Below are positions 1 through 64,000 of a stretch of DNA of 64,000 nucleotides, in pieces (position 1 is the first letter of the stretch; every line of letters starts with the position of its first letter). The stretch is taken from assembly GCA_947074105.1 (NCBI GenBank), contig CAMTON010000002.1:24003-88002 (forward strand). The letters run 5' to 3'. Under the pieces are notes generated by a model. That model did no database searches. It saw only the letters and a list, made by a program, of their open reading frames with translations, and was not told where the DNA came from. This stretch comes from an uncultured Bacteroidales bacterium. GTDB taxonomy: Bacteria; Bacteroidota; Bacteroidia; Bacteroidales; JAUNSR01. Both the position numbers and the translations under genes were made by a program.

Positions 1-252
1 CGATAATGATTTCCTTAAAATATTTACCTGATAAGATCTTGATATATAATTTGTTACCTTGGTTTTTTGTTGTATAAATTGGGTAAATTTGAGAGATATT
101 AATGTTTTGTTATATGCAGTTTTAAATTATGTAAACTCTAATGAATAATATGTTCCAGTTATATCTGATAGCATAGCTATTTCTTCTTTTAATTATTGTA
201 ATAAGGATCTATAAATTCAAATAATTTCTTAGAGTTTATCTTGTATGAATAA

Positions 253-270
253 TGTTTATCAAGATAAACA
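253..270. promoter_or_regulatory. Candidate operator palindrome TGTTTATC-AA-GATAAACA (extra half-site GTTTATCTTG at 234-243)
   Basis: Perfect 8+2+8 inverted repeat read directly from the sequence, about 160 nt upstream of the TetR-family gene at 429. The link to that regulator is inference. Confidence 0.25.
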
Positions 271-428
271 TAAGATCACATGTTATAAAAAAATGAAAAA
301 ATATGCTTTTTTAAATTTTTGTAAACCGAAATAAAATATATATTTTCGCACAGTATAAAATTAATTGTGCAATTCATAACCGAATTGCATGTCTAAAATC
401 TCATAAAATATCTGCTGAACGGAAATAT

Positions 429-1007
429 ATGTCAAAAACCAGAGAATTGTTAATAGATGTAGCCCGTCGCCTTTTTGCGAAAGAGGGAATAGAGAATACG
501 ACGATGAATGATATCGCGAAAGCTTCCAATAAAGGACGTCGTACTCTTTATACTTATTTCAAAAATAAGCAGGATATATATATGGCTGTTATTGAATCGG
601 AGCTGAATCTTCTTGCTGATAATCTTAGAAGCGTGGAAAGACTGAATATGGCTGCCGATGATAAACTGGTTAGATATATTTTTATGAGAATGGATGCCAT
701 AAAAGAGACTGTATTCAGAAACGGAACATTAAGAGCTGAATTTTTCAGAGATATATGGGAAGTCGAAAGAGTCAGAAAAACATTTGACAATCAGGAAATA
801 GAAATTCTAAAATCTATACTTAACCAGGGTGTTAAGGAAGATCTTTTCTCGATTCCAAATGTGGAGATCGGAGCTCTCACGTTGCATTATGCATTAAGGG
901 GACTTGACGTGCCATATATAAGGGGCGTTTTTACAGAGCTAGGCATTACAAGATATACATTAAGAGAGTATATTCTTGACCTTGTTTTCAATGGGATAAA
1001 AAAATAA
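429..1007 (+). CDS. TetR/AcrR-family transcriptional regulator
   Basis: 192 aa. N-terminal TetR HTH (TTMNDIAKASNKGRRTLYTYFKNKQDIY) followed by a helical ligand-binding half. Confidence 0.85.
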   Translation: MSKTRELLIDVARRLFAKEGIENTTMNDIAKASNKGRRTLYTYFKNKQDIYMAVIESELNLLADNLRSVERLNMAADDKLVRYIFMRMDAIKETVFRNGTLRAEFFRDIWEVERVRKTFDNQEIEILKSILNQGVKEDLFSIPNVEIGALTLHYALRGLDVPYIRGVFTELGITRYTLREYILDLVFNGIKK

Positions 1008-1076
1008 AAAACTACATATTAAGAATACTTTTTATCCGATACAAACGGATATAATTTAAACAAACTATAATAAGAT

Positions 1077-1823
1077 ATGAAATTATTAGAAGGAAAAGTT
1101 GCTCTTGTTACAGGTGCAGCACGCGGTATCGGTAAAGCTATCGCTTTAAAATTCGCTTCTGAAGGAGCAAATGTTGCGTTTACAGATCTTGCAATCGATG
1201 AGAATGCAGAACAAACTATAAAAGAGATAGAGGCACTTGGTGTAAAAGTAAAAGGTTATGCTTCAAATGCTGCAGATTTTAATGAAACCAAACAGGTTGT
1301 AGATCAGATTCACTCTGATTTCGGAAGAATTGATATTCTTGTAAACAATGCCGGCATTACACGTGACGGCCTTTTAATGAGAATGTCTGAACAGCAGTTT
1401 GATCTTGTAATAAATGTAAATCTTAAATCTGCATTTAATTTTATTCACGCATGTACACCAATTATGATGCGTCAGAAATCAGGAAGCATCATCAATATGA
1501 GCTCTGTAGTAGGAGTGTCAGGTAATGCAGGTCAGGTTAACTATTCTGCTTCAAAAGCAGGTATGATCGGTATGGCAAAATCTGTAGCAAAAGAACTTGG
1601 GTCAAGAGGTGTTCGTGCCAACTGTGTTGCTCCCGGTTTCATTATTACGGAAATGACAGGTCAGTTATCTGATCAGGTTAAAGAAGAGTGGGCAAAACAG
1701 ATTCCGCTTCGCAGAGGTGGAACTCCGGAAGATGTAGCAAATGTATGTACATTCCTTGCTTCTGATATGTCGTCTTACGTTACAGGACAGGTGATTCCTT
1801 GCTGTGGCGGTATGAATATGTAA
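1077..1823 (+). CDS. fabG: 3-oxoacyl-[ACP] reductase FabG (SDR)
   Basis: 248 aa. [10 protein letters not shown] cofactor motif, NNAGI, catalytic YSASKAG. Canonical FabG length and N-terminus ([14 protein letters not shown]). Confidence 0.9.
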
Positions 1824-1846
1824 TATTTCCTAACAATAAAATATTA

Positions 1847-1877
1847 AGGTGCTTTTCTCAGAAAAGCACCTTTTTTG
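1847..1877 (+). terminator. Rho-independent terminator after fabG
   Basis: Stem AGGTGCTTTTC / GAAAAGCACCT with a 3-nt loop, followed by a T6 run. Confidence 0.85.
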
Positions 1878-2033
1878 TATCTTATAACTAGGGTTAGGTT
1901 AAAGAATCGGTCATTTCATTTAAAATTTTCACTTCTTTATTTAAAAAATAAATACTTATCTATGTATTAATTTGTTGAAATTTGTGAAAATGATTTATTT
2001 TGTATACTAAACCTATTTCAGGGGAATTGCAAA

Positions 2034-2660
2034 GTGAAAATTAATAAGGAATTAATATTAGAGGAGGCATTCGGATTATTCTATATACATGGATACAAGG
2101 AAATGTCGATATCCATATTACAGGAAAAGATGAATATTGGACGGGCATCGCTGTACTATTATTTCAGAAATAAGGAAGAACTGCTTTTATGTTCTATTGA
2201 AGAATATTATATAAAAAAGTTTGATTCATTTTATGAGTCATTGAATGATGATATAACAATAGATGAGCTGATTGATAAATTTGTAGAATATTATAAGAAT
2301 ATCTACGATCTGCTTACTTTATATAGTGATGAAGAATATCTTTTCTCAAAACTAAACTCATTACTTATTTATGCAGCTGCACATTTCCCGGCGATAAAGG
2401 AAAAACTTAAGGAAACAAGAATCAGAAAATTTCAGCTTTGGAAACGGGCAGTGGAAGTAAGTCATAAAAGAAAACTGATAAAACAGGACATTGATATTGA
2501 TCTTATTTCCTCTATATTTTCCGGAATAACATATGAGCCATCTAAAAACCCTGAAAAACCGGCAGCCGACGATATTACTTCTCTTGACGGATATCGAAGA
2601 TCTTGTTTGCTTTTACTGGATTTAATAAAAACAGATGTATGGAAAGAAAACCAGATATAA
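2034..2660 (+). CDS. TetR-family transcriptional regulator (possible cluster-specific regulator)
   Basis: 208 aa with a GTG start. HTH region MSISILQEKMNIGRASLYYYFRNKEEL. Sits directly in front of the lipid cluster. Confidence 0.75.
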   Translation: MKINKELILEEAFGLFYIHGYKEMSISILQEKMNIGRASLYYYFRNKEELLLCSIEEYYIKKFDSFYESLNDDITIDELIDKFVEYYKNIYDLLTLYSDEEYLFSKLNSLLIYAAAHFPAIKEKLKETRIRKFQLWKRAVEVSHKRKLIKQDIDIDLISSIFSGITYEPSKNPEKPAADDITSLDGYRRSCLLLLDLIKTDVWKENQI

Positions 2661-2671
2661 AGCCATCATTC

Positions 2672-4015
2672 ATGTATAATATAACCAGGTGTTATATGAG
2701 ATTTGTACATGATAAACTATATTACAGAAACTATCATATTCTCGGTAGGGAAAATATTCCTGCTGACGGAACACCTCTTTTAATAGTTTCAAATCATCAG
2801 AACTGTCTGAATGATCCGTTAGCCGTGCAGTTTACTTTTAGAGACAGAAAAATAAATGTCTTTGCACGCGCTGATGTTTTCAAAAATCCTATAGCACGCC
2901 GATTTCTTACATTTTTGGGCCTGATTCCTGCTTATCGTATGAGTCATGAAGGCATTGAATCAGTTGAAAATAATAAAAAAACATTTGATATCGCTTCAAA
3001 CGAACTGGCGAAAGGACGTACTGTTCTTATGTATCCGGAAGCTACACATCAGGTTGTAAGATGGCTGGGAAGTTTCTCGATGGCATATATTATTCTTGCC
3101 TTTGAAGCTGCCGAAAAGTGCAATTTTGAGAAAGAGGTATATATTCTTCCGTCCTGTAATCATTATTCTTCTTTTTCTCACATTCAGGCGGATGTTCTTG
3201 TAAAATACGGGGAGCCTATAGCTCTTTCTCCATATTATGAAAGATATAAAACCAAGCCGCGTACCGTACAGCGTGAACTTAATAAGCTAATAAGAGAAAA
3301 AATATATGAGCTGATGCTTAATATAGAAGATCATGATAATAATGAGGCTATAGAGTATATCAGAGGAAGTTATGGTAATGAATTCGCAAGAGAAAAAGGA
3401 AAAGATCCTTTATCTCTTCCTGAAAAACTTATAACAGATAAAGAACTCATATCAAAACTTGAAGAACATAATGATGCTTACCCGTCAGAAACAAAAGAAA
3501 TTTATAAAACTGCTCTGGAGGCAAAAGCTCTTGAGAGTAAATTCAATTTCAGAAACTGGAATTACGAAAAGGAGTTTTCGAGAGCTTCGGTAATATCACG
3601 TGTTATGATCGGAATTTTATTACTTCCATTATTTCTGATCTCTCTTTTTCCTAATATATTTATTTTTCTTGCTCCAAAACTTATAACAAGAAAACTTGAA
3701 GATCATATGTTTGACGGATCCATATATTATGGATTATCTATAATTGTGACAATTCCCTTGTTTTATATATTGTCATTTTTTCTTATGCTCAATTTAACCG
3801 GACTATGGTGGGCTTCTTTAATTTATTTATGCACCTTGCCTTATCTCGGACTTTTTGCATGGAAATACCGAATCGGTTATATAAAACTTAAGAGTGAATT
3901 GAAATTTAACTCATTAAAGAAAAAAGGGCGTCTGGAAAGATTGCTGTCATTAAGAAAAAAACTTTTTAATAAATTGGATGAGATAGGAGATTCAGATCTC
4001 AAACAAGCTATTTAA
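2672..4015 (+). CDS. Lysophospholipid/glycerol-3-phosphate acyltransferase-family (LPLAT) membrane protein
   Basis: HX4D acyltransferase motif (NHQNCLND), a YPEATH block, and C-terminal hydrophobic helices (ISRVMIGILLLPLFLISLF, IIVTIPLFYILSFFLML). The start is ambiguous (2603, 2639 or 2672). I chose 2672 (MYNITR...) because it clears the TetR stop at 2660. Confidence 0.7.
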   Translation: MYNITRCYMRFVHDKLYYRNYHILGRENIPADGTPLLIVSNHQNCLNDPLAVQFTFRDRKINVFARADVFKNPIARRFLTFLGLIPAYRMSHEGIESVENNKKTFDIASNELAKGRTVLMYPEATHQVVRWLGSFSMAYIILAFEAAEKCNFEKEVYILPSCNHYSSFSHIQADVLVKYGEPIALSPYYERYKTKPRTVQRELNKLIREKIYELMLNIEDHDNNEAIEYIRGSYGNEFAREKGKDPLSLPEKLITDKELISKLEEHNDAYPSETKEIYKTALEAKALESKFNFRNWNYEKEFSRASVISRVMIGILLLPLFLISLFPNIFIFLAPKLITRKLEDHMFDGSIYYGLSIIVTIPLFYILSFFLMLNLTGLWWASLIYLCTLPYLGLFAWKYRIGYIKLKSELKFNSLKKKGRLERLLSLRKKLFNKLDEIGDSDLKQAI

Positions 4016-4053
4016 TATAAACTCAAATTAGAGAAGCTTTAAATTTTAATATA

Positions 4054-5277
4054 ATGAATAGAAAAGTCGTTATCACAGGTATGGGTATATACTCATGTCT
4101 GGGAAAAAATTTAGAAGAGGTAAAAGATTCACTTTTTAATGGAATTTCCGGAATTGTTTTCGATCCTGTACGTAAGGAAATGGGGTTTCGTTCTGCTTTA
4201 ACAGCAAAACTTGATGAACCGGATCTGAAGAAAGAATTAACCAGATCGCAGAGAGTATATATGCCGGAACAGGCGAAATATGCTTATTGTGCTACGCGCG
4301 ATGCCTTAAAACATGCAGGTATAGATCAGGAGTTTCTTGATAAAAACGAAGTAGGGTTATTATACGGGAACGACAGTTCTGCAGATGCAGTGGTGAAAAG
4401 TGTTGATACAATGCGTGAGAAAAAGGATACGACACTTGTTGGCTCGGGAGCTATATTCCAGTCTATGAACTCAACAGTGACTATGAATCTGGCTTGTATT
4501 TTTAAGCTTAAGGGAATGAACCTTACTGTTTCAGGAGCTTGCGCAAGCGGTTCGCATGCAATCGGCCTTGGAACTTTACTGATCAGATCCGGATTACAGG
4601 ACTGTGTTATCTGTGGCGGAGCTCAGGAAGTAAATCCTTTTTCAATAGGAAGTTTTGACGGAATCAGCGCTTTCTCAACCAGAGAAAATGAGCCGACAAA
4701 AGCATCACGTCCTTTTGATAAAGACAGAGACGGTCTTGTACCCGGAGGAGGAGCAGCTACAATCGTAATTGAAAGCTATGAGTCTGCTGTTAAAAGAGGT
4801 GCTACTATCCTTGCTGAAATTATCGGATATGGTTTCTCCTCAAACGGAGATCATATTTCTGTTCCTAATGTTGACGGTCCGAGCAGATCACTAAACATGG
4901 CGATTAAAGATGCCGGAATCGATATTAAAGAAATCGGATATGTCAATGCTCATGCTACATCAACTCCTGTGGGAGACAGAAATGAAGCAAAGGCTATAGC
5001 AAATGTATTAGGTGATCATAAACCGGAAGTAACTTCTACAAAATGCTTTACCGGACATGAAATGTGGATGGCTGGAGCAAGTGAGGTTGTTTATTCAATG
5101 CTTATGATGAAAAACAATTTTATTGCGGCAAATCTTAATTTTGAGAATCCTGATGAAGATTCTGCTGCTCTGAATATACCTTCTGAAAGAGTGGAAAAGA
5201 AATTCGATATGTTCCTGTCTAATTCATTCGGTTTCGGAGGAACAAACTCAACATTAATAGTAAAAAACATAGATTAA
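4054..5277 (+). CDS. Beta-ketoacyl-[ACP] synthase (FabB/FabF-like KS)
   Basis: 407 aa. Active-site Cys in GACASGSHAIG, His in NAHATSTPVGD and GHEMWMAG, C-terminal SNSFGFGGTNS. Confidence 0.9.
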   Translation: MNRKVVITGMGIYSCLGKNLEEVKDSLFNGISGIVFDPVRKEMGFRSALTAKLDEPDLKKELTRSQRVYMPEQAKYAYCATRDALKHAGIDQEFLDKNEVGLLYGNDSSADAVVKSVDTMREKKDTTLVGSGAIFQSMNSTVTMNLACIFKLKGMNLTVSGACASGSHAIGLGTLLIRSGLQDCVICGGAQEVNPFSIGSFDGISAFSTRENEPTKASRPFDKDRDGLVPGGGAATIVIESYESAVKRGATILAEIIGYGFSSNGDHISVPNVDGPSRSLNMAIKDAGIDIKEIGYVNAHATSTPVGDRNEAKAIANVLGDHKPEVTSTKCFTGHEMWMAGASEVVYSMLMMKNNFIAANLNFENPDEDSAALNIPSERVEKKFDMFLSNSFGFGGTNSTLIVKNID

Positions 5278-5305
5278 TATTTTATAAATTAATAAATAAA
5301 AAACA

Positions 5306-5551
5306 ATGGGAAATCTGGAGTTGATATCTAAAGTTAATGAAGTTCTTGCAGAAGAATTTGAAGTGGAAGTTGAAACAATTTCAGCAGATGCAAACATTAA
5401 AGAAACTTTGATGCTTGACAGTCTTAGCCTTGTAGATATGGTTGCACTTATCGAAAGCGAATTTGGTGTTAAGATTAAAGGTACTGAAGTAACAACAATC
5501 AAGACATTTGATGACTTATACGGTTTTATTTCTGAAAGAATAGCAGCGTAA
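5306..5551 (+). CDS. Acyl carrier protein
   Basis: 81 aa, acidic. Phosphopantetheine-attachment motif LDSLSLVDMV. Confidence 0.85.
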   Translation: MGNLELISKVNEVLAEEFEVEVETISADANIKETLMLDSLSLVDMVALIESEFGVKIKGTEVTTIKTFDDLYGFISERIAA

Positions 5552-5689
5552 TAAGTTCTGAAATATTAAGCGTTTATCTATTTCTATGAATAGTAAACGC
5601 TTAATGCATTTATGATAATTCATTACTGATGATTTGTTTTATCTGCGCTATGCTGCTGATGAAATAATATTATCGAAAAATTTAATATT

Positions 5690-6121
5690 ATGGATAAAGT
5701 CTTATTCAAAGGTGAACAGTTAGGTCGTCTTATTCCACAGAGAGCACCTATTGTTATGGTTGATACATTGTTTGAAGCAGATGAAGAATCTGCGCTGACC
5801 GGTCTTACAGTTGCTCATGATAATATATTTTGTGATGGTAAAGTACTTACCGAACCCGGTATAATAGAGCACATAGCACAATCCGCTTCAGCTTTTGCTG
5901 GATATAAGGCATATAAGAAGAATCTTCCTGCACCAATAGGTTTTATAGGAGAGGTCAAGAAATTCAAAGTCCATAAACTGCCTGAAATAGGAAGTAAAAT
6001 AAAAACCAATATAACAGTGATTTCAGAGGCTATGAGTATATCTCTCATTAAAGGAGAAGTAGTTTCGGAAAATGATATAGTAGCTTCATGTCAAATGAAG
6101 ATCTTTATAAAGGATGAATAA
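5690..6121 (+). CDS. Hotdog-fold 3-hydroxyacyl-ACP dehydratase (FabZ/ApeI-like)
   Basis: 143 aa. IPQRAPIVMVD resembles the LPHRYPFLLVD block of FabZ, followed by EHIAQS. Confidence 0.6.
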   Translation: MDKVLFKGEQLGRLIPQRAPIVMVDTLFEADEESALTGLTVAHDNIFCDGKVLTEPGIIEHIAQSASAFAGYKAYKKNLPAPIGFIGEVKKFKVHKLPEIGSKIKTNITVISEAMSISLIKGEVVSENDIVASCQMKIFIKDE

Positions 6122-6554
6122 ATTGAAGAAAGAAGAAAAACCGGTCCTGTCACTTTCTGTGCCGGTAAAAGTAAGATTTAGCGAAGTTGACTCACTGAAG
6201 ATCGTATGGCATGGAAGTTATGTCAAATATCTTGAAGACGGACGTGAAGCATTTGGCGAAAAATTCGGACTTGAATATATGCATATATACAATAGTGGCT
6301 TTGTAGCACCTATTGCAGATATGCAGTTCAAATATCTTAACAGTGCTAAAGTGGGAGATACACTTATCGTTGAAATAACATATGTGCCTTCACGAGCGGC
6401 AAAACTGATATTTGATTACAGAATCTATAGAGAGTCGGATCATGAATTGCTTACAACAGCCCGTACTATACAGCTTTTTCAGAGCCTTGACGGTACATTT
6501 GAGGTTTCAAACCCTGATTTCTTTCTTGAATGGAAAAAAAGGTGGAATCAATAA
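6114..6554 (+). CDS. 4HBT/YbgC-type acyl-(ACP/CoA) thioesterase
   Basis: 146 aa. RFSEVDSLKIVWHGSYVKYLEDGREAF is the typical hotdog thioesterase N-terminal block. Overlaps the upstream gene by 8 nt. Confidence 0.75.
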   Translation: MNKLKKEEKPVLSLSVPVKVRFSEVDSLKIVWHGSYVKYLEDGREAFGEKFGLEYMHIYNSGFVAPIADMQFKYLNSAKVGDTLIVEITYVPSRAAKLIFDYRIYRESDHELLTTARTIQLFQSLDGTFEVSNPDFFLEWKKRWNQ

Positions 6555-6566
6555 AACATAGAAATC

Positions 6567-6944
6567 ATGAGATTAAAAGATACTTATTATAAACTTGTGT
6601 CACATATAAATGACGGTAAATGTGATGTTTTTGAAGTAGATCTTCTTGCGGATCATCCTGTTTATGAGGGACATTTTCCGGGAATGCCGGTTTCTCCCGG
6701 AGTATGTAATATGCAGATGATAAAAGAATGCAGTTCCATTGCTGCACGAAAAGAGTTACTTATAGAAAATATTTCCGTATGCCGGTTATCAGCTGTAATA
6801 TCACCGCTCGATAATCCAAGAGTATTTGTAAAGATTCAAAACGACTTCATGGCAGAGGATAAATATAAAATAAACGCTACTATTGAAGATGATATGACAG
6901 TCTTTATGACTTTCAAAGGCGAATTGATAGAAAAGAAAGATTAA
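6567..6944 (+). CDS. Hotdog-fold dehydratase (FabZ/ApeP-like)
   Basis: 125 aa. Contains the FabZ signature HFPGMPVSPGV. Confidence 0.65.
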   Translation: MRLKDTYYKLVSHINDGKCDVFEVDLLADHPVYEGHFPGMPVSPGVCNMQMIKECSSIAARKELLIENISVCRLSAVISPLDNPRVFVKIQNDFMAEDKYKINATIEDDMTVFMTFKGELIEKKD

Positions 6945-6975
6945 CTAGTGCTTACAGAGGTAAAATAAGCGGAAT

Positions 6976-9453
6976 ATGACAAGATTGAACATCGCATTAT
7001 ATAAGTTTTTCAGCAAACATAAATCATTGATGTATTCATTAATGATTCTCAGCTTTTTAATTTTCGGATATCTGGGTTCGAAAGTGGTATACGAAGAAGA
7101 TATAACAAAACTTCTTCCGTCTACGGAAACCGGAGGAAACGAGCAGCTTGTTTTCAGAAATCTGAAAGTCAAGGATAAAATCTTTGTTCTTTTTACGGGT
7201 GATGAACCTGAAAAACTGTCAATGATTTGTGATGATTTCATGTCAGTTATAAGTAATGCAGATTCAACAAATGTTTTACTTGATAATGTTTTGTATGATT
7301 TTGATGAAGAAATGCTTATTGACGCAGTAGGATATCTTTATGATAATGCTCCTGTATTCATTCCGACATCCTCATATGATGCAATAGAGGAATCTCTTTC
7401 TGAAGATAAGATTGAGATGCAGATGTCTTCTAATTTTGAGATTCTCGGCTCAGCGGCAGGAGGTGCAATGATGGACCTTGTGCGAATCGATCCTATCGGT
7501 TTAAGAAACACTATTTTCAGCGGTACGGGAGATTTAAAAGAGAGTATGGGAGGTAATTATCTTATATACGATTCTCACTTTTTTACAACAGATACTACGG
7601 TTGCACTTGCTTTTATTTCACCTGCATTCAAATCTTTTGATGCAAAACATAGTATTGAATTAATCGATCTGATTGATAAGGCAATCGTTGATTTCAGACA
7701 GAAATATCCTTCTGTCGAGATATTATATCACGGGGCACCCGTACAGAGTGTATATAATTCCCGCCAGATAAAAAAAGATCTTATTATGACTCTTTCTGTT
7801 TCAATGATAATAATAAGTCTCATAATAGGATTGTGTTTTAAAAATAAATCGACTCTGTTTCTGCTTATTCTTCCGGTGATCTATGGTGCCATATTTGCTT
7901 TGGCAATGATCTATATAATCAAGGGAGGAATGTCTCTTATGGCTCTCGGAATAGGAGCTATTGTTCTTGGGGTTGCTCTAAGTTATTGTCTTCATGTAAT
8001 AACACATTATAAATATGTTACCGATCCGGTTAAGGTTCTTGAAGATCAGACAGTACCTGTTATTCTGGGTTGTCTGACAACAATAGGCTCGTTCATGGGA
8101 CTTCTGTTTACTAAATCTGAGCTTTTAAAAGATTTCGGTCTTTTTGCATCTCTCGCACTTATCGGTACAACATTTTTCGCTCTTGTATTTCTTCCGCATC
8201 TTTTCAATACCAAAAGAAATAAAAGATCAGATAAAGCATTTGCTTTTCTGGAAAAAATAAACTCATATCCTTTTGAGAAACAGAAGTGGTTGATTGGAAT
8301 CATAGTGATTCTGTTCGGAGCTTCTTTATATCTGAAAAATTTTGTAACATTTGATTCAGATCTTAAGAATATAGGATATCATGAAGAAAATGTAGTACGT
8401 TCTCAGAAGATATTCACGGAAAAGACTGCCAGGGGAATGGTTACAACATATTATGCTGCAACTTCTGATAACCTTGATTCTGCAATTCTTAAAAGTCGCG
8501 AGATAACAAGAAGACTTGAGATTTTAAAAGATGAAGGCTTGCTTGAAACTTATTCTAAAGGGAATTCCCTTTTTCTTACAGAAAAGGAACAGGAGGAAAG
8601 AATAGAATGCTGGAATAATTACTGGAGTAATTCAAAAGTCGATAATGTCAAAAAATCACTTATAAAATACGGTTCGGAATACGGGTTCAGAGAAACAACT
8701 TTCAGACCATTTTTAGAAATGATAAGTCAACGCTATGAACCTGTCTCAATATGTGAAAGTGATGTTCTTCCTGAAGCACTGATGTCAAATATTATTGAAG
8801 TTTCAGATGACAGCTATATGATATTTACTTCCGTGACTGCTACAAAAGAGAACCAAAATAAGGTAAGTGATGAAATTGCTTCCATACCGGGTTCTCTGGT
8901 CATAGATCCTTTTTATTATACCAGCGATATGGTTAGTCTTATAAATAAGGACTTCAATATGACTTTGGCCATATCTTCTTTCTTTGTTTTTATCGTATTG
9001 CTTATTTCATTTAAAAGTCTTGTACTTGCTATTCTTGCTTTTCTTCCGATGGCAATGAGCTGGGTAATAGTGCTTGGTATAATGGGAGCAATGGGCCTTC
9101 AGTTTAATCTTATAAATATTGTGATTTCTACTTTCATATTCGGAATCGGAGTCGATTACAGTATATTTATAATGGACGGTCTTATATCAAAGTATCAAAG
9201 CAATAAGGATGTGCTTATATTTCATAAAACGGCAATTATCTTTTCTGCAATTGTGCTTATTACCGGTGTTGTTTCATTAATGTTTGCAACACATCCTGCT
9301 ATTAAGTCTATAGGTTTTTCTACATTAATCGGTATGAGTGCAACCGTGCTTTTATCTTATACCTTACAGCCGTTTCTTTTCGGTCTTTTAATAAAGGCAA
9401 AACAGAAAACAGGAACCGGGAAATTCCTTTCAAAACTTGAGATAAAGAAATAA
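6976..9453 (+). CDS. MMPL/RND-superfamily exporter
   Basis: 825 aa with two clusters of multiple TM helices (about aa 270-410 and 650-800), each preceded by a large soluble domain. Same position as the MMPL exporter in aryl-polyene/flexirubin-type clusters. Confidence 0.75.
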   Translation: MTRLNIALYKFFSKHKSLMYSLMILSFLIFGYLGSKVVYEEDITKLLPSTETGGNEQLVFRNLKVKDKIFVLFTGDEPEKLSMICDDFMSVISNADSTNVLLDNVLYDFDEEMLIDAVGYLYDNAPVFIPTSSYDAIEESLSEDKIEMQMSSNFEILGSAAGGAMMDLVRIDPIGLRNTIFSGTGDLKESMGGNYLIYDSHFFTTDTTVALAFISPAFKSFDAKHSIELIDLIDKAIVDFRQKYPSVEILYHGAPVQSVYNSRQIKKDLIMTLSVSMIIISLIIGLCFKNKSTLFLLILPVIYGAIFALAMIYIIKGGMSLMALGIGAIVLGVALSYCLHVITHYKYVTDPVKVLEDQTVPVILGCLTTIGSFMGLLFTKSELLKDFGLFASLALIGTTFFALVFLPHLFNTKRNKRSDKAFAFLEKINSYPFEKQKWLIGIIVILFGASLYLKNFVTFDSDLKNIGYHEENVVRSQKIFTEKTARGMVTTYYAATSDNLDSAILKSREITRRLEILKDEGLLETYSKGNSLFLTEKEQEERIECWNNYWSNSKVDNVKKSLIKYGSEYGFRETTFRPFLEMISQRYEPVSICESDVLPEALMSNIIEVSDDSYMIFTSVTATKENQNKVSDEIASIPGSLVIDPFYYTSDMVSLINKDFNMTLAISSFFVFIVLLISFKSLVLAILAFLPMAMSWVIVLGIMGAMGLQFNLINIVISTFIFGIGVDYSIFIMDGLISKYQSNKDVLIFHKTAIIFSAIVLITGVVSLMFATHPAIKSIGFSTLIGMSATVLLSYTLQPFLFGLLIKAKQKTGTGKFLSKLEIKK

Positions 9454-9510
9454 ATTCATATAATCCGAAATCGTCAGTTTGAGTACGATATTTTATAGGA
9501 AATCTAAATA

Positions 9511-10998
9511 ATGGATAAAAAAAGAGTCGTTATTATTGGAGGAGGTTTGGGAGGTCTGCAATGTGGCTGCATTTTAGCAAAGAATGGCTATAATGTAACG
9601 ATTGTTGAACAGAATAAACTATTAGGCGGATATATACAGAGCTACAAAAGAGGAAAACATATTCTTGATACCGGGTTTCATTATATAGGGGCTCTTGATG
9701 AAGGGAAACCTCTTAATAAAATATTCGGTTATCTGGGTCTACTTGATCTTCCCTGGCTTCGTCTTGATAATGATATTGCTGATGAGGTGATAATAGGCGA
9801 CAAATCTTATTATTACGCTTCCGGAATCGAAAAATTCGGAGAGAGTCTTAAAAAGCAACTTGGTGAATTTTATGAAGAAATTGACGAATATTGCAGGCTT
9901 CTGAATGAAGTAAAACAACAGATTGTTCCAAGTCTGAGAAGAAATGATCCGTCAGAATTGTTCAGTTCTGAATATTATACGACACCTGCTTACCAATATC
10001 TTAAAAATAAGATTAAGGATCCGTTGCTTATCGAAATATTATCAGGAGCATCTCTTAAAATGGAACTTGATCCGGAAAAACTTCCTCTATATATTTTTGC
10101 TCAGGTAAATTCTGCATTTATCCAAAGCGGATGGAGGATTAAGGGAGGTGGTCAGCAGATAGCTGAGAGACTTTCAGAAAATATAAAAAACAACGGAGGA
10201 ACCGTGATCACCGGTTGCAAGGTTAAAGAACTTCTGGATAAAGACGGAGTAGTAACAGCTGCACGTCTTGAGAACGGTAGCATTATTGACGGGGATTTTT
10301 TTATCTCAAATGCACACCCTTCAAATACATTAGATCTTGTAAAAGAAAATAAACTCATAAGAAATCTTTACAGAAAAAGAGTTAAGAATCTTGCGAATAC
10401 AGGCGGAATGTTTACCGTAAGCCTCCTTCTTAAGGAAGGAAGTATAAAATATCAGAATTATAATATATATAAACATAAGGAGAAATCATCATGGGATAAT
10501 TCGTTCTCTGATAAGAAAAACGGTGTGTCCTCTGTTATGGTAAGTTTTTTACCTCCGGAAGATGATTCGGAATATACAAGAATTGTTGATATTCTTACTC
10601 CTATGCAAATGTCTGAAATTGAAGAATGGAAAGACACTTCTCTTTTCAAAAGAGGTAAGGATTATGAAAAATTCAAACTTGATAAAGCATATGAATGTAT
10701 TGACTTTATTTCCGACAGGCTTCCCGGATTAAAAGATTCTATTGAAAAGATTTATACAAGTACTCCGCTTACTTACAGAGATTATTGTGGTATTGAAGAT
10801 GGTTCCGCATACGGTATAAGAAAAGATTGTAACAATCTCATGCTTACAATGCTTACACCTAAAACACCGATACCTAATCTTTTTATGACAGGTCAGAGTC
10901 TGATGATACATGGCGTGCTTGGTGTTTCAATGACAGCTATCATGACATGTTCGGAACTTCTGGATAAAGAAAATCTGCTTGCAGATATAGGATTTTAA
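9511..10998 (+). CDS. FAD-dependent oxidoreductase, phytoene-desaturase (CrtI)-like family
   Basis: 495 aa. N-terminal dinucleotide fold VVIIGGGLGGLQCG...VEQNKLLGGY. Length and architecture fit CrtI-like amine-oxidase-fold enzymes. Confidence 0.8.
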   Translation: MDKKRVVIIGGGLGGLQCGCILAKNGYNVTIVEQNKLLGGYIQSYKRGKHILDTGFHYIGALDEGKPLNKIFGYLGLLDLPWLRLDNDIADEVIIGDKSYYYASGIEKFGESLKKQLGEFYEEIDEYCRLLNEVKQQIVPSLRRNDPSELFSSEYYTTPAYQYLKNKIKDPLLIEILSGASLKMELDPEKLPLYIFAQVNSAFIQSGWRIKGGGQQIAERLSENIKNNGGTVITGCKVKELLDKDGVVTAARLENGSIIDGDFFISNAHPSNTLDLVKENKLIRNLYRKRVKNLANTGGMFTVSLLLKEGSIKYQNYNIYKHKEKSSWDNSFSDKKNGVSSVMVSFLPPEDDSEYTRIVDILTPMQMSEIEEWKDTSLFKRGKDYEKFKLDKAYECIDFISDRLPGLKDSIEKIYTSTPLTYRDYCGIEDGSAYGIRKDCNNLMLTMLTPKTPIPNLFMTGQSLMIHGVLGVSMTAIMTCSELLDKENLLADIGF

Positions 10999-11059
10999 AT
11001 ATAACAGGATCCTGAGGATCCATAAAAAAGATAACAAAAAACAGATAAATAATAATATT

Positions 11060-11788
11060 ATGAAATATGCTTTGGTAACGGGCGGAAGCCGTGGAATCGG
11101 AAGAGCGGTTTGTGTGAAACTTGCTTCAATGGGATACAATGTTGTAATCAATTATGTTTCTAATGAAGCAGAAGCTCTAAAGACAAAAGAAATGGTGGAA
11201 GCTTATGGCGTAGAAGGCGAAATCCTGAAATTTGATGTTTCAAATCGGGAAGAGACGGTAAGTGCTATTGAAAACTGGCAGGAAAACCATAAAGGTGAGT
11301 ATATCGAAGTTCTTGTTAATAATGCAGGAATCAGAAAAGATAATCTTATGATGTGGATGGAACCTGAAGACTGGTCGAGCGTTGTTAACATAAGTCTTGA
11401 CGGTTTCTTTAATGTAACGCGTCCTCTTCTTCAGCCTATGCTTGTAAAGAAATTCGGAAGAATAGTAAATATGGTTTCTCTTTCAGGTCTGAAAGGTATT
11501 CCGGGACAGGTAAATTACTCTGCTTCAAAAGCCGGAGTAATAGGGGCAACAAAAGCACTTGCCCAGGAAGTGGCTAGAAAGAATGTTACTGTAAATGCTG
11601 TCGCACCAGGATATATCAAAACAGACATGGTTGACGGATTAAATGAGGCTGAACTTAAAAAGCAGATTCCTGCCAACAGATTCGGAGATCCTGAAGATGT
11701 AGCCAATCTTGTAGGTTTCCTTGTTTCAAAAGATTCTTCATATATAACAGGAGAGGTAATCAATATAAACGGAGGATTGTATTCATAG
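11060..11788 (+). CDS. 3-oxoacyl-ACP reductase-like SDR (cluster ketoreductase)
   Basis: 242 aa. TGGSRGIGRA, NNAGI, YSASKAG. Confidence 0.85.
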   Translation: MKYALVTGGSRGIGRAVCVKLASMGYNVVINYVSNEAEALKTKEMVEAYGVEGEILKFDVSNREETVSAIENWQENHKGEYIEVLVNNAGIRKDNLMMWMEPEDWSSVVNISLDGFFNVTRPLLQPMLVKKFGRIVNMVSLSGLKGIPGQVNYSASKAGVIGATKALAQEVARKNVTVNAVAPGYIKTDMVDGLNEAELKKQIPANRFGDPEDVANLVGFLVSKDSSYITGEVININGGLYS

Positions 11789-11837
11789 TAGTCAGAATAG
11801 GAACCGATGTAAAACTGTCATTAAAAATAAATACGAC

Positions 11838-12458
11838 ATGACAATTTCAAAATTATCACTATCGTTTCTTTCAATTGCTTTTGCGGCAAATGTTTTTGCA
11901 GCTGAGCCGACATCAGATTTTATAAATAAACTGAAATCTGAAAATGAGAAAGTAAACACTATTGTTTGTCCTTTTAACCAGGAGAAACATTTCGAGATTC
12001 TTGAGAATGCGATTTTAAGTAAGGGGACATTCTATTATCAGAAGGATGATAAGGTCTGCATGAGTTATAATGATCCGCAGGGAGATCTTCTGCTCATAAA
12101 CGGGGAACAGTTCGTTATGATTACAAACGGTAAAACCCAGAGTAAGAATGCTCAGAATAAAAATAAATTCGGCTCATTAAAGAATCTGCTTTTCGCTTGT
12201 TTTCAGGGTGATCTGAATTCAATAGGTAATTGTTCTTTCAATTATTCGGAAGATGCTTCTTCGTATATCATTGATGTGGAAATGAAGAAGAAAAACCGAA
12301 TCCTTCCGGATAAACTTCATCTCAGATATGATAAAAGTAATTATCTGCTTACATATATGGAGATGGAGGAATCGAACGGAACAAAAACGATATATAAACT
12401 TGAAGGAAAGAAAATAAACACATCAATTGATGCAGGTGTTTTCCATTATAACAAATAA
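11838..12458 (+). CDS. LolA-like outer-membrane lipoprotein-carrier family protein
   Basis: 206 aa with a signal peptide (LSIAFAANVFAAEP). Size and position after the MMPL/KR genes match the LolA-like component of aryl-polyene/flexirubin clusters. The call is partly contextual. Confidence 0.55.
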   Translation: MTISKLSLSFLSIAFAANVFAAEPTSDFINKLKSENEKVNTIVCPFNQEKHFEILENAILSKGTFYYQKDDKVCMSYNDPQGDLLLINGEQFVMITNGKTQSKNAQNKNKFGSLKNLLFACFQGDLNSIGNCSFNYSEDASSYIIDVEMKKKNRILPDKLHLRYDKSNYLLTYMEMEESNGTKTIYKLEGKKINTSIDAGVFHYNK

Positions 12459-12495
12459 TAGCAGAATATAGAATTTTATTCTTGATTGTTTTTTG

Positions 12496-12503
12496 TATTT
12501 TTG
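12496..12503 (+). promoter_or_regulatory. Bacteroidota -7 promoter box TATTTTTG (TAnnTTTG) for proS
   Basis: Exact match to the TAnnTTTG consensus, 56 nt upstream of the proS ATG. Confidence 0.4.
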
Positions 12504-12558
12504 CGGAACTTAAATAAAAGATTTTTGTTGGCAGAAACAAAACAAATTAATTTACTAT

Positions 12559-14040
12559 ATGGCAAAAGAATTAAAAGAACTGACTCCCAGATCTGTAAGC
12601 TACTCTCAGTGGTATAACGATCTTGTAATTAAAGCAGATTTGGCAGAGAATTCAGCAGTTCGCGGATGTATGGTTATCAAACCTTACGGATATGCAATCT
12701 GGGAAAAGATGCAGCGTTATCTTGACGATATGTTCAAGGAAACAGGACATGTTAACGCTTACTTCCCGTTATTCATACCTAAATCTTTCTTAAGTAAAGA
12801 AGCAGACCACGTTGAAGGTTTTGCAAAAGAATGTGCTGTAGTAACTCACTATCGTTTAAAAAACAATCCTGACGGAACAGGTGTTGTGGTTGACCCGGAA
12901 GCAAAACTTGAAGAAGAGCTTATCGTAAGACCTACATCTGAGACTATCATATGGAATACTTATAAAGGCTGGATCCAGTCATGGAGAGATCTTCCTATCC
13001 TTTGTAACCAATGGGCAAATGTAGTAAGATGGGAGATGCGTACACGTATGTTCCTTCGTACAGCTGAGTTTCTTTGGCAGGAAGGTCATACAGCTCATGC
13101 GACAGAGCAGGAAGCTATTGACGAAGCAGTTAAGATGATTAATGTTTACGGAGATTTCGCTGAAAACTATATGGCTGTTCCTGTAATCAAAGGTATCAAA
13201 TCAGCTAACGAACGTTTTGCGGGTGCTCTTGAGACATTTACAATTGAGGCTATGATGCAGGATGGTAAAGCTCTTCAGTCGGGAACATCTCATTTCCTTG
13301 GTCAGAACTTTGCAAAAGCTTTCGATGTAACTTTCATGAATAAAGAGGGAAGACCGGAATTAGTGTGGGCAACTTCATGGGGTGTTTCTACACGTCTTAT
13401 GGGTGCTCTTATCATGACACACTCTGATGATAACGGTCTTGTTCTTCCTCCGAAACTTGCTCCTATACAGGTTGTAATTATTCCTATCCACAGAAATGAC
13501 GAACAGCTTGAGAAAATCAATGAAAGAGTGGCTGAAATCACTAAAGAATTGAAGAAACATGGTATTTCTGTAAAATATGATAACGGTGATAACAAAAAAC
13601 CGGGATGGAAATTCGCTGAATATGAATTGAAAGGTGTTCCTGTACGTCTTGTAATGGGTGGAAGAGACCTTGAAAACAATACTGTGGAGGTTTTCCGTCG
13701 TGATACTCTTTCTAAAGAAACTGTTTCTCAGGATGGTATCGCTGATTACGTAAAAGATCTTTTGGATAAAATCCAGGAGAATATCTTCAAGAAAGCTTAC
13801 GATATGCGTGAGACAACAACTAAGACTGTTGACACATGGGAAGAGTTTAAGGAAAAAATCGAAGAGGGCGGATTCATTCTTGCTCACTGGGATGGTACTC
13901 CTGAAACTGAAGAATATATCAAAGAAGAAACAAAAGCAACGATTCGTTGTATTCCTTTGGATGGTGACAAAACTCCGGGAGTTTGTATGGTTACAGGTAA
14001 ACCGTCTCTTCAGAGAGTATTGTTCGCAAGAGCATATTAA
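12559..14040 (+). CDS. proS: Prolyl-tRNA synthetase (archaeal/eukaryote-like type)
   Basis: 493 aa. N-terminus [30 protein letters not shown], class-II motifs ([16 protein letters not shown]) and the C-terminal ...ARAY typical of this ProRS type. Confidence 0.95.
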
Positions 14041-14078
14041 AAATAAGGATTTACAAAGTAAATCTTCAATAATATTAA

Positions 14079-14124
14079 GAGTGATTCCGACAGATAGAAA
14101 TATCTTCGGAATCACTCTTTTTTG
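14079..14124 (+). terminator. Rho-independent terminator after proS
   Basis: Stem GAGTGATTCCGA / TCGGAATCACTC followed by a T-run (CTTTTTTG). Confidence 0.8.
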
Positions 14125-14321
14125 TTTCTGTCCTTTTTTTATTTTCGGGAGAAATTGAATTAATTTATTTTGGTTAAAAATAAGACATATAAGATTTGAT
14201 AATTAGATTATTATCAATAGACTCTATCAAACATCATTTAATTAAAACTAACAATTCTATAATTTAAATCTTAAAATTATTTGTATTTAAAAGAAATAGT
14301 TTGTTCTTTTGCCAAAAATAG

Positions 14322-14453
14322 AAACAAGGGGGTGCTCTTATTTTTAAAATCAATTAAAAGGATATCTAAAGAGATATGCCGGTATTTTAAAAGAAGATGC
14401 TGAGATTATACCCTATGAACCTGTAAGCAGTTAGGACTGCGAGGGAATTGTTT
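14322..14453 (+). promoter_or_regulatory. TPP (THI-box) riboswitch
   Basis: Conserved cores GGGGTGC ... GCTGAGA ... ACCC ... GAACCTG ... GCGAGGGA in the correct order. Long P3 hairpin (about 14336-14398). P1 is AAACAA (14322-14327) paired with TTGTTT (14448-14453). Sits directly upstream of thiD. Confidence 0.85.
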
Positions 14454-14524
14454 ATCCTGAAGATAACTGACCAACGCGTATTTCATCGCATAGTATCCTC
14501 TTGTTTCATATTTGTCAGAAACAT

Positions 14525-15373
14525 ATGAAACAGAAAAGATATACCACATCACTTACCATAGCAGGCTCCGACAGCGGAGGAGGAGCAGGCATCCAGGCAG
14601 ACATCAAAACATTTTCATCTCTCGGCGTTTACGGAACGTCTGTAATTTCAGCTATTACTGCTCAGAATACTCTGGGGGTAACTGCTGTCATGCCTGTATC
14701 CGTTGATATTATAGCAGCGCAGCTTGATGCGGTTTTTTCTGATTTTAAAATAGACTCTATAAAAATCGGAATGCTTTTTTCCGAAGAGATAATAAAGACA
14801 ATAGCCGACAAACTATCATTCTATACACCTCAAAACATTGTGCTTGATCCTGTTATGAAAGCTTCAAGCGGAGATTCTCTTGTCAGAGAAAATATCCTTT
14901 CTCTTTATAAAACACTTCTTTTTCCTAAAATCACTCTCTTAACGCCAAATATTGATGAGGCAATACTTTTTACCGGCATTATCATAAAATCTAAGGAAGA
15001 TATGATAAAGGCAGGGCGTTCACTTATTGCTATGGGATGTAATGCCGTACTTATGAAAGGCGGACATCTTGAATCAGAAACATCAGAGGATATTCTGCTT
15101 CTTCATACAGGCGAAATCTTTTTTTATGACTCAGAAAGAATAATGACTGATAACAGTCATGGCACAGGGTGCACTCTTTCTTCTGCAATAGCAGCCTTTA
15201 TGGCCCACGGGTTAGATATTAAAGAATCCGTCAGAAAAGCAAAAGGATATTTGTTTCAGGCTCTTAATACGGGAAAAGAATTCAAAACAGGAAAAGGGAC
15301 AGGACCACTGAATCATTTTTATGATCCTATGCCCTTGACTGCAAAAGATGAGTTCTCTTCGAAAGTTATATGA
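14525..15373 (+). CDS. thiD: Hydroxymethylpyrimidine/phosphomethylpyrimidine kinase
   Basis: Motifs LTIAGSDSGGGAGIQADIK and GTGCTLSSAIAA. The ORF track starts at 14501 on a non-ATG codon, so I prefer the ATG at 14525 (MKQKRY...). Confidence 0.9.
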   Translation: MKQKRYTTSLTIAGSDSGGGAGIQADIKTFSSLGVYGTSVISAITAQNTLGVTAVMPVSVDIIAAQLDAVFSDFKIDSIKIGMLFSEEIIKTIADKLSFYTPQNIVLDPVMKASSGDSLVRENILSLYKTLLFPKITLLTPNIDEAILFTGIIIKSKEDMIKAGRSLIAMGCNAVLMKGGHLESETSEDILLLHTGEIFFYDSERIMTDNSHGTGCTLSSAIAAFMAHGLDIKESVRKAKGYLFQALNTGKEFKTGKGTGPLNHFYDPMPLTAKDEFSSKVI

Positions 15374-15459
15374 TATGTGCTCAGATAAAAACGATTGATA
15401 ATAATAATAACTCTACTTACTGACTAATAACTATTTCATAATCATTAATAAAAAATACT

Positions 15460-15660
15460 ATGCAGATAGAGATAAATAACAATCTTCATTCATGTGATGA
15501 AGAAACAACAGTGAAAGATATTGCTGAAAAATTTGATCTGAATAAACCCGGAACCGCTGTCGCGGTAAATATGAAAGTGATTTCACGTGATAACTGGAGT
15601 AATTTTAAGTTATCTGAAAATGATAAACTTATTGTTATTAATGCTACCTGCGGAGGATAA
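15460..15660 (+). CDS. thiS: Sulfur-carrier protein ThiS
   Basis: 66 aa ending in ...CGG (the C-terminal Gly-Gly needed for thiocarboxylate formation). Lies within the thi operon. Confidence 0.85.
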   Translation: MQIEINNNLHSCDEETTVKDIAEKFDLNKPGTAVAVNMKVISRDNWSNFKLSENDKLIVINATCGG

Positions 15661-15666
15661 AATTCT

Positions 15667-16266
15667 ATGAAACTTATAGTTATATCTGCACCGGAGTCTG
15701 TAAATAAAGAAGCTGAGATTATCAGTCTGCTCATCGAAAACGGACTTGAATATTACCATCTGAGAAAACCGGAATGGGATTTAAAAACGACATCTGATTT
15801 TCTGAAAACTGTTTCTTCGGACACATATTCTCATATTGTCATACACGACCATTATGAACTGATAGAAGAATTCGGTCTGCTTGGTTCGCATCATAATAAA
15901 CGTAATTCTGAAAATATATATGGTAATAATTTCAGTGTTTCCTGTCATTCAATTGAAGAAATACCCGAATGGAGAAATATAACAAAAGGATATATTTTCC
16001 TGAGCCCGATATTTCAAAGTATTTCAAAAGAAGGATACGGAAACGGTTTTTCTGAAAATGATCTAAGGTATGCTTCTGCAAATAAGATAATTGATAAAAG
16101 TGTAATTGCTCTTGGCGGAATCACAAAAGAAAATATCGGACTGGTAAAAGAATATGGTTTTGGCGGATGCGCTGTCTTAGGCACAATATGGGAAGATTAT
16201 ATAAAAGATAATAACATAGAATCACTTATAGAAAGGTTTAAAGAAATAAAAAACAGTATAGATTAA
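15667..16266 (+). CDS. ThiE/TenI-family protein (second thiamine-phosphate synthase paralogue, TenI-like)
   Basis: 199 aa. TIM-barrel ThiE-family C-terminal block (VIALGGIT...GGCAVLG). More divergent than the next gene. Confidence 0.6.
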   Translation: MKLIVISAPESVNKEAEIISLLIENGLEYYHLRKPEWDLKTTSDFLKTVSSDTYSHIVIHDHYELIEEFGLLGSHHNKRNSENIYGNNFSVSCHSIEEIPEWRNITKGYIFLSPIFQSISKEGYGNGFSENDLRYASANKIIDKSVIALGGITKENIGLVKEYGFGGCAVLGTIWEDYIKDNNIESLIERFKEIKNSID

Positions 16267-16278
16267 AAATAATAAAGT

Positions 16279-16912
16279 ATGCTTCAGTTTATAACACATC
16301 AGACAGATAAATATGATACCATAAGAAGTGCAAGAGTCGCACTTGAAGGTGGATGTAAATGGATTCAGCTGCGAATGAAAAATGCACCGAAAACAGAAAT
16401 CTTTAAAACCGGATTCGTGCTGCAGGAACTTTGTTATAAGTACGGTGCTACACTGATTATTGATGACGAGGTTCAGATATGCAAAGATCTGAACAGCGAT
16501 GGAGTTCATTTGGGTAAAAATGATATGGATCCCGAAGAGGCCCGGAAAATACTGGGAAATACAAAAGTGATAGGAGGGACAGCCAATACTTTCGAAGATA
16601 TCGTTACACTTGTAAATAAAGGTGTTGATTATATCGGACTGGGGCCATTCCGTTTTACTACAACAAAAGATAATCTTAGCCCTATTCTCGGCATTGAAGG
16701 TTATCGCAATATAATCGATAAATGCAGGAAGCAGGGAATAAACATTCCGATAGTGGCAATCGGCGGAATAACGAAATTTGATATCCCATATCTTATGGAA
16801 GCTGGAGTATCCGGGATAGCTCTTTCGTCAACAATACTGGCTTCTGTCGATCCAATAGAAAATACAAAAGAAATAATAGATATAGTAAATTCTTCAGATA
16901 AAATAAAAGAAA

Positions 16913-16938
<26 letters not shown>
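16279..16938 (+). CDS. thiE: Thiamine-phosphate synthase
   Basis: 219 aa. [29 protein letters not shown] and VAIGGIT blocks typical of ThiE. Confidence 0.85.
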
Positions 16939-19382
<2,444 letters not shown>

Positions 19383-19445
19383 TATCTTTAAGGAACTGAC
19401 AGTTGATAAGTTAACTGTCGGTTCCTAAAGTAATACATAAAGATT

Positions 19446-20564
19446 ATGAGATTTACTGAAATTATAAATCAGTATGACTGGGACGATCTTTCCCAAAAGA
19501 TTTCCCTTAAAACTTCAGCCGATGTAGAGATTGCGCTGAATAAAGAAAGACCGGATTATGAAGATTTTCTTTCTCTGATTTCTCCGGCTGCAATGCCATA
19601 TCTTGAAATTATGGCAAGAAAAAGCAGAATGCTTACTCAGCAGCGCTTTGGCAAAACAATTCAGCTTTATATTCCTCTTTATCTTACAAATGCCTGTACC
19701 AATCATTGTGTTTATTGCGGTTTTAATCATGAAAATAAGATAAACCGTGTAATTCTTAATGAAGAAGAGATTGAAAAAGAAGCTCAGGCAATAAAGGAAT
19801 TAGGCGATTTTCATCACATTCTTCTTGTCACAGGAGAGTCTCCCCGACATGCCGGAGTAGATTATCTTAAGAGTGCGATCAGGATTATGAAAAAGTATTT
19901 TTCTAATATCTCAATTGAAGTTCAGCCGTTAGAACGCAGCGAATACGAGGAATTAATAAGCGAGGGGCTTTATTCGGTTTATGTTTATCAGGAAACCTAC
20001 AATAAGTCAAGATATCCTGTTTATCATCCTGCAGGGAAGAAACGTGATTTTAATTATCGTCTTGACACGTTCGACCGTCTCGGAGAAGCAGGAATCCATA
20101 AGATGGGACTCGGTGTACTTATAGGTCTTGAAGACTGGCGTACCGATCTTGCTTTTATGGGAGCGCATCTTAAATATCTTCAGAAGAAATACTGGCGTAC
20201 AAGATACTCTGTTTCTTTTCCGCGTATACGACCTCATGAGGGTGAAGGTTTCAAGCCTAATGTCGTTATGGATGATAAGGAACTTGCACAGGCCATTTTT
20301 GCGTTCCGTATTTTTGACCGTGATGTAGAGATAGCACTTTCAACGCGTGAAGAACCGAAAATGCGCGATAATATGTGTTCTCTTGGCGTCACATCGATGA
20401 GTGCAGGTTCTAAAACCGAGCCGGGAGGTTATTATACTTATCCGACTGCTCTCGAACAATGGGTTATGGCAGACGACAGAACTCCTGATGAAGTGGAATT
20501 ATCAATAAAAAAACAGGGATACGAAGCTGTATGGAAAGACTGGGATCATGTGATGAGCAGATAA
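19446..20564 (+). CDS. thiH: 2-iminoacetate synthase (tyrosine lyase, radical SAM)
   Basis: 372 aa. Radical-SAM motif CTNHCVYCGF. Operon position matches thiH. Confidence 0.9.
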   Translation: MRFTEIINQYDWDDLSQKISLKTSADVEIALNKERPDYEDFLSLISPAAMPYLEIMARKSRMLTQQRFGKTIQLYIPLYLTNACTNHCVYCGFNHENKINRVILNEEEIEKEAQAIKELGDFHHILLVTGESPRHAGVDYLKSAIRIMKKYFSNISIEVQPLERSEYEELISEGLYSVYVYQETYNKSRYPVYHPAGKKRDFNYRLDTFDRLGEAGIHKMGLGVLIGLEDWRTDLAFMGAHLKYLQKKYWRTRYSVSFPRIRPHEGEGFKPNVVMDDKELAQAIFAFRIFDRDVEIALSTREEPKMRDNMCSLGVTSMSAGSKTEPGGYYTYPTALEQWVMADDRTPDEVELSIKKQGYEAVWKDWDHVMSR

Positions 20565-21262
20565 GAGAAAGATATGTCAGACATATCAATCTTAAAGAAA
20601 TAGGAGAGAACGGACAACATAAACTAAAGAACAGCTCTGTTCTTATAGTTGGTGCCGGAGGGCTTGGATCTCCGATCTCATTATACCTTACTGCAGCAGG
20701 CATAGGACGCATCGGTCTGATTGATCCCGATATCGTTTCTCTGTCAAACCTTCAGCGTCAGGTCCTTTATCGTGAATCCGATATCGGTAAAAGCAAAGTT
20801 GAGATTGCAAAAGAAAGATTGCTTGAATTAAACAGTGATACAGTGATTGAAACTTATGCCGAAAGACTTAATCCGTCAAACGCAACGGATATCATATCAA
20901 AATATGACATTGTTGTCGACGGATGTGATAATTTCGAAACAAGATACTGCATCGATGAATATTCCTCAAAACTGAATAAGCCTTATGTTTACGGCAGTAT
21001 CGGAGAATTCAAAGGTCAGGTATCTGTGTTCAATTATCGTGAAGGAAGACGTTATTCAGATCTGTTTCCAGGAGACGACAATTCCCGTTCTTCATCCGCA
21101 AACAATGTCCTGCCGGGTGTAATGGGAGTAGTTCCCGGTGTTATCGGAACAATGCAGGCTGCGGAAGTTATAAAGATTATTACGGGTGCAGGAGATCTTC
21201 TTATAAACAAATTACTTATGATTGATCTTCTGACGATGAATCAGATGGTATTGGAAATATAA
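20531..21262 (+). CDS. thiF: ThiS-adenylyltransferase (ThiF/MoeB E1-like)
   Basis: 243 aa. ERYVRHINL, Rossmann VLIVGAGGLGS, LQRQVLY. Overlaps the thiH end by 34 nt. Confidence 0.85.
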   Translation: MERLGSCDEQIRERYVRHINLKEIGENGQHKLKNSSVLIVGAGGLGSPISLYLTAAGIGRIGLIDPDIVSLSNLQRQVLYRESDIGKSKVEIAKERLLELNSDTVIETYAERLNPSNATDIISKYDIVVDGCDNFETRYCIDEYSSKLNKPYVYGSIGEFKGQVSVFNYREGRRYSDLFPGDDNSRSSSANNVLPGVMGVVPGVIGTMQAAEVIKIITGAGDLLINKLLMIDLLTMNQMVLEI

Positions 21263-21265
21263 ACT

Positions 21266-21299
21266 ATAATCAGGATTAATCTGTCCTGATTATTATTTC
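21266..21299 (+). terminator. Hairpin terminator after thiF
   Basis: ATAATCAGGA / TCCTGATTAT stem followed by a T-rich tail. AT-rich stem, so moderate confidence. Confidence 0.5.
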
Positions 21300-21545
21300 A
21301 TGAGTATTAAAAAGACACTTTCTGAAAAAAAGGAGGCCTTTGAGATTTCATAAACGAAATTTCAAAGGCTTTCTCTGTATTGAATATTAACCGGATAATT
21401 GTTATTCTTAATATTAAGATTCTTCTTCTTATTTTATTTTAGAAAAAACAGACTGAATTCGGTAAGTAAGCGCCTAAATTTTACTAAATATACTCTGCAT
21501 ACCTTTCGCGGGCAGAACTCAGTTTGGAATTAAGCTTTTAAATAC

Positions 21546-21553
21546 TATTTTTG
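21546..21553 (+). promoter_or_regulatory. Bacteroidota -7 promoter box TATTTTTG for the GH43 gene
   Basis: Exact TAnnTTTG match. Its position argues that the real start is the ATG at 21628, not 21568. Confidence 0.4.
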
Positions 21554-21627
21554 CGTAAAACAATTATATGACAGTTAATACATCACAGACTGTCACCACA
21601 CAAAAGCTTTATATTATTCAGTTATAT

Positions 21628-24600
21628 ATGAAAAACAAATTATTAACGCTTGGTTCTCTTGCCTGTGCTATTGCTGTCAATGCGCAGGGGAATTATGAAA
21701 AGAACCTTATTCTTAATTACCAGTTCGACGAAGTCAAGAACGAGACTTCAATCGTCGATAAATCTTCTAAAAAGAATCACGGAGTTTTAAAAGGTAACGG
21801 AGCCGTAGTTGCAAATGGTGAGCTATATCTGCCGGGCGGAAATCCTGGTTCAGATGCAGCTTTTATCGAACTTCCCAAAGGAATGTTTGATAATCAGAAT
21901 ACGCTTACAATTTCTGTTTGGTTGAAAAACGAAACAGGAAAAGCCAATTGCGCGGCAATGTATTTTGGTATGCCTGAATCTCTGCCTACACAATACTGGC
22001 TGATTAATCCGTCAAACCGTTCGGGAAATTTCAAGACTGTATTTACAAACAGTGTTGACAAAGAATCTCCATGGAAATGTGAATATGGTATTTCTCCTAC
22101 TATTTCAACAAACGGAGTTATCGGGCCAAATACAGGCAATGACTGGACATATTATACCACAGTGATTTCTCCGGAAAATATCACTTCGTTTATCAACGGA
22201 AAAGAAGTAGGTAACGTTGCTCTTAGCAGAACAGTAAGTGATTTCGGTGCTGACCTTGTAGGTTTCATCGGTAAATCTGCTTACAACGATCCTCACTTCA
22301 AAGGCTCGATCAAGAACCTTAAAATATATAACACCGTACTTCCATATTCAGAGATCGTAAACGAGTATTATCTTGGTTGTGACGCGTCTTCTGTAATCGC
22401 GACACTTGAAGGTGATGCAAGATTCGTGAATATCGACAAATCAGTCCTTTCAGATCTTTCTCTTCCTTCAAAAGGAAACAGCGGATGTATTATCAGCTGG
22501 AAATCAGATGCGGAATCAGCTTTATCTAAATCAGGTAAAGTAAAACGTCACAAGAAGACTGATAAAGATGTGAAACTTACGGCGACATTCACTCTTGGAG
22601 GAAGAAGCATAACAAGAGACTTCGATACGAAAGTTCTTGCGAACAACGTAAAAAATGACGTTGATCATGCTTCAGGAAAATATGATCTTGGAATCAGATA
22701 CGTTACAGGTTCACTTAATCTTCCTACAACAACAGGAGAGAACTGTACTATCGACTGGAGCAGCAACTCTGAACATCTTTCTGCAGACGGCAGTGTAAAA
22801 CGTCCAGCTGTAGGTGCAGGTGACAAAAAAGTAACTCTTACAGCCAACATCAATAAAGATGGTTATTTTGTAACTAAGAAATTTGATGTGACAGTAGCAG
22901 AAGAAACATACGGCTATCTTATGAGTTATATCCTTGAGGGAGATAATGAAAGAGCATGCAGCTTCTTTGCGGCAAGCAGTACTGACGGAAAGAATTTCAC
23001 GGCACTTAATAATCAGAAAGCTCTTATCTATCCTCTGGCGGGAACAAAGAAACTTCGCACACCTTCGATTTTTAGAAAACCTGAAGGAGCTTACGGAGTC
23101 ATAGCTTCTGACAATAACCTGTCGGGTGTAATCGTTTATCACTCAAACGATCTTCTTGAATATGTTGATGAAACATACTTCCCGATAGCTCCGCAGGGTG
23201 TAAACATCAAGAATCTTTCATGTGAATATGATCTTAACAGAAAAGCTTATGTGATCAGCTGGATCGGATCTGATAATAAATATTACAAGTCTGTTTCTCG
23301 CGATCTTAAATCTGTTGTTTCAACGGAAGAATCTGAGCCTTTCACTCTTGCTTCAAACAATGTGTCATTTGACGGTAAGGAAACTTCGGTTATCGGTCTT
23401 ACTAAGAATGAATACGATAAAGTGACAAGAAAATTCGCTAAACTTCAGAATACAGGAGTAAACGAATTCAGTTGTGTTTACGTAAAAGACGGCAAATCAC
23501 CTCGTCTTCCTCAGAAAGCAACTCTTAACTACAGCGACGGTTCATCTAAACAACTTGGAGTAGAGTGGAACGAAAAAGATATTAAGAGTATCAACCTTAA
23601 GAAACCGGGCAAATATGTTGTAAACGGAACTATCAAACAGGTTGAATACAAATCTCCTTTCATCAGCCAGCGTGCCGATCCGTGGGTTCTTAAAGGAACT
23701 GACGGTTACTATTACTTCACAGGTTCTTATCCTATGGTAGGAGCAAAAGATCCTGAAGGTTATGACCGTGTAGTGCTTAGACGTTCAAAAACAATGGAAG
23801 GTCTTATGGAGGCTGAAGAGATCGCAATCTGGGATGAGGCTAATTCAAGAACTAATCACAGATATATCTGGGCTCCTGAAATCCATCAGATCAACGGAGA
23901 ATGGGTAGTATTATTCACTACTTCAATCCACGAAAACAGCGTATGGGGTATCCGTCCGCATATCATTAGATGTAATCAGGGTGAAAAAGATCCTATGAAT
24001 CCTGCTTGCTGGGAAACTGTTGCAAGACCTATGGAAGCTGCTGAAGGTGATGACGTGTCATATTCTCATTTCTCTCTTGACATGACTTACTTCGAAGATA
24101 ACGGCAAACATTATGTTGTATGGGCTCAGGCTATCGGACACTCAAGTCTTGCTATCGCGACTATCGATCCTAAAGAACCATGGAAGAATACAAGCAAATA
24201 TACTCTTCTTACTGCTCCGGAATATGCCTGGGAATGGGAGAACGACTGGGTGAACGAAGGTCCTGCGGTGATAAAAAATAACGGAAAGATCTATATGGCA
24301 TTCTCTGCTTCTTCTGTTAATCATACATATTGTGTAGGTCAGCTTTCTGCAAATGAAGGTGCCGATCTTCTTGATATCAATTCATGGAATAAGATGCGTT
24401 ACCCAATTCTTTCTACCGAAGACCTTCCTGCTGATCAGAACGGTCCGGGACACAACTCTTTCACAGTAGATGAAGACGGTAACCCGATTATCGTGTTCCA
24501 TGCGCGTAATCCTGAAGAAACAATCGACGGAGGTCTGTATGATCCGGGACGTCACGCTTTCGTAAAACGAGTAAACTTCGCTTACGACGGCACACCGGTT

Positions 24601-24672
24601 CTTAACATGACTTCATGTCAGGAACTAAATCCTGAATTTAAAAATGTAAGTATCGAAGTTGTTGTAGAATAA
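21628..24672 (+). CDS. Secreted multidomain glycoside hydrolase family 43 (LamG-like + Ig-like repeats + C-terminal GH43 five-bladed propeller)
   Basis: Signal peptide MKNKLLTLGSLACAIAVNAQG. LamG/ConA-like N-domain ending FKGSIKNLKIYN. Two Ig-like repeats (LSLPSKG...I.W.S..., LNLPTTTG...IDWSS...). C-terminal GH43 blocks RADPWVLKGTDGYYYFTGS, IWAPEIH, NEGPAV and GPGHNSF. Confidence 0.8.
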   Translation: MKNKLLTLGSLACAIAVNAQGNYEKNLILNYQFDEVKNETSIVDKSSKKNHGVLKGNGAVVANGELYLPGGNPGSDAAFIELPKGMFDNQNTLTISVWLKNETGKANCAAMYFGMPESLPTQYWLINPSNRSGNFKTVFTNSVDKESPWKCEYGISPTISTNGVIGPNTGNDWTYYTTVISPENITSFINGKEVGNVALSRTVSDFGADLVGFIGKSAYNDPHFKGSIKNLKIYNTVLPYSEIVNEYYLGCDASSVIATLEGDARFVNIDKSVLSDLSLPSKGNSGCIISWKSDAESALSKSGKVKRHKKTDKDVKLTATFTLGGRSITRDFDTKVLANNVKNDVDHASGKYDLGIRYVTGSLNLPTTTGENCTIDWSSNSEHLSADGSVKRPAVGAGDKKVTLTANINKDGYFVTKKFDVTVAEETYGYLMSYILEGDNERACSFFAASSTDGKNFTALNNQKALIYPLAGTKKLRTPSIFRKPEGAYGVIASDNNLSGVIVYHSNDLLEYVDETYFPIAPQGVNIKNLSCEYDLNRKAYVISWIGSDNKYYKSVSRDLKSVVSTEESEPFTLASNNVSFDGKETSVIGLTKNEYDKVTRKFAKLQNTGVNEFSCVYVKDGKSPRLPQKATLNYSDGSSKQLGVEWNEKDIKSINLKKPGKYVVNGTIKQVEYKSPFISQRADPWVLKGTDGYYYFTGSYPMVGAKDPEGYDRVVLRRSKTMEGLMEAEEIAIWDEANSRTNHRYIWAPEIHQINGEWVVLFTTSIHENSVWGIRPHIIRCNQGEKDPMNPACWETVARPMEAAEGDDVSYSHFSLDMTYFEDNGKHYVVWAQAIGHSSLAIATIDPKEPWKNTSKYTLLTAPEYAWEWENDWVNEGPAVIKNNGKIYMAFSASSVNHTYCVGQLSANEGADLLDINSWNKMRYPILSTEDLPADQNGPGHNSFTVDEDGNPIIVFHARNPEETIDGGLYDPGRHAFVKRVNFAYDGTPVLNMTSCQELNPEFKNVSIEVVVE

Positions 24673-24698
24673 TAATATTCACTATATTCAGAATAATA

Positions 24699-24737
24699 GA
24701 ACGGGCCATTCGGAGTAAAATCCGGATGGCCCGTTTT
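24699..24737 (+). terminator. Rho-independent terminator after GH43
   Basis: AACGGGCCATTCGG / CCGGATGGCCCGTT stem followed by TTTT. Confidence 0.85.
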
Positions 24738-24840
24738 TACTTTTCCGACATTTGTGAACAATCAATTTTTAAACAATCACAGTAACCGCCATGTTTCTTA
24801 TTCGGAATAATGATATCGATAATTAAATAATCTTTTCAAT

Positions 24841-25617
24841 ATGGATATAAATAAGCTTTGGGATCTTAATGGTAAAGTCGCTGTTGTTACTGGCGGAGGT
24901 GACGGAATCGGTAAAGGATGCTGTGTGATGCTGGCAGCTGCAGGAGCAAAAATTGTGGTAAGTGATCTTAGTCCGGAGAAAGCCTCAGCTGTGGCAGACG
25001 GTATTAAACAGAACGGAGGCGAGGCGATAGCAGTTGAGTGTAATGTTCTGAAAGATGAAGATCTTGTGGGAGTGATAGAGAAAGCTGTAGCAGAATACGG
25101 AACAGTAAATATTCTCGTCAATAATGCGGGCGGTGGCGGAGGAGGAAGAGAAAATCCTTTTAAAGTCGATATTGCTTATTTCGAGAGAATATTTTCCCTT
25201 AACTTATTCAGCGCATGGAGGCTTTGCCAGCTGGCAGTCCCTTATATGCATAAATCCGGCTACGGTTCGATTATAAATATAACTTCTATGGGAAGCATAA
25301 ACAAAAGCCCGGATATGAGTGCATATGCATCTTCAAAAGCCGCTTTAAATCATATGGCTGCCAATCTGGCTTATGATTTCGGTCCTTTAAACGTAAGAAT
25401 CAACAATGTCGGCCCGGGAGCGACCGAAACTCATGCTCTCATGACAGTAATGACACCTGAGATAAAAGAAAAAATGCTGGAACATACTCCAATAAAACGG
25501 CTTGGAACAGTTGACGATATAGCAGGTGCAGTTCTTTATTTTGCATGCCCTGTTTCATCATGGGTTAGCGGACAGGTATTGTTTGTTAACGGAGGAGGCG
25601 TACAGACACTTGACTGA
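24841..25617 (+). CDS. hdhA: SDR oxidoreductase, 7-alpha-hydroxysteroid dehydrogenase-like
   Basis: 258 aa. Blocks shared with E. coli HdhA as I recall it: ILVNNAGGGG, ITSM, YASSKAA, TPEIKEKMLEHTPIKRLG and SWVSGQVLFVNGGGVQTL near the C-terminus. Confidence 0.65.
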   Translation: MDINKLWDLNGKVAVVTGGGDGIGKGCCVMLAAAGAKIVVSDLSPEKASAVADGIKQNGGEAIAVECNVLKDEDLVGVIEKAVAEYGTVNILVNNAGGGGGGRENPFKVDIAYFERIFSLNLFSAWRLCQLAVPYMHKSGYGSIINITSMGSINKSPDMSAYASSKAALNHMAANLAYDFGPLNVRINNVGPGATETHALMTVMTPEIKEKMLEHTPIKRLGTVDDIAGAVLYFACPVSSWVSGQVLFVNGGGVQTLD

Positions 25618-25689
25618 TTCTGTCTGAGAAGCATTAATTCTGAAGAAAAAGGCAAAAAACCTCTTATTTAATACTTAAATTACGACTGT

Positions 25690-26643
25690 ATGATATTTTT
25701 CGGGGAAATAATAGCTTTATGTACCTCAATAGTCTGGACCGCTTCCGCGCTTTTTGCAGAAGTATCAAGTAAACGTATCGGTGCAATCTCTCTTAATGTG
25801 CTGATTATGTTTTTTGCCTTTATCTTACTTAATATAACTCTGCTTTGTCTTACCGGCGACCCTTTTCCTCAATATCTTGACCTGCTTTCACTTTACTGGA
25901 TAATAGGTTCCGGAATAATTACATATGTCGTATGCAATTATTTTCTTTTCAATGCCTATGTAATGATCGGTTCCCGCATTACTCAGCTTTTTATGACTCT
26001 TGTGCCACCTACATCGGCATTTGCAGGATGGATATTGCTTAAAGAAAGTCTTACATTACAGGAGATTATCGGAATAGCTGTTACAATGACGGGGATTATA
26101 ATCGCAGTAGGGGGCCGTAGAGATAAGGAGAAAGAGGATACGACGCAGGGCAAAGCTGCTAAACTTTCGATGAAAGGAGTGATATTTGCTGTGGTTGCCG
26201 CTGTTTCTGAAGGTATAGGACTTGTGATGGGTAAAGTCGGCATGATACATTATCATAATAATCTGCCGGAAGGATTGACAAGGCTTGATAACGTGATTCC
26301 CATATCGACATCATTTATAAGAGTCCTTACCGGTTTTTGCGGTTTTATGATGATTGCGATCTTCTCAAAACAGCTTCCTGCCATAAAGAAAGCGGTACAT
26401 GATAAAAAAGGATTTCTTACGGCAGTTATGACAGCTCTGACAGGGCCTTTCGGAGGTGCTACGCTTTCTCTTGTAGCTATGCGTTATTCGAAAGCGGGGA
26501 TTGCCGCAACACTTGTAGAACTTACTCCAATTATGATCATCCTGCCAGCTTATCTTATATTTAAACAGAAGATTCGTGTTCAGGAGATTATAGGCCCGAT
26601 AATAAGCGTATTCGGTGTATCTCTGTTCTTTATAAGGTTCTGA
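25690..26643 (+). CDS. EamA/DMT-superfamily transporter
   Basis: 317 aa, about 10 predicted TM helices in two EamA-like halves separated by a charged loop (GGRRDKEKEDTTQGK). Confidence 0.8.
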   Translation: MIFFGEIIALCTSIVWTASALFAEVSSKRIGAISLNVLIMFFAFILLNITLLCLTGDPFPQYLDLLSLYWIIGSGIITYVVCNYFLFNAYVMIGSRITQLFMTLVPPTSAFAGWILLKESLTLQEIIGIAVTMTGIIIAVGGRRDKEKEDTTQGKAAKLSMKGVIFAVVAAVSEGIGLVMGKVGMIHYHNNLPEGLTRLDNVIPISTSFIRVLTGFCGFMMIAIFSKQLPAIKKAVHDKKGFLTAVMTALTGPFGGATLSLVAMRYSKAGIAATLVELTPIMIILPAYLIFKQKIRVQEIIGPIISVFGVSLFFIRF

Positions 26644-26787
26644 AATGCCGGTTTTAAATTCTGCAAAATATTCCGGTCAAATACCCGATACCGTTAAAGT
26701 CTATGGATTAATTAATATTATCACCCTTAACCTCTGTTCTGTAACTTCAGTTGTAGTTGTTTATCGTTTATAGTATATAAAAAATAC

Positions 26788-26866
26788 GTACAGTGTTAAT
26801 ATGACAACTGTACGGTTGCAATATTAACACTGCCCGGTTGTCATATGACAACCGGGCAGTTGTACG
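26788..26866 (+). repeat. 22-nt-periodic intergenic repeat, copy A
   Basis: GTACAGT | GTTAATATGACAACTGTACGGT | TGCAATATTAACACTGCCCGGT | TGTCATATGACAACCGGGCAGT | TGTACG. Includes a perfect 26-nt palindrome GCCCGGTTGTCATATGACAACCGGGC (26832-26857). Confidence 0.8.
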
Positions 26867-26901
26867 AAAAAGAATCTGAGCAATTTTTCTTTTTAAAACA
26901 G

Positions 26902-26931
26902 AAAAGGATGTACCGACGGGCACATCCTTTT
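26902..26931 (-). terminator. Hairpin terminator downstream of queE (possibly bidirectional)
   Basis: AAAAGGATGT / ACATCCTTTT stem. The minus-strand tail reads TTTTCTGTTTT. Confidence 0.65.
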
Positions 26932-26953
26932 ACTTACATATATTTTGATATGA

Positions 26954-27499
26954 TCAGATAATATTGATCATTTTATGAGTCTGAAGACTTAATCTCCATT
27001 TCGGATTTTTCAGAATATAATCAACAACTTCCTGAGTATTGGTGCATGAGCACGGCTGCAGGTAGTAATGCGAAGCATTCATATTCTCATATTTCGAAAG
27101 ATCCTGACCTGTATAAACTACTTTAAGCTCATCTATACGGCCGATCTTAAGAACCGTATTTTCTTTTGGAGAGCATGTAACCCAGTCAATGGCTTCAGGA
27201 AGAGGATTAGTACCATTAGTTTCGATACATACATACTTTCCTGCTTTATGCAGCTTTTCTATTAGAATATCGTCAATCCATAAAGAAGGTTCACCTCCGG
27301 TAATAATTATATTGTTTGCAGGATATTTGGATATCTCTTCGATAATCTCTTCATCAGACATAAGTTTTCCGTCTTCGTGTGCTGTATCACAGAAGTCACA
27401 TTTCAGATTACATCCTGAAAAGCGAACGAATACGGAAGGTTTGCCGGTATAAAAACCTTCACCCTGAAGTGAATAGAATATTTCATTAATCTTTCTCAT
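26954..27499 (-). CDS. queE: 7-carboxy-7-deazaguanine synthase (radical SAM)
   Basis: INEIFYSLQGEG plus cluster motif CNLKCDFCDT. The ORF track extends to 27535, but the MRKINEIF start (27499) fits QueE N-termini better and reduces the overlap with queD. Confidence 0.9.
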   Translation of the reverse strand: MRKINEIFYSLQGEGFYTGKPSVFVRFSGCNLKCDFCDTAHEDGKLMSDEEIIEEISKYPANNIIITGGEPSLWIDDILIEKLHKAGKYVCIETNGTNPLPEAIDWVTCSPKENTVLKIGRIDELKVVYTGQDLSKYENMNASHYYLQPCSCTNTQEVVDYILKNPKWRLSLQTHKMINII

Positions 27500-27818
27500 A
27501 TACCGCAGTGTTTCCTTCTGATTCCTGAACTTCAACTTTAAAACATGTATCTATCTGATCACAAATCCATTTAGCAAGATTTTCAGCCGTAGGATTGAAA
27601 TCAAGCACGTCGTTAAGATTTTTATGATCAAGTTTGTCGTTAATGGTTTTCTTTATGAAAGTGAAGTCAACCACCATACCATCAGCGTTCAGCTCTTTCG
27701 ATCTGCAGTAAACTTTGATTATCCAGTTGTGGCCATGAAGGGTTTCACATTTGCTGGGATAGGAAAGTGACAAACTGTGGGACGCAGAGATCTCCAGTCT
27801 TTTGATAACTGTATACAT
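27486..27818 (-). CDS. queD: 6-carboxy-5,6,7,8-tetrahydropterin synthase
   Basis: 110 aa. PTPS-fold motifs (ISASHSL, CETLHGHNW, DHKNLND). Confidence 0.9.
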   Translation of the reverse strand: MYTVIKRLEISASHSLSLSYPSKCETLHGHNWIIKVYCRSKELNADGMVVDFTFIKKTINDKLDHKNLNDVLDFNPTAENLAKWICDQIDTCFKVEVQESEGNTAVYEKD

Positions 27819-27888
27819 AAATTTGGAATGAAACTTATTAAAGTAATAATAATTAAAACAGAATCTAATGTCACCTTGATTCTTGCTG

Positions 27889-27896
27889 CAAATATA
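27889..27896 (-). promoter_or_regulatory. Bacteroidota -7 promoter box (TATATTTG on the minus strand) for queD-queE
   Basis: Reverse complement of CAAATATA is TATATTTG, about 70 nt upstream of the queD ATG. Confidence 0.4.
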
Positions 27897-27952
27897 CTTA
27901 TTTTATTTTTAATTTCTGCTCTGAGAGAAACACAGACACATAATAAGCGGAT

Positions 27953-27990
27953 AATAAAAAATCCCGGACTCTCTTTGGAAAATCCGGGAT
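27953..27990 (-). terminator. Rho-independent terminator after yeiH
   Basis: ATCCCGGA / TCCGGGAT stem. On the minus strand it is followed by TTTTTTATT. Confidence 0.7.
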
Positions 27991-28162
27991 GCAATTAATA
28001 AAGTAAAGTGATATTATTCGGATTATCAATCATCACGATTGTATTCGCTATCCTGTTATATTTTTATTTTTTCAGATATATCCGTATTCTCGCGAATAGA
28101 ATAACTAAATGTTACTATGGGTTTAATATCATTGATTCTTTCCTGCCGGAAATGTTTCCGGA

Positions 28163-29107
28163 TTAGAAGAATTTAATAAATGCAAGTGTTGAAACCGCGA
28201 TGAAAGCCCAAAGGATGATTCCTAAAAGCATAGGTTTGAAACCTACGTTTTTGATTACGCTTCTTGAAAGTCCTGCTCCGATAAGGAACAGAGTTAAAAC
28301 AAGAGCTTTCTTAGACAACCATACGATAGCATCTGTAGCGACAACAGGGATAGGAAGATATGTGCTTGCTATCATTGCAAGAACAAAGAACAGGATAAAC
28401 CATGGAATGTTGATCTTAGCGTCTTTGTTTTTGAATACAAGTGTTGTCGCGAAAGCAAGAGGAATAATCCATAATGCACGTGTAAGTTTCACAGTCGTAG
28501 CAACCTGAAGAGCTTCTTCTCCGTAAGCCGCTCCGGCACCGACTACCGAACTTGTGTCATGTATTGCCATCGCTGCCCATGTACCGAACTGTTGCTGCGT
28601 AAGCTCGAAGAAATGTCCGATAGGAGGGAAAATGAATAATGCCACGGCATTAAGAATGAATATTGTCGCAAGAGAAACTGATATTTCACTTTCCGAAGAT
28701 TTTGTAAGAGGAGATACAGCTGCAATTGCGCTGCCTCCGCATATTGCAGTTCCTGCCGATACCAGATAAGAAATGTTGTGGGATAATTTCATAAGTCTCC
28801 CAAGTGTCATTCCTAGTACCATGATTGAAACTACCGAAACTACAGTGATTAACATTCCTTCTTTACCACTCTGAAGCGATGTGTGAAGGTTCATCCCGAA
28901 TCCAAGTCCGATTACCGAATACTGAAGAAGTTTCTTTGAGATTTTTTTTGAATGACCTGTGTAGGGATTACCTATTGTAAGGGCAAAGATCAAACCGGTG
29001 AAAAGGCTTATCGCCGGTGTGGTAAAAGTGCAGGCAATTGCAAGCACGATAAATAGCGCTTTAGTGTAGCGGCTATTCAGTAATGTTAATGCTTTACTGT
29101 TGTTCAT
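28163..29107 (-). CDS. yeiH: YeiH/UPF0324-family membrane protein (putative sulfate-exporter family)
   Basis: 314 aa polytopic membrane protein. Blocks AMAIHDTSSVVGAG, GTAICGGSAIAA and KLTRALWIIP are typical of UPF0324. Confidence 0.75.
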   Translation of the reverse strand: MNNSKALTLLNSRYTKALFIVLAIACTFTTPAISLFTGLIFALTIGNPYTGHSKKISKKLLQYSVIGLGFGMNLHTSLQSGKEGMLITVVSVVSIMVLGMTLGRLMKLSHNISYLVSAGTAICGGSAIAAVSPLTKSSESEISVSLATIFILNAVALFIFPPIGHFFELTQQQFGTWAAMAIHDTSSVVGAGAAYGEEALQVATTVKLTRALWIIPLAFATTLVFKNKDAKINIPWFILFFVLAMIASTYLPIPVVATDAIVWLSKKALVLTLFLIGAGLSRSVIKNVGFKPMLLGIILWAFIAVSTLAFIKFF

Positions 29108-29192
29108 CTATTTTTCTATTTTGTACTTCTTATTTTTCGATTACAAAATTAGTTAGATGATTTAAAAAAATGTTATCAAAAAAAATGATAGA

Positions 29193-30089
29193 TTATAACT
29201 TTTTGTTATGACTTAAAGTAAAACGCTGAAATATATCGACATTAGGATTGACCGCGCCGTGAAGAGTGCAGAATTTGAAACTTCTTTCAATTGTAAGATC
29301 CTCAATATCAATGATCTTTAAAGCTCCTGACTTGAGTTCGTTTATAATAGCCCTTACAGATATAAAAGCTACGCAATCGCTTTTACGAAGAAAATTCTTT
29401 ATACTTTCCGAATTGCCGAGATGTAAAAGTATATCCATATTGTCGAGAGATATTCCTTTTTTTGATAAACAGTCATTTATTACTTCCAGAGATCCGGAGC
29501 CGAATTCTCTTAGAACTATAGGCATAACGAGCAGTTTGGAGATATCAATGCTTTCTATATCTCCGAATATGGAATTAGATCTTGTCACCAGTACAATTTC
29601 ATCGTCAAGAAAAGGAGTATATTTTATTGCTTGCTCTTTATGGATTCCTTCAACCATTCCGATATCGATGCGCTGTTCAAGAAGAGCTTTCTCTATTTCA
29701 CGTGAATTACCGTTAATGAGTTCAACTTTAAGGTCTGGATAGGTTTTCATAAACTGGGCAAGGAGAGAGGGTATCACATATTGGCCTATTGTGGTGCTTG
29801 CACCGATACTCAGTTTGCCTACAAAGTTGTTGTTTATCCTGTTCATTTCGAACTGAAGCTCATTATAACTGTCAATTATCTTTTCTGCATGTGATAGGAA
29901 TATTTCACCTGCATTTGTAAGTATCGTATTTTGTCCGCTACGGTCTATAAGACGGATATTATAGGCAGATTCAAGTTCTCGTATGTGTTTGCTTATGGCC
30001 GGCTGAGTGATATGAAGTTCATTTGCCGCTTTAGTAAAGCTTTTGTTTTTTGCTACACTGATGAATACTTTTAGTCTGAAATCCGCCAT
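29193..30089 (-). CDS. LysR-family transcriptional regulator
   Basis: 298 aa. N-terminal HTH FISVAKNKSFTKAANELHITQPAISKHIRELE followed by a periplasmic-binding-like effector domain. Confidence 0.9.
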   Translation of the reverse strand: MADFRLKVFISVAKNKSFTKAANELHITQPAISKHIRELESAYNIRLIDRSGQNTILTNAGEIFLSHAEKIIDSYNELQFEMNRINNNFVGKLSIGASTTIGQYVIPSLLAQFMKTYPDLKVELINGNSREIEKALLEQRIDIGMVEGIHKEQAIKYTPFLDDEIVLVTRSNSIFGDIESIDISKLLVMPIVLREFGSGSLEVINDCLSKKGISLDNMDILLHLGNSESIKNFLRKSDCVAFISVRAIINELKSGALKIIDIEDLTIERSFKFCTLHGAVNPNVDIFQRFTLSHNKKL

Positions 30090-30364
30090 ATTATGTTATT
30101 TATTGATATTATATTCTGTTCACAGTAACGAATATATGAAAAATTAATTAATAGCTTTTTCCCTTAATAACAATATTATGCTGATAAAAGCATCTTTTCG
30201 ATAATAAAATGTGATTAAAATGTCCCTAAATGTGATATATTTTAAATATCCGATTGGTTTTGATTATGAATTAGTTTAATTTAGCGAAAAATTTAAAATC
30301 ACATCAGTGATCTTATTTTTAGTTAATGATAACATTGAAACGTTGAATCTCACATACTATTACG

Positions 30365-31669
30365 ATGAAATATTTACATCCGGAACTGGAGACGATGGCG
30401 CGTCCCGAATTAGAACAATACCAGCTGAACAGACTTAAAGGAATCTTGGATAAAGTATCGAAAACACCTTTTTATTCACAGAAATTTAATGAAGCCGGAA
30501 TTGATATCTCTGATATAAACTCAATTGACGATATACGTAAACTGCCTTTTACTACTAAAGAAGATCTTCGAAATAATTATCCTTACGGAATGGCCGCAGT
30601 ACCGATGGAAGAGGTGGTGAGAATCCATTCTTCAAGCGGAACGACCGGAAATCCTACCGTAGTGCTTCATTCTCAACAGGATCTTGACTGGTGGGCGGAG
30701 CAGGTTGCCCGTTGTCTGTATATGGTCGGACTAAGAAAATCGGATGTTTTCCAGAATAGTTCAGGTTATGGTATGTTTACAGGAGGACTCGGTTTTCAGT
30801 ACGGAGCGGAGAAACTTGGTATGATAACTGTGCCGGCTGCTGCGGGAAACAGTAAACGACAGGTGAAGTTCATTGTTGATTTCGGAACTACTGCAATTCA
30901 TGCGATTCCGAGTTATGCGACACGTCTTGCAGAGGTAATGGCGGAAGAGGGATATGGCATAGGTCATAAACCTACTAATCTTAAAACCCTTGTCATCGGA
31001 GCGGAACCTCATTCAGAGGAGCAGAGAAAAAGAATAGAAGAAGTACTTGGCGTTAAAGCATACAATAGTTACGGGCTTTCGGAAATGTGTGGTCCCGGAG
31101 TCGCTTTTGAGTGTACGGAGCAGAACGGACTGCATATATGGGAAGACAGTTATATAGTGGAAATTGTGGATCCTGTCACTCTTGAGCCTGTAAAAGAAGG
31201 AGAGATAGGGGAACTTGTACTTACTACTCTTAAGCGTGATGCCATGCCGATTATAAGATATCGTACACGTGACCTTACGAGCTTTATGCCGGGAGAGTGT
31301 CCTTGCGGACGTACTCACCGCAGAATTGCGAGACTTCAGGGAAGAAGTGATGATATGATAATTCTCAAAGGAGTTAATATTTTTCCTATTCAGATCGAAA
31401 AGATATTATTGCAGTTTAAGGAACTTAGCACTAATTATCTTATCACTCTTAAGACTGAAAATAATAATGATGAGATGATAGTGGAAGTTGAACTTAATGA
31501 ACTTTACAGTGATGATTATAATGAAATAAAAGCACTTGGCCGTGAAATTACAAGACAACTTAAAGATGAACTCCTTGTAACTCCTACAGTTAAGTTTATA
31601 AATAAGGGAGGTCTGCCTCAGTCGGAGGGAAAAGCGGTAAGAGTAAAAGATCTCAGAAATTTCAAATAA
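30365..31669 (+). CDS. paaK: Phenylacetate-CoA ligase family adenylate-forming enzyme
   Basis: 434 aa. SSGTTGNPTVV AMP motif, YGLSEM, RYRTRD, and a small ACT-like C-terminal domain as in Bacteroides PaaK-type ligases. Confidence 0.8.
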   Translation: MKYLHPELETMARPELEQYQLNRLKGILDKVSKTPFYSQKFNEAGIDISDINSIDDIRKLPFTTKEDLRNNYPYGMAAVPMEEVVRIHSSSGTTGNPTVVLHSQQDLDWWAEQVARCLYMVGLRKSDVFQNSSGYGMFTGGLGFQYGAEKLGMITVPAAAGNSKRQVKFIVDFGTTAIHAIPSYATRLAEVMAEEGYGIGHKPTNLKTLVIGAEPHSEEQRKRIEEVLGVKAYNSYGLSEMCGPGVAFECTEQNGLHIWEDSYIVEIVDPVTLEPVKEGEIGELVLTTLKRDAMPIIRYRTRDLTSFMPGECPCGRTHRRIARLQGRSDDMIILKGVNIFPIQIEKILLQFKELSTNYLITLKTENNNDEMIVEVELNELYSDDYNEIKALGREITRQLKDELLVTPTVKFINKGGLPQSEGKAVRVKDLRNFK

Positions 31670-31802
31670 GAATTTTTGATACATGTCATAAGAAATCCGG
31701 CAATATGGAGGAACATGATAATTACATGATTAAATATTCATATTGGCTTTACTCTGTATTTGAAATATAGGTTTCAGATAAAAAATTAAATTCAGATAGT
31801 AT

Positions 31803-31838
31803 AAAAAAAGGTGAATCCATATCGGATTCACCTTTTTT
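31803..31838. terminator. Bidirectional terminator between the paaK-like and TPR genes
   Basis: A7-GGTGAATCC-loop-GGATTCACC-T6. Perfect 9-bp stem flanked by A and T tracts. Confidence 0.8.
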
Positions 31839-31856
31839 GCATTATGTAAGATACTG

Positions 31857-33863
31857 TTATTCAGGATTTACTATAAGCTCTTTTACTTTTTCAAGGTTTG
31901 CTTTATAACCTTCTTTTTTAGTTGTGTTATAAAGTTGTTCCCAGATATTTACAGCGATGTTATAGTTTTCGTTTGCTTCTTTAATTTTTTCCTCTTTAGA
32001 GAAAACCATACCTTTTTTAAGGTGAAGAAGAGCGATACGTGAAAGAATGTTTTCACTAACCTGTTTGCCCATAAGAGAAGAAACAAGTTTTCCTGCTCTT
32101 TCAAGTGCTTCCATTGATTCTGTTGTTTTTCCTACAGAAAGATAGTAATCACCTATCATAAGGTTAGAATCAAGAGATAACACATTACTGTTTTCAGAAG
32201 CAGGTTCAATTTCGCAGATGCGGTCTATGATATCGTTACGTTTGTTAAGAATATCGATAATCTGTGTTTTATCTTCTTTTGTCATTACAAGCTGACCAAG
32301 AGCAAAATAAGATGCAGCAACATCATTCAGAAGACGAAGGTCTTTAGCATGTTTGTCAAGAAGTTCTAATCTAAGATCAAGAGCTTTCTGAAGATATTCT
32401 TCCGCTTTTTCAGTTTCTTTATTTGCTGCATAATATGCACCAAGTTTAGTAAGAGTGATAGAAGGAGCGAAAAGAAGCTGTACATTTTCACCTCCTGTAA
32501 CAGCAAGACGTTCACCGATTGTAAGAGCGTTCTGATAGTTGTTTACCGCTTCGTCTTTTTTATCATAAGCAGCGCAAAGATCAGCATAATCGTTATACAT
32601 TGTCATAAGTTCGAAGTCACCACCTTTTGCATTTTCAGCTTTAGAGTTAAGCTGTGCTTTAAGTTTAAGTGTTTCTTCGAATACTTTTTTGCCTTTTTCA
32701 AAAATTCCAAGACCGATTTCTTTATTGTTAGTACCAAGTAATGCGCGGCATACGTTGATATACCATGAAGCGATATAGAATTTCTTAGGAGATTCAGGCT
32801 GTTCTGCTTTTTCTTTAACTTCCATGATATTGAAAGTTACATTGAAAATAAGTTCTGCAGCTTTAGGCTGGTGCATTTCAAGAGCAATGAAAGCGATGTT
32901 GAAGATAGTTTCGCAATCTTCCCAGCTGAAATCATTTGCATTCTTGTGTGCATTGAACATCTTATCAAGATTCTGAAGAGATTTTTCAAAGAATGCTTTT
33001 ATATTTTCCTGTTCTCCTTTACGCAGCTGGCTTGTTGCTTTACGCATATAACCAAGAGAAAGAATAAGGTTGTTTTTGATTGAAGGATCTTTTGCCGCAA
33101 TAACTTCTGCTTTTTCAATAAGCATTGTGATAAACTTCTCTGCAATTTCTACATGAGCATTGTTCATGATAGAAACATAGACTTCGTTCATCATGCGACG
33201 AACAAGATTCATTCTTTCTACACCTTCGAACGCAGCTAAAGTTTCGATAGTTTCAGAGTTGATATTGTTAGCATAAGCAAATCCCATAATATCAGCAGCC
33301 TGAAGAAGAGGCTGATTGTTTAATGCAGAGAAATGTTCTACTATTCCTTCTATTTTTCCGCTGTTGAAAAGGTGAAAGAAAATCTCAGAGTTTCTGAAAG
33401 GATCATTTTCCGGAAGTTCTTTAAGGTGGAATGCTATATCGGCGTGGAAGCTTGAACGGCTTTCTTTTTCTTCAACATCGAAGAAAAGAGCTTTGAACTT
33501 AAGATAAGGAATTACAAGGATATCACCTCTTTCTTCAACAAATTCAAGTCCAAGTGATTTTGTTGTTTCAAGGAATCTTTCTTTATCCCATTCTGTTCCC
33601 ATAAGTTTTACAAGATCTGAAGTTCTCAGACCGAAACGCGTTGCCGCGATATAATTAAGAGGTTCAGAGAAATAATCTTCATCAATAAGCTCTTTCGCTT
33701 TCTGAACTGCTTCCTGCGCAGCTTTTACATCATCTTCACTAGACTCGATATTCTCTTTTGCAATAAATTTTGATAATGCTGAGATATGCTGTTCTGTAAT
33801 GTAGTCTTTTAAAAGTGGATTCACGTCATTAAGAATCTCTTTTGCGTTTTTCTTGTTATCCAT
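31857..33863 (-). CDS. Large all-alpha TPR-like protein of unknown function (STAND-like winged-helix arm, no NTPase motif)
   Basis: 668 aa from MDNKKNAKE. The ORF track extends 27 aa further to 33944, but that N-terminus looks like AT-rich read-through. The C-terminal two thirds are repetitive helical, TPR-like (AVNNYQNALTIGERL, AEEYLQKALDLRLEL, ANENYNIAVNIWEQL). No catalytic motif was recognised. Confidence 0.55.
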   Translation of the reverse strand: MDNKKNAKEILNDVNPLLKDYITEQHISALSKFIAKENIESSEDDVKAAQEAVQKAKELIDEDYFSEPLNYIAATRFGLRTSDLVKLMGTEWDKERFLETTKSLGLEFVEERGDILVIPYLKFKALFFDVEEKESRSSFHADIAFHLKELPENDPFRNSEIFFHLFNSGKIEGIVEHFSALNNQPLLQAADIMGFAYANNINSETIETLAAFEGVERMNLVRRMMNEVYVSIMNNAHVEIAEKFITMLIEKAEVIAAKDPSIKNNLILSLGYMRKATSQLRKGEQENIKAFFEKSLQNLDKMFNAHKNANDFSWEDCETIFNIAFIALEMHQPKAAELIFNVTFNIMEVKEKAEQPESPKKFYIASWYINVCRALLGTNNKEIGLGIFEKGKKVFEETLKLKAQLNSKAENAKGGDFELMTMYNDYADLCAAYDKKDEAVNNYQNALTIGERLAVTGGENVQLLFAPSITLTKLGAYYAANKETEKAEEYLQKALDLRLELLDKHAKDLRLLNDVAASYFALGQLVMTKEDKTQIIDILNKRNDIIDRICEIEPASENSNVLSLDSNLMIGDYYLSVGKTTESMEALERAGKLVSSLMGKQVSENILSRIALLHLKKGMVFSKEEKIKEANENYNIAVNIWEQLYNTTKKEGYKANLEKVKELIVNPE

Positions 33864-34548
33864 TAGTATATATTTATAAAAGTTGTAAATTTTATTCGTC
33901 TGCAATAATAAATATTTATTTGATAAAAAGTGTACTTTATTCACTTTTTATATTGAAAATTCTACGATTTAATCATAATAAGAGTCATTTCAGAGGACAT
34001 ATAGATGCTCTAAAGGGCGTCTGAGAACCATTAAGCACTTCTTTGCACTATAAAATATAGAATATTGACCTTCTAAGTTTAATCAGAATTATGCAAAACC
34101 AAGGGATAAAAAGAATAGGTTCCTTTTATCATTCAGGATTAATATTCTCTCCTTTTTACTGCTTTTTTTAGGTTAAATTCAATATATGTATCATCATAGC
34201 TTGTTCTTTCAGAAACATTGACAGATATGTGAGGCATACTAAAAAATTTCCACTTAATATCTTACAATAATAACAAACACGGGCTAAACGTATAATGTTG
34301 AAAAACGGACTTTTATTTTATGTAATATCTCTATTGAATTCCGGGAATAGGGGATAAAAATTTACCCCTTTTTCAGGTATCGTGAAAATGTCTGAAAAAA
34401 TGTATGATTAAATTATCGGAACTCTGATCTTATTAATATTTTCGAATCGTAAACAAGGTTGACGGAATTTGTATAGACATATAATCTGGACTTATAATTA
34501 ATAACAATATCAGAATTCCGGGCCATAAATATTAACAATTAATTGATT

Positions 34549-34926
34549 ATGGAAATTAATGACTTAAAAAAGTACGAAGGAGAGTTTTCAGAAACAAAAC
34601 TTTCTGATAAAATTTTGAAATTTGCAAAGAAGGCAGGTGTAAATCTGGTTTATGCTGTTTATGTTTGTTTTGAAGTAATAAAATCACCGTATGTTCCGAT
34701 AAAAGATAAAGCTTTAATATTTGGAGCTCTGGGATATTTTATCTCACCAATTGATATTATTCCGGATTTTCTCCCGGGAGGTTTTGTCGATGATATGGCA
34801 GCTATCATGTATGCCTTAAAAACCGTAAGGGGATGTGTGACTAAAGAAATGAAACAAAACGCACTTGAAAACACTTCTTCTATATTCGGGCACATTGACG
34901 AAAATGATCTTCTGGGATTATTTTAA
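34549..34926 (+). CDS. DUF1232 (YkvA-family) membrane protein
   Basis: Signature YFISPIDIIPDFLPGGFVDDMAAI. The ORF track starts at TTG 34543, so I prefer the ATG at 34549. Confidence 0.7.
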   Translation: MEINDLKKYEGEFSETKLSDKILKFAKKAGVNLVYAVYVCFEVIKSPYVPIKDKALIFGALGYFISPIDIIPDFLPGGFVDDMAAIMYALKTVRGCVTKEMKQNALENTSSIFGHIDENDLLGLF

Positions 34927-34999
34927 AAAAGAATATGTTATTAATGATCTTATGTCATTGATAATAAAAGCATAATTAGTAACTGATACCAGGAATAAT

Positions 35000-35290
35000 A
35001 TGATAAAAGGCTATACAACATTTTTATGTACAAACTGCAGAAATAAATTTAAAGGACCTGATATTGAATTCGGTGCGACAGTTTATTCGTCTCCTTTACG
35101 TTGTGAATGCTGCGGTTCGATACGAACACTTCCGCTAAAGAATGTTCCTTTATTTTTATTTTTTTCTTTCTTTGGAATAGGGAAAGAGTATAGAGTTTAT
35201 GAAAATATATGGAAAGGAATGGAGGAGAATGAAAGAAAGAATAGGAAAGATCAGGACTTCACAAAAATTGATCTTGATAAGAATATATAA
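35000..35290 (+). CDS. Small Zn-ribbon protein with one hydrophobic helix
   Basis: 96 aa. CTNC...(27 aa)...CECC cysteine pairs, hydrophobic stretch VPLFLFFSFFGIG, charged tail. Coding status is plausible but unproven. Confidence 0.4.
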   Translation: MIKGYTTFLCTNCRNKFKGPDIEFGATVYSSPLRCECCGSIRTLPLKNVPLFLFFSFFGIGKEYRVYENIWKGMEENERKNRKDQDFTKIDLDKNI

Positions 35291-35336
35291 AAGATTAATG
35301 TTTCAGTTCATACCGGAATTGCAGATAATATCAGTC

Positions 35337-35370
35337 AAAAAAGAGAATAGAAGAAACTATTCTCTTTTTT
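35337..35370. terminator. Bidirectional terminator between convergent genes
   Basis: AAAAAAGAGAATAG / CTATTCTCTTTTTT perfect stem. Overlaps the last codons of the 451-aa gene. Confidence 0.75.
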
Positions 35371-36712
35371 GATTCTCATCTCTGTATTCATCCAGTAAAT
35401 CTCCTATGTCTTCAATCATTCTGTTCTTATAATGCGTTATAAATGGTTTCTCATTGAGCAGAGGATTATTAAGATCCACTTTCTTTAGCTGAATAAAATC
35501 AGTTCCGAATATACATCTTCCCGGATCATAGGTGTCGTCCGGATAATGTCCTATAGAAAGAATGTCATCAGATATGTTATATGTAACCAGGTATCTTATT
35601 GTCAGGACAGATTTAAGATCATTGATATTTTCAAGAAATTTATTGTAAAATACAGCAATAGAAACCAGGCTGCCATCTTCCTCTTTGAAAGGCATAAGCG
35701 AAAAGATGGAAAGATAATTTTTCATTGCCGCATTACGACCGATAATAAATTCAAGGATAAGATACTCTTCATCAATACGAAAGAATTGCCAGAATCTGTG
35801 TTCTTTTGATGAATCGGTTATAATATCGTCGGCTTCAATCCATAATGTTGATTCATAATTGCGGCTTAATATAAGCTTGGGATAATTATGATTCTCAAAC
35901 CATACGCTTACATTGGCAATAATGCTGTTGAGAAAAAGAATAAGAGAAAGAGTGGTCTCATCCGGATCTTCCCCGCTTAAATTATAGATTGGAGTATTAT
36001 TGCGGCGGATATTATCCCGATCCATCATTTCAACTGATTTAACGACAAAATCTTTTGCCGCTTTTACAAAGGAAGAATTTGTCTTTAATTCTTTATCCGG
36101 CCTCTCAAACTTTGTAGAATATATGAAGGTGAAAAGATAACCATGGGTATAACCGCTTTCTTCAGTTTCAAGATTTTTAATAAGTCCCCGATAATGTATT
36201 ATATCATTATAATGCAGGGAAAAGATCTTATTGTCATGATAGAAATGGGTATTCTCTATTAAATTGTTATCATCTTCGTTCTTGCAGATAAAGATATCAT
36301 TTCTTGAAATAAGATTAAAATACAGACTTTCACGGGTATTAAAGTCAAATGCTTTATTCAGATCTATATCGCATAAATCATTATTCCTGTTATCAATGAA
36401 ATAGTTATATGCATCGATGACAGAAGAATATAAATTATAAGCAAGATGGTGACAGTAAGCCAGTCTTTTTAATGATATGTCTTCATTGTATTCAGAAATG
36501 TAATTTTCCAAAGCCATAATGACCGAAAGAGGATTATTCTTAATCCTGTTATTCCATTTTCGTTCTATCTTTTTTATTTCTTCCTTAGAAAGAGTTTTTA
36601 CTGTCTCTGCAGGTATTTCTTCTAAAATCTCAAGTATTGTTGATCTTTTATTTTTTCTCAGAAGTTTACTGTTGAAAACAAAGTCTATCAAATCATGTGT
36701 ATTATGAGTCAT
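35357..36712 (-). CDS. Hypothetical protein, 451 aa, no recognisable domain
   Basis: Long uninterrupted ORF in AT-rich DNA. No TM segment, signal peptide or motif that I can assign. Divergently transcribed from the AAA+ gene. Confidence 0.5.
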   Translation of the reverse strand: MTHNTHDLIDFVFNSKLLRKNKRSTILEILEEIPAETVKTLSKEEIKKIERKWNNRIKNNPLSVIMALENYISEYNEDISLKRLAYCHHLAYNLYSSVIDAYNYFIDNRNNDLCDIDLNKAFDFNTRESLYFNLISRNDIFICKNEDDNNLIENTHFYHDNKIFSLHYNDIIHYRGLIKNLETEESGYTHGYLFTFIYSTKFERPDKELKTNSSFVKAAKDFVVKSVEMMDRDNIRRNNTPIYNLSGEDPDETTLSLILFLNSIIANVSVWFENHNYPKLILSRNYESTLWIEADDIITDSSKEHRFWQFFRIDEEYLILEFIIGRNAAMKNYLSIFSLMPFKEEDGSLVSIAVFYNKFLENINDLKSVLTIRYLVTYNISDDILSIGHYPDDTYDPGRCIFGTDFIQLKKVDLNNPLLNEKPFITHYKNRMIEDIGDLLDEYRDENQKRE

Positions 36713-36890
36713 ATTATAAAATGAATAATATTTCCGGTATCCTTAAAGGAGTTACTATAATATTTAAAAATCGCGATAATATTCTGCTGCGTTACGCAAA
36801 AATATATTTTACGATTCTTTTACTATAAATTTTTTTCAAAAAAATATCTTCAGAAAAATTCCTGTGTCATCATTTGGAACAGAGAGGCTC

Positions 36891-36898
36891 TAATTTTG
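36891..36898 (+). promoter_or_regulatory. Bacteroidota -7 promoter box TAATTTTG for the AAA+ gene
   Basis: Exact TAnnTTTG match 51 nt upstream of the ATG at 36949. A TTTG lies at 36873-36876. Confidence 0.4.
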
Positions 36899-36948
36899 TC
36901 CTTCGTAAGAGAGCTTATAATTAACTAACTAATAAATCAATTTATTTT

Positions 36949-38697
36949 ATGAGTAAGAAGAACAGCAAAAAAGTATCGGTATTTTCTTCAATTTGTTTTC
37001 TGACGGAATCTCAGCATGATATGTTGCATAATGAGGAAACTGTTATAGAAAAGACAAAAGAAGAGGAAATTGAAATAGCAAAGAAGATCGTTTCGGAATC
37101 ATTGAATATCAATGAAGAGGAGATGGAGATTTTTCTTGCGGTTTTTGCAGTCAATCTTGTGTCTAATATATTACCTTCTCAAAAAGGAAGCTTTGATTCA
37201 ATTGCTGAAGAACTTAATATATCACAGATGAAGTTGTTGGAGAAATCTGATATACTTGATTCTCTTGTAAAAAAAGATATTCTTGATTGTCATAATTTCC
37301 CTGATGAAACTGAAAACAATCCTTTGAATAATTATTATTTGATTAATAACCTGGTAACCCATCAGCTTAATCTTGAAAAAGAACAGAATAAGTCAAAGAA
37401 GAAAATGAGTTCATATTCTTTTATCGAAGAAATGAGCTTCCTGTATAAGTATAAAAGTAAATCAAACATTAAATTAAATACGTTTGATAAGAAAATCAGG
37501 CTGCTTGAGAATAGATACGGAAAATCTGAATTCATAAAGACGATAAAGAAAAAGGTACCTTATATCTATGACAGGATTCTGTTTTATTATTTATGCATAT
37601 CTCACATGGAAATACAGTCATGTATGCGTATAAGTCTGCTTGTCAAGTGGATTCATACGGATATAAATGAAAGAATGAGTCAGTGGAATGGTATTGTTGA
37701 AGGAACAAGCTCTCTTGTAAAGGAAAATCTTATTGCCCTTGAAGAAGATGAAAAAGACTGGGCTGAACTTTCGGAAGAAGGAGAGAAGTTGTTTATGAAA
37801 GATCACACCAAACTTTTTGAAACAATAAATTTTGGCTCTAACGATACGGAATACAATAAGAAGGAAGAGACAGAGGAAAAAGAAAAGGAAAAGAGCGACG
37901 AGAAGTTTTACAAATTGTTGCGTCCTGAGGATATACAAAAGAAAGAGCTTTTTTATAATGAATCGGACAGAAAACAGATTGAGTCTCTTTTTGAAATCTT
38001 CAGGGAAGAAAAACTTAATTCATTGAAATCGGAACTTAAATCCCATAATATGAATACGGGGATATCGACAGTCCTTTACGGAGGTCCGGGAACAGGTAAA
38101 ACGGAACTTGTACTTCAGGTTGCGAAGTCTACCGGCAGACCTGTAATGATGGTTGAAATATCATCACTCAGAGTAAAATGGTTTGGTCAGTCGGAAAAGC
38201 TCGTTTCTTCACTTTTTGATGATTATGAAAAATATTGCGAAACTGAAGCTGTCACACCAATACTTCTCTTTAATGAAGCGGATGCTGTATTTCAGAAGCG
38301 TAATGAAAGAGATAACGGAGACAGAGGAACAGAAAATCGTATTCAGAATATCCTTCTTGATAAACTTGAGAAATTCAAGGGAATATCTATATCGACGACC
38401 AATCTGATCAATAATATGGACCGTGCTTATGAAAGAAGATTTCTTTTTAAAGTGAATGTTAATTCTCCGGAAAAGGAAACAAGAAAGAAGATATGGAAAT
38501 GTCGTCTTGAAAATATGAAAGAAGAAGAATATGAATTTCTTGCTTCAAAATATAAGTTTTCAGGAGGGGAGATTGAGAATGTTGTAAAAAAATGGATTAT
38601 TGAAAAAGTTATTAGCGGTAATTCTTCATTTGATAATCTTAAAGCAATATGTGATAATGAGAAAATTGTAAATCAAAGAAATGCAGTAGGCTTCTGA
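36949..38697 (+). CDS. AAA+ ATPase (classical AAA clade) with a long N-terminal helical/winged-helix-like region
   Basis: 582 aa. Walker A GGPGTGKT (38080-38103), Walker B ILLFNEAD (38260-38283, Asn where the usual Asp sits), sensor-1 STTN, SRH-like DRAYERRF, lid FSGGEIENVVKK. The N-terminal 370 aa has two wHTH-like segments and an acidic KE-rich linker. Confidence 0.85.
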   Translation: MSKKNSKKVSVFSSICFLTESQHDMLHNEETVIEKTKEEEIEIAKKIVSESLNINEEEMEIFLAVFAVNLVSNILPSQKGSFDSIAEELNISQMKLLEKSDILDSLVKKDILDCHNFPDETENNPLNNYYLINNLVTHQLNLEKEQNKSKKKMSSYSFIEEMSFLYKYKSKSNIKLNTFDKKIRLLENRYGKSEFIKTIKKKVPYIYDRILFYYLCISHMEIQSCMRISLLVKWIHTDINERMSQWNGIVEGTSSLVKENLIALEEDEKDWAELSEEGEKLFMKDHTKLFETINFGSNDTEYNKKEETEEKEKEKSDEKFYKLLRPEDIQKKELFYNESDRKQIESLFEIFREEKLNSLKSELKSHNMNTGISTVLYGGPGTGKTELVLQVAKSTGRPVMMVEISSLRVKWFGQSEKLVSSLFDDYEKYCETEAVTPILLFNEADAVFQKRNERDNGDRGTENRIQNILLDKLEKFKGISISTTNLINNMDRAYERRFLFKVNVNSPEKETRKKIWKCRLENMKEEEYEFLASKYKFSGGEIENVVKKWIIEKVISGNSSFDNLKAICDNEKIVNQRNAVGF

Positions 38698-38703
38698 TAA
38701 CAA

Positions 38704-38743
38704 AAGAGCTGTTCAGGAAATAAAAATCCGAACAGCTCTTTTT
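38704..38743. terminator. Bidirectional terminator between the AAA+ gene and GH127
   Basis: AAGAGCTGTTC / GAACAGCTCTT stem followed by TTTTT. Confidence 0.8.
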
Positions 38744-38812
38744 GTAATTTAAGGCTAAACCAATTTAATGATTCTGCTTAATCATCTATCTAAACATTAA
38801 AACATTATTTCA

Positions 38813-41158
38813 TTAATCAACTGCGATATCCATCAATCGGCAATCATAAAGATTTGTTACACGATTTCTTTCAACACCTTTGAATTTTACTCTGATTTTA
38901 TCTTTTCCTTTAGTATACTCTACTGGCAAAAGATGTTTCATTTCAACGAACTGATTAGCTTCGCCTGTAACACAGATAGGGAAAACATATTCATCATCTA
39001 CGACTACTTCAAAAGTAGAACGTCCGCTGTCTCCGCCCCAGTAAGTCATAAGAAGCTGTAGTGGTTTTTCGCTGTTACATTTAAGGTCGAAAGCAAACCA
39101 TCCGTTTTCATATGCCATTCTGTATTTACGGTTCTGATAATCACCAATACGGCTGTTGTCAGCTTCAAGACAATGATCACGCTCAGGCTGCATTTCACCA
39201 AGAGAGATATAGTCAAGAGTCATTTTGTCAAGTCTTGCAAGACGTCTGTTTTCTGCTTCGCGTTTTTCTTCCGCAAGTTTCCATTCAGAAGGAGAGAAGA
39301 CATCCCAGTAAACTGTATAATACTGATCATAGGTGTCATAGAAAGGTCTCAATTCGATATCATTCGGAACGCCAAGTTTCTGAGAAGTAAATACCAGAGG
39401 TTTTTGTTCTTTCTTGATATAATCGGTCACACTCTTATCATCTGATACAAATACAGGCACATCTCCTGAATTACGGTGTTCTGTCCCGAAAGTTCCGGCA
39501 AGAAGTACAGGTCCATAGAACACTGCTCTTCTGTCTTCATTATCAGGCATTGTTTCTGTTCTTAGTTCCATAGGAAGAGAAATCTCTATTTTGTCATTTT
39601 TCTTCCATTTTCTGTTAATTGCAACATAAGAACCAGGAGCAGATTCAACTTTCTGTTTCGAACCGTTCACTTTAACTTCAATTCCTTTCTGTGCCCAGAA
39701 CGGATGTCTCAGTTTCACTGTGAAATTCTTTGATTCCTTAGGAGTAACAGTGATAGAAACTTTCTCTTCCTTAGGATATGATGTCTGCATTGAAACTTTT
39801 ACATCCTGTTCTGTCCAGTTAAGATCCGAAGGAATATAAAGATTTACATAAAGTTCGGGAGATGAAGTTGACTGTGCATAGATAGCGCCTCCGTATTTTG
39901 AATGATTTTCAAATCCTGTTCCCATACAACATGTAAATGAATTGTACTTTCCGCAGAACTCTTTCTTTGTTCCCATTGCCAGTGGTACGAAATAACATGT
40001 CATTCCTGTTTCCGGATGCTGAGAGGCAAGGATATGATTATAAAGGGCTCTTTCATAATAATCCATATAATTTACATCACCGCTCCATGAAAACAGATGT
40101 TTCGAAAGCTTAAGCATATTATATGTATTACATGTCTCACAGGTTGACTGAGTAAGACGGTCGTTTAGTTTACCCGGTGTCGAAAGATATTCTCCTGAAC
40201 TGTTTCCTCCGTTTATGTAAGAATGGTTATGAACCACAGTATGCCAGAAGAATTCCGAAATAGCTTTATCTTTTTGATTTGATGTTAACTCATACTGACG
40301 TGCGCTTCCTACAATTTTAGGAATCTGAGTATTTGAATGAAGGCCGGCAAGATTATCTTTCCCGTCAGCAAGCGGATCCATTACGCGTTTATGATAGAAA
40401 TCATAAGATGCATCAAGATATTTTTTATCTCCTGTAAGAGCATAAACCTGAGCAAAAGCTTCATTCATTCCTCCGAACTCACAGTTAAGCATCTCCTGTA
40501 ACTGATCATCATTAAGAGTAGAGATGACGTCTACAAGATAATCTGAAAGTTTTACAAGGACCTCAAAAGCTTTCTGATTTCCCGTAAGCAGATAAGCATC
40601 ACTAAGAGCCATCATAGTCTTATGCTCATTATACCATGGCACCCAGATTCCGTTAAGGTCAAATCCTGCAGATTTGATAATTCCGGCTTTTACCTGTTTG
40701 AATACTTTATCTCCGCCCGGCATTCCGCCGATAAAACCGTTGACAAAATTCACCTGACAAGTGTCAAGTTCATTTACAATATAATCAACACGGTCTTTAT
40801 ATTTCTGATCTCCGGTTGAAGCATACTGTTGTGCCATCGCGGTCAGATAATGTCCTAATGTATGGCCGGCAATACCCATTGATTCCCAGCTTCCGTAAGA
40901 TTCTCCTTTTGGAGTAAGTCCCGCATTAAGGCGGAAATTAGACAGAAGTCTGTCCGGCTCCATCTCCATCATCCATGCTGAGTTCAAATCCATAGCATTC
41001 TTAAAAATGCTCTCCTTTAAGCGTACATCGCTCAGATCAAAGAATCGGTAATTCTCATGCTGGCTACATTTCTTGTGACCGCAATCACCGTGATCATGTG
41101 CTTTTGCAGCACCTGCAACTGTCATAAACAAACTTATTGCTACATAAACTTTCTTCAT
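38813..41158 (-). CDS. Glycoside hydrolase family 127 (beta-L-arabinofuranosidase, DUF1680) with an extra C-terminal domain
   Basis: 781 aa with a signal peptide. GH127 blocks HTLGHYLTAMAQ, GGNSSGEY, the Cys-rich site CETCNTYNMLKL and CCMGTGFENHSKY. Confidence 0.85.
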   Translation of the reverse strand: MKKVYVAISLFMTVAGAAKAHDHGDCGHKKCSQHENYRFFDLSDVRLKESIFKNAMDLNSAWMMEMEPDRLLSNFRLNAGLTPKGESYGSWESMGIAGHTLGHYLTAMAQQYASTGDQKYKDRVDYIVNELDTCQVNFVNGFIGGMPGGDKVFKQVKAGIIKSAGFDLNGIWVPWYNEHKTMMALSDAYLLTGNQKAFEVLVKLSDYLVDVISTLNDDQLQEMLNCEFGGMNEAFAQVYALTGDKKYLDASYDFYHKRVMDPLADGKDNLAGLHSNTQIPKIVGSARQYELTSNQKDKAISEFFWHTVVHNHSYINGGNSSGEYLSTPGKLNDRLTQSTCETCNTYNMLKLSKHLFSWSGDVNYMDYYERALYNHILASQHPETGMTCYFVPLAMGTKKEFCGKYNSFTCCMGTGFENHSKYGGAIYAQSTSSPELYVNLYIPSDLNWTEQDVKVSMQTSYPKEEKVSITVTPKESKNFTVKLRHPFWAQKGIEVKVNGSKQKVESAPGSYVAINRKWKKNDKIEISLPMELRTETMPDNEDRRAVFYGPVLLAGTFGTEHRNSGDVPVFVSDDKSVTDYIKKEQKPLVFTSQKLGVPNDIELRPFYDTYDQYYTVYWDVFSPSEWKLAEEKREAENRRLARLDKMTLDYISLGEMQPERDHCLEADNSRIGDYQNRKYRMAYENGWFAFDLKCNSEKPLQLLMTYWGGDSGRSTFEVVVDDEYVFPICVTGEANQFVEMKHLLPVEYTKGKDKIRVKFKGVERNRVTNLYDCRLMDIAVD

Positions 41159-41493
41159 GGCAAATCAAATTATTATAGATTTATAAAAAATAATTCTGAA
41201 ATCTCATCTAACCGATTCCTTATATCAGTGATATCCCTTACCGGTATGCGACAAAACTATTTTAATAAATGATTTTTAGATAAAATAATAGTCTAAATAA
41301 CAGTCACAATAGTCTAATAGTACGTTTGTAGAACACTTTTGAATGGATTTTACATTAAAAATCATAATAGACGGATGATTTTTTTTCACAGAGATAAGAG
41401 CTCTTATTATTAAATCTGCAGATGACTTACAGATCATAAAACTGCCACAACACGGAAAACAGCAGTATATTAATATATATCCGGAGAAATAAA

Positions 41494-41531
41494 TAAAACG
41501 GAGAAAGTCAATTATAACTTCCTCCGTTTTT
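41494..41531 (-). terminator. Hairpin terminator downstream of the ipdC-UDG-DUF2945 genes
   Basis: AAAACGGAGAAAGT / ACTTCCTCCGTTTT stem with one mismatch, flanked by A/T tracts. Confidence 0.6.
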
Positions 41532-41549
41532 ATATATGATAAATTATTA

Positions 41550-41765
41550 TCAGATCTTAGAAAGAGCCTGTCCCTTATGAGCTGCTATATGATCGGATTT
41601 ATCACTTTTTATTTCATACTGCGGATCTTCCTCCGTCGCATGATGAGTATAACCCTTATAGTCAAAATCCGAAGTATGAATCTTAATAATCGTTCCCGTC
41701 ACATATCCGGCTTCGGAATTCCATCTGACTTTATCTCCTACATTAAATTCATGTTCCATAGTCAT
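41550..41765 (-). CDS. DUF2945 (HVA/Tudor-like) small protein
   Basis: 71 aa. GDKVRWNSEAGYVTGTIIKIHT...YEIKSDKSDHIAAHK matches the DUF2945 pattern as I recall it. Confidence 0.7.
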   Translation of the reverse strand: MTMEHEFNVGDKVRWNSEAGYVTGTIIKIHTSDFDYKGYTHHATEEDPQYEIKSDKSDHIAAHKGQALSKI

Positions 41766-41779
41766 TGATTAATGAGTTA

Positions 41780-42478
41780 TTATTCTTTATGTCTGTTTAA
41801 TTTAATAATATACTTATCTATATATATCGGTTTTTCTTTAGACTTATACTGCTGAATATATCTCGGATGATCAAGAACCGTAAGCTTATCAAAAAGCCCG
41901 GCTTGTTTATTCAGTTTACTTATAAATGCAGCATTCTTTTTACCAAGTATAAAAACTTCGGAAGTATCAAGTCCGAAACCTATGAATGTCCGTAAAGAAT
42001 CAACCATAAAATCCCGCGTCATATCGAAAAGCTCCGGTTCGTCATAATAATTCGCGTTTATGAGATTTCCGGGATTTTTTTCTCTCACTATGGCAAGTGG
42101 AAAAGGAGAATTGATAAAGAAATCTCCGTAGAACTTATCCGGACCACCGAATTCTTCTATCATATCATATACGAATACAGAAGAAACTTCATGCGTTCTG
42201 GCTGATTTCATTTTTATACCGCACACCGAATCAAGTCTTTTAGTATCTGTAAACGGCACTCCTGTGACGCCTGCTCCGTGCCGGCTCGGATTAATACCCA
42301 CAATAAATTTCCTTCCCGCCGAATCATTATAATATTTATTATAAAATTTTGTCATCACATCAATGGTTTCAGGATTATCCAGATATGGATTAAGTACCTG
42401 GAATCCCGGAGGCAGTTTACCGGTATATGAAAGCCGGCGGTTAAAGTCAATTATCAATTCCGAAAGATTCTTTGTCAT
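41780..42478 (-). CDS. Uracil-DNA glycosylase superfamily protein (SMUG-like / DUF4918 type)
   Basis: 232 aa. Motif-1-like GINPSRHGAGVTGVPFTD and motif-2-like LDHPRY. Confidence 0.6.
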   Translation of the reverse strand: MTKNLSELIIDFNRRLSYTGKLPPGFQVLNPYLDNPETIDVMTKFYNKYYNDSAGRKFIVGINPSRHGAGVTGVPFTDTKRLDSVCGIKMKSARTHEVSSVFVYDMIEEFGGPDKFYGDFFINSPFPLAIVREKNPGNLINANYYDEPELFDMTRDFMVDSLRTFIGFGLDTSEVFILGKKNAAFISKLNKQAGLFDKLTVLDHPRYIQQYKSKEKPIYIDKYIIKLNRHKE

Positions 42479-42502
42479 AGTCTGCGAAAGTACTGTAATT
42501 AA

Positions 42503-44152
42503 TCAATATTTATCTTCTTCGCTATATTCTTCAGCCATTTCCGCAAGCATTACGGGAATGTCAAATTCATCAATGATAAGTTCTATAAAAATCATTTTAT
42601 TAGGATTGGCATTACAGAGAGCAAGCGCTTTAGATAATTCTTTTTCAGTATTTACCTTCACGCAAACAGAGGCATAATCATCTGTATTAAGAACTTTAGG
42701 GATTTCACTGTATTTCCACATATTTATATCATTATATTTCTTATCACGTCCGTGAATCGCCTTTTCAATAGTATAACCGCGATTATTAATAAGTAATATA
42801 ACGGGATTGAGTTTATAATGCAATATTGTAGAAATTGTCTGCGCTGTAAGCTGAAACGAACCGTCACCTATGATAAGATAAGATCTTCTGTAATTTGCGG
42901 CAAAACTTGTCCCTAATGTAGCTCCCATAGCATAGCCTATAGATGCCCATAAAGGCTGACCTACGAAAATTGAATCTTTGTGAAGTCTTATCGGGAAAGC
43001 TCCGTAAAAAGCAGTGCCTGTTTCGGCAATCAGAATATTGCCTTCTCTGAGATGAAACTCTATAGCTTCATAAAGGCGTTTTTGAGTGAGTTTCTTTTCT
43101 TCAGGAACAAAAGGATGATGATCCTGATGAGGAACTGCAAAACTGTTTTTGAAAGAAAGGGCAGAGAGTTTTTTTATTACATCTCCCATATATATATTAT
43201 CATATATCTTTCCCTCTGCCTCGCAGTAGAAAGGATGAATGTGTATATATTTGATTTCAGGATTTGCATCAGTGAAACATGTTGTTCCGTCTGTAAATTT
43301 AGCACCGATAACAAGTGCTATATCACTGTTCATAGCAGCTTCCGTTACAGCCTTATCGCTTATTTTTCCAACATAAACGCCTACATAATATGGAGAACTC
43401 TCATTAATGGCGCTTTTCCCCATATTAAGAGTTGTAGCAGGAATCCGGGCTTTAGCTATGAAACCGTTGAGTTCATCTCTGAGATTATAACGGTTAACTT
43501 CATAATCGGCTATGATCATTTCTCCTTTTGAAGAAGACAATAAAGACTTTACTGTTTCTATGAAGTCATTTAAAGAATTTTCATCGGAAGCAGGCATTTC
43601 AAGAGAGGGAGATACAACTGCTTCAACTTCTATCTCTATTCCGGCTATATCAGAGCCGAGTTCTATATATACAGGCAATTTTTCCGTAAAACATCGTCGA
43701 AGTATATCGTCAATCTGAGTCTGGGCATATCTTACTTCTATAGTTGCCTGTGCGCATGTTATCTTTGAAAATATTTCTCTGAAAGTATCAAATATTCCTT
43801 CTCCGAGTGTATGATGGACGAATGCTCTTGTCTTTACTGCCTGTGCAGCCGGAGATCCTGAAATTACAATAACAGGAACTCTTTCAGCATATGCACCTGC
43901 TATTCCGTTTACTGCACTCAGCTCGCCCACACCATAAGTGACACACATTGCCGACATCCCGTTTATTCTTGCATAACCGTCAGCCGCATAAGCTGCATCA
44001 AGTTCATTACAACATCCGACCCATTCTAAACCTGTCATTTCTTCAACCATATCAAGAAACCCTAATGTATAATCTCCGGGAACCCCGAACATCTGTTTTA
44101 TACCGTAATTCCTGATCTGCAACAACAAATAATCACCAATTTTTATCTTCAT
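42503..44152 (-). CDS. ipdC: TPP-dependent alpha-keto-acid decarboxylase (indolepyruvate/phenylpyruvate decarboxylase family)
   Basis: 549 aa. N-terminal Pyr domain (FGVPGDY...GYAR), C-terminal TPP motif GDGSFQLTAQ...NNRGYTIE. Length is typical of IpdC/PDC. Confidence 0.75.
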   Translation of the reverse strand: MKIKIGDYLLLQIRNYGIKQMFGVPGDYTLGFLDMVEEMTGLEWVGCCNELDAAYAADGYARINGMSAMCVTYGVGELSAVNGIAGAYAERVPVIVISGSPAAQAVKTRAFVHHTLGEGIFDTFREIFSKITCAQATIEVRYAQTQIDDILRRCFTEKLPVYIELGSDIAGIEIEVEAVVSPSLEMPASDENSLNDFIETVKSLLSSSKGEMIIADYEVNRYNLRDELNGFIAKARIPATTLNMGKSAINESSPYYVGVYVGKISDKAVTEAAMNSDIALVIGAKFTDGTTCFTDANPEIKYIHIHPFYCEAEGKIYDNIYMGDVIKKLSALSFKNSFAVPHQDHHPFVPEEKKLTQKRLYEAIEFHLREGNILIAETGTAFYGAFPIRLHKDSIFVGQPLWASIGYAMGATLGTSFAANYRRSYLIIGDGSFQLTAQTISTILHYKLNPVILLINNRGYTIEKAIHGRDKKYNDINMWKYSEIPKVLNTDDYASVCVKVNTEKELSKALALCNANPNKMIFIELIIDEFDIPVMLAEMAEEYSEEDKY

Positions 44153-44424
44153 AACAATCTATTGCTTTTATATCGTAAAACCTTGAAATTTAATAGAGAA
44201 CATCATTTTTAATTATTAGGTTTAGAATAATATGATTAAAAATTCAATAAATGGATTTCATGTCAGTTTTGTCTGAAAGATGCTTTATCATCAGTGTGTT
44301 AATATAATAAGGCCTGCTGTTTGCCAAAATAAAAACATATGGCAATTCAACAGGCCAATAATAGCAAATATTGTAAAAACACTATATTTTGTTCCTGAAA
44401 TCAGGTATTAAAATTCTCACAATA

Positions 44425-45600
44425 TTATTCTTTTGTCCATATATTTATTACTTCTCCGATATAAACGCTGTGCAAATCACGTTTACTATATTCTTGTTTT
44501 GCGACTTCCCCAAAACCTTCCGGATTAAAAAGAGCACCATAAAGTTTCTTACATTCAATTATCATACGTCCCTGTTCAAAGGCCGGATTACCAAGATCTG
44601 TATATTTTACCTCAAGGTCGGCCACTTTTATTTTATCCTCATTTCTTCCGGAGTGTGTACCAATATAAAGTAGTTTTTCTCTGTATTGTTCAGGAAAAGC
44701 AGTAAGGGTAAAATACTCATTGTTTTCCATAAACTGATGAGTATGTCTGCTTCTGTCCACATATACTGTTACTACCGGACGTTCTTTCCCCCATATCGTA
44801 CCCATGCCACCCCAACTGATTGTCATTGTATTCATATTATCTTTTTCTCCCGCAGTAAGAGCAAACCAGTCACGACTGAAAACTGTAAATGGATTAAATG
44901 TCATTTTCATAATGTCCTGTTTTGTCCATTTCCCGTTACTGTTTACTTCTTGTTTAATATCAGTCGTCTGATCATTGTTCCATCCGTTATAATGAATATT
45001 TGAAGGATTCCATTTGTCCTTAGGCTTTGACTCTGCATCTGGATATCCTATAGGGATTACTGCAAGAGGAATTACATTTTCGGGTAATGATAAAATACTT
45101 TTGACGTCCGTTACTCTTTCTGACATTGGAAAAACTCCGGTCCATACAGCTCCAAGATCAAGAGTATGTGCCGCAATCAGTAAATTCTCGATTGCTGCAG
45201 ATACATCCTGAATCCAGAAATCCTGCGCCTCTCCGTTGAAGCCCTTGTTTAAATCTCCGCATGCTATAATTGCAAGAGGTGCATTTGCTGTCATCTTTGC
45301 ATGAGGCAGCCTCCCTCCAAGCTTTTCGAGAATCTCTTTTTCTGTTACTACTATAAAAGCCCAGGGTTGTTTATTGCCGGCAGTGGGAGCTGCCATTGCT
45401 GCACGAAGCAGTTGCTCAATTTTTTCAGGCTCCACTTTTCTTTTGGTATATGAACGTACGCTTGTTCTTGTCATAAGTATTTCCATAATTTTTTCTGAAT
45501 TATTCCCTGTTTTATCTCCTTTTAAAAGTGTTACTCTTACGGCAAGAACTATCAGTGCAGCTGCCAGAACGAAGTTTAGAATTTTAGATGTATTCTTCAT
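44425..45600 (-). CDS. Membrane-anchored nitroreductase fused to a flavin-reductase-like domain
   Basis: 391 aa. N-terminal hydrophobic anchor ILNFVLAAALIVLAV, a nitroreductase-family half (TRTSVRSYT...PTAGNKQPW) and a flavin-reductase-like C-terminal half. Confidence 0.7.
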   Translation of the reverse strand: MKNTSKILNFVLAAALIVLAVRVTLLKGDKTGNNSEKIMEILMTRTSVRSYTKRKVEPEKIEQLLRAAMAAPTAGNKQPWAFIVVTEKEILEKLGGRLPHAKMTANAPLAIIACGDLNKGFNGEAQDFWIQDVSAAIENLLIAAHTLDLGAVWTGVFPMSERVTDVKSILSLPENVIPLAVIPIGYPDAESKPKDKWNPSNIHYNGWNNDQTTDIKQEVNSNGKWTKQDIMKMTFNPFTVFSRDWFALTAGEKDNMNTMTISWGGMGTIWGKERPVVTVYVDRSRHTHQFMENNEYFTLTAFPEQYREKLLYIGTHSGRNEDKIKVADLEVKYTDLGNPAFEQGRMIIECKKLYGALFNPEGFGEVAKQEYSKRDLHSVYIGEVINIWTKE

Positions 45601-45739
45601 ATTATAAATTATTATTTGCCTCGGTTTTTGTATGTTAACAATGCCTTGTATTTATTTAATCAGTTGCAAAAGAACTTTCAGAATATTATGTTTGCAAGTA
45701 CTTACAAAAAAGATATATAGTAACTAAAAGGGGTAAATT

Positions 45740-46090
45740 ATGGATAATCAATGTGATAAAAAACCTGTTTTTTTTGCTGAGAAAGAATATTTCTGTTCTC
45801 TTGAACTTGCAATGGACTTAATTGGAGGCAAATGGAAATCTATGATGGTCTTTCATCTTAAAGACGGATCAATGCGTTCAGGTGATCTGCAGCGAACTCT
45901 GAGCGGTATAACAAACAAGATGTTTACTCAGACAGCACGTGAACTTGAAGTGTCTGGATTTGTTGAGCGTATTGTTTATCCTGTTGTGCCTCCGAAAGTA
46001 GAATATAAACTGACATCACTCGGAGAATCGGTATTGCCGTTGATTCTGCGACTTGCAGAATGGGGATATGATATTGCAGAGAAAAGATAA
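45740..46090 (+). CDS. HxlR-family transcriptional regulator
   Basis: 116 aa. CSLELAMDLIGGKWKSMMVFHL and PPKVEYKLT are HxlR hallmarks. Confidence 0.85.
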   Translation: MDNQCDKKPVFFAEKEYFCSLELAMDLIGGKWKSMMVFHLKDGSMRSGDLQRTLSGITNKMFTQTARELEVSGFVERIVYPVVPPKVEYKLTSLGESVLPLILRLAEWGYDIAEKR

Positions 46091-46226
46091 AATATCAAAT
46101 TCTGAAAACGTACGTTTCATCTTATATATTTTACTCTATTGATTATACAAATTACTGTTTCTTAAAATCTTCTTTTAAAAGAATGGGAAATATGGTTTAA
46201 CTTTAGATAAACAAAAAACATCTCTT

Positions 46227-47123
46227 ATGGAAACCATAAAGCGATTTGATACAATACAGCAATACAACGATTATATAGGAGTGGAGACTCTTCATCCTCT
46301 GATAAGTGTTATTAATCTATCGGAATCAAAACCTATGCTTCATTCTAAAGAATATTTCGGGTTCTATACAGTATTTCTGAAAGAAGCTCAATGTGCAGCT
46401 ATTCATTACGGACGCGGATATTATGATTATCAGAAAGGTACGGTTCTGTGCGTTGCTCCTGGACAGATAATAGGCATAGAGGATAACGGAGAAGAATTTC
46501 AACCTATGGGATGGGCATTGCTGTTTCATCCGGATCTTATCTATGGAACATCTCTCGGACAGAATATTAAAGATTATCATTTCTTTTCTTATGAATCAAA
46601 TGAAGCGTTACATCTTTCTGCTCAGGAAAGAGAGATATTTATTGATTGTGTTCAGAAAATACTGCTTGAGTTAAATCACTCCATAGATAAACACACTAAT
46701 AAGCTGGTAGCAAGGAATATAGAGTTGCTTCTTGATTATTGTAATCGTTTTTACGACCGTCAGTTTTTTACCCGAAGTAAAGTAAACAAAGATATTCTTA
46801 CAAGATTTGAAAATCTTCTCTCTGATTACTATATGTCGTCAAAACCTATGGAGAAGGGGATTCCGTCAGTGAAATATTGTGCAGATAAACTAAATCTATC
46901 TTCCAATTATTTCGGGGATCTGATAAAAAAAGAAACTGGAAGATCGGCGAAGGATTTTATACAGGTTAAAATAATAGATATAGCTAAAAGTCGACTATTT
47001 GACAGTGATAAGACTGTAAGTGAGATCGCTTATGAGCTTGGCTTTAATTACCCTTCCCATTTTTCAAAATTATTTAAGAATATTGTAGGTGTATCGCCAA
47101 ATGAATACAGAATTGCCAATTAA
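46227..47123 (+). CDS. AraC-family transcriptional regulator
   Basis: 298 aa. C-terminal double HTH (SVKYCADKLNLSSNYFGDLIKKETG...EIAYELGFNYPSHFSKLFKN). Confidence 0.85.
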   Translation: METIKRFDTIQQYNDYIGVETLHPLISVINLSESKPMLHSKEYFGFYTVFLKEAQCAAIHYGRGYYDYQKGTVLCVAPGQIIGIEDNGEEFQPMGWALLFHPDLIYGTSLGQNIKDYHFFSYESNEALHLSAQEREIFIDCVQKILLELNHSIDKHTNKLVARNIELLLDYCNRFYDRQFFTRSKVNKDILTRFENLLSDYYMSSKPMEKGIPSVKYCADKLNLSSNYFGDLIKKETGRSAKDFIQVKIIDIAKSRLFDSDKTVSEIAYELGFNYPSHFSKLFKNIVGVSPNEYRIAN

Positions 47124-47126
47124 ACG

Positions 47127-47170
47127 AAACCGGCTCGGGAAAATGTCATTCTCCTGAGCCGGTTTTTATT
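47127..47170. terminator. Bidirectional terminator between the AraC and flavoprotein genes
   Basis: AAACCGGCTC / GAGCCGGTTT stem followed by TTTTATTTT. Confidence 0.75.
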
Positions 47171-47181
47171 TTGTACAGAAT

Positions 47182-47853
47182 TTATAAGCTTTTGCCTAAA
47201 TCATATGCTTTTTTTCCATAAGATGTACTTTTAATATCTCCTGCCGACCATACTCCGGGAGCTATCACCTGACCCATATCTTTCCATCCAAGATATTCAG
47301 ACATAATAGTATAATGACTTTTCATCGCTTCTGCCTGTTGAGGATTCGTGTTGGCATAAGTCATAAGATATGCTGTTTTTTTATTCGCTCCTTTTATCTT
47401 GCCGTTAATAGAATAAAATCTGTCGATAGCTTTTTTCAGCTGTGCGGAAACTCCGAAATAATACATCGGCGTTGCAAATACAACCATATCCGCATCGACA
47501 ATATGATCTTTTACAAGATTAAAATCATCATTAAATATACAATCTCCGTTCATACCGCAACGATTGCAGCCTATGCATCCTTCAAATTTCTGAAAAGCAC
47601 AGTCAAAGCGGAATACCGAATGACCGTTTTCCTGTGCACCTTTTATAAACTGATCTGCAAGATGAGCCGAATTTCCGTTTTTTCGGGGGCTTCCCGTTAA
47701 TACAACTATTTTCATTTGTTTCTGGCTTTTAGTATTGTTATTATCCGGAGCAGACATAGCGGAGATCATAGTTTCTGCTTTTGCAACTCTGTCCATAAAC
47801 AGAGTGCCTGCTCCAAGCATAAATGCTTTCTTTAAGAAATTGCGTCTTTCCAT
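47182..47853 (-). CDS. Tat-signal flavodoxin-like / iron-sulfur flavoprotein-type FMN reductase
   Basis: 223 aa. Twin-arginine motif ERRNFLKKAFMLGAG, flavodoxin-like KIVVLTGSPRKNGNS, compact Cys motif CIGCNRCGMNGDC. Confidence 0.7.
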   Translation of the reverse strand: MERRNFLKKAFMLGAGTLFMDRVAKAETMISAMSAPDNNNTKSQKQMKIVVLTGSPRKNGNSAHLADQFIKGAQENGHSVFRFDCAFQKFEGCIGCNRCGMNGDCIFNDDFNLVKDHIVDADMVVFATPMYYFGVSAQLKKAIDRFYSINGKIKGANKKTAYLMTYANTNPQQAEAMKSHYTIMSEYLGWKDMGQVIAPGVWSAGDIKSTSYGKKAYDLGKSL

Positions 47854-47860
47854 AAGTATA

Positions 47861-49053
<1,193 letters not shown>

Positions 49054-49077
49054 AGTTTTTATTGTTTAATTATTAAT

Positions 49078-49431
49078 TTAAATAATAGGTGTCTGCTCTA
49101 TCTCATTTTTTACCAGTGTGAGCAGTTGTGGAATATTCAATCCATTTGATTTAAACATGACAGCCTTATAACCTGCTGCGCGTGCATCTTTTGCAAATTC
49201 GAGTTCATTGACGTCGCGAAACCTTGAGTCGGGAGACGCATGAAGATGAATATCGCAGACATTTTTAAGATCGTCGTCATTATCATATAATGTATCGGAC
49301 GAATTAATATAATTAGTTTCCGGACTTTGCAATGGAAGAATTCCGGAAAGCATAAGCCCGCTTCCGGTAATCAAGCTTCGTCTGACAAAATCAGGTCTTG
49401 TTATGTCGATATTATTATGTTGTAGACTCAT
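49078..49431 (-). CDS. Tat-like-signal protein carrying only the N-terminal part of a metal-dependent hydrolase fold (possibly truncated)
   Basis: 117 aa. VRRSLITGSGLMLSG, then CDIHLHASPD (an HxH metal motif). The ORF stops about 60 aa later, immediately before the tautomerase gene. Confidence 0.35.
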   Translation of the reverse strand: MSLQHNNIDITRPDFVRRSLITGSGLMLSGILPLQSPETNYINSSDTLYDNDDDLKNVCDIHLHASPDSRFRDVNELEFAKDARAAGYKAVMFKSNGLNIPQLLTLVKNEIEQTPII

Positions 49432-49560
49432 ATTCTTATTTTAGCTTTAGTCTTATAATCTTATTTCGATAATACAAAGTTATGAAAGGTGAAACCTGAC
49501 TATATATATCAAATTACAGAAAACCTTATATAATTCACTGATTAGATAAATATGTTTTTG

Positions 49561-49640
49561 TGCAACTGTACACTTGCAATATTGTCATTGTACGGTTGTC
49601 ATATGAAAAGTGTACACTTGCCATATGACAACTGTACGGT
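49561..49640 (+). repeat. 22-nt-periodic intergenic repeat, copy B (most regular copy)
   Basis: TGCAACTGTACACT | TGCAATATTGTCATTGTACGGT | TGTCATATGAAAAGTGTACACT | TGCCATATGACAACTGTACGGT. Confidence 0.85.
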
Positions 49641-49698
49641 TTTAAGAAAAGTGACATTTCAAAGATTAAAAAAAAATGACAGGAGCATTTAAATAGGT

Positions 49699-50208
49699 TC
49701 ACTTTTTATGAATTATCTTATCTTTCATTCTAAGAATAAAAACGCCTGCAATACCGATAAGTACACCTAATGTCGATTCTATAAATCTAAATAGTCCGTT
49801 AAGTAAAGGTGATATATCTGAAATTTCAGCTCTTACAAATATCCAGATCATTACGATAGTAGCAATCTTTCCGTTTCCCTGGAATGAGAAAAACATAGAT
49901 ATTAAGGTGATAAGTGCTATAGGAAGAGCCATGCTGATTATTGAAAACTTAAAAAATAAAAGATATATGCAAGCTATTACAGCTCCGAGAAATGATGCAA
50001 ATATGCGTCGCCAACCTAAGTCAACTGATTTTCCGAAATCAGGACTACCGATAATGATAACTGTGGAAATTGCAGCAAGCATTGATCCGAGGTATGGAGA
50101 TTGATTATTGAATTTATGCGATATATAACCTCCGGCGATATATGAAAGGATCGTAGCTATCGTTCTTATTATCAGGTAGAAGATGTCGATATTTCTGTTT
50201 AGATGCAT
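49699..50208 (-). CDS. Small integral membrane protein, aromatic-acid-exporter/FUSC-like
   Basis: 169 aa with 4-5 TM helices. Loose resemblance to the ArAE/FUSC N-terminal module (RTIATILSY...GWRRIFASFLGAVIA). Confidence 0.4.
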   Translation of the reverse strand: MHLNRNIDIFYLIIRTIATILSYIAGGYISHKFNNQSPYLGSMLAAISTVIIIGSPDFGKSVDLGWRRIFASFLGAVIACIYLLFFKFSIISMALPIALITLISMFFSFQGNGKIATIVMIWIFVRAEISDISPLLNGLFRFIESTLGVLIGIAGVFILRMKDKIIHKK

Positions 50209-50230
50209 ATTTTAGTCTTTTATATAGAAC

Positions 50231-50270
50231 AAAACCGTCAGATACAGATATCTGTATCTGACGGTTTTTT
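50231..50270 (-). terminator. Perfect palindromic terminator after the aldo/keto reductase gene
   Basis: AAAACCGTCAGATACAGAT|ATCTGTATCTGACGGTTTT, a 19-bp perfect stem with A/T tracts on both sides. Confidence 0.8.
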
Positions 50271-50325
50271 AACTAAATTTCAAAACTTTATATCCTGAAT
50301 GATGCCGGTTACCTTATAAATAAGA

Positions 50326-51189
<864 letters not shown>

Positions 51190-51377
51190 TTAAATTATAA
51201 ACTGTACAAATGTAGGAAACAGGGATTTCGGGAACTTAAACTAATTACTGATTTACGGATACAAATTACTTATTTGCTTGATTCTTAATAATAAGCGAGC
51301 TTGTGGGCAAATTGAAATTTGCTGATTTGTATACAAAAAAACGTAATTTGTTTAACTTTAAATTGTAGTAATAGGTG

Positions 51378-51385
51378 TATTTTTG
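51378..51385 (+). promoter_or_regulatory. Bacteroidota -7 promoter box TATTTTTG
   Basis: Exact TAnnTTTG match 30 nt upstream of the ATG at 51415. Confidence 0.4.
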
Positions 51386-51414
51386 CGCTTTATAAATAAT
51401 TAAATCAGATAAAT

Positions 51415-52554
51415 ATGTGGTTCATCATAATACCTCTTCTTTTAATAATTATTCCTGATATCTACATATGGAACTATTTTATGCGTAATGCGGGTACAAT
51501 TGTCAATATAATTTACTGGGTGCCTTTAATTCTTGCAATAATATCGGCAGCATGTGGGATGGCAGGACTGTATCAGGAACGTTTTATGAAATTGTTTTTT
51601 ATTGTCTTGCTTTGTATCGCGTTTCCTAAACTTGTTTTTGCTTTGGTTTCGATTATAGGAAAGATGACAGGTTTCATTATACCTTATTCAGCTACTATAG
51701 CAAATATAGCCGGAAGCATTCTGGCTGTAGTACTTACCGGAATGTCGGTATACGGATTTAGTTTCGGATGGAAGAAGTTTACGGTCAGGGAAGTGGATTT
51801 CAAATCATCTGATATACCTTCAGAGTTCAGCGGATACAGGATTATTCAGTTGTCAGACCTGCATATAGGGACTTTTAAAAATTCTCCGTCTGCAATACTT
51901 AAACTTATAGAAAAGGTAAATGCACTTGATGCAGATATGATTCTTTTTACAGGCGATCTTGTAAATACAACTTCAGATGAATTAAACGAATTTACGGATG
52001 CTCTTTCCCGTCTTCAGGCTAAAGACGGCGTTTATTCGATTTTAGGAAATCATGATTACTGCCATTATCTGCCAAATAAAACGGCAGCTGAGCGTCACGT
52101 CCATCATGAACGCCTAAAGAATCTTCAAAGAGAAATGGGATGGAAACTTTTGCTTAATGAAAACAGTATTATAAGAAAAGGAGAAAGCCGTATTTCTCTG
52201 ATAGGTGTAGAGAATGACGGAGGCCCACGATTTCCTTCTTACTCGGATCTTAAAAAAGCAATGACCGACATTCCGGATAATGATTTTAAGATACTTATGA
52301 CTCATGATCCGTCGCATTGGAGAAAAGAGATTATCGATAATACTAATATCCAACTGACTTTGTCCGGTCATACACATGCGATGCAGTTTAAGATAGGTAA
52401 TTTTTCTCCATCAAAATGGGCTTATAAAGAGTGGGGAGGACTTCATAAGGAAAATGATCAGCATCTTTATGTGAATACAGGGACCGGAGGGAATGTTCCG
52501 TTCAGATATGGAGCGTGGCCGGAGATAACTCTTATAACATTGTTAAATGAATAA
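51415..52554 (+). CDS. Membrane-anchored metallophosphoesterase (YkuE-like)
   Basis: 379 aa. Four N-terminal TM helices, then calcineurin-like motifs SDLHIG, GDLV, GNHD and GHTH. Confidence 0.85.
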   Translation: MWFIIIPLLLIIIPDIYIWNYFMRNAGTIVNIIYWVPLILAIISAACGMAGLYQERFMKLFFIVLLCIAFPKLVFALVSIIGKMTGFIIPYSATIANIAGSILAVVLTGMSVYGFSFGWKKFTVREVDFKSSDIPSEFSGYRIIQLSDLHIGTFKNSPSAILKLIEKVNALDADMILFTGDLVNTTSDELNEFTDALSRLQAKDGVYSILGNHDYCHYLPNKTAAERHVHHERLKNLQREMGWKLLLNENSIIRKGESRISLIGVENDGGPRFPSYSDLKKAMTDIPDNDFKILMTHDPSHWRKEIIDNTNIQLTLSGHTHAMQFKIGNFSPSKWAYKEWGGLHKENDQHLYVNTGTGGNVPFRYGAWPEITLITLLNE

Positions 52555-52733
52555 ATTACGGAATTGTGGTTTATAAAATCTAAATCAGATACATATTATT
52601 AATGCAAAGGATTAAATAAATTATGATTTAATTATAATATTGCAATATCTTAGAAGTCTTTCAGTCCGGACTGAGAGTTTTATTTGCAGAGAATATATAA
52701 ATAACAAACATATAATCACTAATCTGACACTAA

Positions 52734-53927
52734 ATGAAAAAGCTTTTAAATATTGCTTTCACTATGCTTTTATGTGTTTCTGTATATGCACAGCAGGCAT
52801 TATGGGGAGGATCTCCTCTTGTTTCACCGGAGATTAATAAAGATAATACAGTAACTTTCCGTTTATATGCTCCTAATGCGCAGAAAGTAGAAGTTACGGG
52901 GGATTTTCTTCCGCAACAGAAGATAGAAACACCTTTCGGAACAATGGATGCACCGGGTGCTGCGGAAATGATAAAAGGAGACGATAATATATGGCAGTTT
53001 ACAACTCCTGTTCTTAATCCCGAACTTTATAATTATAATTTTATAGTCGACGGCCTGAAGATCACTGATCCGGCTAATGTTTATCAGATTCGTGATGTTT
53101 CTTCGATATGCAATATATTTATAATAGGCGGAGATCGCGCTGATCTTTATAAAGTAAATGATGTTCCTCACGGCTCGGTTACGCGCAGATGGTATGAAAG
53201 TCCATCAGTGGATATGAAGCGCAGACTGACTGTATATACTCCTCCGGGTTATGAGGAAGGAAATGAAAAATATCCCGTTCTTTATCTTCTTCATGGTATG
53301 GGAGGAGATGAAGAAGCATGGATGGCTCTTGGACGAACTTCCCAGATTATGGATAACCTTATTGCTTCAGGAAAAGCAAAGCCGATGATTGTGGTTATGA
53401 CAAACGGAAATATATCGCAGGAAGCAGCACCGGGAGAGACTTCGGCAGGACTTAATCCTCCTTCTTTTATGCTTCCCAAGACTATGGACGGGACTTTTGA
53501 ATCTTCATTTCCTGATGTAGTGAACTTTGTGGAAAAGAATTACAGAGTGAAAAAGGAAAAGTCGGGAAGAGCGATAAGCGGACTTTCTATGGGTGGTTTT
53601 CATTCTATGCATATTTCAAAAGAATATCCTGATATGTTTGATTATGTAGGTTTGTTTTCCGCGGCTATTCTTCCGGCAGGAGATGTAAAATCGCCTGTTT
53701 ATGAGAATATTGACGAGAAACTTAAGGTGCAGTTTGGTAAGAATCCCAAACTTTACTGGATTGCTATAGGTAAAGATGATTTTCTTTATAATGCGAATAC
53801 GGAATTCAGAAAAAAACTTGATGATAACGGGTATAAATATATCTATTTTGAAAACGGGGAAGGACATATCTGGAAGAACTGGAGAATCTATCTTTCCGAT
53901 TTTGTGCCTATGCTTTTTCAGAACTAA
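52734..53927 (+). CDS. Secreted esterase (CE1/esterase-D-like, feruloyl/acetyl-xylan esterase type) with an N-terminal Ig-like (E-set) domain
   Basis: 397 aa. Signal peptide, VTFRLYAPNAQKVEVTGDF E-set block, YLLHGMGGDE, and nucleophile elbow GLSMGG. Confidence 0.8.
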   Translation: MKKLLNIAFTMLLCVSVYAQQALWGGSPLVSPEINKDNTVTFRLYAPNAQKVEVTGDFLPQQKIETPFGTMDAPGAAEMIKGDDNIWQFTTPVLNPELYNYNFIVDGLKITDPANVYQIRDVSSICNIFIIGGDRADLYKVNDVPHGSVTRRWYESPSVDMKRRLTVYTPPGYEEGNEKYPVLYLLHGMGGDEEAWMALGRTSQIMDNLIASGKAKPMIVVMTNGNISQEAAPGETSAGLNPPSFMLPKTMDGTFESSFPDVVNFVEKNYRVKKEKSGRAISGLSMGGFHSMHISKEYPDMFDYVGLFSAAILPAGDVKSPVYENIDEKLKVQFGKNPKLYWIAIGKDDFLYNANTEFRKKLDDNGYKYIYFENGEGHIWKNWRIYLSDFVPMLFQN

Positions 53928-54048
53928 TCACAAGCAACACAATATTTTATAATAATTATCGAGCCATATATGATCTTTTTTGTTAGATAGATAACGATAG
54001 AAAAGAGTCATATATGGCTCGTTTTTTCATTAAAGAATAAATATCTCT

Positions 54049-55041
54049 ATGAAAACCTATAAAGCTTATGTTGTTTCCGAAAATCCTGACGGAGGTTATG
54101 AAGGAAAAATAATTGAAAGAGAATTGCAGCCTGTTCAAGAAGGAGAGGTAAGAATTAAAGTCCTTTTTTCTTCACTTAATTATAAAGATGTATTATCAGC
54201 GAGTGGAAATAAAGGAGTTACGAAAGCTTATCCTCATGTTCCGGGAATTGATGCTGCAGGAATTGTGGAGGAATCATCTTCAGACAGATTTAAACCCGGG
54301 GATGAAGTTATTGTGACCGGTTATGACCTGGGTATGAATACCGACGGAGGCTTTCAGCAGTATATCACTGTACCGGATAAATGGGGTGTAAGAATGCCTG
54401 AAGGTCTGGATTCTCGTAAAGCAATGTGTTACGGGACGGCGGGATTTACGGCAGCGCAGTGTGTAGAAAAGATTACCTCCGTTATTGACACCGGTGACGG
54501 TCCTGTGCTTGTGAGCGGCTCAACAGGAGGTGTAGGTTCTTTTTCTACAGCTATTCTTTCGAAGCTGGGATATCTTGTGATATGTATAACAGGAAAACCT
54601 GAAGATTCCTCATATCTGAAATCACTTGGTGCTTTCCGTATTGATGAGCGTAAGAAATGGGATCAACCGACAAAAGAATCATTAATGAAAGGGGAGATTG
54701 CAGGCGGAATAGATGTTGTCGGCGGTCATACACTTGAAAATATGCTTAAATCCGTAAAATTGCATGGAGCAGTTTCCTGCTGCGGCATGATCAGTTCTCC
54801 TGATATAGACCTGACTGTATTCCCTTTTATATTAAGAGGAATATCTCTTTTTGGAGTAAGTTCTCAGAATACTCTTATGTTTGAAAGACTGTCACTATGG
54901 AAGAAAATTGCAGGGGAATATAATGTCCCTGATCTGGCTTCAATGGTTAAAGAAATAGGACTTGCAGATGTGCCGGAATATATTTCTCTTATGCAGAAAG
55001 GGAAGGTGACAGGAAGGGTTATTATCAATTTGCAGAAATAA
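54049..55041 (+). CDS. YhdH/AcuI-type NADPH-dependent quinone/acrylyl-CoA reductase (MDR family)
   Basis: 330 aa. SSLNYKDVLSASGNKGVTKAYPHVPGIDAAG, GGFQQY and SGSTGGVGS blocks. Confidence 0.8.
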   Translation: MKTYKAYVVSENPDGGYEGKIIERELQPVQEGEVRIKVLFSSLNYKDVLSASGNKGVTKAYPHVPGIDAAGIVEESSSDRFKPGDEVIVTGYDLGMNTDGGFQQYITVPDKWGVRMPEGLDSRKAMCYGTAGFTAAQCVEKITSVIDTGDGPVLVSGSTGGVGSFSTAILSKLGYLVICITGKPEDSSYLKSLGAFRIDERKKWDQPTKESLMKGEIAGGIDVVGGHTLENMLKSVKLHGAVSCCGMISSPDIDLTVFPFILRGISLFGVSSQNTLMFERLSLWKKIAGEYNVPDLASMVKEIGLADVPEYISLMQKGKVTGRVIINLQK

Positions 55042-55107
55042 ATTATATCTTCAATTTGACAACTTTTCTCTGTGATTAATATATATATTCCCCGGAATCT
55101 TTATTAC

Positions 55108-55160
55108 ACAAAAAAACTCAGGATAAGACTTTTACTTATCTTATCCTGAGTTTTTATGTG
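55108..55160. terminator. Bidirectional terminator between the yhdH-like and lysE-like genes
   Basis: ACACAAAAAAACTCAGGATAAG ... CTTATCCTGAGTTTTTATGTGT, an extended inverted repeat with A/T tracts. Confidence 0.75.
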
Positions 55161-55228
55161 TAAAATTATTTTTTATCTGAAGCTATATTTAATCCGTAAT
55201 GAAGAGTTTTTATCTGATATATAGATAA

Positions 55229-55861
55229 TTATCTTTTATCTAAAGCAACTTTCAGCCCCATAAGTATAAAAACTATTCCGGAGAATCTGTCCATCCATTT
55301 ACTGAATGAGACATTGCGAGTAAGTTTTTCGGAAAATGCTGAGCTGAAAAAAGTTAGTGTACCAAGCCAAAGCACACCAAGTAAAGCATAGGTGCTTCCA
55401 AGAATAATAAAAGGCATCGGACTGTTTATTGATTCCGGACGTATAAACTGAGGAAAGAAAGCAAGAAAAAACAATGCCACTTTCGGATTCAGTATATTTG
55501 TCATTGTGCCAGATAAATAAGTTTTTCCTGCACTTTCGGCTATCTGATCTTTAGTATCGGCCTTTAAAGAACTCTTTCCTGATCTTAACTTCATTATTCC
55601 AAGATAAATAAGGTAAGCTGCTCCGATATATTTTATTATGGTGAATGCCATTGCAGATTTTGCAATGATAATCGATAGTCCTAATGCAGCAAAAAGAGTA
55701 TGGACAAGTATCCCTGTGTTAATTCCTAAAGTAGCATAGAAACCTGTTTTTCTTCCCTGCGAAATAGATTTATTTAAAACAAATATCGTATCAATTCCCG
55801 GAGTCAATATAAAAAAAACCGCACTTATTATAAATGCAGCAAAATTATCTATACCAAACAT
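55229..55861 (-). CDS. LysE/RhtB-family amino-acid exporter
   Basis: 210 aa, six TM helices. PGIDTIFVL and NILNPKVALFFLAFFPQF blocks. Confidence 0.85.
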   Translation of the reverse strand: MFGIDNFAAFIISAVFFILTPGIDTIFVLNKSISQGRKTGFYATLGINTGILVHTLFAALGLSIIIAKSAMAFTIIKYIGAAYLIYLGIMKLRSGKSSLKADTKDQIAESAGKTYLSGTMTNILNPKVALFFLAFFPQFIRPESINSPMPFIILGSTYALLGVLWLGTLTFFSSAFSEKLTRNVSFSKWMDRFSGIVFILMGLKVALDKR

Positions 55862-56163
55862 ATAATATGGATTTTTGATTTAAAGGAAATTTTAAATAGT
55901 AATGAAGCATTCAGCTTAGACCAATTCCAGACCAATTCACAACCTGATAATTGTTTCTGAAAATGAAATACAAAATTAATTGATATAATAGCATTCTTAA
56001 ATTAAAATAATATAAAGAAATTCAATTAGTTATATCGTGATTTATTTTATGAAGGCAAAAATACTTCATGTCAATTTGTATTAATATATATAATTTAAAT
56101 TAATATTCAGAACTCTTATTGCCTATGTCTGTTTGGCTTATATATTAATCAAATTATAATATT

Positions 56164-57792
56164 ATGACAAAAAAGGCAATTCAGAAAAGCGAAATCAAAG
56201 AATATGTAGTAAATGATTATGTAAAAGCATATTCTCAGTTTATAGATAATTGCTGGACATACAGTGTATTTTCTCAGGATCCGAATGATGATATTTTTAC
56301 AAAGGAATTTAATGCAGGATTTGTACAAGCAAAGATTCAGGGGATAAAGGCTATTAAAGCCGCTCGTGATAATACATGGAGAAATCTTCTTATTTGCGGG
56401 ACACCTCAGGATAATATATCAATAGATATTCCTGACGGTGCATTAGAAACTGCTGCACAAAGCTTATGCAATAATTATAAATATCTTTATAAATGGCTTC
56501 AGGATAATGAAGGATTACGTATAGCAACAAATATTCGCCGTCTTCTTTTCAGAATGGCAGGTATTTATGCCGGAGTTAAATATGATAAACCTTCAAAGAT
56601 TACGTTCGATATGCTTGATATTAACAGGATCGATCCGATGGAGCTTAAACTTGGAGGATATGATGTTCAGGATCTTACTTTTATGGATATATATCTGATT
56701 AATGCTCAATGTGATTTGTTTGATGTTATTGCAGATAAGATTAATATGAGTTATGGTGAAGCAAGTGCCGCTAATCCTAAAACTATTGAGAAAAAACCGG
56801 AATCATGTTCTGCTTATGTCAAATATATGGATGACGGAGAGATTTTCCTTACTCATGTTACATGGAGCGGTTTCTATACCCAGACATGTGTTGTCAATTA
56901 TGTGATAGGAGATGATTTTATCTCTCAGAACGCTTATGCGCAGGGCCAGTTCGGAAGTAATCAGGATTTCGGATTTAATAAGAACGGAATTATTTTTAAT
57001 GAAACAACACATGCTCATTTATATAACGAGTCAAAAGAACTTGGAATATGGATTACATGGCGTTCGGCAGCTGCGGAAATGTTTGCAACTTCGATAGAAG
57101 ATTTCTATGATCATATATCCATAGACAATACCGGAACTTATCTTAACGGATATATGCTTGTTGATGTAAACAAAGGTCTTACAGGTCTTGTTGAAATGAG
57201 TTATAAACGTTTTGTTCTGTTTATTTCTGACGGAAAAACACTTAAAGTTACCGATTCTACCGGGCAGCCTGCAAAAGTTCGTGATTATGATCCTCATCTT
57301 ATTACTCCTACACATATTTTCGGAATAAATTATCCGATATCCCGCTGGGTAACATATGATCTTGAAACTATAGATACCCGTCCGATGAGAAGAGTACAAT
57401 TCTATCAGAATATAGATAAAGTACAATGTATTGAAACTGCTAAAGAACTTATTACTTATACGGATCCTAATGAGCCACTTTCTATATACGGAAGATGGGA
57501 TTTAGGTTACGGAGCCACAGAGTTTTGCAAGATGCGTCCTGACGGTTCGGTTGATGCTAAAGCAGTTTCTGCTTCTATGGTTAAAGATATCCTTAAGAAT
57601 CTGAAATATACACCGGATTTAGCAAGTGATAAAACATCTTTCTGGATGAAATTCGGTACTACTCCGATTCATGGACGTCCTTTCAAATGGTCAGAATCAA
57701 TGTTTAAAGATTTTAAAGGATCAATGGAAGATGATTTTGTTCCGGATTCTCTTGACGGAGGATGGAATCTGATGAAGTTATTTATGGATTAA
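56164..57792 (+). CDS. Phospholipase-B-like (PLBD/LAMA-like) Ntn-hydrolase-family protein
   Basis: 542 aa. ESCSAYVKYMDDGEIFLTHVTWSGFY resembles the HCSALIK...LLVAHNTW autoprocessing site of PLBD proteins. Further blocks: IIFNETT, NTGTYLNGYMLVD, GRWDL, DGSVDAKAVS. No signal peptide is seen. Confidence 0.65.
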   Translation: MTKKAIQKSEIKEYVVNDYVKAYSQFIDNCWTYSVFSQDPNDDIFTKEFNAGFVQAKIQGIKAIKAARDNTWRNLLICGTPQDNISIDIPDGALETAAQSLCNNYKYLYKWLQDNEGLRIATNIRRLLFRMAGIYAGVKYDKPSKITFDMLDINRIDPMELKLGGYDVQDLTFMDIYLINAQCDLFDVIADKINMSYGEASAANPKTIEKKPESCSAYVKYMDDGEIFLTHVTWSGFYTQTCVVNYVIGDDFISQNAYAQGQFGSNQDFGFNKNGIIFNETTHAHLYNESKELGIWITWRSAAAEMFATSIEDFYDHISIDNTGTYLNGYMLVDVNKGLTGLVEMSYKRFVLFISDGKTLKVTDSTGQPAKVRDYDPHLITPTHIFGINYPISRWVTYDLETIDTRPMRRVQFYQNIDKVQCIETAKELITYTDPNEPLSIYGRWDLGYGATEFCKMRPDGSVDAKAVSASMVKDILKNLKYTPDLASDKTSFWMKFGTTPIHGRPFKWSESMFKDFKGSMEDDFVPDSLDGGWNLMKLFMD

Positions 57793-57875
57793 ATATAAAA
57801 ACAGACTTCGTATTCTCCTGACGGAGGATGGAATTTGATGAAATTATTTATGGATTAAATAAAGAACAGATTTCA
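57746..57875 (+). repeat. Tandem duplication (about 65 nt x 2) of the 3' end of the PLB-like gene
   Basis: ATTCTCTTGACGGAGGATGGAATCTGATGAAGTTATTTATGGATTAAATA (57746-57795) recurs as ATTCTCCTGACGGAGGATGGAATTTGATGAAATTATTTATGGATTAAATA (57811-57860) with 3 mismatches. Similarity continues another 15 nt or so. Confidence 0.9.
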
Positions 57876-57887
57876 CATATCAAACAT

Positions 57888-57938
57888 AAAAATGACAGAG
57901 CCTGATTTTGATTTACAAATCAGGCTCTGTCATTTTTT
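57888..57938. terminator. Bidirectional terminator between the PLB-like and BtuF-like genes
   Basis: AAAAATGACAGAGCCTGATTT / AAATCAGGCTCTGTCATTTTT, a 21-nt perfect inverted repeat. Confidence 0.85.
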
Positions 57939-57969
57939 ATATATTCCGCAAATAGGAAAGAAATGTATT

Positions 57970-59118
57970 TTAATCCTCCAGAGAAAAAAAGAAACGCTGT
58001 GAATCCGAAGAAAATAATTCAGGATGTTTATCCGCTATATCCGGATGAAATACTCTTACAAGATCTTTCAGAATAATATGAGGCTGCATAGGAATAGTTT
58101 CATAATATGGAGAAACAGAAGTATTACAACCAAAAATCCGTTTATCCTCCCATGCTTTGAATTTAGAATATATAAGAGATTCTCCTTTGAGTCCGTTATA
58201 AGTCAGGGGAGAAGCATTATAATATTTTATAAGCCATATATCCGCATCATAAGCTCTTTCAAGCACCTCTTCTGCGGCAAGAGCTATAGAGCCGGAAGAG
58301 GAATTATCATTTATTGCCAGTTCCGCGCCTGCATCTTTATACAGAGCAGCGGCAAAACTGTTGTTTCCCGGCATATACCATACATTATTATATTTAGTCT
58401 CTGTAAGAAGGCGTGGTTTAAAACTTGATTGAGAAGCAAGATATTTAAGATCATTATATGACTTCTCTATTTCGGAAAAGACAGAATCTGCTTTTTCCAA
58501 TTCATTAAAAAACAAAGCCTGAAGACGAATCCATTCCGAACAGCCAAGCGGAGTCGGCTCCATATATTCTGCACACTGAAACAAAGGAATTCCTGTTTTT
58601 GCAAGTCTGGCATAAGAATTATTCTGAAAGGCAGGCACAAGAATAAGTTCTGGTGATAGTTCTATAATCTTCTCTATATCAGGAGATGAAGCCATTCCCA
58701 GATTTTCAATTTCTCCTTTTTTCAGACCCTCAACAACATGAGGAAGAGTTATATATTGCGGTTCACATACACCGCTTATTGTTTTCTCTACATTTAAATA
58801 AGAAAGAAGATTGCATTGGGGAGAATTGAATGCAACTGTTTTTTCAACCGGAATCCGCACTATTACTCCTTTAGGCAGATCTTTCGGTAATTCTTTTGAT
58901 TTATCCACGAGAACGATACTTTGTAATATTTTGGTTGTATCCCACGGATCTCTTGTTCTGATATGAGTATAATTATCGGTAATATTTACCGTAAATCCTT
59001 TTGCATATCTCAAAGGAAAATTGTCGGTTGCCGTTTCATTATTATTTGATCCGGAACATCCTGTAAATAGAAATAAAATAAATATCGGTATATATATCAA
59101 TATACTATATTTCTTCAT
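57970..59118 (-). CDS. Lipoprotein, periplasmic-binding-protein type (BtuF-like cobalamin/siderophore ABC substrate-binding protein)
   Basis: 382 aa. Lipobox LFTGC. Two-lobe PBP-like pattern (KTVAFNSPQCNLL...PELILVPAF...ADIWLI). Last gene of the cobalamin-riboswitch operon. Confidence 0.6.
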   Translation of the reverse strand: MKKYSILIYIPIFILFLFTGCSGSNNNETATDNFPLRYAKGFTVNITDNYTHIRTRDPWDTTKILQSIVLVDKSKELPKDLPKGVIVRIPVEKTVAFNSPQCNLLSYLNVEKTISGVCEPQYITLPHVVEGLKKGEIENLGMASSPDIEKIIELSPELILVPAFQNNSYARLAKTGIPLFQCAEYMEPTPLGCSEWIRLQALFFNELEKADSVFSEIEKSYNDLKYLASQSSFKPRLLTETKYNNVWYMPGNNSFAAALYKDAGAELAINDNSSSGSIALAAEEVLERAYDADIWLIKYYNASPLTYNGLKGESLIYSKFKAWEDKRIFGCNTSVSPYYETIPMQPHIILKDLVRVFHPDIADKHPELFSSDSQRFFFSLED

Positions 59119-59221
59119 AAAAATGATTCATTTAAATCAGAGGCATGATACGCTGCACTTATTTTATTCGGCAGAATGCGGCAGCAATATCACACCTCGT
59201 CATATTTATTTAGATAAGATT

Positions 59222-60319
59222 TTAATATGCAAATGCAACTTTAGCAGGAGAATAACCTACCTTATAAGTTGTCTGGATTTTGAAAAGAGAGCTGTAAACA
59301 TAGATTTCGCCAAGAGAACCATAAGTACTTTTAGAAATATAGATATTTCCGAAAGCAGGATCAACATCAATAGAGTTTGGATCAGTAAGCTCGGCAGAAG
59401 AAATGAAGTTTTCATTAGTTACCGCATTTTTGCTCAAATCATATGTTTTATAAGAAAGACTGTTTGCAACATAGTAATCATTATAAATGATATACATAAG
59501 ATCATATCTTGAAGCAATTTTAGATGCCGTTGTAAGATTTGTTGTCTGATAAGTCTTTGAGTCAATCTTTACAAGAGTAGAATATAAAGGCTCTATTCCG
59601 TTTTCGGGATCATTCTGTCCGAAATTTCCGCAACAAACTATATAAACGTTTCCGTCTGCTGCCGTAAGTGACTGATCATAAGGATTAAGATGAACTCCTA
59701 TAGTTCTTATATTTTCAAAAGTGGCAAGATCAACGACAGAAACACTATTTTTCTCATTCTGAGCAAGATAATGATTAGAATTGTTTACAAAAAGTTTTCC
59801 TTCAGCTACGGTAAGAGCTTCCGGGAAATCGCCTACTTTAACCTTATTGCCAAGTTCATAAGCGACAGTATCCATTGAGTGAACATAACCGTCATAAGCA
59901 GTAAAATAAAGATTACCTCTGTAAGACGTGATATATCTAGGAGAAACAGGCTTACCTGACTCATCTGTAAGATTGATCTCTTTTACAAGCTTTCCGCTTC
60001 TTTCAAGAACCATAACTTTAGATGATTCTGAAACCGTACAATATAATTTTGTACCGTAAACGCAGATATCCTGAAACAGGTCACCGATCATTCTGTCGTT
60101 TTCCTTATAAAAGATATCCTCTGAAACTCTTTTATTGATCAGATCAATAAATTGAAGAGAACCGTTATTCTCACCCCAGTTTCCCTGACTCACAACATAA
60201 GCTCCTTCAGTAGATATTTCAACAGAAGTATCGCCGATTTTTACTTCATCTTTTTCACACGATGCGAATGTTGCGGCAATTGCTGCCAGTGACATAACTT
60301 TAAAAAGTTTCTGATTCAT
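59222..60319 (-). CDS. Surface lipoprotein with a seven-bladed YncE-like beta-propeller (BtuG-like)
   Basis: 365 aa. Lipobox FASC. Seven repeats of the G-x-hydrophobic...S-x-V-x-V-hydrophobic-D type (GAYVVSQG..., GTKLYCTV..., GNLYFTAY..., GKLFVNN..., GNVYIVCC..., LMYIIYN..., GNIYISKS...). Immediately downstream of btuB. Confidence 0.5.
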   Translation of the reverse strand: MNQKLFKVMSLAAIAATFASCEKDEVKIGDTSVEISTEGAYVVSQGNWGENNGSLQFIDLINKRVSEDIFYKENDRMIGDLFQDICVYGTKLYCTVSESSKVMVLERSGKLVKEINLTDESGKPVSPRYITSYRGNLYFTAYDGYVHSMDTVAYELGNKVKVGDFPEALTVAEGKLFVNNSNHYLAQNEKNSVSVVDLATFENIRTIGVHLNPYDQSLTAADGNVYIVCCGNFGQNDPENGIEPLYSTLVKIDSKTYQTTNLTTASKIASRYDLMYIIYNDYYVANSLSYKTYDLSKNAVTNENFISSAELTDPNSIDVDPAFGNIYISKSTYGSLGEIYVYSSLFKIQTTYKVGYSPAKVAFAY

Positions 60320-60325
60320 GATTAT

Positions 60326-62437
60326 TTAGTATTTATATGTTATTGAAAATCTATAGTTTCTTCCCGGCATAGGATAGAAACGGATCACCTCATAATTTTT
60401 ATCCGAGAGATTTATGGCATCAGCACGTAGTAATAACGAATGACTGCCAATATTAATAGTCCGGTCAATCCACAATGAATGATCATAATATCCCGGTATT
60501 CTGTTCTGTGCTATATTCATATTAGAAGAATACCTGTGGGATGAAGCCACTAAAGAATACCCGAAATTTAATATCGGATTTTCTATTACTACCATCGCAT
60601 TGCCTGAATGCAGAGGAGTATAAGGTATCTGGTTGTCCCATAAATCTGAATTCCTGTCAGTTTTATCTCTTGCATCCATATAACTGTAAGCTCCCGTTAT
60701 ACCTATATTAATATGCTTTGTAATATTTATTCCTGTACTTACATTAAAATCCGCGCCACGTGTCTTTACCTTTGAAACGTTCATCATTTTCCAGATAAAA
60801 GAGGTAGGAAAAGCCACAATCTTATCATCCACCACATTATAATATATATCAGCTGTAAAATTCAGATATTCCATAAACTCAAAAGGCTGTCCGATCCATG
60901 TAATTCCTGCGTTTACCTGTTTTGATGTTTCCGGCTTCAGACTCGTATTTCCTACGACCTTGTAATACATATCATTAAATGTAGGAACTCTGAATATATC
61001 TTTATAAGATGCTCTTATACGAAGATTCGTGACATCAAACGGTTTATATGATATGGAAAAAGAGGGAGAAAGCCTTTTTCTGTCATCCGGCTGATTGCTG
61101 CTTTTCAGCTTTTCTTTGATAAAAGTATTAAGCAAAGTAGCCGTTATGGTTAATCTCCTGTCAGAATATTTTGCACTAAAAGCACTGAGCGAAGTATATC
61201 TTTCCGGATATACGTAATCCGGAATATTGGATTCAAGATAATTATAAACAATATCCTGCGACACAGAGAACGATAGAGCTTCCCATGGAGAATATAATGC
61301 CGATAAAGTAGCATATCCTTCATATTGTTCGAATCTGTTGTCCGTGGTGCTGTGTACCTGAACGTCGGTATATTTATTCCATGAATAATTTGCTTTAGCC
61401 GCAGACCTTAAGCTGAACTTCTCTGTTATCTCATTTTCATAATTAAGATGAACGAAATAATTTCTGTCACCAAGTCTTTCCGCGCTGTACGGATTATCAT
61501 ATATTATTCCTCCGGGAAGGCCTCTTTCACTGAAAAGAGCATATACCTTAGCGTTAAGAGTCTGTCTCTTACCGATATTTCCGTAAAGATTGATTTCTGA
61601 TTTGAGTGATTCTATATCACTGTTTGTCCTGGTTCCGTCAACAAGAGTATTTCCGTTTTTATAGGTGAAAGGATATTCTCCGTCAGATTTTATATAGTCG
61701 GCATAAACCGAATACATAAATCCCTGAGAAATACGCTGTGCAAACAGTACAGACGGATTATGAAGTTTATAAGATCCTCCGCGATATGACAGAGACATAT
61801 AAACAGGCTTTTCTTTTGAAAGTTCCGGACGCTTTGTCTCAATAAAAAGTACTGCTGCAGATGCATGGACTTTGGCCGGCTGAAATATATCGTCATTCTG
61901 ACCTATGCTCAGAGATAGCTGAGAAACATTATTAAGTGAGAAATTTGATAAATCTATTTGTCCTGACTGGCAATTGCTTATGGCAACACCATCATAACAG
62001 ACACCGGTATGTTCAGAACCCATACTGCGTACATTGATAGTCTTAAGACCGCCTATTCCTCCATAGTCCTTTACCATTGCACCAGAAAAGCGCTTAACGG
62101 CATCGCTTAGCGAAGGAGAGGAGATATTTGAAAGAAGTTCTTCACCGAGGATCTGCATAGGAGATCCGGAAGTCAGATTAGTCCTTTTTTTTGCTTTTAC
62201 GGTTACATTGTCAAGCACTCTCTCTTCTGCAATCTCAGTCAATGACAAAGTTTCTGTTGATTCTTTAACCGAAGATGAATAATTTGATTGTGAATCTGAA
62301 GAGGAAGCCACATAAGGAGCCTGCACATCATTCTCATCATATGCTTCTAAAGCATAAATCTGAGATGACGAACACAAAGCAAGAACCGAAATGATTCCAG
62401 TTCTAATTCCGTAATGATTATTTTTATGGTTGCTCAT
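60326..62437 (-). CDS. btuB: TonB-dependent outer-membrane receptor, cobalamin-type
   Basis: 703 aa with a signal peptide. Plug domain (DNVTVKA...GGLKTINVRSMGSEHTGVCYDGV), a 22-strand-size barrel and a terminal aromatic residue (ITYKY). Directly preceded by a cobalamin riboswitch. Confidence 0.85.
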   Translation of the reverse strand: MSNHKNNHYGIRTGIISVLALCSSSQIYALEAYDENDVQAPYVASSSDSQSNYSSSVKESTETLSLTEIAEERVLDNVTVKAKKRTNLTSGSPMQILGEELLSNISSPSLSDAVKRFSGAMVKDYGGIGGLKTINVRSMGSEHTGVCYDGVAISNCQSGQIDLSNFSLNNVSQLSLSIGQNDDIFQPAKVHASAAVLFIETKRPELSKEKPVYMSLSYRGGSYKLHNPSVLFAQRISQGFMYSVYADYIKSDGEYPFTYKNGNTLVDGTRTNSDIESLKSEINLYGNIGKRQTLNAKVYALFSERGLPGGIIYDNPYSAERLGDRNYFVHLNYENEITEKFSLRSAAKANYSWNKYTDVQVHSTTDNRFEQYEGYATLSALYSPWEALSFSVSQDIVYNYLESNIPDYVYPERYTSLSAFSAKYSDRRLTITATLLNTFIKEKLKSSNQPDDRKRLSPSFSISYKPFDVTNLRIRASYKDIFRVPTFNDMYYKVVGNTSLKPETSKQVNAGITWIGQPFEFMEYLNFTADIYYNVVDDKIVAFPTSFIWKMMNVSKVKTRGADFNVSTGINITKHINIGITGAYSYMDARDKTDRNSDLWDNQIPYTPLHSGNAMVVIENPILNFGYSLVASSHRYSSNMNIAQNRIPGYYDHSLWIDRTINIGSHSLLLRADAINLSDKNYEVIRFYPMPGRNYRFSITYKY

Positions 62438-62444
62438 ATAAAAT

Positions 62445-62675
62445 TATTCATCCTCTTTCCTCGAGAGGTGTTGAACGATCTGAATCAGCTATGGCAGGTC
62501 TTCTGACTTGTTTCGGATTATGGCAGCCTTCCCGGATACTATCCAGTGGCTAAAGGATTGCCTAATCGATATTTATGAAACTTACAGCTGCGGGACAGTT
62601 CCGGATTTTCACCGGATTCCCTTTTAAGATTAAGTCTGTATGAGACGATTAATCACCTTAGCGATGCCAAAGGTA
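62445..62675 (-). promoter_or_regulatory. Cobalamin (B12) riboswitch
   Basis: The minus strand reads AAAGGGAATCCGGTGAAAATCCGGAACTGTCCCGCAGCTGTAAG ... GCCACTGG ... CCGGGAAGGC ... AAGTCAGAAGACCTGCCA (B12 box). P1 is TGGCA/TGCCA (62665-62669 with about 62493-62497). A small hairpin CCTCT/AGAGG lies just before the btuB ATG. Confidence 0.85.
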
Positions 62676-62779
62676 TGATTTTTATTAAATTAAAAACAAC
62701 CTATATATCGATTTTTTTGAAAAATTTATCTCATGGATTTATATGGATATTTATAACACGAACCAATTATATCTTTTGC

Positions 62780-62864
62780 TGCAACCGTACAGTTGTCATA
62801 TTGCAAGTGTACGGTGACAACATGACAACTGTACGGTGGTAATATAACAACTGTCCAACTGTAC
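62780..62864 (+). repeat. 22-nt-periodic intergenic repeat, copy C
   Basis: TGCAACCGTACAGT | TGTCATATTGCAAGTGTACGGT | GACAACATGACAACTGTACGGT | GGTAATATAACAACTGTCCAACTGTAC. Confidence 0.8.
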
Positions 62865-63113
62865 AAAAAGAGCATATGTGAGCTTAAAAAGAGAGAGATA
62901 AAATACAGTTTAAATATATTATTTAATAATAATTTCAATAGCATTAAATTTATGTAATAAAAACACTTATTTAATACAAAAAAATTGTTTTCTTTAAGGC
63001 ATAAATTTTAACTGATGAATGTAGCAGGTAATTATTGAGTTGTTTGTCACATTATGGATCAGATTAAAGTGTATGAAAGATTAATCAACTGCAATAAAGA
63101 GTTTCAAATAAGT

Positions 63114-63626
63114 ATGAAAAAGAGGTTATCGCAATATCTGATGATGATATTCTGTATTTCTGTCTTTACGGGATGTGTATCGACAAAAAAGCTGTCATTA
63201 CGAAATGATCTTGTCAGGACGGAAAATAAACTGGGGATAAATTTAACCAAATGGGATAATCTTGAATTTTATGTAGAGTGCTCCAATTGGCTTGGCACAT
63301 CATACCGACATGGTGGGATGAGTAAGAACGGAGTAGACTGTTCTGGATTTACAAATGTGATTTACAATAACGTTTTTAACAAAAAACTAGAAAGAAGTTC
63401 TCATTTGATTTACAGCAAAAACTGTCGCCGAATATCTAAAAGTTCACTGAAGCCGGGAGACCTTGTTTTTTTTAGAACGGGTAAGTCGAGAAAGATAGAT
63501 CACGTAGGGATATATCTGAAAGACAATAAGTTTATTCATGCATCTCCGCGTGGAGGAGTAAGGGTCGACAGCCTTAATGACAAATACTACAAGATGACTT
63601 ATTACAAATCCGGAAGAGTCAGATAA
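63114..63626 (+). CDS. NlpC/P60 (C40) peptidoglycan endopeptidase lipoprotein
   Basis: Lipobox VFTGC after MKKRLSQYLMMIFCIS. Catalytic GVDCSGF, DHVGIY and IHAS. The ORF track start at 63054 is probably too far upstream. Confidence 0.85.
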   Translation: MKKRLSQYLMMIFCISVFTGCVSTKKLSLRNDLVRTENKLGINLTKWDNLEFYVECSNWLGTSYRHGGMSKNGVDCSGFTNVIYNNVFNKKLERSSHLIYSKNCRRISKSSLKPGDLVFFRTGKSRKIDHVGIYLKDNKFIHASPRGGVRVDSLNDKYYKMTYYKSGRVR

Positions 63627-63817
63627 AAAAGATTCTGATATCATATACGGAGGCATTTTGAATATAAATAAGCAAGTTTTCAGAATTAAAAGATTATTAG
63701 AAAAAACACATGAAAAACTTCTTTTATTTATGGGAAATTCTAACTTTGTAGAGTATAATTTTATAAAATAATAATATTAATTATATCATCATTTTTATTA
63801 AAAAACTAATAACCATT

Positions 63818-64000
63818 ATGAACTTAAGTCATATCGAACACTTGGGAATAGCGGTAAAAAATCTTGAAACAGCTATACCATATTATGAAAATGTATTAGG
63901 ATTAAAATGCTATTCAATTGAAGAGGTACCTTCTCAAAAAGTAAAAACAGCTTTCTTCAAAATAGGAGATACAAAAATCGAACTTCTTGAACCGACAAGT
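63818..64000 (+). CDS. mce: Methylmalonyl-CoA epimerase (glyoxalase/VOC fold), 5' partial at the window edge
   Basis: My own translation from the ATG at 63818: [61 protein letters not shown], the typical epimerase N-terminus. Runs off the window. Confidence 0.7.

Follow-up and report, generated by a model that had tools for sequence, protein, structure and literature searches.

The window, by which we mean the whole stretch of DNA analysed (64 kb), derives from an AT-rich Bacteroidales genome (~36% G+C) and contains three intergenic sites, 13-23 kb apart, at which units of 22 nt lie head to tail (26788-26866, 49561-49640 and 62780-62864). Copy A is found between two converging genes, 145 nt past the stop codon of the EamA gene (+ strand) and 88 nt past that of the QueE gene (- strand); a terminator-like hairpin, separate from the copy, is present at 26902-26931. 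Copy B is in a tandem context, 58 nt past the stop codon of an ArAE/FUSC-like gene (- strand) and 129 nt ahead of the start codon of the DUF6282 gene, and precedes the DUF6282-tautomerase-AKR-flavodoxin operon. A Bacteroidetes-type -7 box (TAACTTTG) was identified at 49475-49482 on the - strand, with copy B 79 nt upstream of it. Copy C is in a divergent spacer, 189 nt from the start codon of the NlpC/P60 gene and 105 nt upstream of a second -7 box (62668-62675, - strand), which precedes a cobalamin riboswitch and the btuB operon. The neighbouring genes are functionally unrelated (EamA and QueE/QueD; ArAE and DUF6282/AKR; the btuB operon with its riboswitch and NlpC/P60). The -7 box motif, TAnnTTTG, was found neither inside any copy nor near copy A. 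No transposase, RAYT, IS, partition or replication gene was found in the 84 kb made up of the window and its 10-kb flanks. The elements and their main palindromic parts are as follows.

26779-26875 (core 26788-26866), no strand: copy A, with full units at 26788, 26810 and 26832, followed by GGGCAGTTGTAC and an A-run
26829-26860: palindrome of copy A, 32 nt, perfect
49553-49655 (core 49561-49640), no strand: copy B, with full units at 49568, 49590 and 49612
49587-49605 and 49622-49640: arm pair of copy B, 19 nt, centred on the GTAC at 49612
62772-62873 (core 62780-62864), no strand: copy C, with full units at 62787, 62809 and 62831, followed by GTCCAACTGTAC and an A-run
62784-62799 and 62822-62837: inverted repeat of copy C, 16 bp, perfect

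The units that an earlier, sequence-only reading of this DNA had written out at 49561-49640 agree with the letters, and both of the other sites are as it described them. Tandem Repeats Finder reported a 22-nt period at 26798-26852, 49589-49641 and 62804-62854 and nowhere else in the window, while a repeat search of the window grouped eight overlapping 61-nt copies, spaced by exactly 22 nt, as one family. The decamer ACTGTACGGT, with at most one mismatch, occurs nine times in the window against 1.0 expected, a count that was reached in none of 100 shuffles. In leave-one-out searches with nhmmer each array was recovered from the other two, with E values of 4e-16 to 3e-18. The recovery by these profiles, the period and the excess of the decamer together indicate that the family is real and is not the low-complexity coincidence that the sequence-only reading had itself named as the alternative. 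A weight matrix of 22 nt, built from the nine full units and run over both strands of the 64 kb down to 12 bits, found nothing beyond the three arrays, and neither the matrix nor nhmmer revealed single or degenerate units anywhere else in the window. All copies are intergenic. The only open reading frames that cross the arrays are mechanical ones of 20-72 amino acids with no frame common to the copies, and small peptides were rejected as an explanation on these grounds. The three loci are therefore homologous copies of one non-coding family, as had been proposed.

In the register that begins with GTAC, the consensus of the unit is GTACGGTTGTMATATGACAACT, of which the consensus given in the sequence-only reading is a circular permutation. 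Each module begins with GTAC and continues as an imperfect palindrome of 18 nt around a central ATAT, such that the centres of the two palindromic cores are 11 nt apart. Seven columns (G1, C4, T7, A12, A14, T15 and A20) show no variation across the nine core units, and at T2, A3, T13 and T22 eight of the nine agree. The GTAC tag as a whole is present in eight of nine, its G1 and C4 being invariant. The best-conserved parts of the unit are thus the GTAC core, the ATAT core and the symmetric pair T7/A20, and the arms between the cores are variable (GGTTGTC, ACTTGCA, AGTGTTA, GGTGACA, GGTGGTA). The 11-nt phasing of the conserved cores, which the sequence-only reading had pointed out, is real. The dyads it described are strong at the GTAC and ATAT cores, but the flanking 7-nt arms pair within a unit at 2-7 of 7 positions, with a mean of about 4, and are perfectly matched in unit A3 alone.

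Each copy spans ~100 nt and follows one plan. Three full units are preceded by a partial unit and followed by a terminal partial one, which reads GGGCAGTTGTAC in A, GTACGGTTTTAA in B and GTCCAACTGTAC in C, and then by an A-run. They are colinear over ~110 nt with zero indels, at a pairwise identity of 60-67% (33-40% divergence), and B and C have in common a left end, ATAT(G/C)TTTT..TGCAAC, that agrees at 15 of 22 positions. The four GTACs of copy B (49568, 49590, 49612 and 49634) are in the strict 22-nt register that had been claimed for the family, whereas the last GTAC of A and of C is 8 nt out of register and marks a terminal partial unit shared by these two copies. The same number of units, the same terminal partial unit and the lack of indels agree better with a discrete element than with a free-running minisatellite. 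Individual units show no positional orthology between copies; unit A1, for example, is nearest to C3 and C2. Outside the periodic core, local alignment against shuffled sequences gave no significant similarity of the flanks, and no shared leader or tail was detected.

The element is strand-symmetric. With leave-one-out profiles, B and C each obtain the same score on either strand, and B is 71% identical to the opposite strand of C as against 67% to the same strand. Each element compared with its own reverse complement is 55-65% identical about several centres spaced 11 nt apart. Because of this symmetry a common orientation of the three copies, as stated in the sequence-only reading, is undefinable, and the claim fails under unbiased leave-one-out strand scoring. 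Direct and inverted orders of the units are likewise indistinguishable, since unit and tag are both palindromic.

A sister species allowed the locus of copy C to be compared. Its BtuB is 70% identical and the NlpC/P60-btuB gene order is kept; the spacer between the two genes is 442 nt long as against 616 nt here. The riboswitch and the -7 box are conserved in that spacer, and the alignment has one gap, of ~121 nt, at the position of copy C, so that the copy is absent from this orthologous site. As the spacer of the sister species is AT-rich and diverged, the empty site is compatible with an insertion here and with a deletion there alike. No copy of the element and no analogous array of 20-24-nt units was found in ~65 kb of the sister species or in ~20 kb from more distant relatives. 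A chimeric query of EamA and metallophosphoesterase, directed at the sites orthologous to copies A and B, matched metallophosphoesterases alone, and the gene found in the sister species is not syntenic.

Since the 11-nt phasing of GTAC and ATAT is real, a role in protein wrapping is kept as a rival to the reading that we prefer, that of a small dispersed element, and is considered rather unlikely. The arrays would then be a phased platform for binding protein or wrapping DNA, with a multimeric host protein on one face of ~90 bp. Such a protein could be a nucleoid-associated protein, gyrase (as at E. coli BIME-2) or a cooperatively binding dimeric regulator, and it would influence local supercoiling or else the promoters that lie downstream of B and C at a distance of 80-105 nt. 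Each of the alternating cores contains a flexible TpA step, the dyad centres and T7/A20 are invariant while the arms vary, and the 22-nt register has been kept without one indel at 33-40% divergence. The strand symmetry is what would be expected of the target of a symmetric protein, the -7 boxes downstream of B and C are on the same strand, and BIMEs are known to bind IHF, gyrase and Pol I (PMC2817692). Copy A, however, is between convergent genes with no promoter motif close by, the genes next to the arrays have no common function, and the sister species retains the btuB promoter and riboswitch without the array. Nor is any candidate binding protein linked to the arrays, and with only three copies constraint is not separable from concerted evolution among units. 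A regulator specific to particular genes is made less likely by the convergent position of copy A and because copy C is dispensable, but a structural role is not; a gene-specific regulatory role is inferred to be absent. Of the cooperative protein-binding array proposed in the sequence-only reading, the phasing stands, and the assignment to an iteron or centromere type is not supported, given the mixed gene contexts, the lack of replication and partition genes and the sister species without copy C. In its most specific form, that of a host-selected, strand-symmetric platform of ~90 bp, its cores kept in 11-nt phase through a sequence turnover of 35-40%, wrapped by a Bacteroidales nucleoid protein or topoisomerase, and not selfish DNA, the idea appears decidedly improbable. 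If true, the platform would be the functional counterpart of the E. coli BIME-2 gyrase sites, undescribed in this phylum.

All elements fold far better than shuffled sequences on both strands, as RNA and as DNA (z of -3 to -9), and the predicted RNA folds are of -34 to -45 kcal/mol. Several alternative hairpins can form, as had been noted, and the best pairings join arms of neighbouring units into one long stem per array. For copy B the + strand folds 10 kcal/mol better than the - strand, owing to G-U pairs; for A the strands are equal and for C the - strand is slightly better. Copy A contains apparent compensatory pairs (GCCC/GGGC and AGTGTTA/TAACACT). Covariation had been suggested as a check in the sequence-only reading; in a column-permutation test of the summed fold energy of the three arrays, compensation beyond the palindromic consensus was not significant (P ~0.07-0.08). 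A terminator scan found no intrinsic terminator at copy B. On the + strand the arrays are followed by A-runs, not T-runs; the - strands of B and C continue with CAAAAACA and GCAAAAGA, respectively, and a T-run is found only at copy A, on the - strand.

The stability of these predicted folds raises the possibility of a role at the RNA level, in which long hairpins within messages would guard 3' ends from exonucleases, process or terminate transcripts, or form a small RNA. REPs, the repetitive extragenic palindromes of other bacteria, are known to stabilise upstream mRNA, a property discussed in PMC3733652. Copy A is in the likely 3' UTR of the EamA gene, before the terminator-like hairpin, copy B is shortly past the ArAE stop codon, and the + strand of B is markedly the better folding. 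This strand is, however, antisense to both genes that flank copy B, and the preference for one strand is inconsistent among A, B and C. Copy C precedes both of the divergent genes and has no promoter motif from which it would be transcribed, the hairpins of B and C are without a U-tract and the terminator scan was empty. With no Rfam family at threshold and no significant covariation in addition, a function in RNA seems improbable.

The distribution of the family was assessed with an 18-mer common to all three copies. Among 185,579 species genomes (one per species) it gave seven matches, all singletons, and the two that were inspected had no periodic context. In the JGI metagenomes there were 15 matches, all attributable to chance save perhaps one locus. 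That locus is an 11-nt periodic, AT-rich stretch beside a 74-nt tandem repeat; it scores 19 bits, having been pre-selected by the 18-mer, and was not counted. The chance matches are mostly in coding sequence. Viral contigs, and plasmids and phages searched with BLAST, gave no match. The occurrence of the 18-mer in other genomes and metagenomes only by chance indicates that the family is lineage-restricted. In agreement with the sequence-only reading, which did not recognise it as a named repeat or RNA family, it has no counterpart in Rfam at the thresholds of that database or in the public sequence collections searched.

Within the species, three clusters with ~11 units are present in 84 kb (the window with its 10-kb flanks). 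Conspecific contigs in the ENA and Logan assemblies are 98.5-99.97% identical to it, nine of ten at at least 99.6%; the organism is present in the ENA assemblies ERZ14021412, ERZ14021370 and ERZ14023305. Variants of BtuB and ArAE that are more than 90% identical to those of the window are on record on an NCBI contig of 117,834 nt. Across ~10-20 same-species metagenome contigs the three arrays are invariant except for one SNP, and among these contigs (at least 99.6% identity) neither presence/absence polymorphism nor variation in unit number was found. Some same-species assemblies are interrupted within or next to copies A and C.

These observations bear on a further reading, in which the arrays are an inert and functionless relic. 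Ordinary recombination or segmental duplication, without a dedicated enzyme, would have spread it, and slippage within arrays, template switching at quasi-palindromes and gene conversion would maintain its periodicity. Such a relic would agree with the few copies in the sampled 84 kb, the high divergence between them and the lack of a mobilising gene close by, and the similarity of A1 to C3 and C2 is what shuffling or conversion of units would give. Free slippage, however, would not be expected to leave the unit number and the terminal partial unit identical in three copies or to spare the strains any variation in unit number, and no homology flanks the dispersed sites to indicate segmental duplication. 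An inert relic is thus regarded as very improbable.

The reading that we prefer, and to which we give an even chance, is that of a lineage-restricted small palindromic extragenic element, either REP/BIME- or REPIN-like or resembling a MITE that carries an internal minisatellite, such as BrickBuilt of Porphyromonas gingivalis. Elements of the REP type are mobilised by the RAYT Y1 transposases, in hosts that include E. coli, Pseudomonas, Haemophilus and Stenotrophomonas. A trans-acting enzyme with its gene at another place in the genome would have copied the element into intergenic DNA; our guess is an HUH/Y1 enzyme of the IS200/RAYT type, acting on hairpins in single-stranded DNA. The copies would then have been fixed and would now be stable residents. 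The main physical property of the element would be the formation of hairpins or cruciforms of 15-20 bp as DNA, and hairpins may also form as RNA where transcripts of the EamA and ArAE genes include a copy in the 3' untranslated region. Both the mobility and the type of enzyme are inferred.

The REP/MITE-like reading is supported by the fixed layout and hairpin potential of the copies, by their narrow distribution and unrelated gene contexts, and by the site in the sister species from which copy C is absent. Several features argue against it. No terminal inverted repeats, no target duplication and no mobilising gene in 84 kb were found, and a divergence of 33-40% is unlike that of recently active MITEs or REPINs. 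The strict register and the seven invariant columns, maintained despite this divergence, hint at constraint and not decay. The GTAC tag, the rare head-to-tail order and the poor hairpins of single units count against it as well, as do the finding of only three copies in 84 kb and the lack of polymorphism among strains.

If a whole-genome census confirms the family, a GTAC-tagged, strictly phased, head-to-tail type of palindromic extragenic repeat would be added to those of the Bacteroidales. With three copies the element is for now a catalogue entry and not a discovery. Such elements serve as strain markers, break short-read assemblies (as at copies A and C) and are possible markers of synteny breakpoints. 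Should a cognate Y1 transposase or binding protein exist, the family would offer a way to study how single-stranded DNA is transposed, or how the nucleoid is organised, in gut Bacteroidales.

Several known systems were considered and set aside. The units abut without spacers and no cas domain was detected by Pfam and NCBIfam scans of the scanned ORFs of the window, in keeping with the earlier statement that this is not CRISPR. Restriction sites were considered, as GTAC is the RsaI site and CATATG that of NdeI, and were rejected because the sites are neither avoided nor enriched window-wide (GTAC, 111 occurrences against 121 expected). Tn7-like ends, phage operators, parS/matS-like sites and invertase sites were set aside, since none of the genes that would go with them is close by and the three copies differ in context. 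In a scan of the window with Rfam, the cobalamin riboswitch was the only match at the gathering threshold. The Bacteroides RNA BTnc060, the highest-scoring match apart from the microRNA models, scored 26.9 bits against a gathering threshold of 228.9, at copy A only and largely from the downstream linker and terminator; the single paper on BTnc060 gives no link to the element. The other permissive Rfam matches at the arrays are far below threshold and mostly to hairpin models of microRNA precursors.

The element resembles operator, iteron and centromere arrays, such as the tripartite operators of phages and parC of plasmids, in having 3-4 imperfect palindromic or repeated sites spaced by about two helical turns on one face of the DNA. 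It differs in that no replication, partition or repressor gene adjoins the arrays, and in that the chromosomal loci of the three arrays, one of them a convergent 3'-3' spacer, are unrelated. The sister species does without one of the copies, and the arms, which would be the half-sites, are the least conserved part of the unit.

Within the Bacteroidales the nearest case is the BrickBuilt MITE of Porphyromonas gingivalis, a dispersed intergenic element with a spacer-less tandem core of 23-nt repeats that forms long stem-loops (PMC4596501). The BrickBuilt unit (AGACCATAGTATCCTCTCATATG, 23 nt) is repeated 1-23 times, the number varying between strains, and the core is accompanied by a leader and tail of up to ~300 nt and IS5-like terminal inverted repeats of the GAGACCTTTGCA type; promoter activity has been measured and ~19 copies are present per genome (PMC4596501). 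The two elements are alike in having a Bacteroidales host, in being strictly intergenic and dispersed, in lacking an Rfam match and in being restricted to a species. They differ in that the units are unrelated in sequence and length and that of BrickBuilt is not doubly palindromic. The element here, by contrast, has a fixed core of three units with no detectable leader, tail or inverted-repeat ends, and contains no Bacteroidetes -7 motif, on which account a promoter within the array, as in BrickBuilt, was rejected. No MITE terminal inverted repeats could be defined and GAGACCTTTGCA-type ends are absent from the three sites. No direct target-site duplication was found either, the flanks being a T-run on the left (B and C) and an A-run on the right (A, B and C), which are inverted with respect to each other. 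BrickBuilt demonstrates that stem-loop tandem repeats of ~23 nt inside dispersed intergenic elements do occur in Bacteroidales (PMC4596501).

In the papers on REPs and RAYTs that were checked, nothing comparable is described for Bacteroidales. The survey of REPs reports only the CGTC-tagged type in Bacteroidetes, and the string GTAC is absent from its main text (PMC3733652); the term Bacteroidetes is absent from the main text of two further papers (PMC2817692, PMC5581495). REP superfamilies are defined by their tags, GTAG (GT[AG]G) and CGTC (PMC3733652), and by this criterion the element is not a REP, its tag being the palindromic GTAC. REPs are otherwise characterised by imperfect palindromes of 20-40 nt that fold singly, by tens to hundreds of extragenic copies, by units largely in inverted pairs (head-head or tail-tail) and by a single-copy RAYT (Y1_Tnp) gene that has the repeats on its flanks. 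Head-to-tail dimers are rare among REPs (PMC3733652), whereas the modules here abut head to tail with no spacer. In further contrast to REPs, the hairpins of single modules are weak and the sequence is rich in AT; three clusters only, and no RAYT, were seen in 84 kb, and copy C is in a divergent promoter region. The design of the module nevertheless parallels that of a REP: a 4-nt tag stands before a first arm of ~8 nt, and a short loop separates this from the second arm, which makes 22 nt of extragenic, palindromic sequence. REPs of 22 nt with this order of parts have been published, for example that of Haemophilus parasuis (GTAGGGTGGGTCTTGACCCACC; PMC2817692), and REP families hold the tag constant while stems and loops vary (PMC3733652), as is the case here; both correspondences support a REP-like reading. 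As in REPs, the modules are clustered and lineage-restricted, some adjoin the 3' ends of genes, and neighbouring modules can join into one long hairpin. The term REP-like, used in the sequence-only reading, is the best available comparison. The family appears to be undescribed, and its architecture, with a palindromic GTAC tag, head-to-tail 22-nt modules and strand symmetry, appears to be a variant on the known small palindromic repeats.

The repeat element disrupts short-read assembly. Public metagenome contigs from the same species were broken within or directly beside copies A and C (the end of L065 and the starts of L038 and L073), with break points that fall, in window coordinates, at 26831 and 62842-62896. 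A 32-nt perfect palindrome is the end point of a Logan contig and, in ERZ14021370, two contigs overlap by approximately 55 nt at copy C. Distinct from copy A, a terminator-like hairpin (GGATGT...ACATCC, 26902-26931), with T-runs on both strands, is also found in the spacer towards which the EamA and queE genes converge.

The region of copy B lies near synteny breakpoints, because the sister species differs here from the window. At L045 (the intervals 15014-19191 and 21528-21931), the sister species carries an extra ECF sigma factor/FecR/TonB-receptor cassette following the B12 uptake genes, and its LysE gene is present only as fragments of 79 and 50 amino acids. Its metallophosphoesterase orthologue is found at an unrelated locus (L054).

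The following features, all on the minus strand, were identified near copy C.

62476-62675, minus strand: cobalamin riboswitch region (riboswitch score 114 bits)
62668-62675, minus strand: -7 box, TACCTTTG
57970-62437, minus strand: operon downstream of the riboswitch, encoding a TonB-dependent receptor, a DUF5074 protein and a periplasmic binding protein

The riboswitch-preceded operon is presumably involved in B12 uptake, and the sister species has retained both the cobalamin riboswitch and the -7 box. At 57746-57874, a tandem duplication with a unit of 66 nt (2.0 copies, 90% identical) covers the stop codon and the last ~50 nt of a phospholipase B-like gene (56164-57792), such that the 3′ end of this gene is repeated after the stop codon as a second, untranslated copy.

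The 18-mer common to the three copies, ATATGACAACTGTACGGT, was also found in the JGI metagenome contig Ga0209773_10007756 (L026, intervals 473-902 and 920-985; also L032), which contains few ORFs. It is part of an AT-rich stretch with an 11-nt periodicity, which adjoins a tandem repeat with a 74-nt unit (5.8 copies at 95% identity). Kinship of this periodic stretch with the 22-nt-unit repeat family is doubtful.

Elsewhere in the window, positions 1-12500 are an aryl-polyene or flexirubin-type lipid cluster, listed here together with a divergent gene pair.

1-12500, encoded proteins: two TetR regulators, SDR/KR enzymes, acyltransferase, ketosynthase, ACP, ApeP-like, ApeI-like and thioesterase
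1-12500, encoded proteins (continued): MMPL/RND transporter, CrtD-like desaturase and LolA-like protein
35357-36712, minus strand: 451-aa ORF with no Pfam match
36949-38697, plus strand: 582-aa AAA ATPase, divergent from the 451-aa ORF

A full-length but sub-threshold match to the TPP riboswitch (33 bits, E 3e-4; the gathering score is 54.3) is located at 14318-14464 on the plus strand, directly upstream of a thiamine operon in which thiD, at 14501, is followed by TenI/ThiE, ThiG, ThiC, ThiH and ThiF, to 21262. The match spans 147 nt, compared with the 105 positions of the model, and is probably a divergent THI element carrying an insertion, which scores below the default Rfam threshold and so was missed there.

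The top NCBIfam match of the 582-aa AAA ATPase is the anti-phage ATPase IteA, at 91 bits far short of the cut-off of 510. At 5-10 kb past the window's right-hand end (L033, 15723-20573), genes for a DUF3375 protein, MksE/JetB and an SbcC-like SMC ATPase form an MksBEF- or Wadjet-like trio, also present in the sister species.
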